64,000 nt of DNA. Origin: an uncultured virus (IMG/VR IMGVR_UViG_3300006137_000106). Lineage: Duplodnaviria; Heunggongvirae; Uroviricota; Caudoviricetes. The first letter of the stretch is position 1, and every line of letters starts with the position of its first letter. Both the position numbers and the translations under genes were made by a program. The stretch lies in IMG/VR virus record IMGVR_UViG_3300006137_000106; one strand, 5' to 3'. The notes below the pieces were generated by a model. It made no database searches. It saw nothing but the letters and a program-made list of their open reading frames with translations, and was not told the origin of the DNA. This document shows, piece by piece, positions 1-64,000 of the stretch.

Positions 1-123
1 ATCATGTGCTCTGGTCAAAATAATTGAGAACTATGTCTTATCGGGCTTTAAAAATGTCCAAAAGTTGTAAACTGGTGTATGTTCATTTTCAAACCAAAAT
101 AAATCATGTGGCTCCTTTTTCAT
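1..123 (-). pseudogene. Possible interrupted gene start (MKKEPHDLFWFENEHTPVYNFWTFLKPDKT*FSIILTRAHD), function unknown
   Basis: GGAGGG RBS before ATG at 123; in-frame TAG after 30 codons; frame stays open to the window edge. Confidence 0.25.
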
Positions 124-878
124 CTTTGTGTTTTCCCTCCAAATTTGAAATAGTACGACTGCAATCCCATTGATTTTAGATGGTGGGGTAAGGTTGCAAA
201 CAGTTTTGACGCTTTAAACAAGTCAGCAACATTATTTAACAAGACACTCGTAAGAAAGACCATACCATTAGGGTAGTTTAAGTTCTCGTGCCGCTATCCA
301 ATCGTTTGCCGCTCTCTGAATAACCATGTGTGTTCCAATAATAATTTTTATACAATACACCATTGTGATTTCTCTTTTTGAAGTTTTTAATATTTTTATC
401 AGGAACAAAAGTTTCAATTAAATATTATAATGTTTTTAATGGATATACAATTCCAAAAGAGATAAAATGTATAGTTTTTATTCGCACCAATATACATAAA
501 AGGTTAAATTTTTTATAAAAAATGAGATGTACTTATTTGTGTAGAATATTTCTGTTTTTTATAGATGAATATTATTATAGAGAATAAAACAGTAATTGTT
601 ATTTAAAAGGAAACAAAGCAAGTTATGTGTGCAATGAATGGAGATAAATATTTAATTTTGATATATAGAATTAAAAATGACGGTCAAAAAGAGATAAGTT
701 GATTAGACAAATTATTGATTATGTTTAGCTGATTTTACAATTTTAATAAAAAATTGCGTGGTTTTATAAAGAAAGATGCAATGTACCTTTTGCGGATGAA
801 GTTAAATAAAGATAGATATTTTACACATAAGGACAACCTGTAAAATCATAATAATAAAGAAAAAGAGGAGCTTTAAAG

Positions 879-1148
879 TTGATGAAGTTACAGACCTTAA
901 CAATTGACGATATAGATACTATGCAGGCGGTTGAATTGGATGTTGTGGATTCTAGTACATTGAAGGATATAAGAGATGTGAAAATTGACACCACGCTGTC
1001 CAAAAAGGAGCGTCTTTTGGATTATATATGTCAGATTGGAAACCCGTATTGTTATCGCTATGGCAAGTATATAGTAAAAGTTAGTTTTTCTGACACGGAC
1101 GCGACATTGGAGGACAGGATGCTCTCTTACCTTCGTTCAAGATGTTGA
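879..1148 (+). CDS. DUF6870-like small protein typically found upstream of recombinase clusters
   Basis: LKDIRDVKIDTTL..KERLLDYICQIGNPYCYRYGKYIVKVSFSDTDATLEDRM pattern; GAGGAG RBS; position before recombinases. Confidence 0.7.
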   Translation: MMKLQTLTIDDIDTMQAVELDVVDSSTLKDIRDVKIDTTLSKKERLLDYICQIGNPYCYRYGKYIVKVSFSDTDATLEDRMLSYLRSRC

Positions 1149-1197
1149 TTAGATAGACAGAAAACACGATAAATAGAACAGACAACGGAGAGAGCTT

Positions 1198-2850
1198 ATG
1201 GATGAAATTAAATACAGTTCTATTCAACCAATCGTATCAAGAATATGGAATGCCTATGGTTATTTGCGTTTATCGCATGAAGATGGTGATAAAAAGGAAA
1301 GCAACAGCATTACAGGGCAAAAGGACTTGATTCATGATTACTTTAACCATCACCCAGAAATAATTGAATGTGGCATGAAAATTGACGACGGGTTTTCTGG
1401 ATCTAGTTTCGATCGACCTGCTTTTCAAGAGATGATGGCTGATGTGAAAGCGGGAAAGATAAATTGTATTGTGGTGAAGGATCTTTCCCGTTTTGGCAGA
1501 AATTATCTGGATTCAGGAGAATATATTGAGAAAATATTCCCTTTTTTAGGGGTTCGTTTTATTGCTATCAATGATAATTATGACAGTCTAAATAGAAAAA
1601 CAGAATTCGATGAACTGATGATTCCCTTTAAAAATCTGATCAATGAGGCGTACTGCCGTGATATATCAATAAAAATTCGTAGTCAGCTAGAGACTAAACG
1701 CAGACGCGGCGATTTTACTGGATCTTTTGCTGCCTATGGTTATTTAAAAGATCCAGAAAACAAAAATCGTTTATTGATAGATGCATTTGCTGCCAATGTG
1801 GTACGTGATATTTTTTGTTGGAAAATAAAAGGGCTTAGTGCAGGTGATATTGCAGAGAGACTGAACAGAGATGGCATACTAGCGCCTTTGGATTATAAAA
1901 AATCTCAAGGATTACGTTTTGCAACACCATTTGGTATCAATATACATTCCGTGTGGAACGCGACTACGATTTTGCGAATTCTGAAAAATCCAATATATAC
2001 GGGGGTTTTGGAACAGGGGAAAAGTACAACCCCGAGTTTTAAAGTGAAGCGGCGTATTTTAAAGCCACGTGAGGAGTGGAGCATTGTGAGGGGAGCACAC
2101 AAGGCAGTTATAGCCCAGAACGATTTTGAGATTGTTCAAAAGCTACTGGCGATGGATACGCGCACAAGTCCTAAAAGTAATGTAGTAGAGTTATTTTCTG
2201 GAATAGTGTACTGTGGAGAATGTGGTGCTGCGATGGTCCGCAAGACGGTTCCATCTGGAAAAAAGAAATACATCTATTATGTCTGTGCGGCTCACAAGAA
2301 TGAAAAAACGTGTTATGCACACAGTCTGCGAGATAGTATTTTGGAAGGAATCATATTGGAATCAGTGAAAAGACAGGTGCAGAGTGTACTTGGCATGGAA
2401 AAAGTATTAGAATTGATAAAAATGGCTACATTACAACAGGCAGATATGAAAAAGTATCAGGAACGATTGGATAAAAAAAACGGAGAGATTAGCCGTTACA
2501 AAAAGCTGTTGTGTTCACTGTATGAGAATGTGATGGACGGTGTGATTGACAAAGAGGAATATCAGAAACTAAAAAAGAATTACACAGGGCTTCTTTCAGA
2601 GGCGCAAAAACGGGCAAAAATAATTAGAACAGAAATCAGACAAATAATGGAGAGTAACATGGAAGAAAAAAATTGGTTAGACCAGTTAAAAAAATATCAA
2701 AATTTTACGGTACTAGATCGGGCTGTTGTGGTGTGTCTAATAGAAAAAATTCTAGTTTATAAGAACAAACAAGTAGAAATAGTCTATAATTGGCAGGAAG
2801 AATACCACTGGCTTGCAAATTTGCTTTTACAGACGCAAGATAACATATAA
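1198..2850 (+). CDS. Large serine recombinase (resolvase, recombinase, Zn-ribbon and coiled-coil domains)
   Basis: YLRLS catalytic motif, DDGFSG, IVVKDLSRFGRN, YGY, CGECG...C Zn ribbon. Confidence 0.95.
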   Translation: MDEIKYSSIQPIVSRIWNAYGYLRLSHEDGDKKESNSITGQKDLIHDYFNHHPEIIECGMKIDDGFSGSSFDRPAFQEMMADVKAGKINCIVVKDLSRFGRNYLDSGEYIEKIFPFLGVRFIAINDNYDSLNRKTEFDELMIPFKNLINEAYCRDISIKIRSQLETKRRRGDFTGSFAAYGYLKDPENKNRLLIDAFAANVVRDIFCWKIKGLSAGDIAERLNRDGILAPLDYKKSQGLRFATPFGINIHSVWNATTILRILKNPIYTGVLEQGKSTTPSFKVKRRILKPREEWSIVRGAHKAVIAQNDFEIVQKLLAMDTRTSPKSNVVELFSGIVYCGECGAAMVRKTVPSGKKKYIYYVCAAHKNEKTCYAHSLRDSILEGIILESVKRQVQSVLGMEKVLELIKMATLQQADMKKYQERLDKKNGEISRYKKLLCSLYENVMDGVIDKEEYQKLKKNYTGLLSEAQKRAKIIRTEIRQIMESNMEEKNWLDQLKKYQNFTVLDRAVVVCLIEKILVYKNKQVEIVYNWQEEYHWLANLLLQTQDNI

Positions 2851-2875
2851 CCGTCTGAAAAGGGGGTGGTGTAGT

Positions 2876-3853
2876 ATGGCAAGAACAAAGCGTAAAGTAA
2901 ATTTTGTGGTTTCAGTGCCTGTACAGGAAGTAACCAAGCATATTTACCATGCGTGCGGTTATGTACGGCTATCCATGGAAGATAGTGGAAGACTAGGGGC
3001 AGATACTATTGAGAATCAGAAAGAGCTGATTAGCAGATACATAGAAGTACAACCAGATATGGAGTTTGTCCGACTGTATTGTGACAATGGACAGACAGGG
3101 ACAAACTTTTCAAGACCACAGTTTGAGCAAATGATGGAGGATATAAGAAAAGGAATGATAGATTGCATTGTGGTAAAAGATCTTTCCCGTTTTGGGCGTA
3201 ATTATAGAGAGACAGGAAATTACCTAGAAAGAATTTTTCCATTTCTTGATGTGCGGTTTGTGGCAATATTCGATCAGTTTGATACATCAAATATAGAACA
3301 AAGATCAGATAGTTATATTATTGCACTAAAAAATATTATGAATGAGGCATATAGTAGAGATATATCAAAGAAGGTTGGCTCCAGTTATGTTATAAAACAG
3401 CGCAAAGGAGAATTCACTGGCACATGGGCGGTATATGGTTATCAGAAATGTGTAGACAATCCTTATAAAATAGAACCAAATACAGAGACGGCGCCCATCG
3501 TACAAGATATCTTTAGACAGCGGATTTTAGGGATAAGCTATACGCAGATCGCGGGGGATCTAAACAGGCGAGGTATTGCTTCTCCTGCTCATTATCATTA
3601 TTTGAAAGGGGATGTAAAGGCGGAGCGCTATGCCTATGTTAAATGGAATCCTAAAGTAGTAAGAGATATTCTTTTGAATGAAGTGTATCTTGGGCATATG
3701 GTGCAAGGAAGAAAAAGACAGTCTTTTAGTGAGGGAAAGAAACAACAGTTGTTGCCGCAAACAGAATGGACAATTGTCAGAAATACCCATGTTCCACTGA
3801 TTGACGAGGTTACTTTTCAAAAAGTACAAGAAATGGCAAGACATCTTACTTAG
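2876..3853 (+). pseudogene. Second large serine recombinase, C-terminally truncated (no Zn ribbon or coiled coil)
   Basis: YVRLS, DNGQTG, VKDLSRFGRN motifs. Ends just after HVPLIDEVTFQKVQE and is followed by inverted-repeat element debris. Start set to ATG 2876. Confidence 0.8.
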
Positions 3854-3908
3854 AATACTAAGGAAATGGTTCAGCATACCAACCATTTTAGATATTTGAC
3901 ACAGTTCT

Positions 3909-4056
3909 TAGTACTACAGCGAACAAACTTAAATTATTCTGCCAAAATTTAATAGAATGAATTTCTTTCAATCAAGAAATATTGAATAATTAATGATATT
4001 TCGGTTAAATATTTTTGACTTCAAACAACATCTTCAATTTGTTCCCTGTAGTACTA
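3909..4056. mobile_element. 148-bp MITE-like element with 19-bp terminal inverted repeats
   Basis: TAGTACTACAGCGAACAAA (3909-3927) vs TTTGTTCCCTGTAGTACTA (4038-4056), 18/19 match; TA/YTAG at both ends; no ORF. Confidence 0.75.
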
Positions 4057-4096
4057 GAGCGCGTTTCGGATGCGCTTTAGAACAGGCTAGGAGGCA

Positions 4097-5704
4097 GTGA
4101 TGGAAAAAGGGATTGTCATAGCAAAGTATCTTCGCATTTCTGCTGAAGATACTGATATACGGAAGGCTGGTAAAGTTGAATCTAACAGTATAGGGAGTCA
4201 GCGTAATCTTATAGATAATTTTATTGGTAGAATGCCAGAATTTGCAGATGCGGATATCTTGGAATTTTGTGATGATGGCTGGAGCGGGAAAAATTTTGAG
4301 CGTCCTGCGTTCAAAACCATGTTGGAACAGATGAAATGTGGTTCGATCAACTGTATGATTGTGAAGGATTTATCCCGATTTGGACGGGATTATCTAACTG
4401 TGGGCAATTATATTTCGCATGTGTTTCCATTTTTAGGGGTTCGTTTTATTGCGATTAATGATGGATTGGATAGCGCTCACACAATGGATGCAGATAGCCT
4501 GGACATACTGTTCAAGACACTTTTGTATGATCTTTATAGTCGCGATCTGTCATATAAAGTGCGCAGTGCCAAACAGTTTAAGGCAAAACGTGGAGATTTT
4601 CTTTCTCCGTTTGCGCCATATGGATATATAAAAGCCAAAAAAAATAAGAATCAGCTTGAAGTAGATCTGGAATCGGCAGAGATTATCCACTGGATTTTTA
4701 AAATGGCAGCAGATGGGATTCGTCCTGTACAGATTGCACGGATATTGAATGCGAAACAGGTATTAACTCCTATGATGTATAAAAGGAAGATTGGATGCTC
4801 GCGTTCAGAATGGCCGTGTGTCAACAGACAGAATTTTTGGACGGAGAATACCGTGATAAAAATTTTGTGTGATGAGCGTTATATGGGCAAGACAATTTAT
4901 GGAAAGCGCATGCGCGATCAAGTGGGAAAAGCGCATGTTGTAAGTGTACCACAATCAGATTGGATTGCTGTGGAGAATGCGCACCAAGCGATTGTGTCAA
5001 AGGAAGAATTTGAACTTGGCAAGGAACAGCTTCAAGCATACTTGAAACACGATAAAATAATATCCAGCAGAAAAGGTACAATGTTATATAAAAAAGTGCA
5101 CTGTGGCGTTTGCGGTCATATTATGAAGCGGGTAAATGCAAAGCAACCATATTATATATGCAATACACCGCGTTTTACAGATGCTTATTCTTGTACAAAG
5201 GAACATATATTGGAAAGTGACTTGACAAAGATCGTTTTAAAGGAACTACAAATACAGGCACTTTACGCGGTAGAAAGCAGTCATATTTGGGAAGAGAAAC
5301 AACAAAAGAGAAGAAAGGATATTGATGTTACAACCAAGATGCTTTTTCAGCTAAAACAATCTCAAACAAAATTTGATTGTTCAATGCAAAGCCTTTATGA
5401 GAAATTTGCATTTGGGGAATTGGATAAAACGGCATATCTCAGGGCGAAGCGTGATATTGTAAAGAACCATGATGTGGTTTCCTTACAGATTGAAAAGCTT
5501 GAGGCAAAATTAAAGAATCTGAACACAGATAAAATTTTGGATAATCAATTGACAGACTATTTGAATCAATGTACAGAAATAGAGAAACTAATCAATGAAA
5601 TTGCGCCAGATGTTCTGGAAAAAATTGTAGTGTATCCTGACAATGCATTTTGTATTATCTGGAATTATCAGGAAAATTTGCGTCAGTTGTTTCTCGATTC
5701 TTAA
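4097..5704 (+). CDS. Third large serine recombinase
   Basis: YLRIS, DDGWSG, IVKDLSRFGRD, APYGY, CGVCG Zn ribbon; GGAGG RBS. Confidence 0.95.
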   Translation: MMEKGIVIAKYLRISAEDTDIRKAGKVESNSIGSQRNLIDNFIGRMPEFADADILEFCDDGWSGKNFERPAFKTMLEQMKCGSINCMIVKDLSRFGRDYLTVGNYISHVFPFLGVRFIAINDGLDSAHTMDADSLDILFKTLLYDLYSRDLSYKVRSAKQFKAKRGDFLSPFAPYGYIKAKKNKNQLEVDLESAEIIHWIFKMAADGIRPVQIARILNAKQVLTPMMYKRKIGCSRSEWPCVNRQNFWTENTVIKILCDERYMGKTIYGKRMRDQVGKAHVVSVPQSDWIAVENAHQAIVSKEEFELGKEQLQAYLKHDKIISSRKGTMLYKKVHCGVCGHIMKRVNAKQPYYICNTPRFTDAYSCTKEHILESDLTKIVLKELQIQALYAVESSHIWEEKQQKRRKDIDVTTKMLFQLKQSQTKFDCSMQSLYEKFAFGELDKTAYLRAKRDIVKNHDVVSLQIEKLEAKLKNLNTDKILDNQLTDYLNQCTEIEKLINEIAPDVLEKIVVYPDNAFCIIWNYQENLRQLFLDS

Positions 5705-5742
5705 TATGAAACGATTAGAAAAATAGAAAGTATTGGAATTGC

Positions 5743-5879
5743 GTAACAGTTCAAACAGGACTTTGCATTGCGCTGCAAAGTCCGTGGGAAAGCGTAGTAG
5801 TTGAGATGCATCAAGCCATCGCGAAGCGATTATGCACGGCTTGATGCTTGTAACAGGAAGCCAAAGGCTGAACTGTTAT
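5743..5879. mobile_element. 137-bp MITE/REP-like element with 8-bp target-site duplication
   Basis: Termini GTAACAGTTCA / TGAACTGTTAT; GGAATTGC direct repeats at 5735-5742 and 5880-5887; internal hairpins GGACTTTGCA..TGCAAAGTCC and GCATCAAGCC..GGCTTGATGC. Confidence 0.85.
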
Positions 5880-6064
5880 GGAATTGCAAAATATTTATAA
5901 AAAATTAAATGTCATCATATAGTCAGTTATTAAAAAGTATGATAAACTCACATATAAGATAGTATTTTTTGCGAATAGACAAAAACTGTAAGAATCATTT
6001 TGAGGGCAAATGTAATAATACTAAATGAAATACGAAGTACGAAAGGAAAAGGACGGAAATAAGG

Positions 6065-7216
6065 ATGAAAAGAAAGTTGTATTATGTACTATTTTTTTTG
6101 TATGTCATTGTTGTAGCTTTTGTTTTGTATTTGAACGGAGTATTTACAGGGGAGTGGCAATCTTCTGTCAATCTGATAATCAATATTGGATTTCTAATTA
6201 TTATTGGGATTCTCTTTATCATTTCCTCTGTCAGTTTTGGCAGACTAAGCAGAGCTACACGTGAGCTGGAAGATGTCAGTCTGATCCTACAAAAGGAATA
6301 CAAGAAGGCTGGCGAAAAGAATCTTTGGGCAAATTATAAAGGTAACGATGCATTTTTTGAACAAAAAGACTTGCAGGATGCGTTTAACAAGTACCGTTTG
6401 CGGGTAAATGGAACAAAGACGAAGCGGGGTGCTGGCTCTTTCTGTGATTTGGAAACATATATCAATGAGGATCTTTTGGATCGGGTAAGCATGAATTCCT
6501 TTAATTCTGGAGTTCCGGGGACACTTACAGGGATTGGAATTTTGGGAACATTTCTCGGTTTGTCTATGGGGTTAGGTGCATTTAGCGGGGATGATATTTT
6601 TACAATCTCTGACAACGTAGGTTCTCTGCTTTCTGGTATGAAAGTAGCTTTTCATACTTCGGTATATGGTATCTTTTTCTCATTGGTGTTTAATATAATT
6701 TACCGAAGTTTGATGTCAAATGCGTATAAGGCGCTAGATGAGTTTTTAGATGTGTTTCGTCAAACCACACAGCCATTTTCAGGAAAAGACGAAGAGACTA
6801 CTGCTACAATGCTTGTTTATCAGGCGGGAATGGCAAGCTCTTTAAGGCAGATCCTTGAAATGATGAAAGGCAATGCAATGGAACAGACAGCTGGTGTAGA
6901 GCGCATTGTAAATCAATTTACAGAACAGATGGAGTCTGCATTGGATACGGATTTTAAGAAACTTGGAAACACCTTGAAAAATGTGGGCGAATTACAGGCT
7001 ACTAGCACGGCAAATGTCGCGGAAATGGTGGAAGCAGTCACAACTTTGGTGGAAGTAAATCGCAATGTGCAGGAGGCGATTACATGCGTTATGGATAGGC
7101 AGGAGTTTTTTGCGGAACGGCTTGCAGAACAGAAGGAAATGCTGGCAGATATGTGTGATGAGATGAGCAGTCAGTTATACACATTTGAACAGACGAGGAA
7201 TTTGTATGAAGAATAG
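6065..7216 (+). CDS. MotA/TolQ/ExbB-family ion-channel subunit, ZorA-like
   Basis: N-terminal TM helices, TGIGILGTFLGL and GMKVAFHTSVYGI motifs, helical C-terminal tail; overlaps downstream MotB-like gene. Confidence 0.8.
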   Translation: MKRKLYYVLFFLYVIVVAFVLYLNGVFTGEWQSSVNLIINIGFLIIIGILFIISSVSFGRLSRATRELEDVSLILQKEYKKAGEKNLWANYKGNDAFFEQKDLQDAFNKYRLRVNGTKTKRGAGSFCDLETYINEDLLDRVSMNSFNSGVPGTLTGIGILGTFLGLSMGLGAFSGDDIFTISDNVGSLLSGMKVAFHTSVYGIFFSLVFNIIYRSLMSNAYKALDEFLDVFRQTTQPFSGKDEETTATMLVYQAGMASSLRQILEMMKGNAMEQTAGVERIVNQFTEQMESALDTDFKKLGNTLKNVGELQATSTANVAEMVEAVTTLVEVNRNVQEAITCVMDRQEFFAERLAEQKEMLADMCDEMSSQLYTFEQTRNLYEE

Positions 7217-8129
7217 ACGAAGAAACAGAGAAGCCTTTGCGGAGCACAGCTATTGGCAGTCTTACTCAGATATGATGGCTGCGCTGCTGCTAATATTTAT
7301 TTTGTTGATAGCAATTACGCTTGCCATATACAGACAGAAGACAAATGATCTCGATCAGACAAGACTAGAACTCAGCGCAGCTCAAAACGAGCTAGATGCA
7401 ACAATTGCGGATTTGGAATTTTCTAAAGCAGAGCTGGAGAAATCGAATGGAGATCTTGCATCTTCTCTAGCGGAATTAAAGCAGGCTTATGAACAGGCAG
7501 CCTTGACACAGGAAGAACTAAATAACGCATACTTAGAGATAGAAAATGCCAAACAGGAATTGACAACAACAAAACAGGAATTGCAAGATATTGTCGGCAT
7601 TCGCACAGATATTATTGGGGCGTTGCAGTCAGCTTTTAGCAATTCTACAATGAAAGTGGATGCACAGACAGGTTCTATTACATTTTCCTCAGATGTGCTT
7701 TTTCGTTATAATAGTTCCTCGCTGACAGCAGAAAGTAAGGAAACTCTAAAAACGATTATTCCAAGGTATTTGGATGTGCTGCTTCAAGATCAGTTCCGTG
7801 GTTATATTGCTGAGATTATTATTGAGGGACATACGGATACAGATGGAAGCTACCAGAGCAATATGGAGCTATCTTATGCGCGTGCGAATGCAGTGGCGGA
7901 CTTTTGCCTGAACAAAAACAACGGACTTAGCGAGGTGGAGATTGAGCAGTTGCAAAGGATTTTGACTGTCAATGGAAAGTCTTGGAGCAATCCGGTTTAT
8001 CACCAGGATAATTCGGGAAATTCCACGCAGGAGGTGGACATGTCTGCTTCCAGAAGAGTGGAGATTAAATTTCGGTTGAAAGAAGATGAAATGATTAAGA
8101 AAATTGCGGGGATTTTAGAGCAGGAATAA
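7206..8129 (+). CDS. MotB/OmpA-family protein with coiled-coil linker, ZorB-like
   Basis: WQSYSDMMAALLLIFIL TM helix with conserved Asp; IEGHTD, N.ELS..RA, SRRVEIK OmpA C-terminal motifs. Confidence 0.85.
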   Translation: MKNRRRNREAFAEHSYWQSYSDMMAALLLIFILLIAITLAIYRQKTNDLDQTRLELSAAQNELDATIADLEFSKAELEKSNGDLASSLAELKQAYEQAALTQEELNNAYLEIENAKQELTTTKQELQDIVGIRTDIIGALQSAFSNSTMKVDAQTGSITFSSDVLFRYNSSSLTAESKETLKTIIPRYLDVLLQDQFRGYIAEIIIEGHTDTDGSYQSNMELSYARANAVADFCLNKNNGLSEVEIEQLQRILTVNGKSWSNPVYHQDNSGNSTQEVDMSASRRVEIKFRLKEDEMIKKIAGILEQE

Positions 8130-8156
8130 TTTTTTAGTCCGTGTTTAACAGAGGCT

Positions 8157-8234
8157 GATTTCGGCGTAGGTAGGGATTTTGGTTACAAGCGCCAACACCT
8201 TGGTCACGATATGATGGGATTGATTGGCACGCCA
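8157..8234 (+). pseudogene. Isolated internal fragment of an M23-family metallopeptidase gene (DFGVGRDFGYKRQHLGHDMMGLIGTP)
   Basis: Manual translation; contains the HxxxD Zn motif followed by GTP as in M23 peptidases; no start, and a stop three codons after GTP. Confidence 0.8.
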
Positions 8235-8249
8235 ACAGAAATATAAAGT

Positions 8250-8284
8250 AGAACCTGAGTATCAAAAAATGATACTCAGGTTCT
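8250..8284. terminator. Perfect 15-bp inverted repeat overlapping the integrase stop codon
   Basis: AGAACCTGAGTATCA-AAAAA-TGATACTCAGGTTCT. Confidence 0.6.
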
Positions 8285-9812
8285 TGTCTTGTAATGTACA
8301 GGATTTAACAGTTTTTCGCACCAATTCGTTTTTTTCAGAATACGACAAATTATTAAGGTTGTCAACCAGATAACAGATATTTTCATAAACTTGTTTTCTG
8401 TTTATGGCAGCAGCCTTTTTATTTTCTAATGAAATCTCTGCGCGGGCAAGCGATGCCTTTAACGATGCCTGTTCTTTGTCCAATGCTTCCATCTGGGCAA
8501 TAATATATTTGGCAGCAGAGGAGGAAGCATTCTCAGAGAGTGCTTTTGCTAAGTTTGCAAGCTGTGTGTCCAAGGCATTCAATTCCATTTGCATGGATGT
8601 AATATCAGCGTCTTCAGTATTTGTAGTCTGTAATGTTATAAAGTCTGGATTGACCTTTATTTTCTTTAGTTCTTTTATAAATAATTCATCAATTGCATCA
8701 ACGCGTACATATTCAGAATCACAATATTCCCTGCCTTGTCGAACACGCTTCTCACAAAAATAATAAGAGAATTGAATCTTATTTTTCATATAAGTTCGAG
8801 TGGTCATTTTGCCGCCACACTGGCACCGCAGAACGCCTTTTAGAATACCAGTTGGATATTTCCCCGTTCGAAAGGTTTTATTGATTCCTAGGCGATTCTG
8901 TGTAGCGATAAAGACATTGGAAGGGACAACATAATTATGTATTCCTACAGCGATTGTCCAATTGGCGTGTTCCTGTGTGGTTTGTCGTTCCTTTCCGGTC
9001 TTAGTCTTGCCATAACGGATACATCCATGTGTGCCGTCGAATAGATCCTTAGAAACCATCTTACAGCCAAGTTCCTGAAAGTAGTAATACGCTTCAAGAG
9101 AGTTCTGGCAGTAGACAGGATTGGTTACAATGGCATAAATTTGTGACGCGTTTAGAAATGCTCCGTTTTGGCTTTTTATACCATGTTCCTTACAGTAGCG
9201 TTCCAATCCTGTGATGGTATAGCCGTTTAATAGAAGGTTATATAATAATTTTACACGCCAGATAGTTTCATCATCAATATCAAGAAAAGAATGCTCTTTA
9301 TCACCAAGCTTTTTCCGAATGGATTTCATGCCAGCCGGGCAGTTGCCGCCTGTCCATCTTCCTTGTTCTGCAAGGGCAAGCATATTGTCTGCGACACGTT
9401 CTGATGTATTTTCGCGTTCTAATTGGGCAAAGGCAGCCAATATATACATAACTGTTCTTCCAATTGGCGTGGAGGTGTCAAATGATTCCTTGACAGATAC
9501 GAAGGCAACTCCGTGTTCTTCAAAAGCTTCATACATTGTAGAGAACTCTCGTACATTTCGGCTAATGCGGTCAAGTTTGTATACCATAACAACATCAAGT
9601 TCATTTTTGCGAACATCACGCATCAGTTCTTGGAAGGAAGGGCGTTTTGTATTTTTGCCGCTAAAACCTTCATCTTTGTCATAAACTCTAAAGTCAAGCT
9701 CTTGACCTTTAAAGACAATAGCAGCGTATTCTTTGCAAAGCTCGACTTGGACCGTTACAGAATCACTGTTGTCCCTGTAGACGGATTTACGTGGATAGAT
9801 ACCAATTACCAT
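8262..9812 (-). CDS. Prophage large serine integrase
   Basis: YPRKS catalytic motif, DEGFSGKNTKRP, VYKLDRISR, AQLERE, CQCGG Zn ribbon; AGGAGG RBS. Confidence 0.95.
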   Translation of the reverse strand: MVIGIYPRKSVYRDNSDSVTVQVELCKEYAAIVFKGQELDFRVYDKDEGFSGKNTKRPSFQELMRDVRKNELDVVMVYKLDRISRNVREFSTMYEAFEEHGVAFVSVKESFDTSTPIGRTVMYILAAFAQLERENTSERVADNMLALAEQGRWTGGNCPAGMKSIRKKLGDKEHSFLDIDDETIWRVKLLYNLLLNGYTITGLERYCKEHGIKSQNGAFLNASQIYAIVTNPVYCQNSLEAYYYFQELGCKMVSKDLFDGTHGCIRYGKTKTGKERQTTQEHANWTIAVGIHNYVVPSNVFIATQNRLGINKTFRTGKYPTGILKGVLRCQCGGKMTTRTYMKNKIQFSYYFCEKRVRQGREYCDSEYVRVDAIDELFIKELKKIKVNPDFITLQTTNTEDADITSMQMELNALDTQLANLAKALSENASSSAAKYIIAQMEALDKEQASLKASLARAEISLENKKAAAINRKQVYENICYLVDNLNNLSYSEKNELVRKTVKSCTLQDKNLSIIF

Positions 9813-9876
9813 ATAGTACCTCCTGATAATAATTATGATTTTCGTGTATTAAAAATACACCGATTTCATTATTTGG

Positions 9877-9906
9877 TTGCAAGGATATATTAAAGTGTGC
9901 TACAAT
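9877..9906 (+). promoter_or_regulatory. Sigma-A-type promoter pointing away from the integrase gene
   Basis: TTGCAA-18-TACAAT with extended -10 TGn. Confidence 0.6.
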
Positions 9907-9911
9907 ATAAG

Positions 9912-9993
9912 CGTTGGTTGATATTGTAACTGGTACGCCAGTGATATATCTCTTATGCCGTTCGGTGCTGGTAACATCGAACGGCTTTGTTTG
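9912..9993 (+). ncRNA. Candidate ~80-nt small antisense RNA
   Basis: Bounded by the promoter above and an 11-bp hairpin GCCGTTCGGTG-CTGGTAA-CATCGAACGGC followed by TTTGTTTG; complementary to 22145-22290. Confidence 0.55.
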
Positions 9994-9994
9994 T

Positions 9995-10092
9995 ATATGC
10001 CCATTTTCAATGATTGATACTGCCTGTGAAGCTTGTTCTGGAATATCATTCAAGATAACCCTTAAGATAACATTTGTATCAATCAGTTGCAT
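9995..10092 (-). pseudogene. Truncated PIN-domain (VapC-like) toxin, about 31 N-terminal residues
   Basis: MQLIDTNVILRVILNDIPEQ PIN N-terminus; similarity ends at the repeat; overlaps the upstream antitoxin. Confidence 0.75.
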
Positions 10093-10324
10093 ATTTTTTT
10101 GTGATTGCACGTTTAAAAGCACCCTCTTCCTGTTCGATTAATGCTGGATTTGCATATTCACTAGCAATTCCAAGTATTGATTTTGCGGATTTTTTGTTTG
10201 CAGGTTCAATGCCCTTTTTTTCTAGTTCCTGTGAATTAATAAATTGAATAAACGTATAAACTGTTTCAATTTTCTGTTCTGGCATAGTTTGTAACAATCC
10301 GATTGCCTTTTCTAAAGTTGACAT
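10079..10324 (-). CDS. DUF2281-like antitoxin
   Basis: Size, LQTMPEQKIETVYTFIQFI pattern, KSILGIASEYAN; directly upstream of the PIN fragment. Confidence 0.6.
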   Translation of the reverse strand: MSTLEKAIGLLQTMPEQKIETVYTFIQFINSQELEKKGIEPANKKSAKSILGIASEYANPALIEQEEGAFKRAITKKYATD

Positions 10325-10446
10325 AGTAGTTATTCCTCCAATTCTATACCATAATATTTTTACGAGGTATTTTTTATTTCATTGTGTTTGACTTTATTAT
10401 ACCGTTCGGTGCTGGTAACATCGAACGGCTTTTCTTAATAAAGTTA

Positions 10447-10851
10447 TTATCCTAAATGAAGTTGTGTCTTTAAGGCGTCTTGTAGAACTTGGGAAAAGTT
10501 AATGTTTCGTTCAAGGGCAGCAGCATTGAGCCAAGCGGGTAGTGTAACAGTGCGATTTACAGAACGATTAATATTAGCTTGACGGATAGAGGGCATATAG
10601 ACATCAATTAGAACTGCCCGCTCGTTAGGTTGGACCTTTACATTAGCTAATGGTGTAGGGACAGGAATTTCTTCGCCGTCTTCTTCCAAACCATAAAGAA
10701 CACAACCAAGAAGTTCCCGCGCAGATAGGAGAGCATCATTATCATCTGTGCCACTAGTGGCACATTTTAAATCAGGAAAATCGACAGAAATTTCTTGTCC
10801 AGCTTCGTAAGAAAAAACGGCAGGATAAAAATAACGTTCTACTTTTTTCAT
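10447..10851 (-). CDS. hicB: HicB antitoxin
   Basis: YPAVF..V.FPDL..C.T.G; VNRTVTLPAWLN..NFSQVLQDAL. Confidence 0.92.
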   Translation of the reverse strand: MKKVERYFYPAVFSYEAGQEISVDFPDLKCATSGTDDNDALLSARELLGCVLYGLEEDGEEIPVPTPLANVKVQPNERAVLIDVYMPSIRQANINRSVNRTVTLPAWLNAAALERNINFSQVLQDALKTQLHLG

Positions 10852-10889
10852 AAAATAACCTCCTTAGATTAATATGTCAGGGGACAGGG

Positions 10890-11087
10890 CTAATTAAACT
10901 TTAGCCCTGATTGCTCTTCAATGCGTTTGAGTGTTTTGAGAGGGATATTTTTGTCTGGATGTTTTACTGTAGTGCGTCCCTTTTTAGTTGGATGTTTGAA
11001 TTGGTGGTGACTTCCTACTACATTCACCTCATACCAACCATCTGCTTTGAGTATTTGAATAACTTCTCTTGATGAATAATTTTTCAT
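10890..11087 (-). CDS. hicA: HicA mRNA interferase toxin
   Basis: REVIQILKADGW..GSHHQFKHPTKKGRTTVKHP. Confidence 0.92.
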   Translation of the reverse strand: MKNYSSREVIQILKADGWYEVNVVGSHHQFKHPTKKGRTTVKHPDKNIPLKTLKRIEEQSGLKFN

Positions 11088-11168
11088 TGGCATTTCCTCC
11101 TGACAATAGAATGATAACACATATAAAAATATTTGTCAATAAATTATGGCAAATATTTTTATATGTGT

Positions 11169-11585
11169 TCAATTAGTCTGTTTTACGTGCAAGTATTCCA
11201 TTAGTGCATTTTGAAATAACTTAGAGCAGTTCACGCCATCTTCATCAGCTTTAGAGGCAAGCCATGCTGGAAGAGAAAGTGTTTTCTTCACAAATCTGCT
11301 GTTAATACGTTCTCTTATGGGAGGCATAAATACCTCAATAAGCACAGGAACTTGATTTGGCTCAAGTGAGATAGCTGTGATGGGAGTTGGTGATGGAGGC
11401 GCTTCATTGTCTTGTTCCATACCCCAAATATGAAGTCCCATAGCTTCTTTTGCATTTTTTAATGCCATATCCGTATTACCAGTGTCTGCACAGGGACAGC
11501 ATCCGGGTAAATCGGGAAATTCAATACATATCCCATCTTCATCATAAGAAAATACGGCGACATAAGAATATCTGTCCTTTAACAT
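11169..11585 (-). CDS. hicB: HicB antitoxin (second copy)
   Basis: IEFPDLPGC, NAKEAMGLHI, VKKTLSLPAWL. Confidence 0.92.
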   Translation of the reverse strand: MLKDRYSYVAVFSYDEDGICIEFPDLPGCCPCADTGNTDMALKNAKEAMGLHIWGMEQDNEAPPSPTPITAISLEPNQVPVLIEVFMPPIRERINSRFVKKTLSLPAWLASKADEDGVNCSKLFQNALMEYLHVKQTN

Positions 11586-11631
11586 AAAAATCCTCCTAAT
11601 AATATATTAATGAGAAGCAAGTATGCAGGGA

Positions 11632-11829
11632 TTATGGAAATATAATCCCTGATTGTTTTGAAATACTTTTGAGAGTTCCTAAAGGTATGTCTTTTCTAGG
11701 GTGAGTTATTGTGACTTTTCCTTTTTTAGTAGGGTGTTTGTATTGATGATGATCTCCATCACAAGCCACTTCATACCAACCATTTTTTCTAAGTATTTCA
11801 ATTACTTCTCTTGATGAGTAGCCTTTCAT
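11632..11829 (-). CDS. hicA: HicA toxin (second copy)
   Basis: REVIEILRKNGW..GDHHQYKHPTKKGKVTITHP. Confidence 0.92.
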   Translation of the reverse strand: MKGYSSREVIEILRKNGWYEVACDGDHHQYKHPTKKGKVTITHPRKDIPLGTLKSISKQSGIIFP

Positions 11830-12130
11830 TTGTTAAGTCCTCCTTATAAGTACATTATAATACATAATTTATTGCGTGTCAATATCTGGAATAAATAATT
11901 TTTTATGTATTGTGAATTCTTATAAATACCTTTGTTATTTTAGTATTTTGTACTATACTGCAAATTGGAACTTATACATTGAAAGAATACTTTTTTGGAA
12001 CTTATTATTAAGAAGAACAGCTATCTCTCTTTAGGAACTGTAGAAAAATAATTGACACATCTTGACTTGTCTATTTCTTCGGTCTTGCAGACCCAGAAGC
12101 CTTGCCATAACCTGTTAAGTAAGATGCCTG

Positions 12131-13173
12131 TTATAATTTACAACATTTCTCAAAAGTGTCTTTTATTAGTTCCTGTATCGTATCAAGTTGCTCGACTTCA
12201 TCAAAATAATATTCACATTCATAATCAGTATTTTCAAATTTATGTAGTGTAAATAGATGTTGCTCTTTTCGGATGTAAACACGGCAAATCCATTTGGTTG
12301 AAAGCTCACCAAGCTGCATATAAGCATATCTTGAAGTCTTTTTATAAGTAATGTCTAAACTGGTGTTTAGGAGACCTTTAATATAATTCAAAACATTTGT
12401 TTCGTCAGTGTTCAGTATAGGCTCTGCTTTCTCGTCGGAGGGAACGGAAATAACAGGTTCGGGAGAAATAACAGTACTTAGGCGTTCTGAAATAACATCA
12501 TTAATGTATTCTTCAAAGGCTTTCTGAATGATTCCCTTAAATTTATCTATGACAGCTTGTGTTTTGGTACCGTTGTATATATTTTTGGTAAGGAGTGCTT
12601 TTACTAATTGGTCAGAAGGAGACTGAAACTGTTCCGCAATTACATTTTTTACCATTGTCATATATTTTAAGTTTGAAGCACTACTTAAAATGTTTTTGAC
12701 ATTGAATGCATCTTTTTGAAATTGTTTTAACTCCTCAGCAACATTTTTTTCAACTTTAGAAAGGTTGACGACAAGAAATGGTATTGTGTCCATTTTATTA
12801 TGCTCTTCCAAGTCTGAATAAAATTGATAAATAATGCCATTCGTTAGGATTCCAAACTTTGCTTTCGTGACGGAAAAGTATCGTATTAACTGACTCATAT
12901 GTTTTACAGATAGTTCCGTGTTAATAGGTTTGGCTTCGATTAGGATTAGAGGTTCATTATTAATCATAATGGCGTAATCAACCTGTTCTCCTTTCTTAAT
13001 ACCAACATCGGCAGTATATTCTGGAACAAATTCCAGTGGATTAAATACATCATAACCCAAAAGCTGGAAAAATGGCAGTATGATAGATGTTTTTGTCGCT
13101 TCTTCCGTCTGGATATTTCCTTTTAGGTGCTCAATTCTGTTGGAGAAGTTTTTAGTTTTTCTAAGAACTCCAT
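12131..13173 (-). CDS. HsdR N-terminal-like (type I restriction R-subunit N-domain) prophage nuclease; apparent 1-nt frameshift near the start
   Basis: EEATKTSIILPFFQLLGYDVFNP.EF.PEY.AD, VDYAI, LIEAK, GILTNG. The RBS-linked ATG at 13173 is out of frame with the body. Confidence 0.75.
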
Positions 13174-13457
13174 AGTGATTCCTCTTTTCTTTATTATTTA
13201 GTTTTTCCATATTTATATGATTATACGACAAAAGAGTACAAAAGAATAGTATTTCGTAACAAATTGATATTTTATTTGGCATTTTGCAAGAAACTATAAA
13301 AAAATGACGGTTCTTTTTTTGTAGGTATCTAACGAAATTGCGGGTTATTGCAAGATATGAAAGAATGAGTGTAGACTTTATACCTTTCTTTGTGCTAACA
13401 TTTTAATAACTTAAGGTGTAGGTAATATTTGTCGTTTAATACAAAGGAGCGTTGTGT

Positions 13458-13574
13458 ATGAGTGATAAAAGTGAAGTTATAAAACTCATTCAAAAACTAG
13501 ATGATGAGAGGGAAAAAAAGTTTATAATTCAAATCCTAATCATGATTAAAACCCATCTTTCGGGCAGGCATTAA
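13458..13574 (+). CDS. Small hypothetical protein (38 aa)
   Basis: AAAGGAG RBS; MSDKSEVIKLIQKLDDEREKKFIIQILIMIKTHLSGRH. Confidence 0.4.
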   Translation: MSDKSEVIKLIQKLDDEREKKFIIQILIMIKTHLSGRH

Positions 13575-13667
13575 GTCTGTCCAATCTTAAAATTATTTGG
13601 ATATATACTCATAAGCTTACCATATATATCTTATCCAAACTTTAGTTTTTAACATAACTTTAATTTT

Positions 13668-14759
13668 CTATTCAATCTTTTTTATGTCTCTGGTATCAGT
13701 ATATATATAATATTCTCTTACTACAGGTTTGGAACATAATTTTTTTGCATCATATTTTTCACCTTCTATGTAATTATGTTCAACAACATATAGTGCGTCA
13801 TGAACAGGATTGATGCTTGCGGTGATTTTTCTGGAATGGTTAACAATGACATGAAATTCTGAATCTTCTTTAAAATATTTTTTATAGTAAGAATAAATAT
13901 AGTCTTGAATGTTTACATCTTCTGATATTTCGGCAAGACGCCAGTTTCCGGTTGTATCATTTTGAACACTTTCATAAAATTTAAGATTCAAGTCAGATAT
14001 ATCTTTGTCGCTAATTCCACCGATTTCTTCATCAGTCTGATACTCTGATGTGAGTTCTGTTGGAGAATCATTAGGCAGTTCAGATAATTCTTTTTTGAAT
14101 AAAAAATCGCGTTGCTCATCGGTGTTTGATACTTCTATTTCAGATTCGCCAAGTATATGCGTTGTAAATGTGTCATATCGTGGTGATCCGTCAGAAGAAT
14201 AATTGCTCAACGAAACTTCTGAATCAGTTTCAGCATGGTAATAGCTTACTGTCATAATTATTTGAACATCATCAATTGGACTAAAAGCAAAATATACATA
14301 GTCCCCATTGGTATCTATAATTTTAATTTCGCCTAAATCTTCCTCAGTTGGTTCTGTAATTTCTATTTTATATTCAAGGGTACTTGCAAAACTTTTAACT
14401 CCTTCAAAAATAAATGATTTTTCTCGATTGGCGTAAGGAACATATATTTGTTCAAACAAATCTGTTGTTTCTATTGTTTGATATTTATTTTCTTCTAGTG
14501 ATAAAACAGTTTCTGATTCAGATTCAATAGTTTCTTCGGTCGCTATACTCGTTATTTCTTGGCTGGCAAATGTTTCTGTAATTGGAGTTTCTTCTTCAAG
14601 TTCAACTGTTTCTTTTTTTGTTGTTTCTGTACTGACTAATTCTGTGGATTCTGTTTCTTGTTTTGGTTCCTCTGTACGCGATTCATTTTTGGAATTGCAA
14701 GCCATTAATGATAAAGTTGTGATAGCTACGAGTAATACTAATAATGATTTCTTTTTCAT
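13668..14759 (-). CDS. Acidic lipoprotein in the lysogeny region (superinfection-exclusion candidate)
   Basis: MKKK-hydrophobic-LMAC lipobox; E/T-rich linker. Confidence 0.7.
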   Translation of the reverse strand: MKKKSLLVLLVAITTLSLMACNSKNESRTEEPKQETESTELVSTETTKKETVELEEETPITETFASQEITSIATEETIESESETVLSLEENKYQTIETTDLFEQIYVPYANREKSFIFEGVKSFASTLEYKIEITEPTEEDLGEIKIIDTNGDYVYFAFSPIDDVQIIMTVSYYHAETDSEVSLSNYSSDGSPRYDTFTTHILGESEIEVSNTDEQRDFLFKKELSELPNDSPTELTSEYQTDEEIGGISDKDISDLNLKFYESVQNDTTGNWRLAEISEDVNIQDYIYSYYKKYFKEDSEFHVIVNHSRKITASINPVHDALYVVEHNYIEGEKYDAKKLCSKPVVREYYIYTDTRDIKKIE

Positions 14760-14849
14760 TTGTTTTTACTCATCCTTTGTTCAAACTATTTTAAATTAAC
14801 ATATTATCACTATAACATCAAAATATTATTGTTAATTTTAAATATGCAA

Positions 14850-15239
14850 CTATGTATTCTTTATTTTATCTATCAAATTTTGTGCAACATTCTTTAATAT
14901 TTTTTTGGAGTTGTTATCTAAATTTTCGTATATAATGATTACTTCCTTTATCAGATCAGCCACAACATCATCAGTCGAATCCAAGAGCATTTGAGTACAC
15001 ATTGCAAGTTCTTCATCTTTTGATAATTTGATGAACATATCATCATCAGAACCGCCGTTTCGTAACCAATCCTCACTAACTCCAAATTCACGACAAATTA
15101 AAGACAAGACTGCATCTATTGGTTCGTTTCTACCGAGTTCGTATTGCGCGATGGTATTTCCCTTAACTCCGAGTCTCTCACCAAATTCACGTTGCGTTAA
15201 ATCTAACGTTTTTCTAAGCTTACGCAATCGTTCATTCAT
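14850..15239 (-). CDS. XRE-family HTH repressor (CI-like)
   Basis: LRKLRKTLDLTQREFGERLGVKGNTIAQYELGRNEP. Confidence 0.85.
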   Translation of the reverse strand: MNERLRKLRKTLDLTQREFGERLGVKGNTIAQYELGRNEPIDAVLSLICREFGVSEDWLRNGGSDDDMFIKLSKDEELAMCTQMLLDSTDDVVADLIKEVIIIYENLDNNSKKILKNVAQNLIDKIKNT

Positions 15240-15532
15240 TATAATTATCACCACCTTCATATTCAAGATAACAAATCTAAATAAAAAAGTCAACAGCAAG
15301 CTTCACAAAAACAAAAAATATCTCAAAATCCAAAATATATATTGACAAAAATGTTTTTGAGAATTAAAATATTCACATAAACAAAGATAAAATTAATAGG
15401 ATAGTAGACAAACATTTTATTTCACTTGCGAAATTGTGTACTCAGTGAATCAATGTTATTTAGTTAGCTGTGTGGACCGTTAAGTTAAGGGGTAAAATGT
15501 TACCCCAGTCTAGTTAAGAACCGGGGCAACAC

Positions 15533-15943
15533 TTAGACCTGCTGTCTTTGCTGATAGAGAGCGGTAAGGGAATCCTGAAGAACCTGTGAAAAATTAATGT
15601 GGTTTTTTTCAGCAAATGTGTTGAGCCATGCGGGAATGGTAAGATTTTTTCTTACAGCTTTTTCACCATATTTTTCAGCATAAGCATCCATATCCAGGAC
15701 AAGCATACTTACAAAGCCGCCCGGATCGGGGGTGATGCTTTCCAGAGGGCTTGCTTCCGGAGCTGGCTTTCCATCTTCCAGTTCATCAAGAACCCAGCCG
15801 GACGCTGCGTCTGTACCCATAAGAATGGCTTCAGCCAGTGTATTGCCTCCACTGACACAGCCGGGAAGATCAGGAACTACCACAGCATAAGCTCCATTTT
15901 TTTCTTCATCAGGATAGAAACAAGCAGGATAAGTTAATTTCAT
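15533..15943 (-). CDS. hicB: HicB antitoxin (third copy)
   Basis: YPACFY..VVVPDLPGCVSGG; VRKNLTIPAWLN. Confidence 0.92.
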   Translation of the reverse strand: MKLTYPACFYPDEEKNGAYAVVVPDLPGCVSGGNTLAEAILMGTDAASGWVLDELEDGKPAPEASPLESITPDPGGFVSMLVLDMDAYAEKYGEKAVRKNLTIPAWLNTFAEKNHINFSQVLQDSLTALYQQRQQV

Positions 15944-15977
15944 AAATACCTCCTTTATGGTGTGCAGTACTGGACTT

Positions 15978-16157
15978 TTATAGTCCGGCCTGCTTAAAAA
16001 TTTGTTTGACTATTTGTGGGGCTATATCTCCGGGGTGCTTGGGAATTGTAACTTTCCCCGGTTTTGATGGATGCGTGTATTGGCAATGAGAACCTTTTGT
16101 GCTTTTATATTTCCATCCATCTGCTAAAATAATTTTTTCTATCTCCCGGAATCTCAT
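15978..16157 (-). CDS. hicA: HicA toxin (third copy, 59 aa, below the ORF-track cutoff)
   Basis: Manual translation MRFREIEKIILADGWKYKSTKGSHCQYTHPSKPGKVTIPKHPGDIAPQIVKQIFKQAGL; AGGAGG RBS. Confidence 0.9.
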   Translation of the reverse strand: MRFREIEKIILADGWKYKSTKGSHCQYTHPSKPGKVTIPKHPGDIAPQIVKQIFKQAGL

Positions 16158-16469
16158 GCTGTAACCTCCTTACAATTATATTATACGCATTATGCGCATG
16201 CGTGTCAAGAGGAAACTTAAAAACTTTTGAAAATATAAGTATTTGCAAATTACCAAATATGAAAACCTGTATTTTGAGAAAAATTTACCAAAATCTAATT
16301 TTGATGTGGTGCTGGTAGGCAGATTATTTGTGAAAAGTAGGGATTTTTCCTTGAAAATCAAAGATTTTGAAAAAAATGCAGGTATGGAGATGTACCTGCA
16401 TCATTTTTCAGAATTATGCAGGGAGGACTTTTTGTGTCAGTTATGTACATTGTGTTATACCATTTTAGG

Positions 16470-16799
16470 CTACTTTGATTTTTCAACTAATGAATCAATC
16501 ATCTTTTTGATTAACTCACGATCTGAATCATTGAGCAAACTATATTGTTGGGCAAGCTGTCTCACTTCATCATTAATATCTAATTCGCTGGTTATATCTT
16601 CAAATCCAGTTTCAAGAAGAATATCGCCAGATGTATTTAGGATAGTTGCAAGTTGCTTTATTTTGGCAACATCCGGTTGGCGCTTTCCCGTTTCATAACC
16701 GCAATATGTGCTTTTGGTAATGCCCATAAGGTCAGCAACTTCTTGTTGAGTATAATTCATATTTAAACGTGCCTTTTTTAGTTGTTCAGAAAATCCCAT
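16470..16799 (-). CDS. XRE-family HTH repressor
   Basis: LKKARLNMNYTQQEVADLMGITKSTYCGYETGKRQP. Confidence 0.88.
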   Translation of the reverse strand: MGFSEQLKKARLNMNYTQQEVADLMGITKSTYCGYETGKRQPDVAKIKQLATILNTSGDILLETGFEDITSELDINDEVRQLAQQYSLLNDSDRELIKKMIDSLVEKSK

Positions 16800-16833
16800 A
16801 TCGTCACCTCATTTCAAAGCTATCCTAACATGA

Positions 16834-16920
16834 GGTTGGCGATATGTCAACAAATTTCAAAAATACTATTGACAAGTTGGCGATACGCGGATACAATCAA
16901 GATAAAGGTTGGCGATTCGT
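16834..16920. promoter_or_regulatory. Divergent promoter region with three GTTGGCGAT operator-like repeats
   Basis: GTTGGCGAT occurs three times; TTGACA-17-TACAAT on the + strand overlaps the middle copy. Confidence 0.7.
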
Positions 16921-16938
16921 TTACAAGGAGGTGAATAT

Positions 16939-17154
16939 ATGTACGCAAATTTATTAGGTCAGAAAGCATACAACCATCTGACAGATGAGGATATGGGAAA
17001 GATTATCGGCGTTAGTCGAAATTCTTATAGTCAGAAAATACGAAGCGGAAGATTTTGGCCGAGTGAGTGTCAAGCATTTTGCAGGTACTTTAATAAATCG
17101 TTTGAGTATTTATTTGCGACAGAGGAGGACACATCTTCCCATCAGACGGCATAA
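16939..17154 (+). CDS. Cro-like HTH protein
   Basis: Divergent from the repressor; LTDEDMGKIIGVSRNSYSQK; AGGAGG RBS. Confidence 0.8.
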   Translation: MYANLLGQKAYNHLTDEDMGKIIGVSRNSYSQKIRSGRFWPSECQAFCRYFNKSFEYLFATEEDTSSHQTA

Positions 17155-17689
17155 CTCGACAAGCCGTAGGAGTGTGGTATAAGGGGAAGAACAACTTTAG
17201 ACTGGCGAATATAAGTAGACGAAGTCAGCAAGAAAAAAATGAAAGGAAAAGTCATAATTATAAAACCCATTTCTGTTAAAAGTAAGGATTTTCTTCATAT
17301 CAAGACATTTTAAGATTGTCCCAATTCGTTTTATTGTGTCTGATGTATATTCAGTAGGTAATATGCAGAAACGTTAAAAGGACATGCCATGCAGCATGTC
17401 CAATTTCATCTGAACCTCAAAAACTACATTATAGTTAATAAGGTTATGTATTTTATAATAGTTTTGGTAGGAGTGTGGCAACTAAACCACTAGCGATGCA
17501 AGTACATACATCAACCACAAACTTCTTCTTTTCTTCTGGATAGTCGTCTGTAAAATAACCATCAGAAGTAAGAAGTCGGTGTCTTATGATGATACCTGCA
17601 AGTGTAGCATAACAACTTGTTACCATGAGCAAGCACCTCCTAATAATAAAAACAGCATGACCTTAGATCGTGCTGTTTTTATTATATCA

Positions 17690-18013
17690 CTATTTAGAAC
17701 TTTCAGTCAAGTACCTAATAAAAGATGAAACAGCATTGACCTGTTCATCACTCAAGATATCAATGGATTCTAAGACCTGCTTTTTAGCTAAAGATATACC
17801 TTGATTTGAAAATATTTCACCTTGACCATTTTCTAACCAGTCTTTGTTTACATTAAAGACATTTTCAATAAGTAGCAGTATCCGATCTGGTGGATTGACC
17901 TTACCTTGCATAATTCTGGAGAAGTAACCAGCATCAAGATTTATTTTCATAGCAAACTGGCGTTGAGAAATATTTAGCTCATTTAAAAGAATTTTTAATC
18001 TGTCACAAATCAT
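17690..18013 (-). CDS. XRE-family HTH regulator
   Basis: LNISQRQFAMKINLDAGYFSRIMQGKVNP..VNKDWLENGQGE. Confidence 0.85.
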   Translation of the reverse strand: MICDRLKILLNELNISQRQFAMKINLDAGYFSRIMQGKVNPPDRILLLIENVFNVNKDWLENGQGEIFSNQGISLAKKQVLESIDILSDEQVNAVSSFIRYLTESSK

Positions 18014-18146
18014 TATATTCACCTCTCTGGTGAAAGCATACCAAAAAATATTGCTTATGTCAATGAAAAGTATTGAAAAAACACTTGACAAATTGCTAAA
18101 AGCAATCTATAGTGTTGTTAAAAGCAATAGAAAGGAGGAAGAGCTG

Positions 18147-18296
18147 ATGACTAAAGCACAACAGACATTAAAAGAGGATATTGAGAAAATTAAGGATGAT
18201 ACCACTATTGAGAAAGTAAGAATTTTCATCATGGGAATATTAGCACAGCAGAATATTTCTGAAAATCAGCGTAACCCGACAAAGCAACCTGTATAA
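18147..18296 (+). CDS. Small protein divergent from the HTH gene (49 aa)
   Basis: AAGGAGG RBS; preceded by TTGACA and palindromic ATTGCTAAAAGCAAT sites. Confidence 0.6.
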   Translation: MTKAQQTLKEDIEKIKDDTTIEKVRIFIMGILAQQNISENQRNPTKQPV

Positions 18297-18495
18297 ACAT
18301 ACAGTGCAAGTTAATAAAAAGTCATTAGGTACAAATAAACGAATTGGGAGTTAAGATTTACGGAATTTGGGATAAATAGGAGCGTCTTATGAAGAGATAA
18401 CCTCTTACACTTAACAGGAAAATGGCTTAAGTAAATGACATTGCAAACTAATGACATTGGTTTGGGAAAGAGCAGTTATTGGAGGTAATGAGCTA

Positions 18496-18855
18496 ATGCC
18501 AGAGTTAACAGATAAGGATTTGCATTGTATTGCACGAATACTGCAATCACAACTATTAGGAGATAATGTGCAATGTATGTACTGTAAGTATGCTTTGGAA
18601 TGCCTTGAAGAATATGGACATACGCATAAAGCGTCGTTTATTAAAGTATGGAAAAAATTGGAAGAACTTACAGGCATAAATATTCATCTTTTCAATTCAA
18701 AAACCAAGCAAAAAGATATTCTTGCAGGTTCTTGGATTGAAAAGTGTCCGTCATTATTAGAACAGTTTACCAATATGTCTTTTGAAGAGCAACAGGACAG
18801 TCTTCGGAATTTGGACATTCAGCAGTATGCGGACAGTCGCTTGTTTGGAAATTAG
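18496..18855 (+). CDS. Hypothetical Cys-containing phage protein
   Basis: GGAGG RBS; CMYCKY..C motif. Confidence 0.65.
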   Translation: MPELTDKDLHCIARILQSQLLGDNVQCMYCKYALECLEEYGHTHKASFIKVWKKLEELTGINIHLFNSKTKQKDILAGSWIEKCPSLLEQFTNMSFEEQQDSLRNLDIQQYADSRLFGN

Positions 18856-18961
18856 CTAGAGGTAGTGTCCCAAGTGGTGCATATTGAACGTATGTAGCGT
18901 TAATAGTAGTTTCAGCTTCAAGATATGGGCAATATCCAGCAATAAGTTCTGTTTTTTGCAT
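18767..18961 (-). CDS. Small Cys-rich protein (GYCP...C...C...DCP), antisense cassette 1
   Basis: Own promoter TTGCAT-17-TATACT (19040-19012) and AGAAAGGA RBS; paralog at 20309-20494. Confidence 0.7.
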   Translation of the reverse strand: MQKTELIAGYCPYLEAETTINATYVQYAPLGTLPLANFQTSDCPHTAECPNSEDCPVALQKTYW

Positions 18962-19099
18962 GAAAAAAATGTTCCTTTCTATGTACTCGGCTTGGCAGAG
19001 CCTGTAAGTACAGTATAGGGAAGAATCTGGAAAAATGCAATGATAAACAAGCAGCAGAAAGGGCAGAGCCTTAACTTAATGGAGGCGGGGGCTAACTAA

Positions 19100-19279
19100 A
19101 TGACATTGCTAATGGTATCTATCCCCGCAGAAGTCAAAAGTGAGATTGATACTGTAAAACAGCGAGAGTTTTATGATAAACCATACGCTGAATTATACAG
19201 ACATATTATTCGCTTAGGGCTGACCAAAATGAGGGAAACGACGGACAACCAGCGTAACCCGACAAAGCAGATTGTATAA
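19100..19279 (+). CDS. Ribbon-helix-helix/Arc-like small protein (59 aa)
   Basis: Manual translation MTLLMVSIPAEVKSEIDTVKQREFYDKPYAELYRHIIRLGL...NQRNPTKQIV. Confidence 0.5.
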   Translation: MTLLMVSIPAEVKSEIDTVKQREFYDKPYAELYRHIIRLGLTKMRETTDNQRNPTKQIV

Positions 19280-19385
19280 ACATACACCAAAACGGAGGTT
19301 TTATACAGTGGGAACACTTTTTCGAAAAGGGAATAACTTAATGGAGGCGGGGGCAATTAAATGACATTGGGGAGGTGAAGGAAGA

Positions 19386-19568
19386 TTGTGGATATCAAGA
19401 AAGTATTATAATGCTTTGAATGAAAGAATTGCTGAACAAAAACAGCAGCTTAAGTATCAGCAATTCATGTTGGAGGTTTGTAAGAAAGTAGATATGTCAG
19501 CAAAAGAACTGATCAATGAATTTCAGTCTTCGGGAAATTCGTTATCATTCAGAGGTAAAATCCGGTAA
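19386..19568 (+). CDS. Hypothetical protein
   Basis: GGAGGTG/AGGA RBS; MWISRK N-terminus, coiled coil. Confidence 0.55.
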   Translation: MWISRKYYNALNERIAEQKQQLKYQQFMLEVCKKVDMSAKELINEFQSSGNSLSFRGKIR

Positions 19569-19828
19569 TTATTTAGCAGCCATTGATTGTAATTACAAAG
19601 CAGATCATTAAATGAGGTTATTGTTGATTTTAGGGATATTTTATGAGCAGCCACTATGATATCAAGTAGACGTTCTTCGGATGTTTGATTCATTTTTTCA
19701 ATATTGCGTGTGATATCAATTAAGGCAATTTTGAAGTTCTCGGAATCTTTTCTAATAAGATCTGGAATGCAAAAATTATTAATGTATTCCAAGAAGTTTT
19801 TAAAAAGTTCATCGTTTGTTTGCCTCAT
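19523..19828 (-). CDS. Hypothetical protein, antisense cassette 2
   Basis: Shares the TATACT-hairpin-AGAAAGG leader with cassettes 1 and 3. Confidence 0.65.
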   Translation of the reverse strand: MRQTNDELFKNFLEYINNFCIPDLIRKDSENFKIALIDITRNIEKMNQTSEERLLDIIVAAHKISLKSTITSFNDLLCNYNQWLLNNYRILPLNDNEFPED

Positions 19829-20069
19829 AATAAAGTACCTTTCTTATAAACTCGGTCATGGCAGTGACCTGTAAGAACAGTATAAAACAGGAAGGGTAAA
19901 AGAGTAAGATGCAATTGGAATACAAGAAATTAGCCGGATAAAGAATACATAGGACAGAGCCTTAACTTAACGAATAAGAAAACTAAATGATATTGATTTA
20001 GAAAAGAGTAGTTATTGGAGGTAATATTTCAACAGTCAGTTTATGACTTATTTAGATAGGGGTGAGAGT

Positions 20070-20312
20070 GTGGAGAAAAAACAGGATACAAAACATCTGG
20101 TTATTATAGAATCCAATGGAGTGAACAAATCAAAAATCACGATAGATGGAGTGGATCTGTCAGAGGCGATCACTGAAATACGCTTTGTACATAAAGGTGG
20201 GCAGCTTCCGGTAGTGGAGATTACGCTTACTCAATGCGATATAAGCATAAGCAATCCGCGAATCCCACAATTACCAGAAGTATTCAGAACTTTTTATAGA
20301 GCTGTCGATTAA
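20070..20312 (+). CDS. Hypothetical protein
   Basis: ORF with GGGGTGA RBS; KITIDGVDLS beta-rich pattern. Confidence 0.6.
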   Translation: MEKKQDTKHLVIIESNGVNKSKITIDGVDLSEAITEIRFVHKGGQLPVVEITLTQCDISISNPRIPQLPEVFRTFYRAVD

Positions 20313-20494
20313 GTCAGATTATTAAAGATTGGGCAGTCTGAACAGGCTTCTATGGTGTTGCTGTATTTGCAATAGTAAGTACATGGCGTTATGAAATCTG
20401 CCTGTAATGTGGAGGTTATGTTATAGGTGACAGTAATGGCAACATTCATGTCCTGCTTAGGGCAATAACCTGTAACGGATTCTTTTTTAGTCAT
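20309..20494 (-). CDS. Small Cys-rich protein (GYCP...C...C..DCP), antisense cassette 3
   Basis: TTGTTC-17-TATACT promoter, AGAAAGGAG RBS; paralog of 18767-18961. Confidence 0.7.
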   Translation of the reverse strand: MTKKESVTGYCPKQDMNVAITVTYNITSTLQADFITPCTYYCKYSNTIEACSDCPIFNNLT

Positions 20495-20765
20495 AGTTTT
20501 CTCCTTTCTTCTGTAGTCGGCTGCTGCAACAGCCTGTAAGACAGTATAAGGCAGGAACAGTAAAAGAACAAGATACAATAAAGTTAGTAGATAAGAAATT
20601 GGTTTATAATTGAATAGGAGGAATAAGAAGTGACAGAACAACAGTTAAGGCAGGCAGCAGATTTTTGGAATACAAAGCCATTGAAATCTGACAATATTGC
20701 GTTAGGAGGCATTATCCCGCTACCCAATGGCGAGAAAGGTATGGTTGTAGAGGAGGCGGAAAGAA

Positions 20766-21323
20766 TTGGTAGGAAGAGGGTTTCAATCAGAGAAAGTTAA
20801 TAAGGTTAGCAAATTAGTAAAAACAACACTCACTTCTATAGAAGTGGCACAGATGGTAGAAAAGCGCCATGCAGATTTGTTGAAAGATATTCGCAGATAT
20901 GTAGAGCAACTAGGAGAGGGAAAAATCTCCCCGTCCGATTTCTTTGCAGAATCAACTTACATTAATGAGCAAAACAAGGTGATGCCTTGTTTCATGGTCA
21001 CAAAGAAAGGCTGTGAATTTATTGCCCATAAGTTAACAGGTCAGAAAGGTACAGAATTTACAGCACGATACATCAATCGCTTTTATGAAATGGAAAGAGA
21101 GCTGATGGCTGTTAGTCCATCAGAAATTCCATTAGGCGAACTTGCAAGCTATCTAAAAATCATGGACAAGGTTGCAAATAGACAAAAACTTGCATCGTAC
21201 AAGATAGCGGCGAATTTTAAGAAGGTGTCAGAGCAGTTCGGAGTACAACTTACAGAGGATTTTGTAAGCATACCAGAATATAACCAAATGGATTTATTCA
21301 GTATGGGTGACAAGAAGGAATGA
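20766..21323 (+). CDS. Rha-family phage regulatory protein
   Basis: LTSIEVAQMVEKRHADLLKDIR, FF.ESTY, TKKGCEFIAHKLTGQKG..FTARYINRF. Confidence 0.9.
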   Translation: MVGRGFQSEKVNKVSKLVKTTLTSIEVAQMVEKRHADLLKDIRRYVEQLGEGKISPSDFFAESTYINEQNKVMPCFMVTKKGCEFIAHKLTGQKGTEFTARYINRFYEMERELMAVSPSEIPLGELASYLKIMDKVANRQKLASYKIAANFKKVSEQFGVQLTEDFVSIPEYNQMDLFSMGDKKE

Positions 21324-21364
21324 TGTAGATTTGGGACAAGCTTTAGGCAGAGAGGAAATTAAAA

Positions 21365-21562
21365 GTGAGAAAGAACTTGAAAGAAGCCCGCCAGAAAGCG
21401 GGCATGACACAGAAGCAGGTAGCAGAGTATTTAGGAATAAGTGAACATGCTTATCAGAAAATTGAGTATGGAAAACGTATTGGAAAAATTGAAAATTGGG
21501 ATAAACTCGAGGATTTATTTGGAATTTCTCAACGATATTTAAGGCAGATGCCTACCAACTAA
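21365..21562 (+). CDS. XRE HTH protein
   Basis: LKEARQKAGMTQKQVAEYLGISEHAYQKIEYG. Confidence 0.85.
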   Translation: MRKNLKEARQKAGMTQKQVAEYLGISEHAYQKIEYGKRIGKIENWDKLEDLFGISQRYLRQMPTN

Positions 21563-21745
21563 TTCATCAAGAGAGATGTCAAAAATATCAGCAATTTGAA
21601 TCAGTGTATCTAAATTTGGTTCTCTAGTATTAAGCTCATACTTTTGATATGCATTTGGGGTCATTTCTAGTTTAGCAGCCATTTGTTTTTGAGTTAGATT
21701 AGCTGAAAGGCGGTATTGTTTAAGAGTAGAAGAAAAATTATTCAT
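21539..21745 (-). CDS. XRE HTH protein, convergent with the previous gene
   Basis: LTQKQMAAKLEMTPNAYQKYELNTREP; GGAGG RBS. Confidence 0.85.
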   Translation of the reverse strand: MNNFSSTLKQYRLSANLTQKQMAAKLEMTPNAYQKYELNTREPNLDTLIQIADIFDISLDELVGRHLP

Positions 21746-21762
21746 AAAAACCTCCGTTAGTA

Positions 21763-21816
21763 TTGACATTCAAGTTGAATGTTAGTATAATACAATACAA
21801 CATTCAATTTGAATGC
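21763..21816 (+). promoter_or_regulatory. Consensus sigma-A promoter with two palindromic operators
   Basis: TTGACA-17-TATAAT (21763-21791); ACATTCAA-G-TTGAATGT (21766-21782) and ACATTCAA-T-TTGAATGC (21800-21816). Confidence 0.85.
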
Positions 21817-21876
21817 GTACAGAATAAATGTGCATAATAACATTTTATTTTACCACAAGTTAGGAGGTAAAGGCAA

Positions 21877-22149
21877 TTGGTAGCAGAAAAAGTTAAACAG
21901 CTAGAGCAGGAAAATATATCACTCAAGGCACAAGTGGAGGAGTTACAGAACCTATGTGGAACCAATGCAAGTGTTCCAATGAACTGTGAATACTGCAAAA
22001 ACTTTATCCAGCATTACATTAAAACTGGTATGCAGTATTCTCCGGTATATTCAGGGCATTGTGTCGCAGGGAAGCAGACGAAATCGAGGAGAACAGATGA
22101 TACCTGCAAAGCTTTTGTAAGAAAGGCATATGGCAAGAATCATATTTAA
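21877..22149 (+). CDS. Hypothetical Cys-rich protein
   Basis: AGGAGG RBS; CEYCKNF..GHC..C. Confidence 0.65.
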   Translation: MVAEKVKQLEQENISLKAQVEELQNLCGTNASVPMNCEYCKNFIQHYIKTGMQYSPVYSGHCVAGKQTKSRRTDDTCKAFVRKAYGKNHI

Positions 22150-22290
22150 TTTAGGTGTTACCAGCACCTATGGCGTATAAGTTAGAGTATTAACCAACAA
22201 AGTTTAATTTAGGTGTTACCAGCACCTATGGGCGTACAAGTTACAATGTCAACCAACAAAGGAACTCATTACAATATCAGCCAACACTAA
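22145..22290 (+). repeat. Two ~58-bp tandem units plus a partial third
   Basis: TTTAATTTAGGTGTTACCAGCACCTATGG..AACCAACAAAG at 22145-22202 and 22203-22261; TTACAATATCAGCCAAC at 22269-22285. Confidence 0.9.
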
Positions 22291-22337
22291 TATTGTACAA
22301 CCGCTACCACATAAAGATAAAATGGAGGTGATATATC

Positions 22338-22499
22338 ATGGCAACGAAGACAAAGAAAACAAAAAAGAACGAGTATACATGTACAGTAGAGTTTACAGAG
22401 GGTAGTGAACAGCGTATTACTGAAGCGCTTGTTGAACTGTATTATAACAGACTCCGTGGAATTACCAAGACAGATGACAATGCAGAGAATTACGTATAA
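22338..22499 (+). CDS. Small basic protein (53 aa), function unknown
   Basis: GGAGGTG RBS; MATKTKKTKKNEYTCTVEFTEGSEQRITEALVELYYNRLRG. Confidence 0.65.
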   Translation: MATKTKKTKKNEYTCTVEFTEGSEQRITEALVELYYNRLRGITKTDDNAENYV

Positions 22500-22509
22500 G
22501 AGGGATTAG

Positions 22510-22710
22510 TCGTGCCCTCTGTGCGGCACATATGCTGGTGTGTGTCGCAGCCTCTTTTCTAAAAATTTCATATGCAGCGGACACAGGATAAAATATGCCT
22601 GTGTGCCGCGCAGGGGGCATGTGGACAAGCTGTGTGCTTTGTACGTGGTGCATATGCATCACATTCCCAGTAGATTAGCGGGCGTGCAGGGATAAAAGCC
22701 TGTGCGCCAA
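22510..22710 (+). ncRNA. Candidate structured non-coding RNA
   Basis: GC-rich intergenic block with several helices whose mismatches are G-U wobbles on the + strand. Confidence 0.45.
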
Positions 22711-22927
22711 CACAATTATACTAAATATAAAGGTTTATTTCTAAACCAATTAAAAAATAACATATCCCGCAGGTTTCCACAATCTGAAAACAGTTGTTCA
22801 ACTGAAAACCTGCGGAATCTCCACCGACTGATACTGCAATATCTACGGCGGCATGTCTAACACAACAAGTATATCTTAACACAGTAACAGGAAAATTGGC
22901 AACAGATATGGAAAGGAGGAAAAGGAA

Positions 22928-23110
22928 TTGAGTACAAAAAAGAAAGCCCAGAAAAAACTTCATAATTATGAAGAGAAAGTACGTAGATGTGGTGTTACAC
23001 CACGAGAGACAGTTTATACAGATTTATATAGTGTTTTACAAATTCTGTATGCTCAAAAGAAATATGAGCTTGTAACAGCTCTGTGCGATGCAGCAATACT
23101 GAATATGTAA
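22928..23110 (+). CDS. Hypothetical protein
   Basis: AAGGAGG/AAGGA RBS; followed by hairpin ATACTGGAAGGT..ACCTTCCAGTAT. Confidence 0.55.
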   Translation: MSTKKKAQKKLHNYEEKVRRCGVTPRETVYTDLYSVLQILYAQKKYELVTALCDAAILNM

Positions 23111-23313
23111 TGTTAATACTGGAAGGTCGGGAACTCCAACCTTCCAGTATCCATAGACAGCTAACAGGTATGCTGCACTATTGTGTGTTATACAGAATAA
23201 TTATTCTTCACTAACATATTCTGGAGAGCAGAACGAACTGTATGCGCTGCCAAATAAAAAACGGTTAAAGAGGGAAAGACAAGCCTATGAAGAGGCAGAA
23301 AGAAAGGTAGGAA

Positions 23314-24243
23314 ATGAGCAGTATACAAGCAGTAATTTCGCAGGAACGTGCAACAATTACCTGTAATTTTGCACAAGTAGAGCAGGCGATAAAGGATAAG
23401 CTTGCAGAGTATGAAGAGGCAGTATTTACAGAAGACAGTAAAACATATGCGAAGAAAGAAGTTGCCAGTTTGCGGGCAGAAAAAAAGTCTTTGCAGGATA
23501 ATATGCGTGATGCAAAAAAACGATATATGGAGCCTTGGGACGATTTTGAGGCGCAAGCAAAGAAGCTGATAGGACTGTATGATGAACCAATTAATTTGAT
23601 TAATGGGCAAATACAGGCATTTGAGGAAAAGCGTGTTTCAGAAAAGAAGCAGATTATTAAGAAAATCTATGAATGTGTTCCTGAAGATTTGCAGGCATAT
23701 ATTTCTTTTGAACGTATTTACAATTCAAAGTGGGAAAATGCTACATATAAGGAAAAGGACATTAAAACAGATATTGCAGGGCTTATTCACAGAACGCAAA
23801 ATGACTTAAATACAATTACTTCCATGCAGTCTGAGGCTGTTGAAAAGGCATTAAATATATACAAGGATAATTTAAATCTTACAGACGCAATTACATACAT
23901 AAACAATTATGAGCGGCAGAAGCAGGAGATTCTTGACAGAGAACAGGAAAAACAACGTTATGAGGAAGCAGAGCGCATCAGGCGCGAGGAGCGCGAAAAA
24001 GTGCTTGTAGAGCAGAGAGCTAAAGAAGCGCGGGAGGCAGCATTGCGACAGGCAGAGGCAGAAAAAAATGTTGCTGTTGAGCAGGCAAAAGTGGAAGCTG
24101 CACAGGAAGTAATAGAAAGCTTTATTCCGAATATATGGGAAGACACAGAACTGTATGAGTACAGAATTTCACTTTCTGCTGATGCAAAGGAAAAGTTAGA
24201 AATGTACATGGACAGTGTTGGAATAGAATGGGAGATGATGTGA
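23314..24243 (+). CDS. DUF1351-like coiled-coil phage protein
   Basis: I.CNF..V, AKKEVASLR, KKRYMEPW..FE, WENAT; position before the annealing protein. Confidence 0.75.
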   Translation: MSSIQAVISQERATITCNFAQVEQAIKDKLAEYEEAVFTEDSKTYAKKEVASLRAEKKSLQDNMRDAKKRYMEPWDDFEAQAKKLIGLYDEPINLINGQIQAFEEKRVSEKKQIIKKIYECVPEDLQAYISFERIYNSKWENATYKEKDIKTDIAGLIHRTQNDLNTITSMQSEAVEKALNIYKDNLNLTDAITYINNYERQKQEILDREQEKQRYEEAERIRREEREKVLVEQRAKEAREAALRQAEAEKNVAVEQAKVEAAQEVIESFIPNIWEDTELYEYRISLSADAKEKLEMYMDSVGIEWEMM

Positions 24244-24890
24244 TGGATAATCTTAAATATTACGATTTAGGGCGTGCGGTTCCTGATACTGCAAAAAGAC
24301 CTATCCAGGGCGGCAGAATGAATGGGAAGACGGATATTAATCCCATGTGGAGAATAAAGATGCTGACTGAAATGTTTGGACCATGCGGAATCGGTTGGTA
24401 TTATGAATCTGTGAGAGAATGGACCGAATCTTATGAGCAATCTATAGCAGCATTTGTAAGAATTAAGCTTTACATAAAAGTTGATGGCGAGTGGTCTATG
24501 CCAATACAGGGGATTGGTGGAAGTATGTTTGTGGAGATACAGAAATCAGGTCCATATGTTTCTGATGAGTGTTTCAAGATGGCAACAACAGATGCAATAT
24601 CAGTTGCGTGTAAACAATTAGGGATCGGGGCAGATGTCTACTGGGATAAAGATAAAACAAAATATGGCGCAAACGCCGATTCGCAGAAACAGAAAGAAAC
24701 GCCAAAGACGGACGCTGAAAGAGATAGTTTATTAGAAACTTTGAAAAACGAACTTATCCGAACTGGATACACTTGGAATGCGGTTATAAAGACTTATAAA
24801 GTTGATAACGTAGATACATTGTCAAAACTTCAAATCAAGGACTGTATCTCAAAGATGAAGAAGCAGCCTGATAGGGTGGTATCACAATGA
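24243..24890 (+). CDS. Rad52/Sak-like single-strand annealing protein
   Basis: TDINPMWRIKMLTEMFGPCGIGW, DECFKMATTDAISVACKQLGIGADVY. Confidence 0.75.
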   Translation: MDNLKYYDLGRAVPDTAKRPIQGGRMNGKTDINPMWRIKMLTEMFGPCGIGWYYESVREWTESYEQSIAAFVRIKLYIKVDGEWSMPIQGIGGSMFVEIQKSGPYVSDECFKMATTDAISVACKQLGIGADVYWDKDKTKYGANADSQKQKETPKTDAERDSLLETLKNELIRTGYTWNAVIKTYKVDNVDTLSKLQIKDCISKMKKQPDRVVSQ

Positions 24891-25471
24891 AACTAACAGC
24901 TAAAATAAAGGATATTGGGCGCACTCTTAATGGAAAGTATACCTTGATGTTTGAAAGTGCTCAAATTCCAACAAATGAAGCGGCAAAGCTGTTACAGGAA
25001 GAATGTCTTGACATTGAAATTAAAAAGCATCGGAGGAAGCGGAGTCTTGACGCAAACAGATATTATTGGGAGTTGGCTTCACGGCTTGCAGAATCACTTC
25101 ATGTAAGTAAGCCATATATACATAATTATCTTTTACGACGATATGGGCAGATAGAGATGATAGATGAACAAGCAGTGTATATTGTTATCCCAGATACGGA
25201 ATCAGCGCAGAAATCTGTGGACGAAGCACAGACATACCACCTGAAGCCTACACCGCAGGTAAAGCAGGGAAAAGGCGGTACAATGTATCGTATATATATG
25301 ATGTTGAAAGGTTCCAGCGAATATGACGCAAAAGAGATGTCGCACTTAATAGATGGTCTTGTTGGGGAATGTAAAGAGATGGGGATTGAAACACTTTCGC
25401 CAGCAGAACTAGAAAGAATGATGACAGAGTATGAGAAACATCAAAAGAGCGCTAATAGATTAATTCGGTAA
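24887..25471 (+). CDS. NinB-like recombination protein
   Basis: KRSLDANRYYW and GSSEYD.KEMS.LID motifs. Confidence 0.65.
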   Translation: MKLTAKIKDIGRTLNGKYTLMFESAQIPTNEAAKLLQEECLDIEIKKHRRKRSLDANRYYWELASRLAESLHVSKPYIHNYLLRRYGQIEMIDEQAVYIVIPDTESAQKSVDEAQTYHLKPTPQVKQGKGGTMYRIYMMLKGSSEYDAKEMSHLIDGLVGECKEMGIETLSPAELERMMTEYEKHQKSANRLIR

Positions 25472-25546
25472 CTATTAATTATTCATACGGGTTATATATC
25501 ACGGAAAACCGGCGGTAGCCAAACCGCCGACGGAAAGGAGGGTTAC

Positions 25547-25918
25547 GTGGAATATAAGCTAATAATTCCCAGTCGCCTTGACTGTCTGAATGACTACATA
25601 GCCGCTGAGCGTACAAATCGCCACAAAGGAGCGAAGATGAAAGCGGACAATGGCAATATTGTTGTAGTGGCGATCAGACAATGCTTGAGGGACGTAAGGA
25701 TTAATAAGCCAGTATTCATGGAATATATATGGGTTGAACCGAATAAGCGTCGAGACCTTGATAATATTTCGAGTTTTGGGCGCAAGGTAATCCAAGATTC
25801 ACTTGTACAGTGTGGTGTGCTGAAAGGTGATGGTTGGAAGTATGTTGTCGGATTTTCCGATAGGTTTGATGTGGATCGGGATAATCCACGGATTGAAATT
25901 TTGATAAGAGAGGTATAG
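25547..25918 (+). CDS. rusA: RusA-like Holliday junction resolvase
   Basis: RRDLDNI..K.IQDSLV..GVL..D, NPRIEILI. Confidence 0.8.
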   Translation: MEYKLIIPSRLDCLNDYIAAERTNRHKGAKMKADNGNIVVVAIRQCLRDVRINKPVFMEYIWVEPNKRRDLDNISSFGRKVIQDSLVQCGVLKGDGWKYVVGFSDRFDVDRDNPRIEILIREV

Positions 25919-25922
25919 GGAA

Positions 25923-26909
25923 GTGACATATTTAGACCTTATTAATTTATTCTGGGATTCAGCCACGATAAATCCATTGTCTACAGGGCAGGTGTCGTTA
26001 TACTTTGCGTTATTGCATGTATGCAACAGGAGCTATTGGACAGAGTGGTTTTCAGTGCCGAATCAGGTACTATCTATATTGACCGGACTTTCAAGGGCAG
26101 GAATACAGAAAGCGAGAAATGAGTTAAAGCAAAGAGGGTTTATTGAATTTAAAGAGCAAGGAACGAAAGCGACTTGTTACAAGATTGTTATGGAAAATAG
26201 TGTTCAAAAAGGTGTTCAAGACAACTGCCTTATAGCAAATAGTGTTCAAGATGGTGTTCAAGTTAGTGTTCAAAAAGGTGTTCAAGACAACTGCCTTATA
26301 GCAAATAGTGTTCAAGATGGTGCTCAAGTTAGTGTTCAAAAAGGTGTTCAAGACAACTGCCTTATAGCAAATAGTGTTCAAGATGGTGCTCAAGTTAGTG
26401 TTCAAAAAGGTGTTCAAGACAACTGCCTTATAGCAAATAGTGTTCAAGATGGTGTTCAAGTTAGTGTTCAAAAAGGTGTTCAAGACAACTGCCTTATAGC
26501 AAATAGTGTTCAAGTTAGTGTTCAAAAAGGTGTTCAAAATGGTGGCACATTAAAAGACATAAGACAAAAGATAAAAGATAAAGAAATACCCCCTATATCC
26601 CCCATCAGACGATTTGATGATTTTTTGAATGCATACCCAAACAAGCAGCGGCGCTATTTGGCAGAAAAAGCATACTGCGATTTGATTGTGTCTGGAACGG
26701 TTACGGAAGATGCTTTAGTTTTTGCCGCTCAAAATTACGCAGCGCATGTTGCTGAAGCTGGTGGCAGAATGTACCTGCCAAACAATTTCTTGGAGAACTA
26801 TGTCTTTGAGGATTATCTGCCGAAGATGGAAGAACCGTCCAAAAACGATCCAAAAAAAGAACCAGAAGAGGAGCTGGTGGGTGATGACTGGCTGGATTTG
26901 GAGGTCTGA
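25923..26909 (+). CDS. Phage replication initiator-like protein (winged-helix N-terminus, internal repeats)
   Basis: LYFALLHVCNR..W..WF, LTGLSRAGIQKARNELKQRGFIEF; FDDFLNAYP C-terminal domain. Confidence 0.75.
   Translation: MTYLDLINLFWDSATINPLSTGQVSLYFALLHVCNRSYWTEWFSVPNQVLSILTGLSRAGIQKARNELKQRGFIEFKEQGTKATCYKIVMENSVQKGVQDNCLIANSVQDGVQVSVQKGVQDNCLIANSVQDGAQVSVQKGVQDNCLIANSVQDGAQVSVQKGVQDNCLIANSVQDGVQVSVQKGVQDNCLIANSVQVSVQKGVQNGGTLKDIRQKIKDKEIPPISPIRRFDDFLNAYPNKQRRYLAEKAYCDLIVSGTVTEDALVFAAQNYAAHVAEAGGRMYLPNNFLENYVFEDYLPKMEEPSKNDPKKEPEEELVGDDWLDLEV
26196..26538 (+). repeat. Iteron-like array, probable replication origin
   Basis: Four full 66-bp units plus partial units, built from GTG(T/C)TCAA octamers at 12-bp spacing, inside the initiator gene. 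Confidence 0.85.
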
Positions 26910-26910
26910 C

Positions 26911-28746
26911 ATGTACGAGTTTAAAGAGCAGGATGCATGGGATTTCGCGCGGCATGTCGGGATTGAAGTAGGAAAACGCGGCGATGAACTGCATTTCAAA
27001 ATCTGCCCATACTGTCGCCCAAAGCCTACACAGGGGAATATAAAAACATTCTCGATCAATCTTAGGACAGGGCAGTTTAAATGTCTTCGCGCATCATGCG
27101 GCGTGACCGGAAACATGATAACTCTGGCAAAGGATTTTGATTTTTCCCTTGGAAATGAAGTTGACGAGTATTACCGCCCAAGGCGGCAATTCCGAAAGAT
27201 TAAAACGCCGGAGAAGCCGATAGAACCAAAGCCAGAAGCTATTACATACTTGAGAAATCGTGGAATTTCTGAGGAAATCATAAAACTGTATCAGATTACT
27301 GTGCAAACGGGAAAGCCAAATGTACTTGTATTTCCTTTCCTTGATGCTGCAGGACAGATGCAGTTTGTAAAGTATCGCAAAACAGATTTTGATCGGGAAA
27401 AGGATAAAAACAAAGAGTGGTGTGAAGCGAACTGCAAGCCTATTCTGTTTGGAATGGCACAGTGCAATGATAAATTTGACCGGCTTGTTATTACGGAGGG
27501 GCAGATAGACAGCCTTTCCGTAGCAACCGCCGGAATTGAAAATGCTGTGTCTGTCCCAACAGGTGCAAAGGGTTTTACATGGGTTCCCTATTGTTGGAAT
27601 TGGCTCAATAAATTTTCAGAAATCATCATATTTGGTGATTACGAGCATGGGGTGATAACATTACTTGACGAACTATCAAAACGTCTTAAAACAAAGATTA
27701 GACACGTTAAGGAGGAAGACTACAAAGGCTGTAAAGACGCAAATGAGATTTTACAGACGCATGGAGCGGATCAGGTTAGGAAATGCGTGGAAAATGCCAT
27801 AATGCTTCCAGTCGGTGGTGTGATTGATTTGTCAGACGTGGAAAATGTGGACGTGTTCAAGCTGCCCAAGTTGCAGACAGGAATTAAGCAGCTTGACCGA
27901 CTGTTATATGGAGGACTGCCATTTGGTGGTGTTGTACTGGTATCGGGAAAGCCCGGAGAAGGTAAAAGCACACTAGCCAGTCAGATTCTTGTTAATGCAA
28001 TCTATCAAGGACATAAATGTTTTGCATACAGCGGCGAATTGCCAAATTATCAGTTTCGGGCATGGATAGATTTTCAGATTGCTGGAGGAAACCATATTAC
28101 AGAATATGAAAACAGATGGGGCGATAGAAATTATATGGTGTCAGATACCAATAGGCATCTTATAGCGGACTGGTATAGGGGAAAGTGTTTTTTGTATGAT
28201 AACCAGATTGTGGAAGATGATGAAAAAGAAAGCCTTTTGACAGTTGCAGAAGATGTCATCATGCAACATGGCGTTGATGTGATTCTGCTTGACAATCTTA
28301 TGACAGCTTTAGACTTGGAATCCGGTCAGGCATATGACAAATACGACAAACAGAGCCAGTTTGTAAAAAAATTGGCACGAATGGCATTGAAACACAATAC
28401 GTTGATTCTTTTAGTAGCACATAAGAGGAAAAATAATTTTACCACAAATGAGAATGATGAAATCAGCGGAAGCGGCGACATATCTAATATCGCCACAATC
28501 ACAATTGCATATGAGAAAGACAAGGAACTGCAACTGTCACAGCGTCTTTTGAAGGTGTCAAAGAATCGATTATTTGGAAAAATCGAAACAAAAGGGTATG
28601 TGCTGAACTATGATGAAAAATCCAAACGCATATATGGTTTTGGCGATGATTTGATGGTTGATTATGGTTGGGATAAACAAAAACAAGGCAGTCTTTATGA
28701 TGGATTCTCGCAGATTGATATGGATACAGATTACCCGTTCCAGTAG
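26911..28746 (+). CDS. Fused primase-helicase (Zn finger, TOPRIM, DnaB/SF4; T7 gp4/Twinkle-like)
   Basis: CPYC..C...C, ITEGQIDSLS, GDYE, KDANE, Walker A GKPGEGKS, LLDNL, LVAH. Confidence 0.9.
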   Translation: MYEFKEQDAWDFARHVGIEVGKRGDELHFKICPYCRPKPTQGNIKTFSINLRTGQFKCLRASCGVTGNMITLAKDFDFSLGNEVDEYYRPRRQFRKIKTPEKPIEPKPEAITYLRNRGISEEIIKLYQITVQTGKPNVLVFPFLDAAGQMQFVKYRKTDFDREKDKNKEWCEANCKPILFGMAQCNDKFDRLVITEGQIDSLSVATAGIENAVSVPTGAKGFTWVPYCWNWLNKFSEIIIFGDYEHGVITLLDELSKRLKTKIRHVKEEDYKGCKDANEILQTHGADQVRKCVENAIMLPVGGVIDLSDVENVDVFKLPKLQTGIKQLDRLLYGGLPFGGVVLVSGKPGEGKSTLASQILVNAIYQGHKCFAYSGELPNYQFRAWIDFQIAGGNHITEYENRWGDRNYMVSDTNRHLIADWYRGKCFLYDNQIVEDDEKESLLTVAEDVIMQHGVDVILLDNLMTALDLESGQAYDKYDKQSQFVKKLARMALKHNTLILLVAHKRKNNFTTNENDEISGSGDISNIATITIAYEKDKELQLSQRLLKVSKNRLFGKIETKGYVLNYDEKSKRIYGFGDDLMVDYGWDKQKQGSLYDGFSQIDMDTDYPFQ

Positions 28747-28757
28747 GGAGGTGTGGT

Positions 28758-28949
28758 GTGTCAGTCAAGGATATAGTTATAGCGTTTCTGAAAGAAAAAC
28801 AGAATCAGCTTATGGAACAGTATACGGAATGGGAATACATACGGGGTGAATTCCCAGAAGATTATGAATTGTGCCAACAAAAAATGGATAGATGCGACGG
28901 GATCTGCGAACTTATCCACAGAAAAATATATGAGCTGGAAGAGGGTTAG
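28758..28949 (+). CDS. Hypothetical protein
   Basis: GGAGG RBS, co-oriented in the operon. Confidence 0.55.
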   Translation: MSVKDIVIAFLKEKQNQLMEQYTEWEYIRGEFPEDYELCQQKMDRCDGICELIHRKIYELEEG

Positions 28950-28955
28950 ATTTTC

Positions 28956-29405
28956 ATGCAGGAAAAAATAGAGGATATCAAGTACATACAGAGTACTATT
29001 TGGGGAATGTATAAGGAATTTTTGGAAAATGAAGATTTTGCGGCATATAAATTTAAAATGTATGCATTGATAAATGAATGTAATCCGTTAAATTATTTTA
29101 TTAAAAACCTTGTATATATATGGATTCCCCTAGTTAAATGGCTTTTTGACAGCATAAAAAATAAATGTGATGTAACAGAAACGAAAAATTGCATTAAGCA
29201 TATTCAAAATTTTGTATGGTCTATGTATGTATCTTTTCTATCCGAGCAGAACATGAAAAAGTGGAATGAGAGCATGGGAGTGTTGGTAAAAGAATATGCA
29301 AAAAAAGGCGACCAACAGATTTTGACTTTTGTTCAGAATTTATTGATTGCATGGTGTCTGATTATTAGCGGATTTGCAGAGGAATTTAATAATGGCAACA
29401 GTTGA
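28956..29405 (+). CDS. Hypothetical protein with an internal duplication (IK.IQ...W.MY..FL twice)
   Basis: ORF; repeat visible in the translation. Confidence 0.6.
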   Translation: MQEKIEDIKYIQSTIWGMYKEFLENEDFAAYKFKMYALINECNPLNYFIKNLVYIWIPLVKWLFDSIKNKCDVTETKNCIKHIQNFVWSMYVSFLSEQNMKKWNESMGVLVKEYAKKGDQQILTFVQNLLIAWCLIISGFAEEFNNGNS

Positions 29406-29456
29406 AGTGATAGAAGATTATTCGGAACTGACGAAAGAGATTCTGGCACAAATGGT

Positions 29457-29738
29457 ATGGGAAGTTTGAGTAAGATTGCAAAAGAAAAGGGAGAAGGAAA
29501 GACTACAATGACAAATCTTGAGTATATGCGCCAGAAAATGGTTGAAACAGTGATGGGGTTAGACGAAATGGAACTGCTGCAAGTTGCAGAAGACACAGAG
29601 ATGAGCCTAAAAGAGACAGAAGGAGTATTTAACTGTCTTATTTGTGAAAAGGAATATGGAGAATGCGACAATAGCCCTTGTACAAATGAGTATTGTAGTA
29701 GATTTTTGGATTGGTGTGCGAAAGAGCATGTTGGTTAA
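29457..29738 (+). CDS. Hypothetical Cys-rich protein
   Basis: MTNLE..R motif; CLICEKEYGEC. Confidence 0.6.
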   Translation: MGSLSKIAKEKGEGKTTMTNLEYMRQKMVETVMGLDEMELLQVAEDTEMSLKETEGVFNCLICEKEYGECDNSPCTNEYCSRFLDWCAKEHVG

Positions 29739-29763
29739 ATAAGAATTTAGCGGAGGAAATATA

Positions 29764-30036
29764 ATGGGCAGGCTTATACAATGTGATGATTTAGGAAATT
29801 GGTCGTTAAAGGGCGTTCCTTGGAAGTCGCTGTATGTGGGGCGGGTAATTACAAGAAAAGTTTACGACAGGATATATGGAGTCCTGTGTAAACTGATGGA
29901 GTATGAGGATACAGGGTATAGCCCAGAGAACATTGAGCATATCAGATATGTACTGGAAGATGCAGTAAAGGAACTGGAGAAGTGCCAGGGACAGACACAG
30001 TTGACGGAAGAAATCTGGTATTACCTAAAGATGTAA
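29764..30036 (+). CDS. Hypothetical phage protein
   Basis: GGAGG RBS; MGRL...KLMEYEDTGYSPE motif common in Firmicutes phages. Confidence 0.7.
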   Translation: MGRLIQCDDLGNWSLKGVPWKSLYVGRVITRKVYDRIYGVLCKLMEYEDTGYSPENIEHIRYVLEDAVKELEKCQGQTQLTEEIWYYLKM

Positions 30037-30145
30037 CAAGTTAAACTGAAATTTAACGGAGAAAGCAAAATAATTACAGTAGATGGATTGATGTGACATG
30101 GTATGCAATTAACCCTACAGTGTTAAAGAGTGGGAATAGTGTGTA

Positions 30146-30382
30146 ATGAAACGGATTGAAAAGAAAATTTTGTCACAGTATTTTGATGAAGTGGCTAACA
30201 GAAGCAAAAACTTTGAAATAAGGAAGGATGAAGATGATATACAGGTCGGTGATGAACTGGTGCTGAAAGAGTGGGCTGACGGAAAATATACACATATGGT
30301 TATTAGTAGAACTGTTAAATATGTTTTACGAAATACGCCGGAATACGGACTTATGGAAGGATATTGTATTATTGGATTTTAG
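30146..30382 (+). CDS. ASCH/PUA-like (DUF3850) protein
   Basis: KIL..YF..V....KNFEIRKD.....VGD.LVLKEW, GL.EGY.I. Confidence 0.85.
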   Translation: MKRIEKKILSQYFDEVANRSKNFEIRKDEDDIQVGDELVLKEWADGKYTHMVISRTVKYVLRNTPEYGLMEGYCIIGF

Positions 30383-30396
30383 GGGGAAGCGATATT

Positions 30397-30972
30397 ATGA
30401 TATCGGATAATAAGATATTTATGTATGTTCTAACACAAGAACAGATCAATCAGATAGCTGCCATAGCAGGTAAAGAGGCGGTGCAAATATTTAGAGCAGA
30501 GCAAGTCAAGGCAGAGAAGAAAAGGACTATAGAAAGAAATAAGGTCAAAAAAACTAAGGATCTGCTCAGTTCATATCGGAGAATCAAGGTTGCGCTGTCT
30601 GATGAGGCAGAGTTTACAGAAGAGGAAAAGGTTGAACTTAGATGGAAATTCATACAAGATCTTATGGGAAATGCTAGAGAAGCAGTAAGTAAGTCTGAAA
30701 TGGCAATTCAGGCTGGAGAGAAAAGAAGACAGGAGGATTTGTATTATGTCTATCGCATTGAAAAAGCAATAGACATGTACAGGGAAGAATGTGAAAAGTC
30801 TGGAAGCGAAGAGGCAGAGCGACGGTACAGAGAACTCAGCATGATGTACTTAGAGGATAAGGAGTATACAGTACAAGAAATTTCCCAGATTGAAAGGGTG
30901 AGTGATAAAACAGTATATAAAGATTTGGGAATTGCTTGTCAGATTGTTTCGGTGTATCTTTTGGGTATATAA
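30397..30972 (+). CDS. Putative late-transcription activator (RinA/ArpU-like position, C-terminal HTH)
   Basis: Last gene of the early operon; YTVQEISQIERVSDKTVYKD HTH. Confidence 0.65.
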   Translation: MISDNKIFMYVLTQEQINQIAAIAGKEAVQIFRAEQVKAEKKRTIERNKVKKTKDLLSSYRRIKVALSDEAEFTEEEKVELRWKFIQDLMGNAREAVSKSEMAIQAGEKRRQEDLYYVYRIEKAIDMYREECEKSGSEEAERRYRELSMMYLEDKEYTVQEISQIERVSDKTVYKDLGIACQIVSVYLLGI

Positions 30973-31122
30973 ATGGATTATCTATTAGCTTTAGCCATGA
31001 GAGGTTCAATGGCAATTCAGAATAGTTGTATTAACATAGTATAGAGTAAATGATAACCTTAAGATTATTGACCCTTTAATAACTTTAAAGTATAATATAT
31101 TATAGCAGGAGGAATAATAATT

Positions 31123-31449
31123 TTGTATAGAATACACTTTTACAAAGATAAAAATGGAAAAGAACCAGTAAGGGAATATATAGCAAGGTTGGCAAGCCGC
31201 AATGATAAAGACAGTCGCATAAAGCTAAATAAAATTATGGATTATATAAAAGTTCTTAGTGAGTATGGAACACAGGCAGGGGAGCCATACATAAAACACC
31301 TTGACGGTGATATATGGGAATTGCGTCCGTTGCGGGATAGAATTTTATTTGCTGCATGGGACGGCAGCAGTTTTGTTCTGCTGTATGTTTTTATGAAACA
31401 AACGCAGAAAACCCCACCGCGAGAAACAGAACGGCAAAGAAGAATTTAA
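31123..31449 (+). CDS. RelE/HigB-family (Gp49-like) toxin; last codons appear frameshifted
   Basis: [45 protein letters not shown]. Confidence 0.88.
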
Positions 31450-31476
31450 CAGATTATCAGGAAAGGGGCAAGGATA

Positions 31477-31836
31477 ATGAAAACAGATAAAGAGTATATG
31501 CAAGCCGTAGCGCAGGCTAGAGAAAATTATGATGATTTGAAAGAGCGTGGAGCAAACGCAGTTGGCGCAGATGCGCTTGAATTTATGGAAAGTATTCTTA
31601 CACCAGAAGAAATAGCAGAAAGCGAATTGCGTGTGGCGATTATCGGAGAACTAATAAAGGCAAGGCAGGAAAAAGGAATAAGTCAAAAGAAGCTGGAGGA
31701 ATTAAGCGGGGTAAAACAGCCCATTATTGCAAGAATGGAGAAGGGCAGTACTAATCCGCAATTAACAACCATTCTAAAGTTATTGGCTCCTTTAGGCAAA
31801 ACGTTGGCGGTTGTTCCGCTAGAAAACAGTAAATAA
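31477..31836 (+). CDS. HigA-like XRE antitoxin
   Basis: LIKARQEKGISQKKLEELSGVKQPIIARMEKG; follows the toxin. Confidence 0.88.
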   Translation: MKTDKEYMQAVAQARENYDDLKERGANAVGADALEFMESILTPEEIAESELRVAIIGELIKARQEKGISQKKLEELSGVKQPIIARMEKGSTNPQLTTILKLLAPLGKTLAVVPLENSK

Positions 31837-31918
31837 TGTATTGTTAAACAGCATTTACAAGCAGGCAGGGCTTAAATAGCCCTACTGCCTGTGGTTCTCA
31901 TAGAAAGGAGTGTTATTT

Positions 31919-32335
31919 ATGCAGAATTTAACTTATCTTGCAGTTTTTGAACCATCATCAACAGACGGCTCATACAGCATTTACTTTCTCGACTTGCCCG
32001 GATGTATCAGCTTTGGGAATAATCTGGAAGAAGCTTCACGCATGGCAGCAGAAGCCGCAAGCCTTCATGTGTACAGTATGGAATGTGACAACGAGGAAAT
32101 CCCTACTCCATCTGTGAATCTGTCCAAAGAAGATACAGCGGGAAATGTTATAATGCCCATTACAATCCACCCTGACTTATTCCGCATGAAAAAGGATAAT
32201 GAACGCATTAAAACAAATATCACTCTTCCGGCATAGTTGAAAAGAATTGCAGAGGAACAAAAGGTAAACTATTCCCGGCTTTTAGAAACTGCCCTGATTG
32301 ATTATCTGCAAATACCTATGTCCGGCAGACAATAA
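31919..32335 (+). pseudogene. hicB: Orphan HicB with internal TAG at the conserved Trp
   Basis: IKTNITLPA*LKRIAEEQKVNYSRLLETAL (TAG 32234-32236 where the other copies have LPAWL); no hicA upstream. Confidence 0.85.
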
Positions 32336-32478
32336 GCCCTTGCCTTGCTACCATGTGCAATATATCAGATACCGGGCAGCAGACACACACTTCTAAATCT
32401 GACAAGAATATTGCCCCGACACTCGCCAAAGTACAAAGGGCGGTTTCTTTATCCTCTCTATATTTTAAACATTGAGTA

Positions 32479-32524
32479 ACGAGCTTTAAATAATGTGATC
32501 GCGATCTCATTATTTAAAGCTCGT
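32479..32524. repeat. 46-bp near-perfect palindrome
   Basis: ACGAGCTTTAAATAATG-T-GATCGCGATC-T-CATTATTTAAAGCTCGT, one mismatched pair. Confidence 0.9.
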
Positions 32525-32569
32525 AGGGTAACACTACATTACCGCAATGCTTTCGTTCCCTTGATGATT

Positions 32570-32653
32570 TCAAATAAGTAGCAAAATTAAACCAACTACG
32601 ACAATAATGAACCAAACAACCGTCACCACTAATTTTAAAATATTCTTTATCAT
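32570..32653 (-). CDS. Possible 27-aa hydrophobic peptide
   Basis: MIKNILKLVVTVVWFIIVVVGLILLLI; no clear RBS. Confidence 0.35.
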   Translation of the reverse strand: MIKNILKLVVTVVWFIIVVVGLILLLI

Positions 32654-32713
32654 ATTGATTTAACAGATGGATTATGTTATCTTTTTAGTTAGGGAGGTTT
32701 CCCTCCCCGCTTT

Positions 32714-32827
32714 TTAGTTGATACTCTCTATCACCATTTTGATGACTGCTATGAGGGTTCCAACTTCTAGGGCAAGTTGTGTAAGTGCTCTTACCACTTT
32801 TATCAGCTTGCCTATTTTCTTATCCAT
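32714..32827 (-). CDS. 37-aa amphipathic/hydrophobic peptide (type I toxin-like)
   Basis: AAGGAGGA RBS; MDKKIGKLIKVVRALTQLALEVGTLIAVIKMVIESIN; followed by hairpin GGGAGG-GAAA-CCTCCC. Confidence 0.55.
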   Translation of the reverse strand: MDKKIGKLIKVVRALTQLALEVGTLIAVIKMVIESIN

Positions 32828-32978
32828 CTGCATTCCTCCTTTCCTCTCTTGATAATATTAGTATACACTATTTTTTATATTGCGTCAATACTTTTATATA
32901 TAATTTTTTATATTTTTTAAACTTATATATTGACAATATATAAAAAAACATATATAATCAAACTATGGAGGTAATGTT

Positions 32979-33203
32979 ATGCATATGAATGTTAGAGAGT
33001 ATATAAATTTGTGTCGTGTAAAACGCGGAAATATGTCAGAGGCAGAACTTGCCCGAAGAACAGGACAAACACCACAGAACATGAATAATAAGCACAAGAG
33101 AAATGCATTTAAAGTATCTGAGTTAGAGAAAATAGCAGAAGCTTTGGACGCTGAATTAAAAATATCGTTTATTGATAAGGAAACAGGAAAGCCCATTATA
33201 TAA
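32979..33203 (+). CDS. Small HTH regulator
   Basis: MSEAELARRTGQTPQNMN..K; TTGACA-17-TATAAT at 32930-32958. Confidence 0.8.
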   Translation: MHMNVREYINLCRVKRGNMSEAELARRTGQTPQNMNNKHKRNAFKVSELEKIAEALDAELKISFIDKETGKPII

Positions 33204-33231
33204 AATCTTGAATTAGACAGTTAAAGAGGGA

Positions 33232-33519
33232 ATGAAAGGAAGTAGTAAGCCGTAGAAAGAAAAACACGCATTATATTATTTCCTTATGCCTGTGATTTTT
33301 GGTATAAATTGATGGTGTTTTGCAAAAATGATGGAATTATAGGTTTTACTTTAATTTCTGTTTGGCTTTCTGGTACCTGCATTCTATGTTGGCAACTTCA
33401 AGAAAGGGTTAATTTATACGCTTATTATTGGTCTGTTTCTGGTTGGAGCATTGATTGGCATATTTAAGTTGACTTTAATGGGAACATTCCGATGCAAACA
33501 GCTTTCCTGTGATTTATTA
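33232..33519 (+). pseudogene. Degraded TM2-domain membrane protein remnant
   Basis: Fragments KGLIYTLIIGLFLVGALIGIFKLTLMGTFR and FPVIY with stops and frameshifts. Confidence 0.4.
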
Positions 33520-33605
33520 AAAATTAAATATTAAGAGAAGGGTGGTGAGGAAATTCATCACTCTTTTAATTAAAAATAAGGGATATATCATGGCATAAGA
33601 CAGAT

Positions 33606-34466
33606 TTACTCTTTTCTGTTAGTGTTGTTTGCAGATAAAGCAGTTTTACAAAAAAGCTTATTTGTATTGCCGAATTTTTCTTTCTCAATTTGTAGGCTAT
33701 AACGCAAAAAATGTTTAAGCTGTTCTTTTTGGTTGTCTTTGAACGATAAGGCTTTATAAATATTTCGTTGTAAACAGCCGGGATTTTCTGATATATAGGC
33801 TATTGCTGCTGTGGCAACTGTACGATAGGATTCCAAATCAGCTAATTCAACAGAGCCGTTTTTTGGATAATAGGCATTAGCGGAGATACATCGTTCAATA
33901 GTGGATTTGGCTTTATCCCATTTGCCGATACGCATATAAAGTTCAGGAAGTAAATCACGACATGCTAATTCCTGAACTTCAAATTTGGCAGAGATATAAG
34001 GAAACATAAATTCTGGGAGTTTTTCCATACTGCTTTCGCACATCTGTATTTGTTTCTGAATATCCTTTTCTTCGTATACGGTATTCTGAACTTCGTAAAA
34101 AAGCGGTGTGCAGTCTGCTGGAAAAATGAAATCATTTGGATTCCGAATTTTTGCCCTAGATGGCAAATCGCTTTTATCATAGTATTCGTATTCACAGGAG
34201 CAAAGAGGGCATAAAGGCAACTTTGGGGCATCAGTGCTTAAAAAGTATTTTCCTTCAAATTGTTTACACATGGGACACACATTTTCATCACCTGATGTGG
34301 ATAAGCGAACGTATTCAGTTTTTAAATCGTATTCGTATGATTCATCTTGTGTTTGGACTTTAATTTTTGGTGTTTCATGAGCAGCATATTGACCCTCGAT
34401 AAAAACATTGCATGTGGGTTTTGTAGAGGACTTAATTTTTTTTCGGAAAAAATCAAAAATATTCAT
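33606..34466 (-). CDS. Hypothetical moron protein with a MuF-like Cys motif and helical C-terminus
   Basis: STSGDENVCPMC..EG...LPLCPLCSC; AAGGAG RBS. Confidence 0.7.
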   Translation of the reverse strand: MNIFDFFRKKIKSSTKPTCNVFIEGQYAAHETPKIKVQTQDESYEYDLKTEYVRLSTSGDENVCPMCKQFEGKYFLSTDAPKLPLCPLCSCEYEYYDKSDLPSRAKIRNPNDFIFPADCTPLFYEVQNTVYEEKDIQKQIQMCESSMEKLPEFMFPYISAKFEVQELACRDLLPELYMRIGKWDKAKSTIERCISANAYYPKNGSVELADLESYRTVATAAIAYISENPGCLQRNIYKALSFKDNQKEQLKHFLRYSLQIEKEKFGNTNKLFCKTALSANNTNRKE

Positions 34467-34719
34467 AGCCTATTCTCCTTTATTACATTATAATTACAGA
34501 ATAACATAAAGATTATAAAAATAAAAGTAAAATAGTATAGAACTGCAATTAGTATTAAAAAAATTATTACAAAAATATAAATTTATGTAAACTATTCTAA
34601 GAATTTAGATATATTAATTCTACATTTTAGTTAACATAAAAACATGGATTTCAAATAAATCAACCAAAAGACTAATTGAAGGTATAGAAATACTTTTTTG
34701 CGATAGGAAGATTATTTTT

Positions 34720-35070
34720 ATGTATGATACAGAGGAAATTTCAAAACAGCTCCTTGTTGAGTAGGGTGCTCAGATAGTTATTGCTATAGCGCAATTAGTA
34801 ACGGAGAATAAATTTCTCTGTTTTTTTATTTTGGGTATTAACTTATGCGCGCCCATAATATGTAATGAATTATGCGAGGACATAAAAGCGAGGTGAGGAT
34901 ATGAGTCCACGAATTGTTGAATGGAGGATTTTTTTAATGAAAGATTTAATCGTGAAAAATGTTGACGTGATGGGTGATTCCATCAAAGCCGCAAAAGATG
35001 CAGCCGGAAATATCTGAGTTGGTGTGCGTTGGGTATGCAATGCGCTGGAGCTGACAGAAGGGCAGACATT
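34720..35070 (+). pseudogene. Antirepressor-gene remnants (ORF6N-like start and P22 Ant-N-like fragment)
   Basis: MYDTEEISKQLLVE*GAQIVIAIAQL mirrors the start of 36847; MKDLIVKNVDVMGDSIKAAKDAAGNI*VGVRWVCNALEL. Confidence 0.6.
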
Positions 35071-35324
35071 AGCGTATGTAATTAATAAGAAAATGCCGGA
35101 TTGTTCGGAGTTTGGACGCATCGGCGTGAAGCCATCTATCGGAGGTGTTATTAGAATTTGGTAGAAGATATTTAGATATAATAGCATATAGGGCAAAGAG
35201 AGTATTGCTATTGTGGTACTAATACATTAAGGAAATTTGTTACAGCAGATTTCTTTTTTTGCACTATATTATTCCATTTTTTTACACCATATGTTATAAT
35301 GTTCCAAAAACGGAGGATATGAGT

Positions 35325-36410
35325 ATGAGAAAAATAAAAATTATAGTAATTATGTACTGTATCATTTTGGGAACATGTGTAGGGTGTGGTGTATCACAAA
35401 AGGATTATGATAAGCTCCAAACAGAAAAAAATGAACTGGATGAAGAATTAACAACAAATGAGCAATCTACAATGGAAGATGATGTGGAAATACAAACTAT
35501 GACAGAAGATGAGACAGAAATACAAACTATAACGGAAGAGGAAGACACTAATAATACAGAGATAGATCTGCCAGATGGATTTGTTCGAATAACATCTAAA
35601 GACGCTTTAAAGTTGCCTGATGTAGACGGGTTGACAACAGTGTTATCGGATACTATGGAGGATATTGGTGTTACTGGCTTGGCGACAATAGATTATGGAA
35701 ATTTAGAGGAGAACAGTGGTATTATAACAATACAAGCATATTTTGTAACAGATACGGCAAAGAGACTAATTGTACCATCAATGTATATTACATTTACATC
35801 AACAAAGAAATGGTCTGTTGTTTCTATTCAGGATGTAGATACAGGAAATTATTATTATGTACCAGATGATTTAAAAAGCACTATAGATTTGTATGATTAT
35901 AATACAGGTGAGATTATTTCTGAAAAAACCGAAACGCATAGTGATGTAATGGATGAATACCACCAAGAACTAGAACGAATAGATCAGGAATTTAAGGAGG
36001 ATATGAAAAAGCTGGAAGAAAAATATATTACGGACAATACAAATGTCAGTGAATTAACCTATATGGATGAAAATGTTGTGGATACAACAATTGCAGACAT
36101 GAAACAGTATGAATATATTAAAGATGTGTTTATAGAAGTGGATGAAAAAAAGAAGGAAATTAATATTGTTGTGCAAATACCATCTTCTACAGATATGGAG
36201 ACGGCAAAAATGGCTGGGGAGGATGTTGCTAGATACCTTGCAACAATGGCTAATTTTGCAAATAGCTATTATGAAATGCCAAGTAGCGACAACATTGGTG
36301 GTATTTATAGTAAGTACAACTTAATAATATATATTGATGATGGAAACGGAAACTATAATATATATGGAGCTAAAGTTACAACTTCAAACAAAATTACGTG
36401 GAGATATTAA
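35325..36410 (+). CDS. Acidic lipoprotein moron
   Basis: MRKIK-hydrophobic-CVGC lipobox; own TG-TATAAT promoter and terminator (36421-36447). Confidence 0.75.
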   Translation: MRKIKIIVIMYCIILGTCVGCGVSQKDYDKLQTEKNELDEELTTNEQSTMEDDVEIQTMTEDETEIQTITEEEDTNNTEIDLPDGFVRITSKDALKLPDVDGLTTVLSDTMEDIGVTGLATIDYGNLEENSGIITIQAYFVTDTAKRLIVPSMYITFTSTKKWSVVSIQDVDTGNYYYVPDDLKSTIDLYDYNTGEIISEKTETHSDVMDEYHQELERIDQEFKEDMKKLEEKYITDNTNVSELTYMDENVVDTTIADMKQYEYIKDVFIEVDEKKKEINIVVQIPSSTDMETAKMAGEDVARYLATMANFANSYYEMPSSDNIGGIYSKYNLIIYIDDGNGNYNIYGAKVTTSNKITWRY

Positions 36411-36547
36411 TATTTGGGTAAAGAGAAGGTGAAAGCCTTCTCTTTTTAGGACAGTAGAAAAAATTTGCTGTTTTTAATTTTGGGTATTGACTTTTGTATA
36501 TCGGTATATTATACTTTTGCATATACAAAAGAAAGGAGGATAATAGA

Positions 36548-36727
36548 GTGTCACCCAGAACGGGCAGACCTACAACAGACCCAAAGACAAAGCAAATGCC
36601 TATAAGATTTTCCAAAGAAGATATTCGCAAATTAGAGTATTGTTCGGAAAAAACAGGAAAATCACAGGCAGAAATTGTTAGAATGGGTGTGGACAAGGTT
36701 TATAAGGAACTAAAAGAAAAGGAGTAA
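36548..36727 (+). CDS. Arc/CopG-like ribbon-helix-helix protein
   Basis: MSPRTGRP..DPK...IR......L......GKSQAEIVRMG; AAGGAGG RBS. Confidence 0.8.
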   Translation: MSPRTGRPTTDPKTKQMPIRFSKEDIRKLEYCSEKTGKSQAEIVRMGVDKVYKELKEKE

Positions 36728-36785
36728 TCACACATACTTGGCGGTAGCTGATTACTCCAAACACCAATCCCATAGGAGATTGATA
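36712..36785 (-). ncRNA. Candidate Sar-like antisense RNA against the antirepressor leader
   Basis: Minus-strand TTGATT-17-TATAAT (36819-36791); 10-bp stem 36721-36730/36749-36758 with U-tail. Confidence 0.55.
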
Positions 36786-36846
36786 AATTCATTATATCAA
36801 CCTCTTATGGGAAAATCAACATATTTTTCTCGTAGGAGGTATTTTT

Positions 36847-37653
36847 ATGTATGACGTGAAAGAAATTTCTAAACAGCCTATTATGGAATGGAAAGGGCAG
36901 ACAGTCATAACTACAGCGCAATTGGCAGAAGTTTATGGAACAACGGCAAAGAATGTTACGCATAATTTCAGCAGAAACAAAGACAGATTTGAAGAGGGAA
37001 AGCATTTCTTCGCCTTACAGGGCAAGGAATTAAAGGAGTTTATGAGGGTGGTGCCTGAAAGTAACCTGCCTCAATCCACCTCAATAGCATACCTCTGGAC
37101 ACGCCGAGGAGCCAGCCGCCATTGTAAGATTTTAGGTACAGACAAGGCGTGGGAGCAATTTGACTATTTGGAAGAAAACTATTTTGACCGGCAGGGTGCC
37201 GCCGCTCCCCAGCTTCCCACGGACCCCATGAAGCTTTTGGAACTCCACTATCAGGCGTTAAAACAGGTAGATGGCAAAGTAAGCGCCTTGTCAAACGATT
37301 TATGCACAGTCCGTAAGGATTTGGAGGATTTTAAGAACGATATGCCAATCCTTGGCATAGAGGAATCAAAAATCACAAGCGCGGTTAAAAGAAAAGGTGT
37401 ACAATGTCTTGGTGGCAAGGAATCTAACGCATATCAAGATAGGAGCCTTAGAGGAAAGCTTTACGCTGATTTGTATGGGCAGTTATATCGGAATTTTGGC
37501 GTGAAGTCATATCTGGCAATCAAGCGAAATCAGACTGAAACAGCGATAACAATTATACAAGGTTACACGCCGCCGCTTGTACTGGCAGAGACAATTGAAA
37601 CTGTAAACGCACAGTTGATGTTTTCGAATATGGAAGACCAAGACACGCTTTGA
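36847..37653 (+). CDS. ORF6N + ORF6C domain antirepressor-like protein
   Basis: VITTAQLAEVYGT....NFSRNKDRFEEGKHFF.L.G.ELKEF, LWTRRGASRHCKILGTDKAW; C-terminal LGGKESNAY..FGVKSY. Confidence 0.9.
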   Translation: MYDVKEISKQPIMEWKGQTVITTAQLAEVYGTTAKNVTHNFSRNKDRFEEGKHFFALQGKELKEFMRVVPESNLPQSTSIAYLWTRRGASRHCKILGTDKAWEQFDYLEENYFDRQGAAAPQLPTDPMKLLELHYQALKQVDGKVSALSNDLCTVRKDLEDFKNDMPILGIEESKITSAVKRKGVQCLGGKESNAYQDRSLRGKLYADLYGQLYRNFGVKSYLAIKRNQTETAITIIQGYTPPLVLAETIETVNAQLMFSNMEDQDTL

Positions 37654-37672
37654 TTGGAAAGGAGATATTGCT

Positions 37673-38212
37673 ATGGTAGTTAAAAGAGTCACCCCAAAAG
37701 AGCTTCCAACAGGTTTAACGTTTATTCTGAAGAACCTGTACCATGCTGATTTAAGCAACTTTGTTGCAATGGCTGATGTAAACAAGGCGACACTGTTTGT
37801 TAATAAAACGGTACCGCAAAAGGATATTGATGGGTTCTTAGAAGTGATAACCTTCCCTAATTATTGGGTAGCTGACGAAGAATCTGGCAAAGGACAGTTC
37901 CTTGAGCATGTGTATAGAGAGTATGGCGAACATACATACAGAGCATTGCTTGATGCGCATACACGGCAGATGGAGCAGAAAGAAAAGCGGCAGGCAGCAG
38001 AGACCGCAAAGAAGATAATTCCGCTAATTGAGAAGGTAATAAGCAGTGAAAACCCTGCTGTTGGATATAATGAGTGGCTTGCTCATGAAATTTGGAATGC
38101 AGGTTATGGGCTTAACAGGAGAACACCTCAAAATGTTTCCAATTATGGCAGCATGTATGAGTTTTATTTTGGGTATCTGTTAGGTGCTGGTATGTTGAAA
38201 GGGGGTATTTAG
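37673..38212 (+). CDS. Hypothetical protein
   Basis: AAGGAG RBS, co-oriented. Confidence 0.65.
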   Translation: MVVKRVTPKELPTGLTFILKNLYHADLSNFVAMADVNKATLFVNKTVPQKDIDGFLEVITFPNYWVADEESGKGQFLEHVYREYGEHTYRALLDAHTRQMEQKEKRQAAETAKKIIPLIEKVISSENPAVGYNEWLAHEIWNAGYGLNRRTPQNVSNYGSMYEFYFGYLLGAGMLKGGI

Positions 38213-38213
38213 T

Positions 38214-38447
38214 ATGGAAGCGTTAAAAGATTTATACAGTATCTATGTAAATTATTACAGGGCAGAGGATTCCAAGGAGGCAATCGCCGCAAGGGAAAAA
38301 GCAGAGAAGTATTTTGGAGAGAATTATAGTGATGATATTGAGGATATTATCGCCGAAGTATCGTATAGTTCAAATGAACAGGGATTTATAGAGGGATTCC
38401 GCTACGCAGCTTCGCTTTTTGCAGGAGGAAAGGCGGTGTCACCATGA
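38214..38447 (+). CDS. Hypothetical protein
   Basis: EQGFIEGFRYAASL motif, coupled to the previous gene. Confidence 0.65.
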   Translation: MEALKDLYSIYVNYYRAEDSKEAIAAREKAEKYFGENYSDDIEDIIAEVSYSSNEQGFIEGFRYAASLFAGGKAVSP

Positions 38448-38564
38448 AAGATGAACGTAAATTCAAAGAGGTTATTCATATCATAAAGGGTGCAGAACGT
38501 GACAGGGACAAGTTTTGCAAGACGGCGAGGATTAGGCTTGATTAATAAATTTCTACGAGAAAAA

Positions 38565-38611
38565 CGGTAGAAAAAGAGTAGGTTGCAAGTAGAAAACATT
38601 TAGTGTAAAAT
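38565..38611 (+). promoter_or_regulatory. Probable late promoter upstream of terS
   Basis: TTGCAA-17-TAAAAT with GTAGAAAA direct repeats. Confidence 0.5.
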
Positions 38612-38701
38612 GTTAAAGTAAGGAATCAAAGGATTGCGAAAGAGAGACTTGTATAGGTCTCTCTTTTTATGTATAAAGAGATAAAAGGAAGGTGGGGGTG
38701 A

Positions 38702-39535
38702 GTGTCACAAAGAGCTGACGAGAGGATTGAAAAGGCAAGGCAGATGTATCTTGCTGGATTAAAATTAATTGACATCGCAAAAGAACTTGGTGTTCCGGAA
38801 GGAACTGTTAGGAGCTGGAAAAATAGAAATAAATGGGGTTGCAACGTTGCGAAAGAAACATGCAACGTTGCAAAAAAAGCAAAGAAAGTTGTTGCAGATG
38901 AAGTGGGAAATGAGGCAGAAAACAAAACTCTTACAGATAAGCAACAACTTTTTTGTATTTATTATATACGTTGTTTTAATGCAACAAAGGCATATCAGAA
39001 AGCTTATAACTGCGAATATAACTCCGCAATGTGTAATGGAAGTAGATTACTGAGGAATGATAAGGTCAAGGAGGAGATACAAAGACTAAAGGAAGAGAAT
39101 CTTAACAGGAAATTTTTAAGCGAGGCTGACATTTTTCAAAAATATATGGATATAGCGTTTGCTGATATTACTGATTACTTGGAATTTGGTACAGAAGAGA
39201 TTCCGGTGGTCTCTATGAACGGACCAGTTAAAATAATTGATTCAGATACAGGGGAAGAAAAGCAGCTAATAAAGAGTATGAACAGAGTTAGGTTTAAGGA
39301 CAGCTCACAATTAGATGGCACGATACTGTCAGAAGTAAAACAAGGAAAAGATGGTGCGAGTATAAAACTTGCTGACAGAATGAAAGCATTACAATGGCTG
39401 TCTGAACACATGGATATGGCAACTACAGCGCAAAAGATACAGATGGAAAAGCTAAAAGAAAATAAGAATGATTTGATAGACAATAAAGCGGAAGTGCATG
39501 TGTACTTTCCTGATAATGGGAGGAACAATGCGTGA
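38702..39535 (+). CDS. terS: Terminase small subunit
   Basis: N-terminal HTH (LIDIAKELGVPEGTVRSWKNRNKW), LTDKQQLFCIYY..FNATKAYQKAY, KLADRMKAL. Confidence 0.9.
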   Translation: MSQRADERIEKARQMYLAGLKLIDIAKELGVPEGTVRSWKNRNKWGCNVAKETCNVAKKAKKVVADEVGNEAENKTLTDKQQLFCIYYIRCFNATKAYQKAYNCEYNSAMCNGSRLLRNDKVKEEIQRLKEENLNRKFLSEADIFQKYMDIAFADITDYLEFGTEEIPVVSMNGPVKIIDSDTGEEKQLIKSMNRVRFKDSSQLDGTILSEVKQGKDGASIKLADRMKALQWLSEHMDMATTAQKIQMEKLKENKNDLIDNKAEVHVYFPDNGRNNA

Positions 39536-40980
39536 AGGAAAAATTAGTGCTTGCACCGCAGAAAGGTCCACAGGAGATGTTTCTTGCATCATCTGCGGAT
39601 ATTTGTATTTACGGCGGCGCAGCAGGAGGAGGCAAAACATATGCCTTACTTCTTGAAGCAATACGCCATATGAATAATTCAGATTTTAATGCGCTCATTT
39701 TCCGTAAAGAGTATACACAAATCACGTCTCCAGGTGGATTGTGGGATTCATCAAGACATATTTACAGTTGGATACAGGGAGCACAACCTGTTAAGACCCC
39801 TAAATTACATTGGTGTTTTAGAAGCGGTGCAACAGTTAGCTTTGCCCACCTTGGGCGTGATGAGGATTGTGAAGGGTGGCAGGGAGCGCAGATTGCCCTG
39901 ATAGGCTTTGATGAACTAACCCACTTTTCGGAGTGGCAGTTCTTTTATATGTTATCTAGAAACCGAACCATAAGTGGTGTAAAACCATATGTGCGAGCAA
40001 CTTGTAATCCAGATGCTGACAGTTGGGTAGCGACATTCATTGAGTGGTGGATAGATCAGGATACTGGTTATCCGATAAAAGAGCGTTCTGGAAAAATTCG
40101 TTGGATGATACGAATAAATGAAGTTATCCATTGGGTTGATTCTAAAGAAGCAGCAATACAGCTTGCTATGGAAAATGATATAGCAAGACAGGAAGCTGAG
40201 ACAATGCCTAAAAGTGTAACATTTATAGCAAGTACATTGCAGGACAATAAAATCCTAATGAAGATGGACCCAGGGTATCTTGCAAATCTAAAAGCCCTGC
40301 CCCTTGTAGAGAGGGAAAGGCTGTTATATGGCAACTGGAAGATTAAAGCTGCTGCCGGTTTAATGTTTAAGAGGACTCAGGTAAATATAGTAAGTGAAAT
40401 TCCAAATGATGTCATATTGTGGTGCAGGGGCTGGGACCTTGCGGCAACTTCAGAAGATGAGAAAGGCAATCCAGCATATACGGCTGGTGTGCTTATCGGA
40501 AAGCGAAGTTGTGGAAGGTACATTGTGGCAGATGTTATCAATAGGCGCCTGTCAGCTTCAGATGTTAGAAAGTTGGTGCTTATGACAGCACAGGCAGACA
40601 GGGCAGCATACGGCAGAGTAGTCCAAAGATTGCCACAAGACCCTGGGCAGGCAGGGAAAGAGCAGGCACAAAGTTATATGAAACTGTTATCAGGATTTGT
40701 TGTGAAGATAATGCCGGAATCTGGAGACAAAGTAACAAGGGCGGAGCCTTTTTCTGCAATGTGGCAGGGTACTGAAACAATGGATACAGGATTTGTTGAT
40801 ATTTTGATTGCACCGTGGAACAGTGAGTTTTTTAATCAATATGAGTCGTTCCCACAGTCAGATTTTAAGGATATGGTAGACGCTGGAGCAAACGCTTTCA
40901 ACCAAATAGAAAGCGGTATGACTTATTCAGTGCCACCTTCAGGCAGCAGTTTAGGAAAGGATAGTTATTGGAGAAAGTGA
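39532..40980 (+). CDS. terL: Terminase large subunit
   Basis: GGAAGGGKT Walker A, IGFDELTHF Walker B, ATCNP, WDLAA, DMVDA. Confidence 0.95.
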   Translation: MKEKLVLAPQKGPQEMFLASSADICIYGGAAGGGKTYALLLEAIRHMNNSDFNALIFRKEYTQITSPGGLWDSSRHIYSWIQGAQPVKTPKLHWCFRSGATVSFAHLGRDEDCEGWQGAQIALIGFDELTHFSEWQFFYMLSRNRTISGVKPYVRATCNPDADSWVATFIEWWIDQDTGYPIKERSGKIRWMIRINEVIHWVDSKEAAIQLAMENDIARQEAETMPKSVTFIASTLQDNKILMKMDPGYLANLKALPLVERERLLYGNWKIKAAAGLMFKRTQVNIVSEIPNDVILWCRGWDLAATSEDEKGNPAYTAGVLIGKRSCGRYIVADVINRRLSASDVRKLVLMTAQADRAAYGRVVQRLPQDPGQAGKEQAQSYMKLLSGFVVKIMPESGDKVTRAEPFSAMWQGTETMDTGFVDILIAPWNSEFFNQYESFPQSDFKDMVDAGANAFNQIESGMTYSVPPSGSSLGKDSYWRK

Positions 40981-40991
40981 GGTGAGAAGAA

Positions 40992-42476
40992 ATGGCTGGA
41001 AACAAAGAAATTGGGCGCATAGGGCAGCGGCGATACGGAGGAACTATTTATGAAGAGTTTCTACTAGAGCTGAGAGGACACAGAGGGATAGCAGCTTACA
41101 CAGAAATGTCAGAGAACGATGATATAGTAGGCGCTATCCTTTTTGCAATCGAAATGCTGGTAAGGCAGTGTAACTGGAATGTGGAGCCTGGCGGAGATAC
41201 AGCAAAAGATAAAGAAGCAGCTGAATTTGTAGAAAGCTGCATGAATGATATGCAGGATACATGGATAGATACCATCTCTGAAATTCTGTCTTTTCTCACT
41301 TATGGCTGGAGCTACCATGAGATTGTGTATAAACGCCGCATGGGAAATACAAAAGACCCACGGACAAAGAGCAAATACAATGATGGTCTGATTGGCTGGA
41401 GGAAGCTGCCAATCAGAGCGCAGGAAACGCTCTATCAGTGGGAATATGACAACGAGGATAACTTGCTTGGCATGACACAAATGCCGCCTCCTGACTTTGG
41501 CACCTTTACAATCCCCATTGAGAAGGCACTATTATTTCGCACAAAGTCAAGAAAGAATAATCCAGAAGGTCGGAGCATTTTGAGGAACGCCTATCGTTCA
41601 TGGTATTTCAAGCGCCGTATACAGGAGATTGAGGGAATTGGAATTGAAAGAGATTTGGCTGGTCTTCCGGTTATTTATGGACCAGAAAATTTTGATATAT
41701 GGGACAATCAGAATCCGCAGACTGTTGAAGCACGTTCGGGACTTGAAGCAATGGTTAGAAGCATTCGCAGAGATGAAATGGAAGGTGTAGTTCTTCCGGC
41801 TGGTTATAAGTTAGAATTGCTTAGTTCTGGTGGAACTAGGCAGTTTGATACCAATGCAATTATTAATCGTTATGATACCAGAATCGCCATGACAGTATTG
41901 GCGGATTTTATTTTTTTAGGGCATGACCAGACAGGGAGCTGGGCATTGAGTTCTGATAAAACAGAGCTGTTTGCCGTTGCCATAGGCGCATTTTTGGATA
42001 TTATTTGTGAGACGTTTAACAGCCAGGGCATACCATCATTAATAGATATTAACGGTCAACACTTTGCAGGAATTACAGAATATCCGAAAATGACGCATGG
42101 TGATATTGAAGATGCTGACATTACGAAAGTGGCATCGTTTATAAAAGATATGACTGGAATCGGTGTTTTGATACCAGATGATAGTTTAGAAGATTATATC
42201 CGACAGGTAGGGCATCTTCCAGGCAGGGTTTATTCTAATACCAGAGAGCTTGACCATACTCGCCAAAAGCAGCAGGAGCAGAACCAGCCTCCTGAACCAG
42301 AAACAGCCACGGGTGAGGAAGCTGACAAGGAAGTGGAAGAAATTCCAGATAAAAAAGCAGAGGAGGCTAAAAAAAGATTAGGAAGGAGTGCTGCCAATGG
42401 CAATAAGAATTATGCCAGCCAGACGGGTACGGAAAGTAAAGACCAAAAACAGCCAAGAGGTCCTACAAAGGCTTGA
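40992..42476 (+). CDS. Portal protein (DUF935/Mu gp29-like)
   Basis: Follows TerL; NPEGRSILRNAYRSW.FK, IGIERDLAGLP. Confidence 0.85.
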   Translation: MAGNKEIGRIGQRRYGGTIYEEFLLELRGHRGIAAYTEMSENDDIVGAILFAIEMLVRQCNWNVEPGGDTAKDKEAAEFVESCMNDMQDTWIDTISEILSFLTYGWSYHEIVYKRRMGNTKDPRTKSKYNDGLIGWRKLPIRAQETLYQWEYDNEDNLLGMTQMPPPDFGTFTIPIEKALLFRTKSRKNNPEGRSILRNAYRSWYFKRRIQEIEGIGIERDLAGLPVIYGPENFDIWDNQNPQTVEARSGLEAMVRSIRRDEMEGVVLPAGYKLELLSSGGTRQFDTNAIINRYDTRIAMTVLADFIFLGHDQTGSWALSSDKTELFAVAIGAFLDIICETFNSQGIPSLIDINGQHFAGITEYPKMTHGDIEDADITKVASFIKDMTGIGVLIPDDSLEDYIRQVGHLPGRVYSNTRELDHTRQKQQEQNQPPEPETATGEEADKEVEEIPDKKAEEAKKRLGRSAANGNKNYASQTGTESKDQKQPRGPTKA

Positions 42477-43974
42477 AGAGTACCTGGAAAGCGAGTGTGA
42501 TGATCCAGTTGAAATCTTATGTGGATTTTGGAAGGACCAACAGGACGCAATCACTTATCAAGAACTTAGGCAGACGGTACTTGAGGGCGTTCTTACTACA
42601 GAAGCATTGGAACTGTGGCAGCAGGATTACTCCATCTTAATAACTAATAGGCTGAACAGTATGTGGACAAAAGCAATAGAGGCGGGAGTAAAGGGGCAGC
42701 CAATTCTTGACAATCTTGCCTTTGAGTTTAATACACAGACACCAGGTTTATTAAAGTGGATTAATGAACGTGGTGCACAGCTTGTAACAGCCTGTACCCA
42801 GGAACAGAAAGAGGCTATTGCTGCACTTCTTACGAAGAAAATGAGAGAGCAGCATACAGTTGATGAACTTTCTAGGTTTATTCGTCCCTGTATTGGCTTG
42901 ACAAAAGGAGATGCCAAGGCAGTAGCCAAGCTTTATGACAGTATTATAGAAAATCTAAAAAAAGAGCACCCACGGATGAAACCCGAAAGTATGCAGAGAA
43001 AAGCGCTAGATGCTGCTTGCAAATATGCAGAGAGAAAACACCGTCAAAGAGCTATGACAATTGCACGGACAGAAAGTGCTTTTGCATATAACAGGGGAGC
43101 AGATGCAGGAGTGCGGCAGGCACAGGAACAAGGGTATCTTGGAACAGTAAAAAAAAGGTGGAGCACATCAGGAGATGACAGGGTGTGCAGTATATGTCAG
43201 GCGTTAGAAGGCATGGAAATTGAAATGGAAAAAGGATTTCCATTTAAGGGCAGAATGCTTTTCCCAGGGCAGGACCTTTTACCACCAGCACACCCAAATT
43301 GTGGCTGCGCTGTGGAATATATAGAGGTGGAGAATTATAGAGAAATAATAGAAAGCCCTATGAGAACAGGAGATGAATGGATAGATGCTTCAATAGATGA
43401 TTATGATAGTAGTCTTGTTAGTACAAATGGTGATGAAGCTATGAGTACGAGATTGCTTATGAGCCATGATGAGGTGAAATATGAAAAGAATGAAGCAATG
43501 AAAGAGGCGTTTGCATATGATAATGGCAGGGATATAATTCAATACAATCCAAATGCAAAAAATGCAAATAATTATGATATGGGATTTGTGTTAACACATG
43601 AAAATGCTCATAGAGTAGATTTCCTTTTTCTTCATTCGTGGAAAAATGAGCATTTTTTATATGCGATAAACGATCTAGAATCATTGATAATGTCTAATCT
43701 ATCTGCAATGGATAAACTCTTGCAGAATGATGAATATCGTAATAGTTTTGCTTTCAATGATTTAATTAGTTCATTGACAAAAGGGAAGGCAAATGATATG
43801 CTTTTTATAGGGCACACCCCTGAATATTTATCTAATGAACGCAAACGTGTAATGGAAATTTTTGCAGATATTACATGTATTGATATGAGTGATTCTGTGA
43901 TTAGAAAAGAATTTGATGGAATGTTAAAAGACTTATATGAGGCATATAAGGAGGTTGTTTCGTGGAAAACATAG
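42397..43974 (+). CDS. MuF/gp7-like head morphogenesis protein with a C-terminal HExxH metallopeptidase-like extension
   Basis: RAMTIARTE, K.W.TSGDDRVC.IC..LEG, PPAHPNCGC; then THENAHRVD...EIFA. Confidence 0.85.
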   Translation: MAIRIMPARRVRKVKTKNSQEVLQRLEEYLESECDDPVEILCGFWKDQQDAITYQELRQTVLEGVLTTEALELWQQDYSILITNRLNSMWTKAIEAGVKGQPILDNLAFEFNTQTPGLLKWINERGAQLVTACTQEQKEAIAALLTKKMREQHTVDELSRFIRPCIGLTKGDAKAVAKLYDSIIENLKKEHPRMKPESMQRKALDAACKYAERKHRQRAMTIARTESAFAYNRGADAGVRQAQEQGYLGTVKKRWSTSGDDRVCSICQALEGMEIEMEKGFPFKGRMLFPGQDLLPPAHPNCGCAVEYIEVENYREIIESPMRTGDEWIDASIDDYDSSLVSTNGDEAMSTRLLMSHDEVKYEKNEAMKEAFAYDNGRDIIQYNPNAKNANNYDMGFVLTHENAHRVDFLFLHSWKNEHFLYAINDLESLIMSNLSAMDKLLQNDEYRNSFAFNDLISSLTKGKANDMLFIGHTPEYLSNERKRVMEIFADITCIDMSDSVIRKEFDGMLKDLYEAYKEVVSWKT

Positions 43975-44144
43975 TACAGTATTTACGAACAGATGAGGAG
44001 CTTTTGGAGATGAAAAAAGAATGGAAAGAGCTAGATATAGGAAAACCGTTTCCTCTATTCCATTTTGAAACATACCTTGGCATCGAAGATTACAAAAAAA
44101 GAGTCAAAAAACAATTAGATAATTATAAAAAGCAGAAAAAATAA
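43962..44144 (+). CDS. Small protein overlapping the MuF end (immunity candidate)
   Basis: AGGAGG RBS, overlap with MuF, terminator at 44144-44170. Confidence 0.6.
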   Translation: MENIVQYLRTDEELLEMKKEWKELDIGKPFPLFHFETYLGIEDYKKRVKKQLDNYKKQKK

Positions 44145-44226
44145 AGGACTTGGAAACAGGTTCTTTTTTTATGCTTATGTCTTTAAAGTTAGCTGTAATA
44201 AAGAATAAAGCAGGAAGGAAAAGAAA

Positions 44227-44679
44227 GTGAAAAAATTCTCTGAACTGATTGAAAAACGGAATAATGTCATAAAGGGACATTTCAGAATAGCAAAGTCCGA
44301 TGATGAAAAGATGCTTGCTTTTGGCTGGGCGAATGTGTCTATGAGGGTTGGCGGAGAACTGATTGAGGACTGGCAGGGTGATATTATTGAACCGGAAGAG
44401 CTGGAGGCAGCAGCGTATGAGTATGTCAGGCTGTATGGTGACGGTGGAGAGATGCACGAGCGGGGCGGTGTTGCTGTATTAATAGAAAGTGTTGTATTCA
44501 CAGAGGATAAAATGGCAGCAATGGGTATTCCAGCAGGAACGCTGCCAGTTGGCTGGTGGATCGGTTTTAAGGTAACTGACAAAGATGTGTGGGAGAAAAT
44601 CAAGAATGGTACATATTCCATGCTGAGTATTGAAGGTGAAGCGGAAAGAGTACAGGCAGAAAACGAAAATGCCTTGTAA
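44227..44679 (+). CDS. XkdF-like putative prohead serine protease
   Basis: FGWA, D.QGDII...ELE.AAYEY, GEMH, GWWIGFKV.D..VWEKIK.G.Y...SIEG. Confidence 0.85.
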   Translation: MKKFSELIEKRNNVIKGHFRIAKSDDEKMLAFGWANVSMRVGGELIEDWQGDIIEPEELEAAAYEYVRLYGDGGEMHERGGVAVLIESVVFTEDKMAAMGIPAGTLPVGWWIGFKVTDKDVWEKIKNGTYSMLSIEGEAERVQAENENAL

Positions 44680-44830
44680 AATGGGAGTATTGCGATTTTC
44701 AGATCATTCAACCTAAAATTTTACCTATGGAACTTTAAAAGGGCGTAGGCAGTACATATTTTCATGGCAAAAAGGCATTCGACAACGAGTGCCTTTTATT
44801 TTATAAAATCTGAAGAAAGGAGACAAGAAA

Positions 44831-46075
44831 GTGGCAACAAAGCTAAAAAATCTTAAAATCAAAAAGGTAGATTTTGTAGATGAAGGGGCAAATCCTGATG
44901 CTGACATTAAAATGAGGAAGAAAAAAGACAGGGAAGAACCGAAAAATTCTAGCAGCATACTTAAAAAGTTGTTTGGCTTTATTGGAAAAGCGGCTGGTAT
45001 GGACCCAGGGGAAATTGACAGTGCATTGGCTGAAATACAGAAGGATAATTCTGTAAGTTTTAATGAGAAAATGAATGAAGTCAATGATCGAAAGATATCT
45101 GATGAAATGTGGGATATTTGTTATGCATTGCAGTCTGCTCTATGCTCGATTTTGAATGATGAAGAGATAGACAGCACTAATACAGCAACAGCAATGCAGG
45201 AGAGCCTTGATGAATTTTATGCAGTAGTGCAGGAATCAATTAAGAAGTGGTCCAATGGTAAGGCAGCCAGTATTGTAAAGAAGAATGAAGAGGTATCAGA
45301 GGCGGATTTGGAGATTATGAAAGCAGCGGTGGAAAGACTGAATGAATCAATTAAAAAAGCCAGTGAAGATGCTGAATCAGAAGAAAATGAAACAGACAAT
45401 AATGAAAACCCGAAAGGAGACAGAGAGGAAATGAAGATTGATAAGAGTAAAATGACAGATGCGGAGAGAGCTTTTTTAGAAAGTATTGAAAAGCGTTATG
45501 GTGTGGAGGAGCAGTCTGCAAGTAATACTTCTGCGATGGTACCGCCTGTTGTATCGGTATTGCCTTTTGTAGAGAAGTCTGCAACACTGTCTGAGGCAAC
45601 TGCTCAAACACAGCTTGAGGTATCAACATCACAGCCAGATAACGATGAGAGTATCTATAAGGGATTACACCCAGCAGTCAAAGCGGAGTTAGAAGACCTA
45701 AAGAAGTTCCGAGAAGCAGCAGAGGAGAGAGAACTGAGTCAGGTTGCAAAGAAGTATGAAATTATTGGTAAGAAACCAGAAGAACTGCTGCCTTTATTCA
45801 AAAGTCTTAGAGCTGCGGGAGGTACTGCATACAATGATATGATTGCTGTATTGGACCAGGCGGTATCCACGGTAGAAAAGTCTGGTGTATTTTCTGAAAT
45901 AGGAAAGTCTGGTCACGGTTCTAACACAGTGGGAGCAGTTGAAGCAAAAGTTGAAGCAATTGCCAAAGGATATATGGAGAAAGATTCTTCTCTGGATTAT
46001 GCTTCTGCAATGGCGAAAGCATGGGAGGACAATCCAGAGTTAATGGAGGAATACGAAGTTGAGGCAGGATTTTAA
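44831..46075 (+). CDS. Probable capsid scaffold/assembly protein
   Basis: LKIKKVDFVDEGANP N-terminus, acidic coiled coil, position. Confidence 0.6.
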   Translation: MATKLKNLKIKKVDFVDEGANPDADIKMRKKKDREEPKNSSSILKKLFGFIGKAAGMDPGEIDSALAEIQKDNSVSFNEKMNEVNDRKISDEMWDICYALQSALCSILNDEEIDSTNTATAMQESLDEFYAVVQESIKKWSNGKAASIVKKNEEVSEADLEIMKAAVERLNESIKKASEDAESEENETDNNENPKGDREEMKIDKSKMTDAERAFLESIEKRYGVEEQSASNTSAMVPPVVSVLPFVEKSATLSEATAQTQLEVSTSQPDNDESIYKGLHPAVKAELEDLKKFREAAEERELSQVAKKYEIIGKKPEELLPLFKSLRAAGGTAYNDMIAVLDQAVSTVEKSGVFSEIGKSGHGSNTVGAVEAKVEAIAKGYMEKDSSLDYASAMAKAWEDNPELMEEYEVEAGF

Positions 46076-46092
46076 GGAAGGAGAAAAAGAAA

Positions 46093-46515
46093 GTGGTAAA
46101 CAGAAATTTTAATGGAGCACAGATTAACCAGAGTGTTACGATTGTGGAGCAAGCTGGTACCGAGATTTCAGATGCAAGAAATCGAATTGTGACATACGAT
46201 AAAGAAGGAAAAGTTATTTTAGCGACAGATGGCTCTACAGTTCTGGTAGGAATTGCGCTAATTGAGTCTGGAATGAATGATATTTCTGGTGTAGAGTCTG
46301 GCAAAGTAAATATTGGTGATGATGTCGATATCCAGATTAAGGATATTGGCTACATTTTAGCTGGTGGTGATATTGCCAAAGGTGATGAAGTCACAGCGTC
46401 TAATGGATTGGCTGTTAAGGCAGAGTCCGGCAGCCATATAGTGGGTATTGCACTTTCATCAGTAACAAAAGATGAATACTGTAGAGTGCAGATATCCAAG
46501 TATCAAAAGGCTTAG
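46093..46515 (+). CDS. Capsid decoration/cement protein (DUF2190-like)
   Basis: Size; AGGDIAKGDEVT..NG.AV, VGIAL; precedes the capsid gene. Confidence 0.7.
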   Translation: MVNRNFNGAQINQSVTIVEQAGTEISDARNRIVTYDKEGKVILATDGSTVLVGIALIESGMNDISGVESGKVNIGDDVDIQIKDIGYILAGGDIAKGDEVTASNGLAVKAESGSHIVGIALSSVTKDEYCRVQISKYQKA

Positions 46516-46533
46516 AATAGGAGGAAAACAAAA

Positions 46534-47562
46534 ATGGCAAAAAGAACAGCAGCAAGCATTCAGGCAGATATTGCAAAGGGTGCTTTCAGACCACATACGG
46601 CGTTATCCAATATGGCACTGGCATATTATCAGAGTGACTCAAAGAGTTTTGCAAAGACGATTTTTCCAATCTGTCCGGTTTCCGTGTCTTCTGATAACTA
46701 TTATATTTTTGACAAGGAAGATTTATTGCGGGATAACTGGCATCGGAAACCAGCATATGGTAAAGTTGACCCAGCAGTGCTCTCCGAACATACAGATACC
46801 TACGCTTGTGTGGTAGACCAGATGATTATGGGGATTGACCAGATTCGGCAGACAGACCTTAATCGTAGAATGGGACCGAAAATAGCAGACCCAAAACAGC
46901 AGCGGACAAAGACAATGGCTGGGCAGGCAAATATTCACCAAGATGCATGGTTTGCCCGTAAATTTTTTACAAAAGGAGTGTGGGGGCAGGAGTTTACAGG
47001 CGTTGATGTTACGACCCCTACATCGGGGCAGTTTATTAAATTTAGCAATGGCAACTCCGATCCTGTGTCCTTTGTTGATGAGAAAAAAACGGCAATGGAA
47101 GAATCTACGGGTCGTATGCCAAATAGATTAGCACTGGGTGTTAATGTATTTAATGCATTGAAGAAACACCCTGCAATTCTGGAAAGAGTAAAATATGGTG
47201 GTTCTACAGCCAACCCTGCATCTGTTACGCTAAATGTACTGGCACAGCTTTTTGGAATTGATAAGATTACAGTGCAGCGGTCAATTATGAATAAAGCAGA
47301 ATTAGGACAGGCTGCAAAGATGGAGTATATCGGTGATCCAAATGCTTTCTTGTTGGCTTATGCAACAGATACACCATCTATCGATGAACCTTCTGCTGGT
47401 TATATTTTTACATGGGACATGTTGGGAAATGGCAATATCCTTCCAATTCTCAATTATCTAGGAGAGAATGGAACGCATTCTGAATTTATTGAGGGGCTTA
47501 TGGCAGCAGATATGAAAAAGACAGCAGACGATTTGGCTATGTTTTTTGCAGATGCAGTTTAA
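46534..47562 (+). CDS. Major capsid protein
   Basis: LSN.ALAY.Q, IFP..PV, PN.L.LG..V..AL..HP.I; size and position. Confidence 0.85.
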   Translation: MAKRTAASIQADIAKGAFRPHTALSNMALAYYQSDSKSFAKTIFPICPVSVSSDNYYIFDKEDLLRDNWHRKPAYGKVDPAVLSEHTDTYACVVDQMIMGIDQIRQTDLNRRMGPKIADPKQQRTKTMAGQANIHQDAWFARKFFTKGVWGQEFTGVDVTTPTSGQFIKFSNGNSDPVSFVDEKKTAMEESTGRMPNRLALGVNVFNALKKHPAILERVKYGGSTANPASVTLNVLAQLFGIDKITVQRSIMNKAELGQAAKMEYIGDPNAFLLAYATDTPSIDEPSAGYIFTWDMLGNGNILPILNYLGENGTHSEFIEGLMAADMKKTADDLAMFFADAV

Positions 47563-47572
47563 GGGGGACACT

Positions 47573-48196
47573 ATGAAATTAATTGCGAATAGACCTTGCA
47601 GCTTTGGCGGCAGGCAGTTTTATATTGGTGATGAAATTCCGGCAAACCTTGTGGCGGATGCTAAGGCGCAACAAAAGATGGGAGTGCTTGCTATTGTAGA
47701 GAATGAAAAAGAGGTATCGGGCGAAGAGTCCGGTGCCTTTTTAAGTTCTGAGGATATGGCAGAATTGCAGGAGTATCGCAAACTTGGCATTACACCTCAG
47801 CAGATGCGAGAAGTAGATGAAAGCTATGCCATACTTGCAAAGGAATTAGACGAGTTGAAGAGTGAAATGTTGTCTATTGGAGAATTTGTTATTCATGCAA
47901 GGGGATGGGATTATGCTGAAAATGGTGGTGTAGCCACCGAAGTGCCTGTTACATCAAATGAAATTAAGATGGTTTTTGGTATCTTGCAAATGACAGCGGA
48001 AGAAAGCATCAAAGCAATTGCAGATGTTAAAGAGGAAAATATTTTGGTACTTCTCTATGCAGCAGACAGCAGAAAAACAGTCAAGAATGCGGCAAAAGAG
48101 CAGGCAGATAAATTATTTTCTACAAAAACAGTTTCAAACGAATCTACAGGCGGTAACGAAGCCATAGGAACCAATACAGAGGGAGTTGATGCCTAA
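47573..48196 (+). CDS. Hypothetical head-associated protein
   Basis: ORF after the capsid gene. Confidence 0.6.
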   Translation: MKLIANRPCSFGGRQFYIGDEIPANLVADAKAQQKMGVLAIVENEKEVSGEESGAFLSSEDMAELQEYRKLGITPQQMREVDESYAILAKELDELKSEMLSIGEFVIHARGWDYAENGGVATEVPVTSNEIKMVFGILQMTAEESIKAIADVKEENILVLLYAADSRKTVKNAAKEQADKLFSTKTVSNESTGGNEAIGTNTEGVDA

Positions 48197-48609
48197 TGGC
48201 AAAAGGTACATACACATATGATCCGGGGAATATTAAGGAACCTGGAAAGGACCGTATGAGGTTTGAACTTGGTGATGTTATGGTAGAAGGTCTTTCTGAC
48301 ACTACAGCACTAACCGACGAAGAAATCCAAGCAGCAATTGAATCTTATCCAAAATCATGGAAAAGAGCAAAGCTTATGCTGTTAGAAAGTCTATGCCGCC
48401 GCTTTGCTTATGAGGTTGATACAAAGACTGGTCCTTTGCAATTATATATGCAAGAAAGAGCAAAGCTGTGGAGAGCAGATTATGATAAACTGAAAAAGGA
48501 AGTATCAGCGGAGTCCTGCAATATACCACAGCTTGGAAATAAGGCATATAATAAACCACCATACTTCTACCTTGGTATGCAGCAGAATGAAAGGGCTAGA
48601 AACAAGTGA
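48196..48609 (+). CDS. Head-tail adaptor-like protein
   Basis: YTYDP..KDRMRFELGD..LTDEEI; position. Confidence 0.65.
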   Translation: MAKGTYTYDPGNIKEPGKDRMRFELGDVMVEGLSDTTALTDEEIQAAIESYPKSWKRAKLMLLESLCRRFAYEVDTKTGPLQLYMQERAKLWRADYDKLKKEVSAESCNIPQLGNKAYNKPPYFYLGMQQNERARNK

Positions 48610-48962
48610 ACAATGCAAGATTAATGTATATAAGACCAGGGAATCTCTTCAAAGATTTTATCATTGAAGAGAATAAACAGGTTGTGACAAGCACAGGAAG
48701 GGTGGCAAATAGCCATAGTGGTGATGGAACAAAAACCTTGAAAGGGTGTCTTGCAGAGGCTTCTGACGAGGATAGGACAAACCATAATCAGAAAGATCAT
48801 GTTATTACACATACCATTGTACAGGCTGGAAGTCCCAAGGCAAAGCGTACTGACAAATTGGTGCTTGGAGAACGTGTGTTTTACATTGTTGATATTGATG
48901 ATACTGGTTCTCTTGATATATCAACAATATATTATGCGGAGGAAAGGCGAGATGCAAAGTGA
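48606..48962 (+). CDS. Head closure-like protein
   Basis: Size, beta-rich, position. Confidence 0.55.
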   Translation: MNNARLMYIRPGNLFKDFIIEENKQVVTSTGRVANSHSGDGTKTLKGCLAEASDEDRTNHNQKDHVITHTIVQAGSPKAKRTDKLVLGERVFYIVDIDDTGSLDISTIYYAEERRDAK

Positions 48963-49417
48963 AATTATGGACAGATGGAAAAAATGGAAGTGCAGGAAGT
49001 GCTATTCGTGCAACGATAAAAGAACAAATATCAGAAGTTAACCGAAGGGTAATTTCCAGAGGAGTTCGTGCAGTAAATGCAATTAGAAATGCCGAACTAG
49101 AAGTGTTAAAAGGGCAGCGGAGTGGAAAAGTTTATAGAAAACCTTATACAAAACACGCAACATACACAGCATCAGCTCCAGGGGAAGCGCCAGCTAGACG
49201 AACAGGCAATCTGCGTATGCATTGGAACGGACAAATAAGAAGCGAAAGTTCCTCCGACGGAGGAGTTGCAATCATAGCAGAGATTGAAAGCCAAGAGTTA
49301 TATGCAGGTATTTTGGAGAATGGAACCTATAAAATAGCACCTAGACCATTTGTAGATAAAATAAAAGAAAAAGCTATACCAGAAATCCAGAAAATTTACA
49401 ATGAGCCTTATACATAA
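48959..49417 (+). CDS. HK97 gp10-like neck/tail-completion protein
   Basis: ASAPGEAPARRTGNLR, YA..LE.GT.KIAPRPF. Confidence 0.8.
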   Translation: MKLWTDGKNGSAGSAIRATIKEQISEVNRRVISRGVRAVNAIRNAELEVLKGQRSGKVYRKPYTKHATYTASAPGEAPARRTGNLRMHWNGQIRSESSSDGGVAIIAEIESQELYAGILENGTYKIAPRPFVDKIKEKAIPEIQKIYNEPYT

Positions 49418-49428
49418 GGGGGTAAAAT

Positions 49429-49752
49429 ATGTCATTGATAATAGAGAAACCGACAACTGCTTTCGATATGTCTCAAATTAAGCGTGGAGATTTGTTTTGG
49501 GGGAAACATTATACATGGAATGAGGGAAAAGCAGGGTTTGTAACATCAGCAGCAGAGGACCAACTAATTGTGCAGTATTACCCCGGAATTGGAAATGTAA
49601 CAAACCATTTTATGATTCCTGTGGCTGAGGTAGTAAGCGGGCAATGGGAAATCAGATGGTCGACTGATATGTCGGAAGTATTTGAGTATGGCATTCAGGC
49701 AGACAAAGAACAGCAGGAAACGAAAGGAGATGAGGGAGAAAGTGAAGCTTGA
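49429..49752 (+). CDS. Hypothetical protein
   Basis: ORF in the late operon. Confidence 0.6.
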   Translation: MSLIIEKPTTAFDMSQIKRGDLFWGKHYTWNEGKAGFVTSAAEDQLIVQYYPGIGNVTNHFMIPVAEVVSGQWEIRWSTDMSEVFEYGIQADKEQQETKGDEGESEA

Positions 49753-50617
49753 GGAATTGATTTATAAAAGGTTTATTAATTCAGTGAATCTTGTAAAGCA
49801 TCTTGCAATATTTTCTGGGGCACCTGCTGTTTTTAGCCCAGAACCGCCAGAAGAAAGCCAGGAAGGGTGGGGCGGCAATACACAGTATCCAATGATTGTC
49901 TACAATTTTGACCTACAGGCAAATGAAGAAAGACACAGTGCTGGTACATTGTCTGTATCATTATTATGTCAAAACACAACAGAAATCATACCAGAGGCGA
50001 TTGAACCACTGGTAAGGGACTGCCTGCGAGATGTAGTCTTAAAGCCAGCAGAAGGCACACCATACTGTTTTACATGGGCGAGGACAGATGCCTTCACTAT
50101 AGATAGTGAAAAAGGGAATGTAACAATTGGAAGTGAAGTGCGGTTTGACATTCTGGAATACCCTTCCCAAGAAACATCTGACCCTGATCCAATTATGGCA
50201 GTTAATAAGTACATCAAAGAACTATGTCCGGAATGCCTGATTATCGGATATGACAGAATGGAAGAGATAACAGAAGCAACAACAGAAAAACCAATAGTTT
50301 ATTGTAGGCTAGTATCAATAGAGAAATCTACAGAAACGAATACAGTTGCTTGGATGGACAGTAGAATTGCTGTCCATATTTTATGTCCAGATAATGAATT
50401 GAGAATAAAAATCACAGGAATTATTGCACAAAAAGTATCTCTTGATGGAGAAATTATTATGCTGGATTACTCGCCTATGTTTGTAAAACACTTGCAGGTA
50501 AACTATAAGGCCGACTACTTGAAAGAAGGTCAGATTTTTGTAACGGGTCATTATGGGCTGCTAAGATACAAAGCAAAAGGGCATACGTTAACAGCCGCCC
50601 ATACAAAGTATTTATAA
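49742..50617 (+). CDS. Tail terminator-like protein
   Basis: Position before the sheath; YP.IVY pattern. Confidence 0.5.
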   Translation: MKLEELIYKRFINSVNLVKHLAIFSGAPAVFSPEPPEESQEGWGGNTQYPMIVYNFDLQANEERHSAGTLSVSLLCQNTTEIIPEAIEPLVRDCLRDVVLKPAEGTPYCFTWARTDAFTIDSEKGNVTIGSEVRFDILEYPSQETSDPDPIMAVNKYIKELCPECLIIGYDRMEEITEATTEKPIVYCRLVSIEKSTETNTVAWMDSRIAVHILCPDNELRIKITGIIAQKVSLDGEIIMLDYSPMFVKHLQVNYKADYLKEGQIFVTGHYGLLRYKAKGHTLTAAHTKYL

Positions 50618-50628
50618 GGAGGGACCAC

Positions 50629-50868
50629 ATGGCAAAAGAAACAAAAAATGTAGAAACAATTGAAACTGCACAGAACAGAAGCCCATCTGCAAAAGTTCCA
50701 GAGGAATCTGTCTATAAGGTGGAGGAACTTGCAGCAAATGCCAAAACTGTATTTGGCACAAGACCAGAGTGTATAACAGCCGCTTTAAAAGAGGGTGGAA
50801 AAAAGGAATACACTGTGTCTGAAGCAAAAGTAGTAGTACAGAAATTTTTGAAAAAGGAGGTAAAGTAG
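50629..50868 (+). CDS. Small hypothetical protein preceding the sheath
   Basis: AGGAGG RBS; EYTVSEAK...KFLKKEVK. Confidence 0.65.
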   Translation: MAKETKNVETIETAQNRSPSAKVPEESVYKVEELAANAKTVFGTRPECITAALKEGGKKEYTVSEAKVVVQKFLKKEVK

Positions 50869-50869
50869 A

Positions 50870-52279
50870 GTGGCTGGTACATTTATGTTAGGAGAAACAA
50901 AGGTGCGCCCTGGTTCCTACTTCAATATTCAGAGGAAAGGTTCAAACGCGACAGCAGGTATTTTAAATGGAATAACAGCCGTCATCTTCCGAGCAGACTT
51001 TGGACCGCTTAATGAAGCGGTAGAATTATCAGTAGAAGATGGTTACGAAGGAATATTTGGAATTGGACTTACCACAGATGCGTTAAGGGAAGCATTTGCA
51101 GGTGGAGCAAAAACTATTATTGCCTGTCGTGTTGGTAACGGAGGCAGACAAGGAACAATTACATTAAAAGACAAAGATGATATGGAGGCTGTCACTATTA
51201 CAGCAAAATATCCGGGAGATAAGGATTTTACAGTGACAATCCGCGAAAAGCTTTCCGATTCTAGCTTAAAAGAGTGTATTGTTTACACAGGTACAACACA
51301 GTTTGAAAAGTTGGAATTTGCAGCCGGTGTGGGAGAGGTAAAGGCTCTTGTGGAGGCTTTTGCTACATCTAAAAATTTCAAGGCTGAGGCAAAAGAGAGA
51401 GAAGATGAAAAAATTGTAGCCAATGTGTTACAGAGTGTTTTCACAAAAGGAACAAATCCAGAAGTGACAAGCGGGGATTATTCCAATGCATTTGCACAAG
51501 TGGAACCATTTGAGTACAATACGATTTGTGTTGACACAGAGGAAACCTCAATCCACATGCTTCTACAGTCTTTTATTAACCGTATTTTTGATGCTGGCTC
51601 TCTGACACAGGCAGTTATAGCAGAAAAACAGTCTGTTGACTTAGAGACTAGAATTATGCACGCAGCATCTTTCAACGATGAAAAGATAAACTATGTGCTG
51701 AATGCAAAGGTTGATGAACAGGGTGTAATTATTGACGGTTATCAGACAGCGGCAAGGATTGCTGGTATGATTGGCGCATGTGCCTCCAACTCGTCGCTAA
51801 CGCATACGGTAATTAACGGCTTTTCTGAGTTAAAGGAGAGTTTGTCTAATACAGATATGATTGCCGCAGAGAAAAAAGGCTGTATTGTACTTAGCTATAA
51901 TAAGTCAAAGCAAGTGTGGATTGACAATGCAATCAATACCCTTATAACTCCAGCAGACAACCAAGATGATGGCTGGAAGAAAATCCGCAGGGTAAAAACC
52001 CGTTTCGAGCTGATTCGCAGGATTAACAACACCGCCGACGATTTAGTGGGAAAAGTTGATAATGACACAAACGGCAGGCAGACAGTAATTAGCCAGCTAC
52101 AGGGTGTTGGTGATGACATGAAAGCTGAGGGTAAATTAGTAGCTTGCACAGTAACGGAGAGTAGTGCCTATTTATCAGATGGAGACAGCGCGTGGTTTGA
52201 CATTGATGTAATTGATAAAGACAGCATGGAACATATCTATCTGACATTTACTTTCCGTTTTAGTACAAGGGAAGAGTAG
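50870..52279 (+). CDS. Tail sheath protein (XkdK-like)
   Basis: MAGTF..GETKVRPGSYF, ITAKYPG, AARIAG, AINTL, WKKIRRV. Confidence 0.92.
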   Translation: MAGTFMLGETKVRPGSYFNIQRKGSNATAGILNGITAVIFRADFGPLNEAVELSVEDGYEGIFGIGLTTDALREAFAGGAKTIIACRVGNGGRQGTITLKDKDDMEAVTITAKYPGDKDFTVTIREKLSDSSLKECIVYTGTTQFEKLEFAAGVGEVKALVEAFATSKNFKAEAKEREDEKIVANVLQSVFTKGTNPEVTSGDYSNAFAQVEPFEYNTICVDTEETSIHMLLQSFINRIFDAGSLTQAVIAEKQSVDLETRIMHAASFNDEKINYVLNAKVDEQGVIIDGYQTAARIAGMIGACASNSSLTHTVINGFSELKESLSNTDMIAAEKKGCIVLSYNKSKQVWIDNAINTLITPADNQDDGWKKIRRVKTRFELIRRINNTADDLVGKVDNDTNGRQTVISQLQGVGDDMKAEGKLVACTVTESSAYLSDGDSAWFDIDVIDKDSMEHIYLTFTFRFSTREE

Positions 52280-52290
52280 GAGGATAGCTT

Positions 52291-52752
52291 ATGAGAAATG
52301 AAAGAGCAGCAGGTGATTCCAGACATGCAAGAACCGGTAAAGATGGAGCATTCTACAATAAAGATGGGGTTATGCTTGCAACTGTGGAGCAGTTTACGTC
52401 GAATGTTAATTGGAATAATAGTAAATATAATGTGCTTGGAGATGCACAGGAACATGAGACGGCGAATACTTTTTCTGTTAGTCTTACCATGTCGCAGATT
52501 GTAGTAGAAGATGATGAATTTATTGTTGAGCTTATGACCGCATTGGAGACACAGGTTATGCCAGTATGGGACTTTCAGGGTTCTCTTTTAGGGAGAAATG
52601 GATCGGAAGAGCGTGTAATCTATCGAGATTGTATTCCTTCAGGGCAGGTGGACATTCAGAATGTTTCTGTAGGTGATGTAATTAAGCGCAACTGGAATTT
52701 CTTTGTGAACAAGGCGCCGAAGTTACAGACCTTACTTAGTATCGACAGTTAG
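52291..52752 (+). CDS. Tail tube protein (XkdM-like)
   Basis: Follows the sheath; size; EERVIYRDC. Confidence 0.85.
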   Translation: MRNERAAGDSRHARTGKDGAFYNKDGVMLATVEQFTSNVNWNNSKYNVLGDAQEHETANTFSVSLTMSQIVVEDDEFIVELMTALETQVMPVWDFQGSLLGRNGSEERVIYRDCIPSGQVDIQNVSVGDVIKRNWNFFVNKAPKLQTLLSIDS

Positions 52753-52775
52753 TAAAAATTTAAGTAACAACGATG

Positions 52776-52803
52776 GAGAGTGGCAGGGTGTCACTCTCTT
52801 TTA
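52776..52803 (+). terminator. Rho-independent terminator after the tube gene
   Basis: GAGAGTGGCA-GGG-TGTCACTCTC followed by T run. Confidence 0.65.
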
Positions 52804-52915
52804 TTATGCGTAGACCTGTGCAGAGGGAATATGCCATTAAAGTAGTGCACCGGTCGCGCGATAAGTAGGGGAAACAACTTTCCCTACCTTGATTACAGAG
52901 TTGGAGGAAAATCAG

Positions 52916-53479
52916 ATGTCAAAAGAATTTGTAAAAGGTGTAACGAGAAGAGAAAGTGAGCCTGAAGTAGAAAGTACGCAACACATAGGAGAATATGAGA
53001 CAGATACAAAAGATACTCAAGCATTGATGCGGGCAAATGAAGAGGATTTTATACAGGGACTGATTGCTGCGGCAAAGTTCGTGTCTGAGGAAACGCAGCG
53101 CATTGAGATTATTCGGGATAAGAGGCTGTTCTTTGCATTCAATATTCGCCCCCTTAGTTCACAGGAATATGAGAAGTGTAAAAGAAAGCATACCAAGTAT
53201 GTGCGCAATAAGCAGCTTGGAATGAAACTGCCAGAGGAGACAGACCGGATTAAATATCAATCTGCGATTATTTATGAGGCGACAGTGGCAGAAGATAGGG
53301 CGAAACTGTGGGATAACCGTAAAATATGGGAGGCGCTAAACGCTAAAAAAGACCGTATTATGAACGGTTTGGACGTGATTGAATATACACTTAAAGCTGG
53401 GGAAAAAGACAGGATTTTGGAAGCAATCGACAAGCTGAGTGGGTATGAAGACAATCTGGAGGACGTAATAAAAAACTAA
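52916..53479 (+). CDS. Tail assembly chaperone (XkdN-like) with a -1 frameshift extension to 53652
   Basis: L.AGEKD.I...I.KLSGY; slippery A_AAA_AAC at 53470-53476 just before the stop. Confidence 0.85.
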   Translation: MSKEFVKGVTRRESEPEVESTQHIGEYETDTKDTQALMRANEEDFIQGLIAAAKFVSEETQRIEIIRDKRLFFAFNIRPLSSQEYEKCKRKHTKYVRNKQLGMKLPEETDRIKYQSAIIYEATVAEDRAKLWDNRKIWEALNAKKDRIMNGLDVIEYTLKAGEKDRILEAIDKLSGYEDNLEDVIKN

Positions 53480-53626
53480 TTTGTGCAGGGGGAAAAACCT
53501 GTCTGTTACACCACATTTTTCAGACAACAGGCATTACCCCTGATGAATTTTATAAAAAGCCAGAAGGCATACAAAAATTTATACTTGCCTCTATGAGAGT
53601 AACCGTAGAATCACGAATGAAAGTAG

Positions 53627-56600
53627 GTGAGGATAATAGCACAGACACTTAAAATTGAAATACCAATCGAGACTGTAGATAAGACAGAACCTGAGCTGTC
53701 AAATCTGATTCGAAAAATAGGAAAACTAGAGGAGGCAGCAGAGAAAACAGGAAATTCTTCCAAGAAGGCAGGAGAACAGGTTTCCCAGTTTGACAGACAG
53801 GCCCAAAAAACAGAGAAAAGTCTGGCAAGCTGGGCGAAAGAAAAATATCAAATCTTGCTGGAGGCGAAAGAAAAAATTACTCCAATTATCTCCAAAATCG
53901 GAAATGGTCTAAGAAGTTTCGCTGGAAAAACGTGGAGTGTTACTATGCGAGCCGCTGACTTTATTACTTCACCTGTAAGGGGGATTATAAACCTGTTGAA
54001 AAATCCTATTTTTCAAGCTGGGGCAGTTCTTGGAGTCAGTATAGGATTAAAAGATACAATAGATACCTATAAGGGCTTTGAGGCTGCCATGTCACAGGTG
54101 GAAGCTATAAGCGGCGCTACTGGTTCGGAAATGGTAAAATTGACCAATAAGGCAAAGGAAATGGGTGCCACAACTAAATTCACGGCTTCCGAATCAGCAG
54201 AAGCGTTTAATTACATGGCTATGGCAGGCTGGAAGACAGAGGATATGCTTGGCGGGATTGAAGGAATCCTCAATCTTGCCGCAGCATCAGGAGAGAGTCT
54301 TGGTACAACATCTGACATTGTGACTGATGCATTAACCGCCTTTGGAATGAAGGCAAGTGAAGCGGGGCATTTTGCTGACGTTATGGCGGTAGCAGCATCG
54401 AACTCCAATACAAACGTTTCTTTGATGGGAGAGACCTTTAAATATGCAGGGGCTATGGCTGGAACACTGAAATATTCTATTGAAGATGTTGCACTGGCAA
54501 CTGGGTTGATGGCGAATACAGGAGTTAAAGGTAGTATGGCAGGTACAGCGTTAAATTCTATATTTACTAGACTGTCTACAAATACAAATGGTGCTACTGA
54601 TGCGCTAAAGAAATTGGGTGTAGAATTTTATAATTCAGATAAAACTGCCAGACCACTTAAAGAGGTTATGGATGACTTACGAGCAGCAACAGAAGATTTT
54701 AAGCCTGCACAGAAATCAATGATTGCTAATACAATAGCAGGGACATATGCACAAAAAGGACTGATTGCAATTTTAAATGCGTCTACAGAGGATTATGAAA
54801 AGCTGTCTAAGGCTGTAAATAATGCAGATGGAGCTGCTGCAAATATGGCTGAAATTATGATGGATAATCTGCAGGGTTCGATTAAAATACTGCAGAGCGC
54901 CGTGGATGGGGTAAAGCTCTCTTTTGGGGAGAGACTATCGCCATATGTGAGAAATCTTGCTGAATGGCTTACTGCTCAGATGCCTGTAGTAGAACAGGGA
55001 TTAAATGAATTTATGGACTGGGTTGACGGGAAAATTGACCAGATGCAGAGGAAATTCAATGCGATTGCAGATACAAAGGAGTGGCAAGATGCAGATTTCT
55101 TCGGAAAGGTCAAGATAGCTTGGGACGAATTTATTGCTGAACCATTCTTAGAGTGGTGGAACAGCACTGGCAAAGTAAAATTTGCAGAGTTTGCACAGAG
55201 TATTGGTAATGGAATTGGAGCAGGATTAAAGTCTGGCATTATGACGCTGTTAGGAATAGATATTAGTGAAACTTTAGATGAAGGGGTAAGTATTGGTGCT
55301 GCATTTGCAAAAGGATTTTCACAAGGATTTGATTTTGATTCAATTTCAGGAGGCTTATGGCAGGGATTTAAAAGTATGGTTTCCAGTGCAGGGAAGCTGC
55401 TGCCAGGTGGCGAGTCAGCAGGTTTATCCTCTATTTTATCAGCGGTTATGCTTAGTAAGATTGCCGCCCCGTTTATTGGTATGGGAAGAGGAGCGACAAG
55501 TCTTGGAAAAGGGCTGTTTGGAATAAATCCAGAAACGGGAACCTCACTTATGGGTTCTTTTCTAGGATCAGCAGCGTCAGGTACAGGGTTGCTCGGAAAG
55601 TCTGCTATGCTGGCAATCAATTTAGGAGCCGGGAACTTGGCGGGCGGTGCATCCATGAGTACCGGAGCATTGGCGGCGACCGGATTGGGAGCTGGTATTG
55701 GTACGGTTGCGGCAGGCGCTACACTAATAAGTAGTGCGCTGGACGCATACAAGGCAATTAAATCAGACAATAAGGAAGAATCGAAAGCCTATGGAGAATC
55801 AGCAGCATGGAAAGCCGGAGGAGTTGCGGCAGGTGCTGCAACCGGTGCAGCGATAGGCACTATTATTCCTATTCCTGGAATTAGCACAGCGGTAGGTGCT
55901 TTAATTGGTGCTGGTGTTGGCGGTATTACCGGTTGGATTAAGGGAAACAAGATAAAGGAAGAATACCAGGAAAATGTAGAGGAAATGCAAAAGGAAGCGG
56001 AAAAGGCACAGAAAGTCTTTCAAGCTACGGGATTGGCAATTGAAGATGTTAAATTTAAGAATGAAGCATTGACGCAGGCTATGAATGATGCAGGGGTTTC
56101 TGCTTCCCAGTTCGCGGTAATGTTTCAGGAAGAATGTGCGAATGTGGCTAAGAGAGCTTTTGGGGATATTTCCTTGTCTTTAAAAGAAGTAAAGAAAGTT
56201 GCAAGCGAAATCACCTTTGCCGGAATGGCAAAGGAATTAGATGAGTTTGCAAATGTAGTGGCTAATACAGAAGAGGGGTTTAATAACCTAAAATCTTCTG
56301 TAACAAATCTGAAAAAGGAAAACTGGAAGGTAGGTCTTGGAATGGAGCTGTCTGAAACAGATAAGGACAGTTACAGGGGTGCAGTTGAAAACTTCCTAAG
56401 CACAAGCCAGGATTTCATTGATAATAACCATTACCAAGCAACAGTTGCTTTGAAACTGCTGACAGGAGAAGAGGCAGATACTACCAATCTGGATAGTTAC
56501 TATGGCTGCTTGAAAAGCCAGCTTGAGGATTTAGGTACAAAACTAGCGGATTCCATGAATGCTGCTTTGGAGGATAGTATAATTACTCCAGACGAAGCCA

Positions 56601-58303
56601 TAGATATTGAAAACAGGCAAAATCAAATTTCAGATATTACAAACAAGCTGGCAGATGCAAAGACCGATGCAGCGTTTCAGACACTACAAATTAAGCATAA
56701 AGGCGCTGCACTTAATGTAGATAGCTTTAATGCACTTCAAGAGGAGCTTCAAGTGCTTGTAGCATCTGCATCAGAGCAATATGACAATGCCTTAACAATG
56801 AGAATTACAGACCTAAATTTACAGCTTGAAGATAAAGCAATTACAGAAGAAGAATACCAAAAAAAAGTTGAGGAGGCTACAAAGGGTTATTATGCAAATA
56901 TAAATGAGATGGATGTAAGAGTGAGGACTTTTAATCTTGATAGTATTGCCACTGCTTTTGAGGAACAATTGTCAGACATAATGCCTGATATAGAAGGAAC
57001 AGTGTCAGAAAAGCTTAGCCATGCTTTAGATGATGCAATGATAAAGAATCCAAATATAGCAGAATGGGAATCGCAGGATATTGTTAAATGGCTAGGGCTT
57101 GATAAGCTGGATCTTGATACGTCAGAGCAAACCACAATTGCTCTGGAACTGAAGCAGATTGCGCTTGCAGTCCCAGAAGGAACAAAAAAGCAGATTTTAA
57201 GCAGTTATTTAAGCCAGATTCCTACAGCAGAAGAAATTAAGAATGCCATAGATTGGTCTGCATTAACCAATAATGATATTAGTGAAATAATGCAGCAGGC
57301 AGGTGCTGTGGTGCCAGATAATGGAGTAAAGCAGGGTGAGATGCCTCTTGAAAAGTGGGCAGAACTGTATGGGAAGGATTACGAGGAGTTAATAAGTAAT
57401 TATGCCAAGCAGATAAATACTGCCTTGTCTGGGAACAGAAGCACTGAAAATCTGGAAGCTTTTACGCAACAGTATATGCCCAATTTTTCAGGTTCTAGTG
57501 ATATAAAAGATATAATGTCACAGTATGGTCCAGTCTCAAATGAACGTTATGACGAGCTATCAAAAAAGTGGGAGGATACTGGACTTTATTTTGGCACAGC
57601 ACTTAGTCATGGAGCTTCGGCGGCATTATTGGATTCCTCTTCGCTTTTAAGAACAGATATGCAGACAGCATTGGATACAGCGACTGAAAATCCTTTTACC
57701 ATCAGTCCATTAATAAATATGACACCAACTTACAACATGACTACTCCTACACTTCCAACGGTTAGTCAAGAAATAAGTGGTCATGCAGCGGGAGGTTATG
57801 TAAGTGGAGGACCACAGCTTTCATGGCTGGCAGAAGAAGGCTATGGAGAGTTTGTAATTCCAACAAATCCAAGCCGCAGGGCAAGGGCATTAGATTTATA
57901 CCAGCAGGCAGGAACTGCATTAGGAGTATCTGCCCATGCAGCCGGAGGTTTTGTAGGAGGCTCAAATTTAAGCGATAATAAGGCAGGCTATCATTTATTT
58001 AATAAGGCAAATAAAAACGCTCCTACAGCCTACAACGAAACTGCAGAGGATAATTACAGTGATACAACTCCAATATACAAGCCTGTTTCTGTAGAAAGGG
58101 AAAACAGTTCTAGTGTGACACCAGTACAGATTCAAGTAAGCCTTCAGCCACAGTTTGTTATTAATGGTGGTGATGGGCAGAGTGAAAAAGATATTATGCA
58201 GGTAATAAGGCGGCATTTAAAGGAAATGGCTGACGAACTAGGCGGAGAAATAGCAGCGAATTTAAGCCAGGTATTTTCTAATATGCCATTAAAGAAGGTG
58301 TAA
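53627..58303 (+). CDS. Tape measure protein (TP901-family domain)
   Basis: FEAAMSQV.AISGATG, TKFTASE.AEAF.YMAMAGW, MDNLQG; C-terminal HAAGG..LAEEG.GEFVIP. Confidence 0.95.
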   Translation: MRIIAQTLKIEIPIETVDKTEPELSNLIRKIGKLEEAAEKTGNSSKKAGEQVSQFDRQAQKTEKSLASWAKEKYQILLEAKEKITPIISKIGNGLRSFAGKTWSVTMRAADFITSPVRGIINLLKNPIFQAGAVLGVSIGLKDTIDTYKGFEAAMSQVEAISGATGSEMVKLTNKAKEMGATTKFTASESAEAFNYMAMAGWKTEDMLGGIEGILNLAAASGESLGTTSDIVTDALTAFGMKASEAGHFADVMAVAASNSNTNVSLMGETFKYAGAMAGTLKYSIEDVALATGLMANTGVKGSMAGTALNSIFTRLSTNTNGATDALKKLGVEFYNSDKTARPLKEVMDDLRAATEDFKPAQKSMIANTIAGTYAQKGLIAILNASTEDYEKLSKAVNNADGAAANMAEIMMDNLQGSIKILQSAVDGVKLSFGERLSPYVRNLAEWLTAQMPVVEQGLNEFMDWVDGKIDQMQRKFNAIADTKEWQDADFFGKVKIAWDEFIAEPFLEWWNSTGKVKFAEFAQSIGNGIGAGLKSGIMTLLGIDISETLDEGVSIGAAFAKGFSQGFDFDSISGGLWQGFKSMVSSAGKLLPGGESAGLSSILSAVMLSKIAAPFIGMGRGATSLGKGLFGINPETGTSLMGSFLGSAASGTGLLGKSAMLAINLGAGNLAGGASMSTGALAATGLGAGIGTVAAGATLISSALDAYKAIKSDNKEESKAYGESAAWKAGGVAAGAATGAAIGTIIPIPGISTAVGALIGAGVGGITGWIKGNKIKEEYQENVEEMQKEAEKAQKVFQATGLAIEDVKFKNEALTQAMNDAGVSASQFAVMFQEECANVAKRAFGDISLSLKEVKKVASEITFAGMAKELDEFANVVANTEEGFNNLKSSVTNLKKENWKVGLGMELSETDKDSYRGAVENFLSTSQDFIDNNHYQATVALKLLTGEEADTTNLDSYYGCLKSQLEDLGTKLADSMNAALEDSIITPDEAIDIENRQNQISDITNKLADAKTDAAFQTLQIKHKGAALNVDSFNALQEELQVLVASASEQYDNALTMRITDLNLQLEDKAITEEEYQKKVEEATKGYYANINEMDVRVRTFNLDSIATAFEEQLSDIMPDIEGTVSEKLSHALDDAMIKNPNIAEWESQDIVKWLGLDKLDLDTSEQTTIALELKQIALAVPEGTKKQILSSYLSQIPTAEEIKNAIDWSALTNNDISEIMQQAGAVVPDNGVKQGEMPLEKWAELYGKDYEELISNYAKQINTALSGNRSTENLEAFTQQYMPNFSGSSDIKDIMSQYGPVSNERYDELSKKWEDTGLYFGTALSHGASAALLDSSSLLRTDMQTALDTATENPFTISPLINMTPTYNMTTPTLPTVSQEISGHAAGGYVSGGPQLSWLAEEGYGEFVIPTNPSRRARALDLYQQAGTALGVSAHAAGGFVGGSNLSDNKAGYHLFNKANKNAPTAYNETAEDNYSDTTPIYKPVSVERENSSSVTPVQIQVSLQPQFVINGGDGQSEKDIMQVIRRHLKEMADELGGEIAANLSQVFSNMPLKKV

Positions 58304-58306
58304 GTT

Positions 58307-58990
58307 ATGGACATAAAATTAATTCCTGTTGGAAGCGGTGCAAAGTTTACGTTTCCATCACTACCCGAAAAGATACAGGGCAAGTATGGGGCAAAGTACC
58401 AAAGTTTTGACATTATATCTCAGGGAACTGTAAAAGTCCCAAAAGGAACAGCAGTATCAGAGTTTTCATGGGAAGGTGTTTTTTTTGGAAAATCAAAAAA
58501 AATGGAGCCTATTGTAAAACAAAACAGTTGGAAAGAGCCCAAAGAATGTGTAAAAATACTGGATAATTTTATAAAAAATGAAACCATATTGAATTTGATT
58601 GTGACAGAAACATGGATTAATGTAGATGTTACAATCTCCTCTTTTCAAGTGCGGCCTATAGGCGCATATGGAAATGTCGAGTATTCTATAACTTTTGTCC
58701 AGAAAAAGTCTTTAAAAATTTATACGACAGAAGAGTTTGGAATTGTAAAAGCAACAAAACCAAGAGAGGATTCTAGTGACTCGAACAGTGAAGGAGGCAC
58801 TTATATTGTAGTAAGTGGTGATACTTTATGGGGTATCGCAGCAAAAAAATTAGGGAGTGGCAGTAAATGGACCTCTATCTATGATGCTAATGTCCAAACA
58901 ATAGAGGCAGAAGCGAAAAAACATAAAAAAGAAAGTTCGGATCATGGTCATTGGATATGGCCTGGAGAAGTTTTGACAATACCAAGATAG
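58307..58990 (+). CDS. LysM-domain tail/baseplate protein (XkdP-like)
   Basis: YIVVSGDTLWGIAAKKLGSGSKW..IYDAN..IWPGEVLTIP. Confidence 0.88.
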   Translation: MDIKLIPVGSGAKFTFPSLPEKIQGKYGAKYQSFDIISQGTVKVPKGTAVSEFSWEGVFFGKSKKMEPIVKQNSWKEPKECVKILDNFIKNETILNLIVTETWINVDVTISSFQVRPIGAYGNVEYSITFVQKKSLKIYTTEEFGIVKATKPREDSSDSNSEGGTYIVVSGDTLWGIAAKKLGSGSKWTSIYDANVQTIEAEAKKHKKESSDHGHWIWPGEVLTIPR

Positions 58991-59004
58991 GAGGCGTTTT
59001 TCTT

Positions 59005-60252
59005 TTGATTGATTTAGCGAATATAAAATATCACGTTTTAGTAATGGATTCATCTGGAAATGAATATAACATTGGAGATTTCGTTCAGAATTTAGGCTGG
59101 GAAGAAAATGAAAATGAAATTTCAATGCGTTCTTCTTTTACAGTTCGCAACAATAAAACAGCAAAAGGCTACCTATCAAGTCTTATTAAGCCTGGATGCT
59201 TAATAGGAATTTTTGCTACAGATGGGCTTATTTATGAGGAAGTAGCTAGAGGATATGTAGAAAATTGGAATCAAGTAGAAAAGAATAGTGAGAATTGTTT
59301 GAAATGTACCTGCTATGATGAACTATATAAACTGCAAAAAAGTCAGGATAATCGTTATTATCCTTCTGGAACTGGAACAAAGTGGGCAATTCAAGGAATT
59401 TTTAACGATTGGGAGATATTGCAGGGGGATTACAATGGACCAAATGCTTCACATGGAAAAACAGTATGTAATAATAAATACCTGTCTGATATTATATTAG
59501 AATTTCTGGATGATGCAGTTAAAAAAGGGGAAGAAAAGTGTATTATACGAGCCGCAAAGGGATATACCAGCGTGATTCCGTGGGGCAGCAATAAAACAGT
59601 ATATGTATTTAGTGTAGATAATACCCAATCGTTTAGTAAAAATGTTAGTACAGAAAATTTAATTACTAGAGTAAAAGTTGTTGGTCAGGCAGATAAAGAA
59701 GGGAAACATAGAGTAGAAGCTACACGAAATGGTGCAATTGAGTATGGTATCCGACAAAGAATTTATATTAGAGGAAAAGATGAAACATTAAGCGATGCAA
59801 ATCTGGCAGCACAAAAGATACTTGATGAAGAAGGCGCAATTGAAAAGAAGATGACAGTACAAGGACCAGACGTTCCATTTATACGGAAAGGTGATCTTGT
59901 TTATATTCTAAGCAGCATAACTTCAAGCTACTATTATGTTAAAAGTATTCAGCATAATGCGGATAATTACAGTATGTCAATGGATTTGGAGTATGCTGAG
60001 TCAGAAGAATTAAAAGAAAACAGTAATGACGGACAGACAAAGAAAGAATACCAAGTGGGTGATATTGTGAATTTTCATGGTGGTACCCATTATGTTAGTA
60101 GTTATTCTGATGCCAAAGGATACAACGCAAGGGCGGGAAAGGCGAAAATTACAATTAAGAACGGTTCTGGAAAAGCACACCCGTGGCATCTTATCCATAC
60201 GGACAGTGGTAGTAATGTCTATGGCTGGGTAGATGATGGAACATTTGATTAA
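59005..60252 (+). CDS. Baseplate hub protein (XkdQ-like) with a C-terminal SH3-like cell-wall-binding domain
   Basis: CYDELY.L, ITRVKVVG, YG..Q; tail VGDIVNFHGG.HY...AHPWHLIH..VYGWVD. Confidence 0.8.
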   Translation: MIDLANIKYHVLVMDSSGNEYNIGDFVQNLGWEENENEISMRSSFTVRNNKTAKGYLSSLIKPGCLIGIFATDGLIYEEVARGYVENWNQVEKNSENCLKCTCYDELYKLQKSQDNRYYPSGTGTKWAIQGIFNDWEILQGDYNGPNASHGKTVCNNKYLSDIILEFLDDAVKKGEEKCIIRAAKGYTSVIPWGSNKTVYVFSVDNTQSFSKNVSTENLITRVKVVGQADKEGKHRVEATRNGAIEYGIRQRIYIRGKDETLSDANLAAQKILDEEGAIEKKMTVQGPDVPFIRKGDLVYILSSITSSYYYVKSIQHNADNYSMSMDLEYAESEELKENSNDGQTKKEYQVGDIVNFHGGTHYVSSYSDAKGYNARAGKAKITIKNGSGKAHPWHLIHTDSGSNVYGWVDDGTFD

Positions 60253-60267
60253 GGGGAGGCAGTACAG

Positions 60268-60651
60268 ATGGAAGGGTTTGATGGATATCGCGGAACAACA
60301 AAATTGGCATCAGTCCTGAGCAATCGAATGAAAAGCGAGAATGAATCTCCTTTAACATTGGATTTTGGAGAGATACAGGCAAATGACAGCTTAGTAACAA
60401 ATACATTTCCAGTTCCAATTCCCAAAGGGGATTACTCTATTTGTAGGTCCGTTAATGGGTATACGCTAGGGACATCAGAATCTAGCTGGATAGGACATTT
60501 ACAGGAGGATAAGCATATACATGATAATCCTTCTGGTTTTTCAGGACACAGTCATGATGTGTTGCTGCCAAAACTGAAAGCAGGAGACCGTGTTTTAGTG
60601 GCATGGGTGCAGAGTGAAGCAGTAGTAATAGATGTAATTGAAAGGGCATAA
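60268..60651 (+). CDS. Baseplate spike-like protein (XkdR position)
   Basis: His-rich HIHD..HSH segment, LKAGDRVLVAW. Confidence 0.65.
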   Translation: MEGFDGYRGTTKLASVLSNRMKSENESPLTLDFGEIQANDSLVTNTFPVPIPKGDYSICRSVNGYTLGTSESSWIGHLQEDKHIHDNPSGFSGHSHDVLLPKLKAGDRVLVAWVQSEAVVIDVIERA

Positions 60652-60665
60652 AGGAGGCGAGGCAA

Positions 60666-61100
60666 ATGTCACAATCGTTATTTCCAGTGGTTCAAGTACC
60701 AGAGTTTACACCACAAAATACAAAATATGATATGGAATACAGGCGGAGTGCCAAATGGGACCCTGTTTGTGGCGATTTTGTTAGAGATGGAACAAACCGT
60801 GTTGTAGAATGTGATGGTAAAGAGGCTTATTCTACATGGTGTTTTAAGATTGCCCAAACAGAACGGTATCGCTGCCTTGCATATCCAAATTCTATTGGGG
60901 TTGAAATGGAACGTGCTCTGGATAATGACGATGTGGAAACAGTTGAATCTATGGTACAGAGAACAATTACAGAGGCACTTATGGTAAATCCTAGAACAGA
61001 AGATGTCTGGAATTTTGAATTTTCTTGGAAAGGTGACAATATGCATTGTAGGTTTAAGGTAAAAGGCGTCGATTGTGATGAAATTACAATTGCAATTTAA
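60666..61100 (+). CDS. Baseplate wedge protein (DUF2634/XkdS-like)
   Basis: WD...GDF, TERY...AY...GVE, ITEALMVNPR. Confidence 0.85.
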   Translation: MSQSLFPVVQVPEFTPQNTKYDMEYRRSAKWDPVCGDFVRDGTNRVVECDGKEAYSTWCFKIAQTERYRCLAYPNSIGVEMERALDNDDVETVESMVQRTITEALMVNPRTEDVWNFEFSWKGDNMHCRFKVKGVDCDEITIAI

Positions 61101-61119
61101 GAGGAAGAAGTGTGAGAGT

Positions 61120-62238
61120 ATGCAGCCGGAATTTATAAGGCCAGAATTTATTGAAAATAATAGTGCAGAGGAAATACACCAGAGAATGATGAATAATCTG
61201 CCAGCGGATATTGATAATACACCAGGAGGCTTTCCCTATGATTTTACAAAACCTGCTGCACTGGAAAAAGATGAGTTTATCAATTACCATTTAGTAAGGG
61301 CATTAATGATTGCGTTTCCTCAGTATGCATGGGATGAATGGCTGGACCTCCACGGACAGCAAGTACATCTTGAACGGCACCAGCCAGAAAGTGCATCCGG
61401 AAAAGTAAAGGTTACTGGCACACCAGGGACAGTAATTGCAGAGGGAACAATATTTTGTACACCAGCAACAGACAGCGGACCTTCCATTCAGTTTTGTTCT
61501 ACGCAGGAAAAAGAGATTGAAACAAATGGTACAGTCCTTATTCCTGTATTGGCGGTGGAAAGCGGCAGGGGTTCCAATGTGCCAGCTAATACCATAACCC
61601 TTATGGCAAAACCAGATAAAAACATCACTGATGTAATCAATCCTGAACAAATTAAAGGAGGCACCGAACGGGAGAGCAATGATAATTTCTATGACAGAAT
61701 TGCAACAGAGTATGATAACAGTCTTACATTTTTAGGAAATGACAGTGATTATATTCGTTGGGCGAGAGAAGCTGGTGCCGGTGATTGTATTGTGATTCCG
61801 ACAGCGGAAGGTGTGGGAACAGTAAAACTGGCACTGGTAGATGGTAATGGACAGCCTGCCAATGAAGAACTGGTACAAGAAGTGTATCATTATATTGTAT
61901 CTCCAGAAGATAGAAGTAAACGGTTACTGCCTACTGCTTGCGCAAAATTAATATGTGTACCTGCCACAACTGTAGAGATAAATTATACAATTACTGGACT
62001 TTTATATGATAAAACAACATCAATTGAACAGATTAAAACGGATTTTACGCTTGCGATAAAGGGAATCTATACACTGGCAAAACAACAGGATATACTGCGT
62101 TATAATGATGTAAGACCGATTATTTCTGATATTACTGGTGTAACAGATTTCCATGAGTTTTTTATGAATGGAGAGATGCAAAACATTAGACTAAATAGAG
62201 AAGAGTATCCAGAAACTGGCATTCTTAATTTTTGTTAG
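61120..62238 (+). CDS. Baseplate J-like protein (XkdT-like)
   Basis: D.T.P.ALE, LDLHG, G..GNV.AN.I, GG.E.E, GN..DY..WA, G.GTVK. Confidence 0.92.
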   Translation: MQPEFIRPEFIENNSAEEIHQRMMNNLPADIDNTPGGFPYDFTKPAALEKDEFINYHLVRALMIAFPQYAWDEWLDLHGQQVHLERHQPESASGKVKVTGTPGTVIAEGTIFCTPATDSGPSIQFCSTQEKEIETNGTVLIPVLAVESGRGSNVPANTITLMAKPDKNITDVINPEQIKGGTERESNDNFYDRIATEYDNSLTFLGNDSDYIRWAREAGAGDCIVIPTAEGVGTVKLALVDGNGQPANEELVQEVYHYIVSPEDRSKRLLPTACAKLICVPATTVEINYTITGLLYDKTTSIEQIKTDFTLAIKGIYTLAKQQDILRYNDVRPIISDITGVTDFHEFFMNGEMQNIRLNREEYPETGILNFC

Positions 62239-62249
62239 GAGGCAATTCT

Positions 62250-63596
62250 ATGAAGAAATTTGATCTGGAAAACTTTCCTACAAGTAAGAGTGCTAAGAAG
62301 ATGCTCAGTTATGTGTCAGATGGATTTTATGATGAATCCTATGTGGGAAAATGGCTGTTTCAGGTGATGGGAGTGGAGTATGACAAGGCGCTGGAGATTG
62401 TGGAGGACCTGCCTGCACAATTCTTTCCAGAAACTGCCACATGGGGATTGATGTACCATGAGATGAAATGGGGACTGCCAATTCGATTAAATCTATCCTA
62501 TGAAGAACGGCGCGGTTTAATTTATCAGAAAAGAGACTGTAGAGCACCTATGACCCCATATCGAATGGAAAGATATCTGGAAAATGTAACTAATTTTGAG
62601 GTACATATTGCAGACGTAAATGATTTAGGAGCGTATGGTTTTATTCCTTCTCACCCTAATATTTTTAAGGCTTATTTTTTAGGAGAAGGAACATTAAATT
62701 CAAAACTGGTGCATGATGTATTAAATAAGTTAAAGCAGTCCCATACAATGTATATTGTAAACGACAGGGTTGAAATTCCTTTTATTAATACATATTTAGA
62801 GCGAATTAGAGCTGTTTGTATATTTATTTTATATATTCCATTTTGGGGAGATGATATTTATACAGGACCATACTGCTATGATGGCACACTTACATATAAC
62901 GCTGTAAGAAAATATAAAATTAGGGTTTTAATAAGATACTTGATGCGTATGCAAACACAGCAAAATGTAGTATATAGTAAAAGCAGCATTAAGGCATTTA
63001 TACAGGGAAAGGAATCTATAAACTTATATTTGTGCAGTCTATACAGTATAAGCTTTTGGGGTTGTCCTGTATATAATGGTCAAGACCGATATGATGGAAG
63101 TACACAATATAATGCTGTAAGAAACTATAAAATCAGTATTGTAGTAAGCTATCATATAGGTGTTTTTATATTGCAAAGGTTCATATGCAGTAAAAATTAT
63201 TTAAGAATGCTGATACAAAATAAAATACAAACCAATGCTTTATTGTGCATCGTTAATCAAATCAGGCATAAAAAATTGATTCTTCAGGTAGAAACAAAAA
63301 ATTTAGTAAAACTAAATATAGCAGAAAAAGTAAGGCATACGAATCAGATTTTGTATATCCAGACGTTACATAAGAATATCTTAAATATTTGGCAAAGGTA
63401 CAAAGACAAGATTCAGAATGGTCAGACTAAAATGGTAGGTAATATTAAGACGCATATGCAGATAAACAATCCCTGTGGACAAATAGGAAATATGCAGATC
63501 ATAACGTTGCGGAATGTAGCTTATTATGATGGGACGTTAAGATATGATGGAACCGCAAAATATGACGCACTGTACAAAGAAGAAAGGGTGGAATAA
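62250..63596 (+). CDS. Baseplate/tail protein I-like (DUF2313/XkdU) with an extended C-terminus
   Basis: QFFPETATWGL..HE..WGL...LSYEERR; three Y.G..YDG repeats. Confidence 0.8.
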   Translation: MKKFDLENFPTSKSAKKMLSYVSDGFYDESYVGKWLFQVMGVEYDKALEIVEDLPAQFFPETATWGLMYHEMKWGLPIRLNLSYEERRGLIYQKRDCRAPMTPYRMERYLENVTNFEVHIADVNDLGAYGFIPSHPNIFKAYFLGEGTLNSKLVHDVLNKLKQSHTMYIVNDRVEIPFINTYLERIRAVCIFILYIPFWGDDIYTGPYCYDGTLTYNAVRKYKIRVLIRYLMRMQTQQNVVYSKSSIKAFIQGKESINLYLCSLYSISFWGCPVYNGQDRYDGSTQYNAVRNYKISIVVSYHIGVFILQRFICSKNYLRMLIQNKIQTNALLCIVNQIRHKKLILQVETKNLVKLNIAEKVRHTNQILYIQTLHKNILNIWQRYKDKIQNGQTKMVGNIKTHMQINNPCGQIGNMQIITLRNVAYYDGTLRYDGTAKYDALYKEERVE

Positions 63597-63598
63597 GA

Positions 63599-63991
63599 AT
63601 GAGTGCAACAAACAAAAATGTAGTAATAACAAAAGCAGCAAGAATGAAGTTAGTAAAGGCTAGGGCAGGAGCGATAACGCTTCCAAAGGTTGTAGGAATG
63701 GCGTTTGGGAATGGAGGCGTAGAGGCAGATGGAACAGTGATAGAGCCACCAGACAGTCAAGCAGCTTTGAAAAATGAATTGTATAGAAAGCCGATTGATG
63801 GGTATAGTTTCCCAGAAGATACCATATGTCGCTATGAATGTACGCTCATGGGGAATGAGCTTGCAGGAGAGGAAATAAGTGAGGTTGGATTATACGATGA
63901 AGATGGCGACATTATCTGTATCAAGAATTTTACCAGAAAGGGTAAAGATGATGATGTGGAACAGACGTATGTATTGGAAGATATATTCTAA
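63599..63991 (+). CDS. Tail-collar fibre-like protein
   Basis: VIT...R, MAFG.GG, L.NE, ISEVGLYD.DG....IK.F..K.K. Confidence 0.75.
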   Translation: MSATNKNVVITKAARMKLVKARAGAITLPKVVGMAFGNGGVEADGTVIEPPDSQAALKNELYRKPIDGYSFPEDTICRYECTLMGNELAGEEISEVGLYDEDGDIICIKNFTRKGKDDDVEQTYVLEDIF

Positions 63992-64000
63992 AGAAAGGGG

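What the first reader, a model, noticed from the sequence alone, without database searches (positions are those of the whole stretch)
8130..8250. An ~80-bp 'DNA exon' of an M23 peptidase stranded between two serine-recombinase elements
Seen: the only DNA between the ZorB-like stop (8129) and the prophage integrase translates from 8157 to 8234 as DFGVGRDFGYKRQHLGHDMMGLIGTP. It has no start codon and a stop three codons later. Established: HxxxD followed by GTP is the first Zn-binding segment of M23 peptidases, and large serine recombinase elements interrupt and are excised from Firmicutes developmental genes (skin in sigK, SPbeta in spsM). Inference: one host gene has been split twice, ~80 bp apart. 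The triple-recombinase element ends near 8156 (TTTTTTAGTCCGTGTTTAACAGAGGCT|GAT) and the prophage begins near 8235 (GGCACGCCA|ACAG). The catalytic piece is still in frame and uncorrupted, so the gene may be rebuilt only when both elements excise, a two-key DNA-splicing switch that could be sporulation-linked.
Basis: partly seen in the sequence, partly recalled or inferred. Interest (0 to 1): 0.88.

Follow-up and report, generated by a model that had tools for sequence, protein, structure and literature searches.

The report
Peptidase gene split by two elements
A 78-base piece of a cell-wall peptidase gene of a spore-forming mouse-gut bacterium is stranded between a long-resident recombinase island and an active prophage, yet selection still keeps all three gene pieces intact, which suggests the gene is spliced back together at the DNA level, probably during spore formation.

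Summary
Window 8157-8234 is the 26-codon middle piece of a conserved Lachnospiraceae M23 peptidase gene. Its 5' and 3' pieces lie on two other contigs of a near-identical genome (G001). Joined in silico, the three pieces give one 337-codon frame.

- **Left neighbour:** a non-phage island with three serine recombinases and ZorAB, about 8.7 kb plus an IS. It ends at a TGAT core (8156-8159).
- **Right neighbour:** a myovirus-type prophage whose serine integrase uses a 14-bp core (8220-8233).
- **Spread:** 17 of 55 species of the genus that carry the gene have it split at one or both of these two sites, and 4 have it split at both.
- **The island is old:** it diverges in step with its hosts, while the gene pieces stay under strong purifying selection (dN/dS 0.01-0.07).
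- **The phage is recent and active:** an attP junction appears in a sequencing run and in a viral contig.
- **Sporulation link (circumstantial):** a sigma-E-like promoter precedes the gene, a conserved SpoIIID-like box precedes the recombinase operon, and the gene occurs almost only in spoIVA-positive genera.

Excision of the island, and any timing in sporulation, were not observed. This is a new variant of the skin/SPbeta/gin type of gene-intervening element.

The parts
1..81 (.). Right end of a multi-copy IS inserted in the left arm of the recombinase island. Its terminal inverted repeat is at about 58-77.
   Evidence: Window 1-80 (with the 61 bases before it in G001:C33) recurs at 100% at five other contig ends or starts in G001. 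An inverted-repeat partner lies at the start of G001:C3. The target-site duplication was not resolved.
825..850 (+). Conserved block ACATAAGGACAAnCTGTrAAATCATA upstream of the DUF6870-recombinase operon. It is a candidate sigma-E/SpoIIID-type promoter, with the SpoIIID-like box AAGGACAACC at 829-838.
   Evidence: The block is nearly invariant in 7 of 7 elements whose synonymous sites are close to saturation. WAGGACAANC occurs only twice in the window. The SpoIIID consensus TAGGACAAGC is taken from a passage of PMC11180830. Function is inferred, not shown.
879..1148 (+). DUF6870 gene, the first gene of the recombinase operon. It is a possible accessory or directionality factor (speculative).
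   Evidence: Pfam PF21757, E 1.5e-29. It is present before the recombinase trio in 7 of 7 elements, with 86% mean column identity.
1198..2850 (+). Large serine recombinase 1 (550 aa).
   Evidence: Resolvase, Recombinase and Zn_ribbon_recom domains plus DUF4368. dN/dS is about 0.13 against G006.
2813..3853 (+). Serine recombinase 2, truncated (346 aa; lacks the zinc ribbon and coiled coil).
   Evidence: It aligns to residues 2-348 of the 495-aa G052 ortholog. The alignment likewise stops at about residue 350 in G010 and G015, and runs nearly full length in G006, G060 and G052.
3909..4064 (.). Dispersed repeat of about 156 bp, lying where the 3' end of recombinase 2 is missing.
   Evidence: Two further copies in G001 at 93-95% identity. 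The homology to the G052 and G006 elements is interrupted over 3834-4079.
4097..5704 (+). Large serine recombinase 3 (535 aa).
   Evidence: Resolvase, Recombinase and Zn_ribbon_recom domains. Alignment A2.
5743..5878 (.). 136-bp dispersed (MITE-like) repeat between recombinase 3 and zorA.
   Evidence: More than 30 copies in G001 at 73-98% identity. It is the point where viral record G002 departs from the window.
6065..7216 (+). ZorA-like MotA/ExbB channel protein (cargo).
   Evidence: PF01618. NCBIfam ZorA families match below their cut-offs. PADLOC ZorA, E 1.8e-19.
7185..8129 (+). ZorB-like MotB/OmpA protein (cargo), the last gene of the island.
   Evidence: PF00691 and PF13677. PADLOC ZorB1, E 6.4e-66.
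8130..8155 (+). Right arm of the island's att site (TTTTTTAGTCCGTGTTTAACAGAGGC).
   Evidence: Conserved in the five genus genomes aligned (window/G001, G006, G026, G051, G052). The genome-collection scan returned these same five, a further Lachnospiraceae contig that is probably G060:C49, and one contig joined to a different gene. Two metagenome contigs also match. It forms an imperfect inverted repeat with the left end, with GGACTAAA 15 nt from the core on both arms.
8156..8159 (+). TGAT crossover core of the island (attR1).
   Evidence: It is the only sequence shared by the left junction (G001:C3, G052, G060:C49, G010:C19), the right junction and the intact gene.
8157..8234 (+). Stranded 26-codon middle piece of the M23 peptidase gene (residues 166-191 of the 340-aa ortholog). 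It holds the H-x3-D zinc motif and GTP.
   Evidence: There are 5 to 17 nucleotide differences from other carriers with no amino-acid change (G060, G006, G052), and 18 differences with one change (G026).
8220..8233 (+). 14-bp common core TTGATTGGCACGCC of the prophage att sites (attL2).
   Evidence: Identical in the G001 attR, in the attP junction of run X7 and in the viral contig L126.
8262..9812 (-). Prophage large serine integrase (516 aa), reading towards attL.
   Evidence: Pfam. PHROG 95 integrase, E 2.2e-102.
8234..64000 (.). Prophage (myovirus type). It runs off the window, and its right end is not in the window.
   Evidence: Repressor, primase/helicase, large terminase, portal, major head, tail sheath and tape measure proteins. 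G002 is rated 91% complete and still ends in a tail-fibre gene.

Best explanation
The 78 bases are a genuine internal piece of a single-copy, conserved Lachnospiraceae gene for a membrane-anchored M23 peptidase. The gene sits in the order hpf - M23 - thiolase.

The gene carries two separate attachment sites for large serine recombinases, with 60 bp between their cores. Here both are occupied. The upstream site (TGAT, between codons 165 and 167) holds a non-phage island: DUF6870, three serine recombinases and ZorAB, about 8.7 kb plus an IS. The downstream site (inside LIGTP) holds an active temperate myovirus.

The stranded piece amounts to the inner half-sites of the two attB sites plus a spacer. 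That is why one insertion leaves the other site usable.

Serine recombinases cut and rejoin without duplication, so each excision restores the frame exactly. This was shown in silico only.

The island is an old, vertically inherited resident of one clade. The phage is a recent arrival. The split gene evolves under the same strong purifying selection as unsplit orthologs. I therefore infer that it is still used and is rebuilt by excision.

The most likely setting is the terminally differentiated mother cell during sporulation. The island's recombinase operon would be driven there by a sigma-E/SpoIIID-type promoter, as with skin/spoIVCA and gin/girC.

In doubly occupied strains the gene can be rebuilt only if the prophage also leaves. 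Whether the phage does so in the mother cell is unknown.
For: **Structure**
- The three pieces are present in G001. The in-silico join is 1014 nt, 337 codons, with no internal stop, and is 84-86% identical to intact orthologs.
- One contig of another species (G060:C49) carries the 5' piece, an 8.4-kb trio island, the 78-bp piece and the prophage left end in that order.
- G052 has the whole 19-kb island and both junctions in one contig.

**Recurrence**
- 55 of 66 genus genomes have the gene. Of these, 13 are broken at the downstream site, 8 at the upstream site and 4 at both.

**Age of the island**
- All 5 species of one thiolase-tree clade carry it.
- Its synonymous divergence tracks that of the host. 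G001-G006: rec1 0.82, rec3 0.50, zorA 0.43, against thiolase 0.44 and M23 0.85. G006-G060: about 0 against 0.01. G015-G010: 0.02-0.05 against 0.07-0.25.
- The phage integrase does not track the host. G015-G060 is 0.046 where the hosts are about 0.47.

**Selection**
- 3' piece: dN/dS is 0.010-0.023 among carriers, against a median of 0.021 in 31 intact-intact pairs.
- 5' piece: 0.04-0.07 among carriers, against 0.06-0.08 in pairs with an intact gene.
- Middle piece: 17 nucleotide differences between the window and G052 with no amino-acid change.
- Recombinases: dN/dS 0.13-0.19.

**Sporulation link**
- G001 has sigE, spoIVA and spoIIID.
- A CATAnAhT box lies 36-58 nt before the M23 start in 24 of 27 genomes, with ATA at the -35 position in 12 of 27. 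This fits the sigma-E description in PMC3789822 (passage).
- The conserved SpoIIID-like box precedes the recombinase operon.
- The N-terminal domain of the protein occurs in 64 of 251 sampled genera, and 63 of those 64 have spoIVA, against 112 of the other 187.

**Phage activity**
- Run X7 holds an attP junction contig at depth 261, beside attL at 418 and phage interior at 677.
- attP also stands in viral contig L126.
Against: - No excision product of the island was seen. In 7 genome-collection hits and 2 metagenome hits the island's right end is joined to the M23 piece in 8 and to another gene in 1, never to its own left end. Contigs of 4 runs show no fork at 8156.
- No rebuilt attB2 was seen in those contigs either. 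Contigs drop rare variants, so this is weak evidence.
- In this genome the island looks worn. It has an IS in its left arm, two host repeats inside it and a truncated recombinase 2.
- Occupancy is patchy between very close relatives: G006 against G060, G040 against G003, G038 against G043. Elements are therefore gained and lost quickly, and the G026 island is closer to G052's than the host tree predicts. Vertical descent is thus not the whole story.
- The -10 box contains TATAAT or TATATT and could serve sigma-A. A scan of the window with the sigma-E pattern is at chance level: 10 found, 8.4 expected.
- No conserved promoter lies before the phage integrase.
- The 5' and 3' pieces of the window's own genome were not visible. 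G001 and G060 are metagenome bins with 5% and 7% contamination, and G060 holds two alleles of the 5' piece.
- dS values near or above 1 on 140-170 codons are imprecise.
Confidence: 0.58

Rival explanations
1. Plain insertional hot spot. The conserved zinc-motif region of a dispensable peptidase gene offers two good attB sites. Mobile elements land there and knock the gene out. The pieces look intact only because insertions are recent, or because unsplit alleles circulating in each species keep supplying selected sequence by recombination. No programmed reconstitution takes place.
For: - Occupancy differs between near-identical hosts, and the phage integrase is near-identical in diverged hosts.
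- At least three unrelated right-end types, a 4.6-kb non-phage element (G041) and a different cargo block (G024) use the downstream site.
- 38 of 55 genomes have the gene unsplit.
- No attB or island-circle junction was found.
- The island in this genome carries an IS, host repeats and a truncated recombinase.
Against: - The island is present in 5 of 5 species of one clade, with synonymous divergence as large as that of host genes.
- Over that span, none of the gene pieces examined in these carriers (3' piece in all five; 5' piece in G001, G060 and G010; middle piece in G001, G006 and G060) has a stop or frameshift, and dN/dS equals that of unsplit genes.
- The recombinases themselves are under purifying selection.
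Confidence: 0.22
2. The gene is rebuilt, but not as part of sporulation. Stochastic or stress-induced excision in vegetative cells gives a subpopulation with a working peptidase. This would be a phase-variation or 'active lysogeny' type of switch, as with the comK phage of Listeria (recalled, not checked here).
For: - Purifying selection on the pieces requires only that an intact gene forms somewhere.
- The phage excises spontaneously at a high level in run X7.
- The promoter box can also be read as sigma-A.
Against: - Germ-line excision would lose the island, yet it has persisted and co-diverged.
- The gene is nearly confined to spoIVA-positive genera: 63 of 64.
- A SpoIIID-like box is conserved before the recombinase operon.
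Confidence: 0.17
3. The fragment is not part of a split gene. It is a duplicated att core, a decayed remnant or an assembly chimera.
For: Viral record G002 departs from the window at 5743, which at first suggested a different left boundary.
Against: - The G002 jump occurs at a 136-bp repeat with more than 30 copies. It leads to DNA that G001 has elsewhere (C73, 100%), so it is a repeat-mediated join or rearrangement.
- Both outer pieces exist once each in G001, and no intact paralog was found.
- Independent contigs of other species show the same order.
- 20 runs hold the stretch.
Confidence: 0.01

Closest known systems
gin element in gerE of Bacillus cereus ATCC 10987 (PMC5595907; abstract and passages read)
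   Same: It is a non-phage island carrying three serine recombinase genes, inserted in the coding sequence of a mother-cell gene and cut out precisely to rebuild it. Only one recombinase (GirC) plus a small factor (GirX) is needed, so a truncated second recombinase here need not block excision.
   Different: In gin, girA and girB form an operon and girC lies apart; here the three genes are contiguous behind DUF6870. The target and host differ (M23 peptidase, Lachnospiraceae). The cargo here is ZorAB, and in G052 sugar-utilisation genes. Excision in sporulation is demonstrated for gin and only inferred here. No second element sits in the same gene in gin.
skin element in sigK with SpoIVCA (B. 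subtilis, C. difficile) (PMC517825 passages; PMC5025042 abstract in listing)
   Same: A serine-recombinase element interrupts a mother-cell gene. spoIVCA transcription depends on sigma-E and almost completely on SpoIIID, and the conserved box before the recombinase operon here resembles a SpoIIID site.
   Different: skin is a defective prophage with one recombinase. The target is a sigma factor, not a peptidase. Regulation here is read from motifs only.
SPbeta prophage in spsM with SprA/SprB (PMC4191935 abstract and passages; PMC5499854 abstract in listing)
   Same: An active temperate phage with a large serine integrase sits inside a gene. The att sites share a core of about the same length, and excision serves both the lytic cycle and gene reconstitution.
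   Different: No directionality factor and no sporulation promoter were identified in this phage. The phage shares its target gene with a second element.
Triplets of serine integrases in streptococcal ICEs (PMC4701971 passages)
   Same: Three adjacent serine recombinase genes lie in one orientation near one end. Insertion is site-specific and disrupts a gene, with direct repeats of 2-8 bp. Other genes may separate the triplet from the target.
   Different: Neither the window's island nor the 9 cargo ORFs of the 19-kb G052 copy that were scanned holds a conjugation-related gene by Pfam. It is therefore not an ICE as far as examined.
Heterocyst DNA elements of cyanobacteria (nifD, fdxN with XisF, hupL) (recalled; not checked in papers here)
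   Same: They are excised in a terminally differentiated cell. Several elements can interrupt genes of one pathway. All three recombinases scanned here (integrase, recombinase 1, recombinase 3) match NCBIfam's XisF model, far below its cut-off.
   Different: Different phylum and developmental programme. Membership in the XisF equivalog family fails: 110 bits against a cut-off of 375.
Earlier finding of this scan, e1-1182437 (another genome; AI note, unchecked)
   Same: It describes an active prophage with a large serine recombinase splitting a cell-wall peptidase gene of a gut Clostridia bacterium, thought to be a late-sporulation gene.
   Different: That case is an M15 peptidase with a single insertion. 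I did not test it.

Membership tests
Peptidase M23 (Pfam PF01551) | Profile match over the curated cut-off. | tested here: met
   Intact orthologs score 55.2-55.7 bits against a cut-off of 28.7. The G001 3' piece scores 53.6 bits. The best solved relative is 3nyy_A, a LytM-like endopeptidase, E 2.6e-19.
Peptidase M23 (Pfam PF01551) | Zinc ligands H-x3-D and H-x-H (motif names recalled). | tested here: met
   HLGHD lies in the window piece. HLH lies in the 3' piece, in ...SVHLHVGL.... Both are kept in intact orthologs. Catalysis was not tested.
Large serine recombinase | Resolvase catalytic domain plus Recombinase domain plus zinc-ribbon domain. | tested here: met
   All three domains are present in recombinase 1, recombinase 3 and the phage integrase. 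Recombinase 2 has only the first two and is truncated.
Gene-intervening element of sporulation genes (skin / SPbeta / gin type) | Interrupts a coding sequence at a specific site and encodes its own recombinase; a precise join restores the frame. | tested here: met
   Junctions and cores. In-silico join of 337 codons without a stop.
Gene-intervening element of sporulation genes (skin / SPbeta / gin type) | The host gene is a mother-cell sporulation gene. | tested here: inconclusive
   A sigma-E-like promoter is present. The gene is found in 63 spoIVA-positive genera and 1 spoIVA-negative genus. No expression data and no named sporulation family are available.
Gene-intervening element of sporulation genes (skin / SPbeta / gin type) | Excision occurs during sporulation and rebuilds the gene. 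| not testable with these tools
   Only contigs of public runs could be laid. They show phage attP but no attB and no island circle.
Integrative conjugative element with serine-integrase triplet | Triplet of serine integrases, gene-disrupting insertion, short direct repeat. | tested here: met
   Three adjacent genes on one strand. A 4-bp TGAT repeat at both junctions.
Integrative conjugative element with serine-integrase triplet | Conjugation module. | tested here: not met
   The window's island holds DUF6870, the recombinases and ZorAB, with DUF6756 in the left arm. The 9 G052 cargo ORFs scanned hold sugar-utilisation and two-component genes, and 2 of them have no family.
Zorya anti-phage system | ZorA and ZorB together with the type-specific partners (ZorC/D or ZorE; recalled). 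| tested here: inconclusive
   ZorA-like and ZorB-like proteins are found by PADLOC, but all NCBIfam Zor models score below their cut-offs. No further gene follows zorB before the island ends at 8155.
Temperate phage (prophage) | Integrase, repressor, replication, packaging, head and tail genes; att sites; an excised form exists. | tested here: met
   PHROGs hits. attL, attR and attP. The right end lies outside the window.

The most novel reading that the evidence does not exclude
A true two-lock developmental DNA splice. In doubly occupied strains the mother cell must fire two unrelated serine-recombinase systems to assemble one sporulation peptidase gene from three pieces. One system is the resident island's sigma-E/SpoIIID-driven trio operon. 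The other is the phage's integrase with its directionality factor. The phage has therefore either plugged into the sporulation programme, as SPbeta does, or lysogeny switches off a spore cell-wall function and so changes the transmission of a dominant gut commensal.
Probability: 0.17. Interest if true: 0.85.

Novelty: new variant of a known kind. Interest (0 to 1): 0.72.

Why it matters
Gene-intervening elements that are cut out in the mother cell are known from Bacillus and a few Clostridia. Here the same logic appears in Lachnospiraceae, a dominant family of gut commensals. The target is new (an M23 peptidase), and two independent recombinase sites lie 60 bp apart in one gene. Both sites are occupied in four species.

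The comparison of an old, co-diverging island with a young phage in the same gene, both around a 78-bp piece that stays under purifying selection, gives a purely genomic argument that a split gene is still in use.

It also offers:
- two natural attB/attP pairs with their recombinases;
- a candidate accessory protein family without literature (DUF6870);
- a direct, cheap experiment (junction PCR in sporulating against vegetative cells) on how prophages and islands interact with spore formation, and hence with the transmission of gut bacteria.

Tried and rejected
- **Own genome:** not held, so the outer gene pieces were sought in G001 instead.
- **Viral record G002:** it seemed to place the island's end at 5743. 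This was rejected, because the jump is at a 136-bp repeat and leads to a locus that G001 has elsewhere.
- **Sigma-E pattern over the whole window:** 10 hits against 8.4 expected, so it is uninformative. The sigma-70 scan around 600-1300 is also at chance level.
- **Promoter before the phage integrase:** none conserved in the 4 copies compared.
- **Exact 60-mer of the middle piece in metagenome contigs:** 0 hits.
- **Island right end in genome and metagenome collections:** 7 and 2 hits, with no circle junction.
- **Laid contigs of 4 runs:** no joints, no attB, no fork at 8156. Contigs cannot show rare forms.
- **Naming the peptidase:** NCBIfam gives no equivalog. The protein search gives only the name 'M23 family metallopeptidase'. 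Atlas hits score 0.90 or lower and are leads only.
- **Other searches:** Rfam gave no match in the window. DUF6870 appears in 0 papers. The phrases 'two intervening elements' and 'interrupted by two' do not occur in any of the 12 papers listed of 46.
- **Scaffold L132:** it carries an island-like right end beside another gene, and Pfam gave nothing for the 51 aa seen.
- **Complex prediction:** a test of DUF6870 with the C-terminal parts of recombinases 1 and 3 could not be run. The queue was full and the tool then became unavailable. Nothing can be said about binding.
- **IS insertion:** its target-site duplication could not be resolved.
Full report
**Observation.** Window 8157-8234 on the plus strand reads DFGVGRDFGYKRQHLGHDMMGLIGTP, then TEI and a stop. 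No start codon lies in this frame. To the left is the stop (8129) of a ZorB-like gene. To the right is a 516-aa large serine integrase on the minus strand, at 8262-9812. An intact ortholog aligns to these 26 codons at 26 of 26 identities, E 3.7e-12.

**The gene and its three pieces.** The window's own assembly is not held.
- Genome G001 is identical to window 1-16803 on its contig C33.
- A Pfam M23 scan of G001 found a 157-codon stop-to-stop frame on contig C7. It begins ...LIGTP|IIAVESGY..., carries HLH, and lies between a phage-type amidase gene and a thiolase gene.
- Using that piece as a query, 55 of 66 genomes of the genus have one match each. The open frames are either about 340-396 codons or only 148-214 codons.
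- Intact genes (for example 340 aa in G008 and 348 aa in G003) lie in the order hpf - M23 - thiolase. They read ...SYQDYDDFGVGRDFGYKRQHLGHDMMGLIGTPIIAVESGY....
- The N-terminal 170 residues find one place in G001, on contig C3 next to hpf. It ends ...SYQDYDD and then diverges.
- Joining the C3 piece (504 nt), the window piece (74 nt after the shared codon) and the C7 piece (436 nt) in a script gives 1014 nt, or 337 codons, with no internal stop. The product is 86% identical to the G008 protein and 84% identical, without gaps, to the G003 protein (one search had the boundary off by 3 nt).
- No other copy of either outer piece was found in G001.

**Junctions.**
- *Prophage.* The window's attL and G001's attR share exactly TTGATTGGCACGCC (8220-8233). 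Phage-specific sequence starts at 8234.
- *Island.* The left junction reads ...GATTATGATGAT|GTTTCTGATATAATAGGACTAAA... and the right junction reads ...TTTAGTCCGTGTTTAACAGAGGCTGAT|TTCGG.... The only shared letters are TGAT (8156-8159). The two arms form an imperfect inverted repeat, with GGACTAAA 15 nt from the core.
- Sixty bases separate the two cores. The stranded piece therefore consists of the inner half-sites of two attB sites plus a spacer. That reading of the half-sites is my inference from the usual 40-50 bp size of such sites (PMC12286644 abstract in the listing).

**The left element.**
- In the window it comprises DUF6870 (879-1148), three serine recombinase genes (1198-2850, 2813-3853, 4097-5704) and a ZorA/ZorB-like pair (6065-8129).
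- Window 1-81 is the end of a multi-copy IS. Its other end starts G001:C3, about 634 bp inside the island's left arm, which holds a DUF6756 gene. Without the IS the island is about 8.7 kb.
- Recombinase 2 lacks its last 147 or so residues, and a 156-bp host repeat lies there. A 136-bp repeat with more than 30 genomic copies lies at 5743-5878.
- Related islands with the same ends sit at the same codon in other species. G052 has a 19-kb copy with both junctions in one contig, carrying melibiase, ABC permeases, a two-component system and an amylase-family enzyme. G060:C49 has an 8.4-kb copy in one contig, together with the 5' piece, the 78-bp piece and a prophage left end.
- The alignment of recombinase 2 to the G052 ortholog also stops at about residue 350 in G010 and G015, and runs nearly full length in G006, G060 and G052.
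- No conjugation or phage gene was seen in the parts examined.

**The right element.**
- It encodes a repressor, primase/helicase, large terminase, portal, major head, tail sheath and tape-measure proteins. It runs off the window.
- Viral record G002 covers window 5743-64000 plus 1.5 kb and still ends in a tail-fibre gene.
- G002 departs from the window at the 136-bp repeat and continues into DNA that G001 has at another locus (C73, 100%). I read this as a repeat-mediated join or rearrangement, not as the island's boundary.
- In run X7 a 46-nt contig joins the phage's right-end letters to 8220-8249 (an attP junction) at depth 261. The host-phage junction contig has depth 418 and the phage interior 677.
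- A 21-kb viral contig (L126) also has phage right end - core - phage left end.
- The phage therefore exists excised. A tandem lysogen is not excluded, but it fits the depths less well.

**Survey of the genus.** Among the 55 genomes with the gene:
- The homology of the 3' part starts at residue 187/188 in 13 genomes: G001, G010, G014, G015, G024, G038, G040, G041, G046, G053, G054, G060 and G067. In G040 and G046 the contig simply ends there.
- There are at least three kinds of element end at that site, plus a 4.6-kb non-phage element in G041.
- The island's right end followed by residue 166 is present in 8 genomes: G001, G006, G026, G051, G052 and, from a search with window 8040-8360, G060, G015 and G010.
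- Both sites are occupied in G001, G060, G015 and G010. In G010 this is inferred from two contigs.
- In total 17 of 55 genomes are split and 38 are not. One of the 38 has an in-frame TGA.

**Age and selection.**
- On a thiolase-gene tree of 48 genomes, occupancy is scattered. Some near-identical pairs differ: G006 against G060, G040 against G003, G038 against G043.
- However, all five members of the clade (G001,(G006,G060)),(G015,G010) carry the island.
- Synonymous divergence of island genes follows that of host genes at three depths:

| Pair | Island genes (dS) | Host genes (dS) |
|---|---|---|
| G006-G060 | 0-0.025 | thiolase 0.01, M23 0 |
| G015-G010 | rec1 0.05, DUF6870 0.02 (zorB 0.82 is an outlier) | thiolase 0.07, M23 0.25 |
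| G001-G006 | rec1 0.82, DUF6870 0.87, rec3 0.50, zorA 0.43 | thiolase 0.44, M23 0.85 |

- The phage integrase behaves differently. G015 and G060 differ by dS 0.046 although their hosts differ by about 0.47.
- Within the carrier clade the 3' piece has dN/dS 0.010-0.023, against a median of 0.021 for 31 intact-intact pairs.
- The 5' piece has dN/dS 0.04-0.07 among carriers, against 0.06-0.08 in pairs with an intact gene.
- The 78-bp piece differs from G060 and G006 at 5 positions and from G052 at 17 positions, with no amino-acid change. It differs from G026 at 18 positions with one change.
- The recombinases have dN/dS 0.13-0.19.
- At greater depth the island tree is not fully congruent with the hosts. 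G026's recombinase 1 is closest to G052's.
- These are NG86 estimates on short genes, with dS near saturation in several pairs.

**Link to sporulation.**
- G001 encodes sigma-E, SpoIVA and SpoIIID over the curated cut-offs. SpoIIID is present in 13 of 13 sampled genomes of the genus.
- Upstream of the M23 gene the only conserved blocks are GCATATC (or GTATATA), 14 nt, then CATATAAT. CATAnAhT lies 36-58 nt before the start in 24 of 27 genomes, with ATA at the -35 place in 12 of 27.
- A passage of PMC3789822 states that sigma-E and sigma-K promoters of C. difficile share the -10 and differ by ATA against AC at -35. The fuller form, ZHATAXX-14 bp-CATACAHT, is recalled.
- The box also contains a sigma-A-like TATAAT.
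- Before DUF6870, a 27-nt block is almost invariant in 7 of 7 islands. It contains AAGGACAAnC. The SpoIIID consensus is TAGGACAAGC (PMC11180830 passage), and spoIVCA, the skin recombinase gene, depends on sigma-E and almost completely on SpoIIID (PMC517825 passages). The motif occurs twice in the window against 1.2 expected, so its weight comes from place and conservation.
- In a sample of 251 Lachnospiraceae genomes (about one per genus, at least 90% complete), the N-terminal domain of the peptidase was found in 64 and spoIVA in 175. By my comparison of the two printed lists, 63 of the 64 have spoIVA, against 112 of the other 187 (Fisher 1e-10). That test overstates significance, because relatives are not independent.

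**Reading.**
- *Shown:* the double split, its exact sites, its recurrence, an in-frame join and an excised form of the phage.
- *Inferred with fair support:* the island is an old resident, and the gene is still used by carriers, so it must be rebuilt.
- *Inferred more weakly:* rebuilding happens in the mother cell under sigma-E/SpoIIID.
- *Unknown:* whether the phage leaves in the mother cell, and which recombinase acts. In gin only one of three recombinases plus a small factor is needed (PMC5595907).
- *Against:* no attB and no island circle was found in any collection or contig set, and this copy of the island has an IS, two repeats and a truncated recombinase.

**Comparison with what is known.**
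- The case belongs with skin, SPbeta, vfbin/vrin and gin (PMC4191935, PMC5595907).
- Its recombinase module resembles the serine-integrase triplets of streptococcal ICEs (PMC4701971), but without a conjugation module.
- New here are the target gene, the host family, two sites in one gene with double occupancy in four species, and the contrast of an old island and a young phage.
- My searches of the paper library found no description of this. They cover open-access papers and bioRxiv only.
I did not test it.

**Limits.**
- The outer pieces are seen in G001 and other genomes, not in the window's own assembly.
- G001 and G060 are bins with 5% and 7% contamination, and G060 holds two alleles of the 5' piece.

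Noticed in passing
window 5743-5878: A 136-bp dispersed repeat with more than 30 copies (73-98% identity) across G001 contigs. It is MITE-like, and no Rfam family matches it. It is also the point at which the IMG/VR record G002 jumps to another chromosomal locus.
   Followed up: partly
window 3909-4064: A second host repeat of about 156 bp (two other copies in G001, 93-95% identity). It lies exactly where the 3' third of serine recombinase 2 is missing.
   Followed up: partly
window 52788-52900: A stretch of about 100 bp inside the prophage, between the tail-sheath region and the tape-measure gene, matches 17 places in G001 at 77-88% identity. It is another dispersed repeat that has entered phage DNA.
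   Followed up: no
window 1-81 and G001:C3:1-235: The two ends of one multi-copy IS, with terminal inverted repeats CACCAGTTTACAACTTTT.... The IS breaks many G001 contigs and sits in the island's left arm. Its transposase start is visible on C3. The target duplication was not resolved.
   Followed up: partly
window 10447-11829 and 15533-15943: The prophage lysogeny region holds three HicB-like antitoxin genes (Pfam PF15919). By eye, two small HicA-like genes lie at 10890-11120 and 11632-11829. That makes several toxin-antitoxin pairs next to the integrase.
   Followed up: no
window 12131-13282: A 383-aa protein inside the prophage has type I restriction HSDR_N domains only. It is a possible defence or anti-defence gene.
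   Followed up: no
L132 (genome-contig hit, 326 bp): A scaffold filed under a Bacteroides bin carries an island-type right end (TTAGTCCGTGCTTGACAGAGGCTGAT) joined to a different open frame (DEGYSAIEIIRYYYGSDMYIN...). Relatives of the island may use other target genes. The bin label is probably a mis-binning. Pfam gave nothing for the 51 aa seen.
   Followed up: partly
L049 (G052:C6) 8000-19500: The same island family carries a complete sugar-utilisation block in another species: GH36 melibiase, two ABC permeases, an AraC-type response regulator, a histidine kinase and a GH13 enzyme. The island therefore moves metabolic as well as defence cargo.
   Followed up: partly
L033 (G041:C7) about 600-5180: A 4.6-kb non-phage element uses the downstream site. 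It holds a 539-aa serine integrase, a 309-aa and a 475-aa protein; by eye these two look like a D-Ala-D-Ala carboxypeptidase and a hemerythrin/response-regulator fusion, but neither was scanned.
   Followed up: no
window 8250-8284: A perfect hairpin (GAACCTGAGTATCA...TGATACTCAGGTTC) lies between the stranded gene piece and the integrase stop. It is probably a bidirectional terminator.
   Followed up: no

Follow-up and report, generated by a model that had tools for sequence, protein, structure and literature searches.

A predicted small RNA beside a prophage integrase appears to belong to a large uncatalogued family and is complementary to tandem repeats in an early operon 12 kb away

The 64,000-nucleotide stretch of viral DNA analysed here (the window) carries, next to its integrase gene, a predicted RNA of ~80 nt (9913-9995, + strand) which, judged by its sequence, is a member of a large uncatalogued small RNA (sRNA) family of gut Firmicutes prophages. 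The observations concern its sequence, its conservation in the family, its strand, its synteny and its complementarity to a distal set of repeats. The promoter claimed by the first-pass annotation (9877-9906, +) was recovered by a promoter scan: a -35 box TTGCAA, an 18-nt spacer and an extended -10 box, TACAAT preceded by TG, from which the start of the RNA was placed. The predicted RNA consists of a single-stranded 5' GUUGGUU, hairpin P2 (9920-9950, with a UACG loop), a linker and a terminator; the 5' tail and the 5' half of P2 form block A (9913-9939, +), the segment complementary to the distal units. The terminator hairpin is present as that annotation had it, with its extent revised to 9957-9985 (+): an 11-bp stem and a 7-nt loop, CUGGUAA (9968-9974), are followed by TTTGTTTG. 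Block B (GGTGCTGGTAACA, 9964-9976, +) lies within this hairpin at the place first assigned to it, and takes in the loop together with the upper part of each stem arm; an exact copy at 10408-10420 (+) had been missed. It falls in a further hairpin, a direct repeat of the terminator (10397-10432, +; 35/36 identical to 9953-9988; 41.7 bits), upstream of which no family promoter was found. A terminator scan returned both hairpins (9957-9985 and 10402-10428), against 0.5 expected. The sRNA fold has an energy of -28.1 kcal/mol (z = -3.29), equalled by 1 of 200 shuffles.

The terminator hairpin is the part of the RNA that is conserved across the family. Its pattern is present in 113 IMG/VR contigs, and the family covariance model matches 18 of the 151 host-family genomes sampled; judged by record titles, the prophages carrying the family belong mostly to Lachnospiraceae. 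This model, R1, describes a 12-bp stem with tandem U.G pairs, a YUGGUAR loop and a U-tract; positions 9912-9989 of the window score 48.9 bits against it (E 1.1e-8), partly by construction since the window is in the seed alignment. Over the 97 distinct hits of the model, pairing in the stem amounts to 98.5%, with double changes in 8 of its 12 pairs, and none of 500 shuffles reaches any of these measures. The closing G-C pair is invariant and the lower stem covaries. The loop conforms to YUGGUAR in 93 of the 97 hits (UUGGUAG in 60, CUGGUAA in 33) and is kept even where the stem sequence is wholly different; it has the YUNR U-turn form, a feature of antisense recognition loops. The loop and the invariant closing pair do not fit a plain intrinsic terminator without an RNA-specific role, and the loop's conservation makes block B a family motif rather than a phage-specific seed. 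Of 61 members, 56 have two U.G pairs side by side, an arrangement that assigns the family RNA to the + strand; the window copy has U-A at both positions. Among 91 hairpin hits, 67 unique relatives have an extended -10 promoter (TTGCCA/TTGCAA, TGnTAYAAT) at a like distance; it precedes the hairpin by 65-110 nt, and that of the window fits this arrangement. An inverted repeat of at least 7 nt shared by promoter and transcribed body is present family-wide (41 of 61 members; 84 of 1220 shuffles).

The position of the gene is conserved as well. Of 84 distinct cases, 76 have a recombinase gene as their divergent neighbour (54 tyrosine, 22 serine). In 81 of 90 the gene downstream, the last of the lysogeny module, is convergent and points towards int, with a median of 35 nt between its stop codon and the hairpin. 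The window sRNA fits this placement, pointing away from the start codon of the integrase and head-on to the preceding lysogeny gene. Its integrase (8262-9812, -) is a large serine recombinase of 516 aa (Resolvase 1e-33, Recombinase 3.1e-11, Zn_ribbon_recom 1.1e-11; phrog_95 integrase 2.2e-102 in the phage database) and marks the left end of the prophage, adjoining host MotA/MotB-like genes. The convergent ORF (9787-10092, -) passes through the sRNA gene and retains no more than the N-terminal ~34 residues of a VapC-like PIN domain (PIN_3 residues 3-34, E 0.034, below cutoff); it is probably a truncated remnant. Its start is overlapped by an 81-aa ORF with weak, sub-cutoff resemblance to VapB/DUF2281 (10079-10324, -; E 0.02-0.09). 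A scan found no convincing minus-strand promoter between 9813 and 9876. The int start codon is at 9812 and the terminator hairpin begins at 9957; the sRNA may overlap the integrase leader as the first-pass annotation proposed, and read-through transcripts into int would overlap it fully. The gap separating the -35 box of the sRNA from the int start codon contains an A-rich palindrome, GTGTATT-AAA-AATACAC (9846-9862), and relatives have similar GTAT-A(5-6)-ATAC palindromes at the equivalent place. Contigs from RNA-library runs break at the repeat copies and carry neither strand nor ends. The promoter, the stem covariation, the strand-specific U.G pairs and the position, all kept in ~100 relatives, make it very likely that the + strand sRNA gene is real.

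The distal region consists of 58-59-nt tandem repeats, 22145-22202 and 22203-22261 (both +), plus a partial third unit (22262-22297, +). Unit 1 contains a hairpin, AGGUG-UUACCAG-CACCU, that includes B' (22156-22168), the complement of block B, followed by A' (22172-22198), the counterpart of block A; in unit 2 these lie at 22214-22226 and 22231-22257. The reverse complements of block A had been reported correctly: unit 2 matches at 25/27 positions, with one G.U and one mismatch, unit 1 at 22/27, with three of five differences G.U, and 22269-22285 in unit 3 at 16/17 to sRNA nt 1-17, the sole difference being a G.U. The exact complements of block B at 22156-22168 and 22214-22226 (both -) likewise hold, as does the antiparallel order: every distal copy is oriented so that the rightward, + strand mRNA is complementary to the sRNA. 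At up to three mismatches block A has two occurrences in the window against 0.00 expected (100 shuffles); at up to two mismatches block B has five matches against 0.94 expected, a number reached by 0 of 100 shuffles. In all, eight positions between sRNA and units are non-Watson-Crick and five of these are G.U; all five transition differences in the window give G.U and none A.C. Among 2556 windows the units are the best sites for a trans duplex, at -65 to -69 compared with a mean of -30.7 (sd 7.1), and the next unrelated site reaches -53.7. The units preserve two exposed parts of the sRNA without the middle, their hairpin stems are shorter than and different from that of the sRNA terminator, and unit 3 carries the hairpin UACAAUAU/AUAUUGUA. 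A longer match of unit 3 (22269-22297 with 9901-9929, 26/29) reaches 12 nt upstream of the predicted start, into the -10 box; this shows an origin by DNA duplication, and it would be unneeded for RNA pairing.

These units lie in an early operon. A consensus promoter (TTGACA-17-TATAAT, 12/12 match; 21763-21791, +) is divergent from the gene for a 76-aa XRE-type HTH repressor (21539-21769, -; HTH_3 2.9e-17; RstR-like 9.7e-18, below cutoff), and palindromes ACATTCAA.TTGAATG at 21766-21782 and 21800-21815 are presumed operators. The Cys-rich orf90 (21877-22149, +) has its stop codon within unit 1. Its homologue in a relative (L257) is 74% identical and lacks repeats after it, so the repeats are not an integral part of that leader. 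The first gene 3' of the repeats is orf53 (53 aa; 22338-22499, +), whose product, proposed in the first-pass annotation as a possible directionality factor, had no match in family, atlas or phage database searches. The distal sites are 40-190 nt upstream of its ribosome-binding site; no terminator was found after them, and a terminator-like hairpin lies after orf53 (22522-22549). A Rha-type antirepressor (20766-21323) is located upstream of the distal sites, not downstream. As a whole, the 201-nt target leader has an unexceptional structure (z = -0.57).

Most relatives lack such sites: there is no distal target in 18 of 20 long viral records, no second loop-motif copy in any of 50 records and no extended copy of the sRNA among 61 hairpins in genome contigs. 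Two other lineages do have distal mirror copies, which overlap or adjoin HTH_17 excisionase-like genes; these gene calls score below the Pfam cutoff (21 bits against 27). In L153/L162/L173 a 35-40-nt mirror copy lies inside the 3' end of such an ORF, and at one position the lineages differ from each other in sRNA and copy alike. In L124 there are three mirror sites: one precedes a Shine-Dalgarno sequence by 5 nt, and the leader of an HTH_17 excisionase-like ORF contains the other two. In these two lineages only two of five transition differences are G.U. The sRNA 5' parts of the three lineages are mutually unrelated and each matches its own phage. The link to excision suggested by the first-pass annotation is echoed by the sub-cutoff excisionase-like genes of the two other lineages.

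We consider it about an even chance (roughly 0.5) that this is an antisense RNA which shields int from read-through and which, in this phage, also pairs with the orf90-orf53 leader. A strong sigma-A promoter would fire away from the integrase, and the RNA would end after 60-110 nt in the conserved terminator hairpin. A transcript running from the lysogeny module into int would be antisense to the family RNA. That RNA, possibly with the hairpin serving as a two-way terminator too, would hold int off during lysogeny. This phage would have copied two portions of the gene, inverted, into the orf90-orf53 intergenic leader, one comprising the 5' tail and the 5' half of P2, the other the upper part of the terminator hairpin; tandem duplication would then have followed. 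The operon would be driven by the consensus promoter under its own HTH repressor, and the sRNA could pair in trans with 2.5 sites on the early mRNA through UUACCAG loop-loop kissing and a 27-nt duplex. Such pairing may lower expression of orf53 and the genes downstream through duplex-dependent cleavage or polarity, setting a threshold for induction to exceed. In this account we infer transcription, pairing in vivo and the direction and outcome of regulation. The family-wide inverted repeat between promoter and body is left unexplained by it.

The same repeats could instead be a scar, an inverted duplication of int-proximal DNA amplified in tandem without a regulatory role, the sRNA being local or only its promoter and terminator mattering. 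The untranscribed -10 box in unit 3, the absence of distal copies from most relatives and after the L257 orf90 homologue, and the stray hairpin copy at 10397-10432 all fit this, yet we think it rather unlikely: copies occur in three independent lineages, all inverted, all within the early operon that reads rightward and in two cases next to excisionase-like genes, the units retained just the two exposed RNA parts while the middle was lost, and all five transitions preserve G.U pairing. Pairing could also be real with the arrow reversed, the early leader, at 2.5 sites per transcript, titrating the int-guarding RNA after induction and so releasing int, and anything else the RNA holds down, along with early transcription. 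A sponge would suit the multiple tandem sites that each transcript from the consensus promoter (12/12) carries, remote from ribosome-binding sites and not followed by a terminator; it would also suit a family RNA that seems local at int in phages without distal sites. The L124 site 5 nt from a Shine-Dalgarno sequence fits repression of a target better, however, and the single L153/L162 site lies within a coding region; we hold this reversal to be unlikely.

In another reading a phage protein would act on the blocks as DNA, both in the int/sRNA promoter region and in the early leader (as repressor sites, Xis or Int accessory sites, or a nut-like leader motif). This is suggested by the blocks being repeated, tandem and phage-specific, and the inverted repeat over the sRNA promoter and early transcribed region (41/61 members) could be an operator. 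We find this improbable: beside int, the blocks fall after the sRNA start rather than in its promoter; the single orientation of all distal copies would be unneeded for a DNA site; the L153/L162 copy is inside a coding region; and block B is conserved as an RNA hairpin, its stem covarying and its U.G pairs being specific to one strand. A functional RNA on the minus strand, that is, a sense leader element shared upstream of int, the VapB-like gene and (on the + strand) orf53, would account for four hairpin copies that all lie upstream of a gene in equal relative orientation, the inverted arrangement merely reflecting opposite gene orientation. It is very improbable, because the conserved U.G pairs (56/61) and the further G.U variants would become A.C mismatches, it is the + strand that has the conserved promoter and U-tract, and the distal hairpin stems differ and are shorter.

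The antisense reading invites comparison with known phage RNAs. P1/P7 c4 (Rfam C4, RF01695) and P4 CI are lysogen RNAs with exposed segments complementary to duplicated early-gene sites, and are processed from the leader of the operon holding their targets. Of the first-pass likening to these RNAs, the two-part, phage-specific complementarity to duplicated sites upstream of an early gene stands; membership in RF01695 was rejected for want of an Rfam match and because the sRNA has its own promoter. It may act like c4/CI without belonging to them: it would have its own promoter and terminator 12.2 kb from targets behind promoter 21763-21791, is tied to an integrase gene, has a conserved anticodon-like terminator loop, and most of its relatives lack trans sites. 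A scan of the whole window yielded no Rfam family at gathering score and, at E up to 10, no + strand match over 9913-9993; a scan of nine homologous loci at E up to 1 gave nothing at the hairpin. The earlier statement that no such system is described for clostridial phages agrees with Rfam 15 and with a literature search at the level of search results.

RNA-OUT of IS10/Tn10, which acts against transposase mRNA, may be a functional parallel as a short stable hairpin RNA with a strong promoter beside a recombinase gene whose expression it opposes, and its recognition loop is also of U-turn form; the shielding of transposase or integrase genes against transcription from outside is a related case. 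Unlike RNA-OUT, the sRNA is divergent from int and sits where a convergent lysogeny operon meets the int region, in a family covering tyrosine and serine integrases. Lambda oop and P22 sar are likewise short phage antisense RNAs ending in a terminator, acting on neighbouring regulatory genes, but are purely cis-encoded and are not known to have a scaffold common to many phages or a link to int. The prophage-encoded anti-sRNAs AgvB/AsxR of EHEC titrate host core-genome sRNAs by base pairing and resemble the sponge alternative, except that both partners here are within one phage.

What is new here is that the window sRNA appears to belong to a large family, one absent from Rfam 15. In this phage it could bind mirror copies of itself 12 kb away, holding the early genes in check.

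The small RNA (sRNA) gene that diverges from the integrase gene (int) of this prophage is very probably real and a member of a new, large integrase-associated family. Scanning recovered both of the signals by which the first-pass annotation had delimited it, a promoter TTGCAA-18-TACAAT with an extended -10 (9877-9906) and a terminator (9957-9985; 11-bp stem, 7-nt loop). The predicted RNA of 81-86 nt is expected to fold (-28.1 kcal/mol, z = -3.29) into a free 5' GUUGGUU, a hairpin with a UACG loop (P2, 9920-9950) and the terminator. A further direct copy of the terminator hairpin, overlooked earlier, lies at 10397-10432 (35/36). Eleven runs recorded as RNA contain the 9.5-19.5 kb stretch, and the contigs of the four compared, which are unstranded and without transcript ends or reliable levels, break at 9987 and 10403, at both hairpin copies; one of the four (X10) lacks cover over 9551-10067, a gap given no weight here. 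Between the two 36-nt direct copies lie a VapB-like ORF and another ORF that retains just the first ~34 PIN residues; the look of this stretch (9953-10432) is that of an inserted cassette, or of a deletion between the terminator copies.

The window contains a prophage. Host MotA/MotB-like genes run up to 8129, and int, on the minus strand, encodes a large serine integrase of 516 aa (8262-9812). After it, on the same strand, comes a lysogeny and accessory block with the VapB-like and truncated PIN ORFs, three HicA/HicB toxin-antitoxin pairs (10447-11829, 15533-16157), an HSDR_N-type endonuclease (12131-13282) and three XRE-type HTH genes (14850-15299, 16470-16799, 17690-18091), so many modules that the immunity region is possibly a composite. 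Rightward early genes begin at ~16.9 kb (Rha-type antirepressor, small HTH genes, DUF1351, exonuclease, NinB, RusA, DnaD-like protein, primase-helicase), with the structural genes behind them. Direct repeats of 20-43 nt in the early region (18261-20579: 18261/19244, 88%; 18450/19986, 88%; 18423/19088/19349; 19877/20541) precede small ORFs and could represent leaders that are repeated, or gene starts that were duplicated.

When 401 genomes of the host's family were searched at the DNA level, eight other genomes proved to have the hairpin, most with a TATAAT-type promoter 70-80 nt upstream of it. With a degenerate hairpin pattern, matches came from 113 IMG/VR contigs and at least 120 genome contigs; among the matches listed, the hairpin was complete in 61 of the genome contigs and the named records were mostly Lachnospiraceae. 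Extended -10 promoters 65-110 nt upstream of the hairpin were present in 67 unique sequences (91 hits examined). The family's covariance model, R1, matched 18 of 151 further sampled host-family genomes, and a gapped pattern returned 16 loci, of which only 4, on two contigs of the same phage, were real. Across 97 distinct R1 hits, in an alignment fitted to the model and hence biased toward structure, the stem was 98.5% paired with compensatory double changes at 8 of 12 pairs, and none of the measures was attained in any of 500 shuffles. The loop reads UUGGUAG (60/97) or CUGGUAA (33/97) even where the whole stem sequence differs. It appears to follow the YUNR U-turn signature that marks antisense recognition loops as well as tRNA anticodon loops. 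Two adjacent U.G pairs occur in the terminator stem of 56 of 61 aligned members; because these would be A.C mismatches on the opposite strand, the functional strand is the + (sRNA) strand.

No family in Rfam 15 matches the sRNA; a known ribozyme or Rfam motif, a tRNA or tmRNA, and a similarity to SRP RNA, which had no Rfam hit, were all considered and dropped. GenBank phages held no member at E values up to 1 (a family-member query gave only two chance matches, E 0.8), and BLAST of 9800-10450 and 22100-22520 against them returned no match. No integrase-adjacent sRNA family appeared in the result listings of a literature search.

G001, the genome nearest the window's host, has a third member on another contig (G001:C51:21615-21690, 60 bits) with a compensatory stem change (CAGTG/CACTG), presumably a second mobile element carrying its own guard RNA. 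The hairpin CCGTTCGGTGTTGGTAGCACCGGGCGG also occurs, without an AT-rich promoter, in GC-rich and possibly actinobacterial records (L117:2347-2376, L157:969-998, L325, two copies in L275, L351), labelled Nocardiopsis, Komagataeibacter or IMG/VR contigs; the copy in L117 adjoins a tyrosine integrase, and the two Komagataeibacter copies differ through compensatory stem changes. In one relative (L046 / L101, G061:C60) a 20-codon hydrophobic ORF lies just past the hairpin, convergent with the sRNA terminator; it is reminiscent of type I toxins but, seen only once, may be due to chance.

The position of the family beside int is conserved. Among 84 distinct cases the nearest divergent ORF encodes a recombinase in 76 (54 tyrosine, 22 serine), not counting 63 hairpins too near the end of a contig and 5 that lack such an ORF. 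The nearest downstream ORF was convergent with the RNA, and so points towards int, in 81 of 90 distinct cases, at a median distance of 35 nt; this count excludes 4 duplicates and 62 hairpins whose flank was too short. This arrangement places the RNA gene exactly where lysogeny-module transcripts would enter int. The idea that the RNA is a host gene serving as attachment site was dropped on the evidence of complete phage genomes with terminal repeats, in which the element is internal and thus phage DNA rather than a host attachment target. The simplest family-level function would be that of a guard or insulator for int, with lysogeny-module transcripts reading into int being fully antisense to the sRNA.

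The first-pass annotation had also proposed that the sRNA of the window is complementary, in two blocks, to a repeated leader in the early region, and this complementarity holds up: it is not random, and its polarity is right. Block A (9913-9939) matches the reverse complement of 22231-22257 at 25/27 positions and of 22172-22198 at 22/27, and its first 17 nt match 22269-22285 at 16/17; the 13 nt of block B (9964-9976) have exact opposite-strand copies at 22156-22168 and 22214-22226. By chance 0.00 matches to block A are expected, and the observed count for block B was attained in 0 of 100 shuffles. The leader is served by a consensus promoter (21763-21791, TTGACA-17-TATAAT, 12/12) with two ACATTCAA.TTGAATG palindromes, divergent from a 76-aa HTH repressor gene and followed by orf90 (21877-22149), 2.5 repeat units (22145-22202, 22203-22261 and the partial 22262-22297), orf53 (22338-22499) and a terminator-like hairpin (22522-22549). 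Neither orf53 nor orf90 had a family, atlas or phage-database match. The stretch 21763-21815, with a 17-bp palindrome in the promoter spacer and a second at ~+9, is by its sequence another switch-like module, at some distance downstream from the first Cro-like gene. In G001, contig C33 corresponds to window 1-16803 and ends there, and the 22-kb region is absent; since this reflects either a contig break or a different phage arm, the absence says little.

The reading with the best support, to which we give about even odds, is that the sRNA represses the orf90-orf53 early leader or is titrated by it. In units 1 and 2 alike a small hairpin exposes UUACCAG, which is exactly complementary to the sRNA loop, and the complement of the sRNA 5' part begins 3-4 nt after it. 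The units lack the middle of the sRNA (P2 3' arm, linker and lower terminator stem) and keep just the segments predicted to be exposed. Five of the 8 non-Watson-Crick positions are G.U, and each of the five transition differences gives G.U instead of A.C (~1 in 32 if independent). A duplex scan of both window strands ranked the units as the best trans sites (-65 to -69; background mean -30.7, sd 7.1, n = 2556), ahead of the next unrelated site at -53.7. Against a regulatory role, however, the sites lie 40-190 nt from the orf53 ribosome-binding site with no terminator after them, the homology of unit 3 reaches 12 nt into the untranscribed -10 box (26/29), and a 74% identical orf90 homologue (L257) has no repeats behind it. 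The two other phage lineages with such copies, L153/L162/L173 and L124, have G.U in only 2 of 5 transitions. The proposed likeness to c4 and CI RNAs stands for the mode of working, but the sRNA lies outside the c4/CI family, as it has no Rfam 15 match.

We compared each sRNA region with its own flanks for 115 viral-locus hairpins, 20 long viral records in full, and 61 genome-contig hairpins among the matches listed, 24 of which had 5 kb or more of interior. The loop motif occurred once in 44 of 50 viral records and was absent in 6, and none of the 50 held a second copy in either orientation. Block B, rather than being phage-specific, is the conserved hairpin top of the family; the window's phage is exceptional in having it in two inverted copies and one extra direct copy. 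Extended inverted copies were found in only three lineages, namely the window's phage, L153/L162/L173 and L124. L153/L162/L173 have a 35-40-nt copy 3.2 kb from the sRNA, inside a 93-aa ORF at its 3' end; the matches of this ORF to HTH_17 (excisionase-type) stay below threshold, and one position differs in both partners between lineages (TCGAT vs TCAAT). L124 has three copies, one 5 nt upstream of a Shine-Dalgarno sequence and two 70-110 nt upstream of a 91-aa HTH_17 excisionase-like ORF. The sRNA 5' parts of the three lineages are mutually unrelated and each matches its own phage, so that the co-variation looked for between int-proximal blocks and distal copies is seen across phages, in these three lineages only. 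Homologue searches with the integrase, orf90 and orf53 yielded only the same phage, apart from the orf90 homologue in L257 and one weak orf53 relative, leaving the window phage's own lineage without a co-variation series. As the distal copies in L162 and the window contain family-conserved sRNA sequence (GCAAGAGA; hairpin top), the sRNA gene was the source of the copies and the early region their destination. The extended copy is absent from 18 of the 20 long viral records, which makes trans targeting by long complementarity an add-on rather than the basic family function. Inverted matches to P2 of 16 and 14 nt inside an SbcC-like gene (L112, L126) and a 14-nt loop match inside a coding region (L305) are possibly chance.

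Another family-wide feature is an inverted repeat that the promoter (-40 to -1) forms with the transcribed 5' body (for example L114:752-860, L118, L108 and window 9871-9955), perfect over at least 7 nt in 41 of 61 members vs 84 of 1220 shuffles (6.9%). The repeat gives a ~30-bp hairpin taking in the -35 and -10 boxes; its + strand form is the stabler one in 39 members, its - strand form in 15. An operator is one possible role, a piece of some longer transcript another. A third would be a second, leftward promoter in the inverted arm, yet the spacers there, at only 12-14 nt, are too short; a hairpin-type single-strand promoter was considered, but the geometry does not fit.

In the dominant gut Firmicutes, how temperate phages control integration and excision is to our knowledge almost unstudied, and that control is usually taken to be protein-based (repressor, Xis/RDF). 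A more doubtful proposal is a "recombination lock" RNA, a widespread integrase-divergent sRNA that silences int in cis and has excision genes as self-copied targets. Prophages of Lachnospiraceae would share a conserved sRNA that diverges from the integrase gene and whose recognition hairpin resembles an anticodon loop; this hairpin would recur next to a tyrosine integrase in GC-rich records. In the lysogen the RNA would silence int in cis. Its variable 5' module would have gained targets again and again through inverted copying, by the phage, of parts of the sRNA gene into its excisionase or directionality-factor genes or next to them. Both halves of the excision machinery would thereby come under a single RNA, and the promoter/body inverted repeat may belong to a further switch. 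The size of the family (113 viral contigs with the hairpin pattern, R1 in 18 of 151 genomes) merits an Rfam entry, and such a conserved integrase-adjacent RNA would be a practical marker of the integrase end of a prophage. The family would also be a natural example of trans-target gain through inverted self-copying, and a conserved RNA beside both tyrosine and serine integrases would add a new layer to the regulation of how stably prophages are kept in the gut microbiome.
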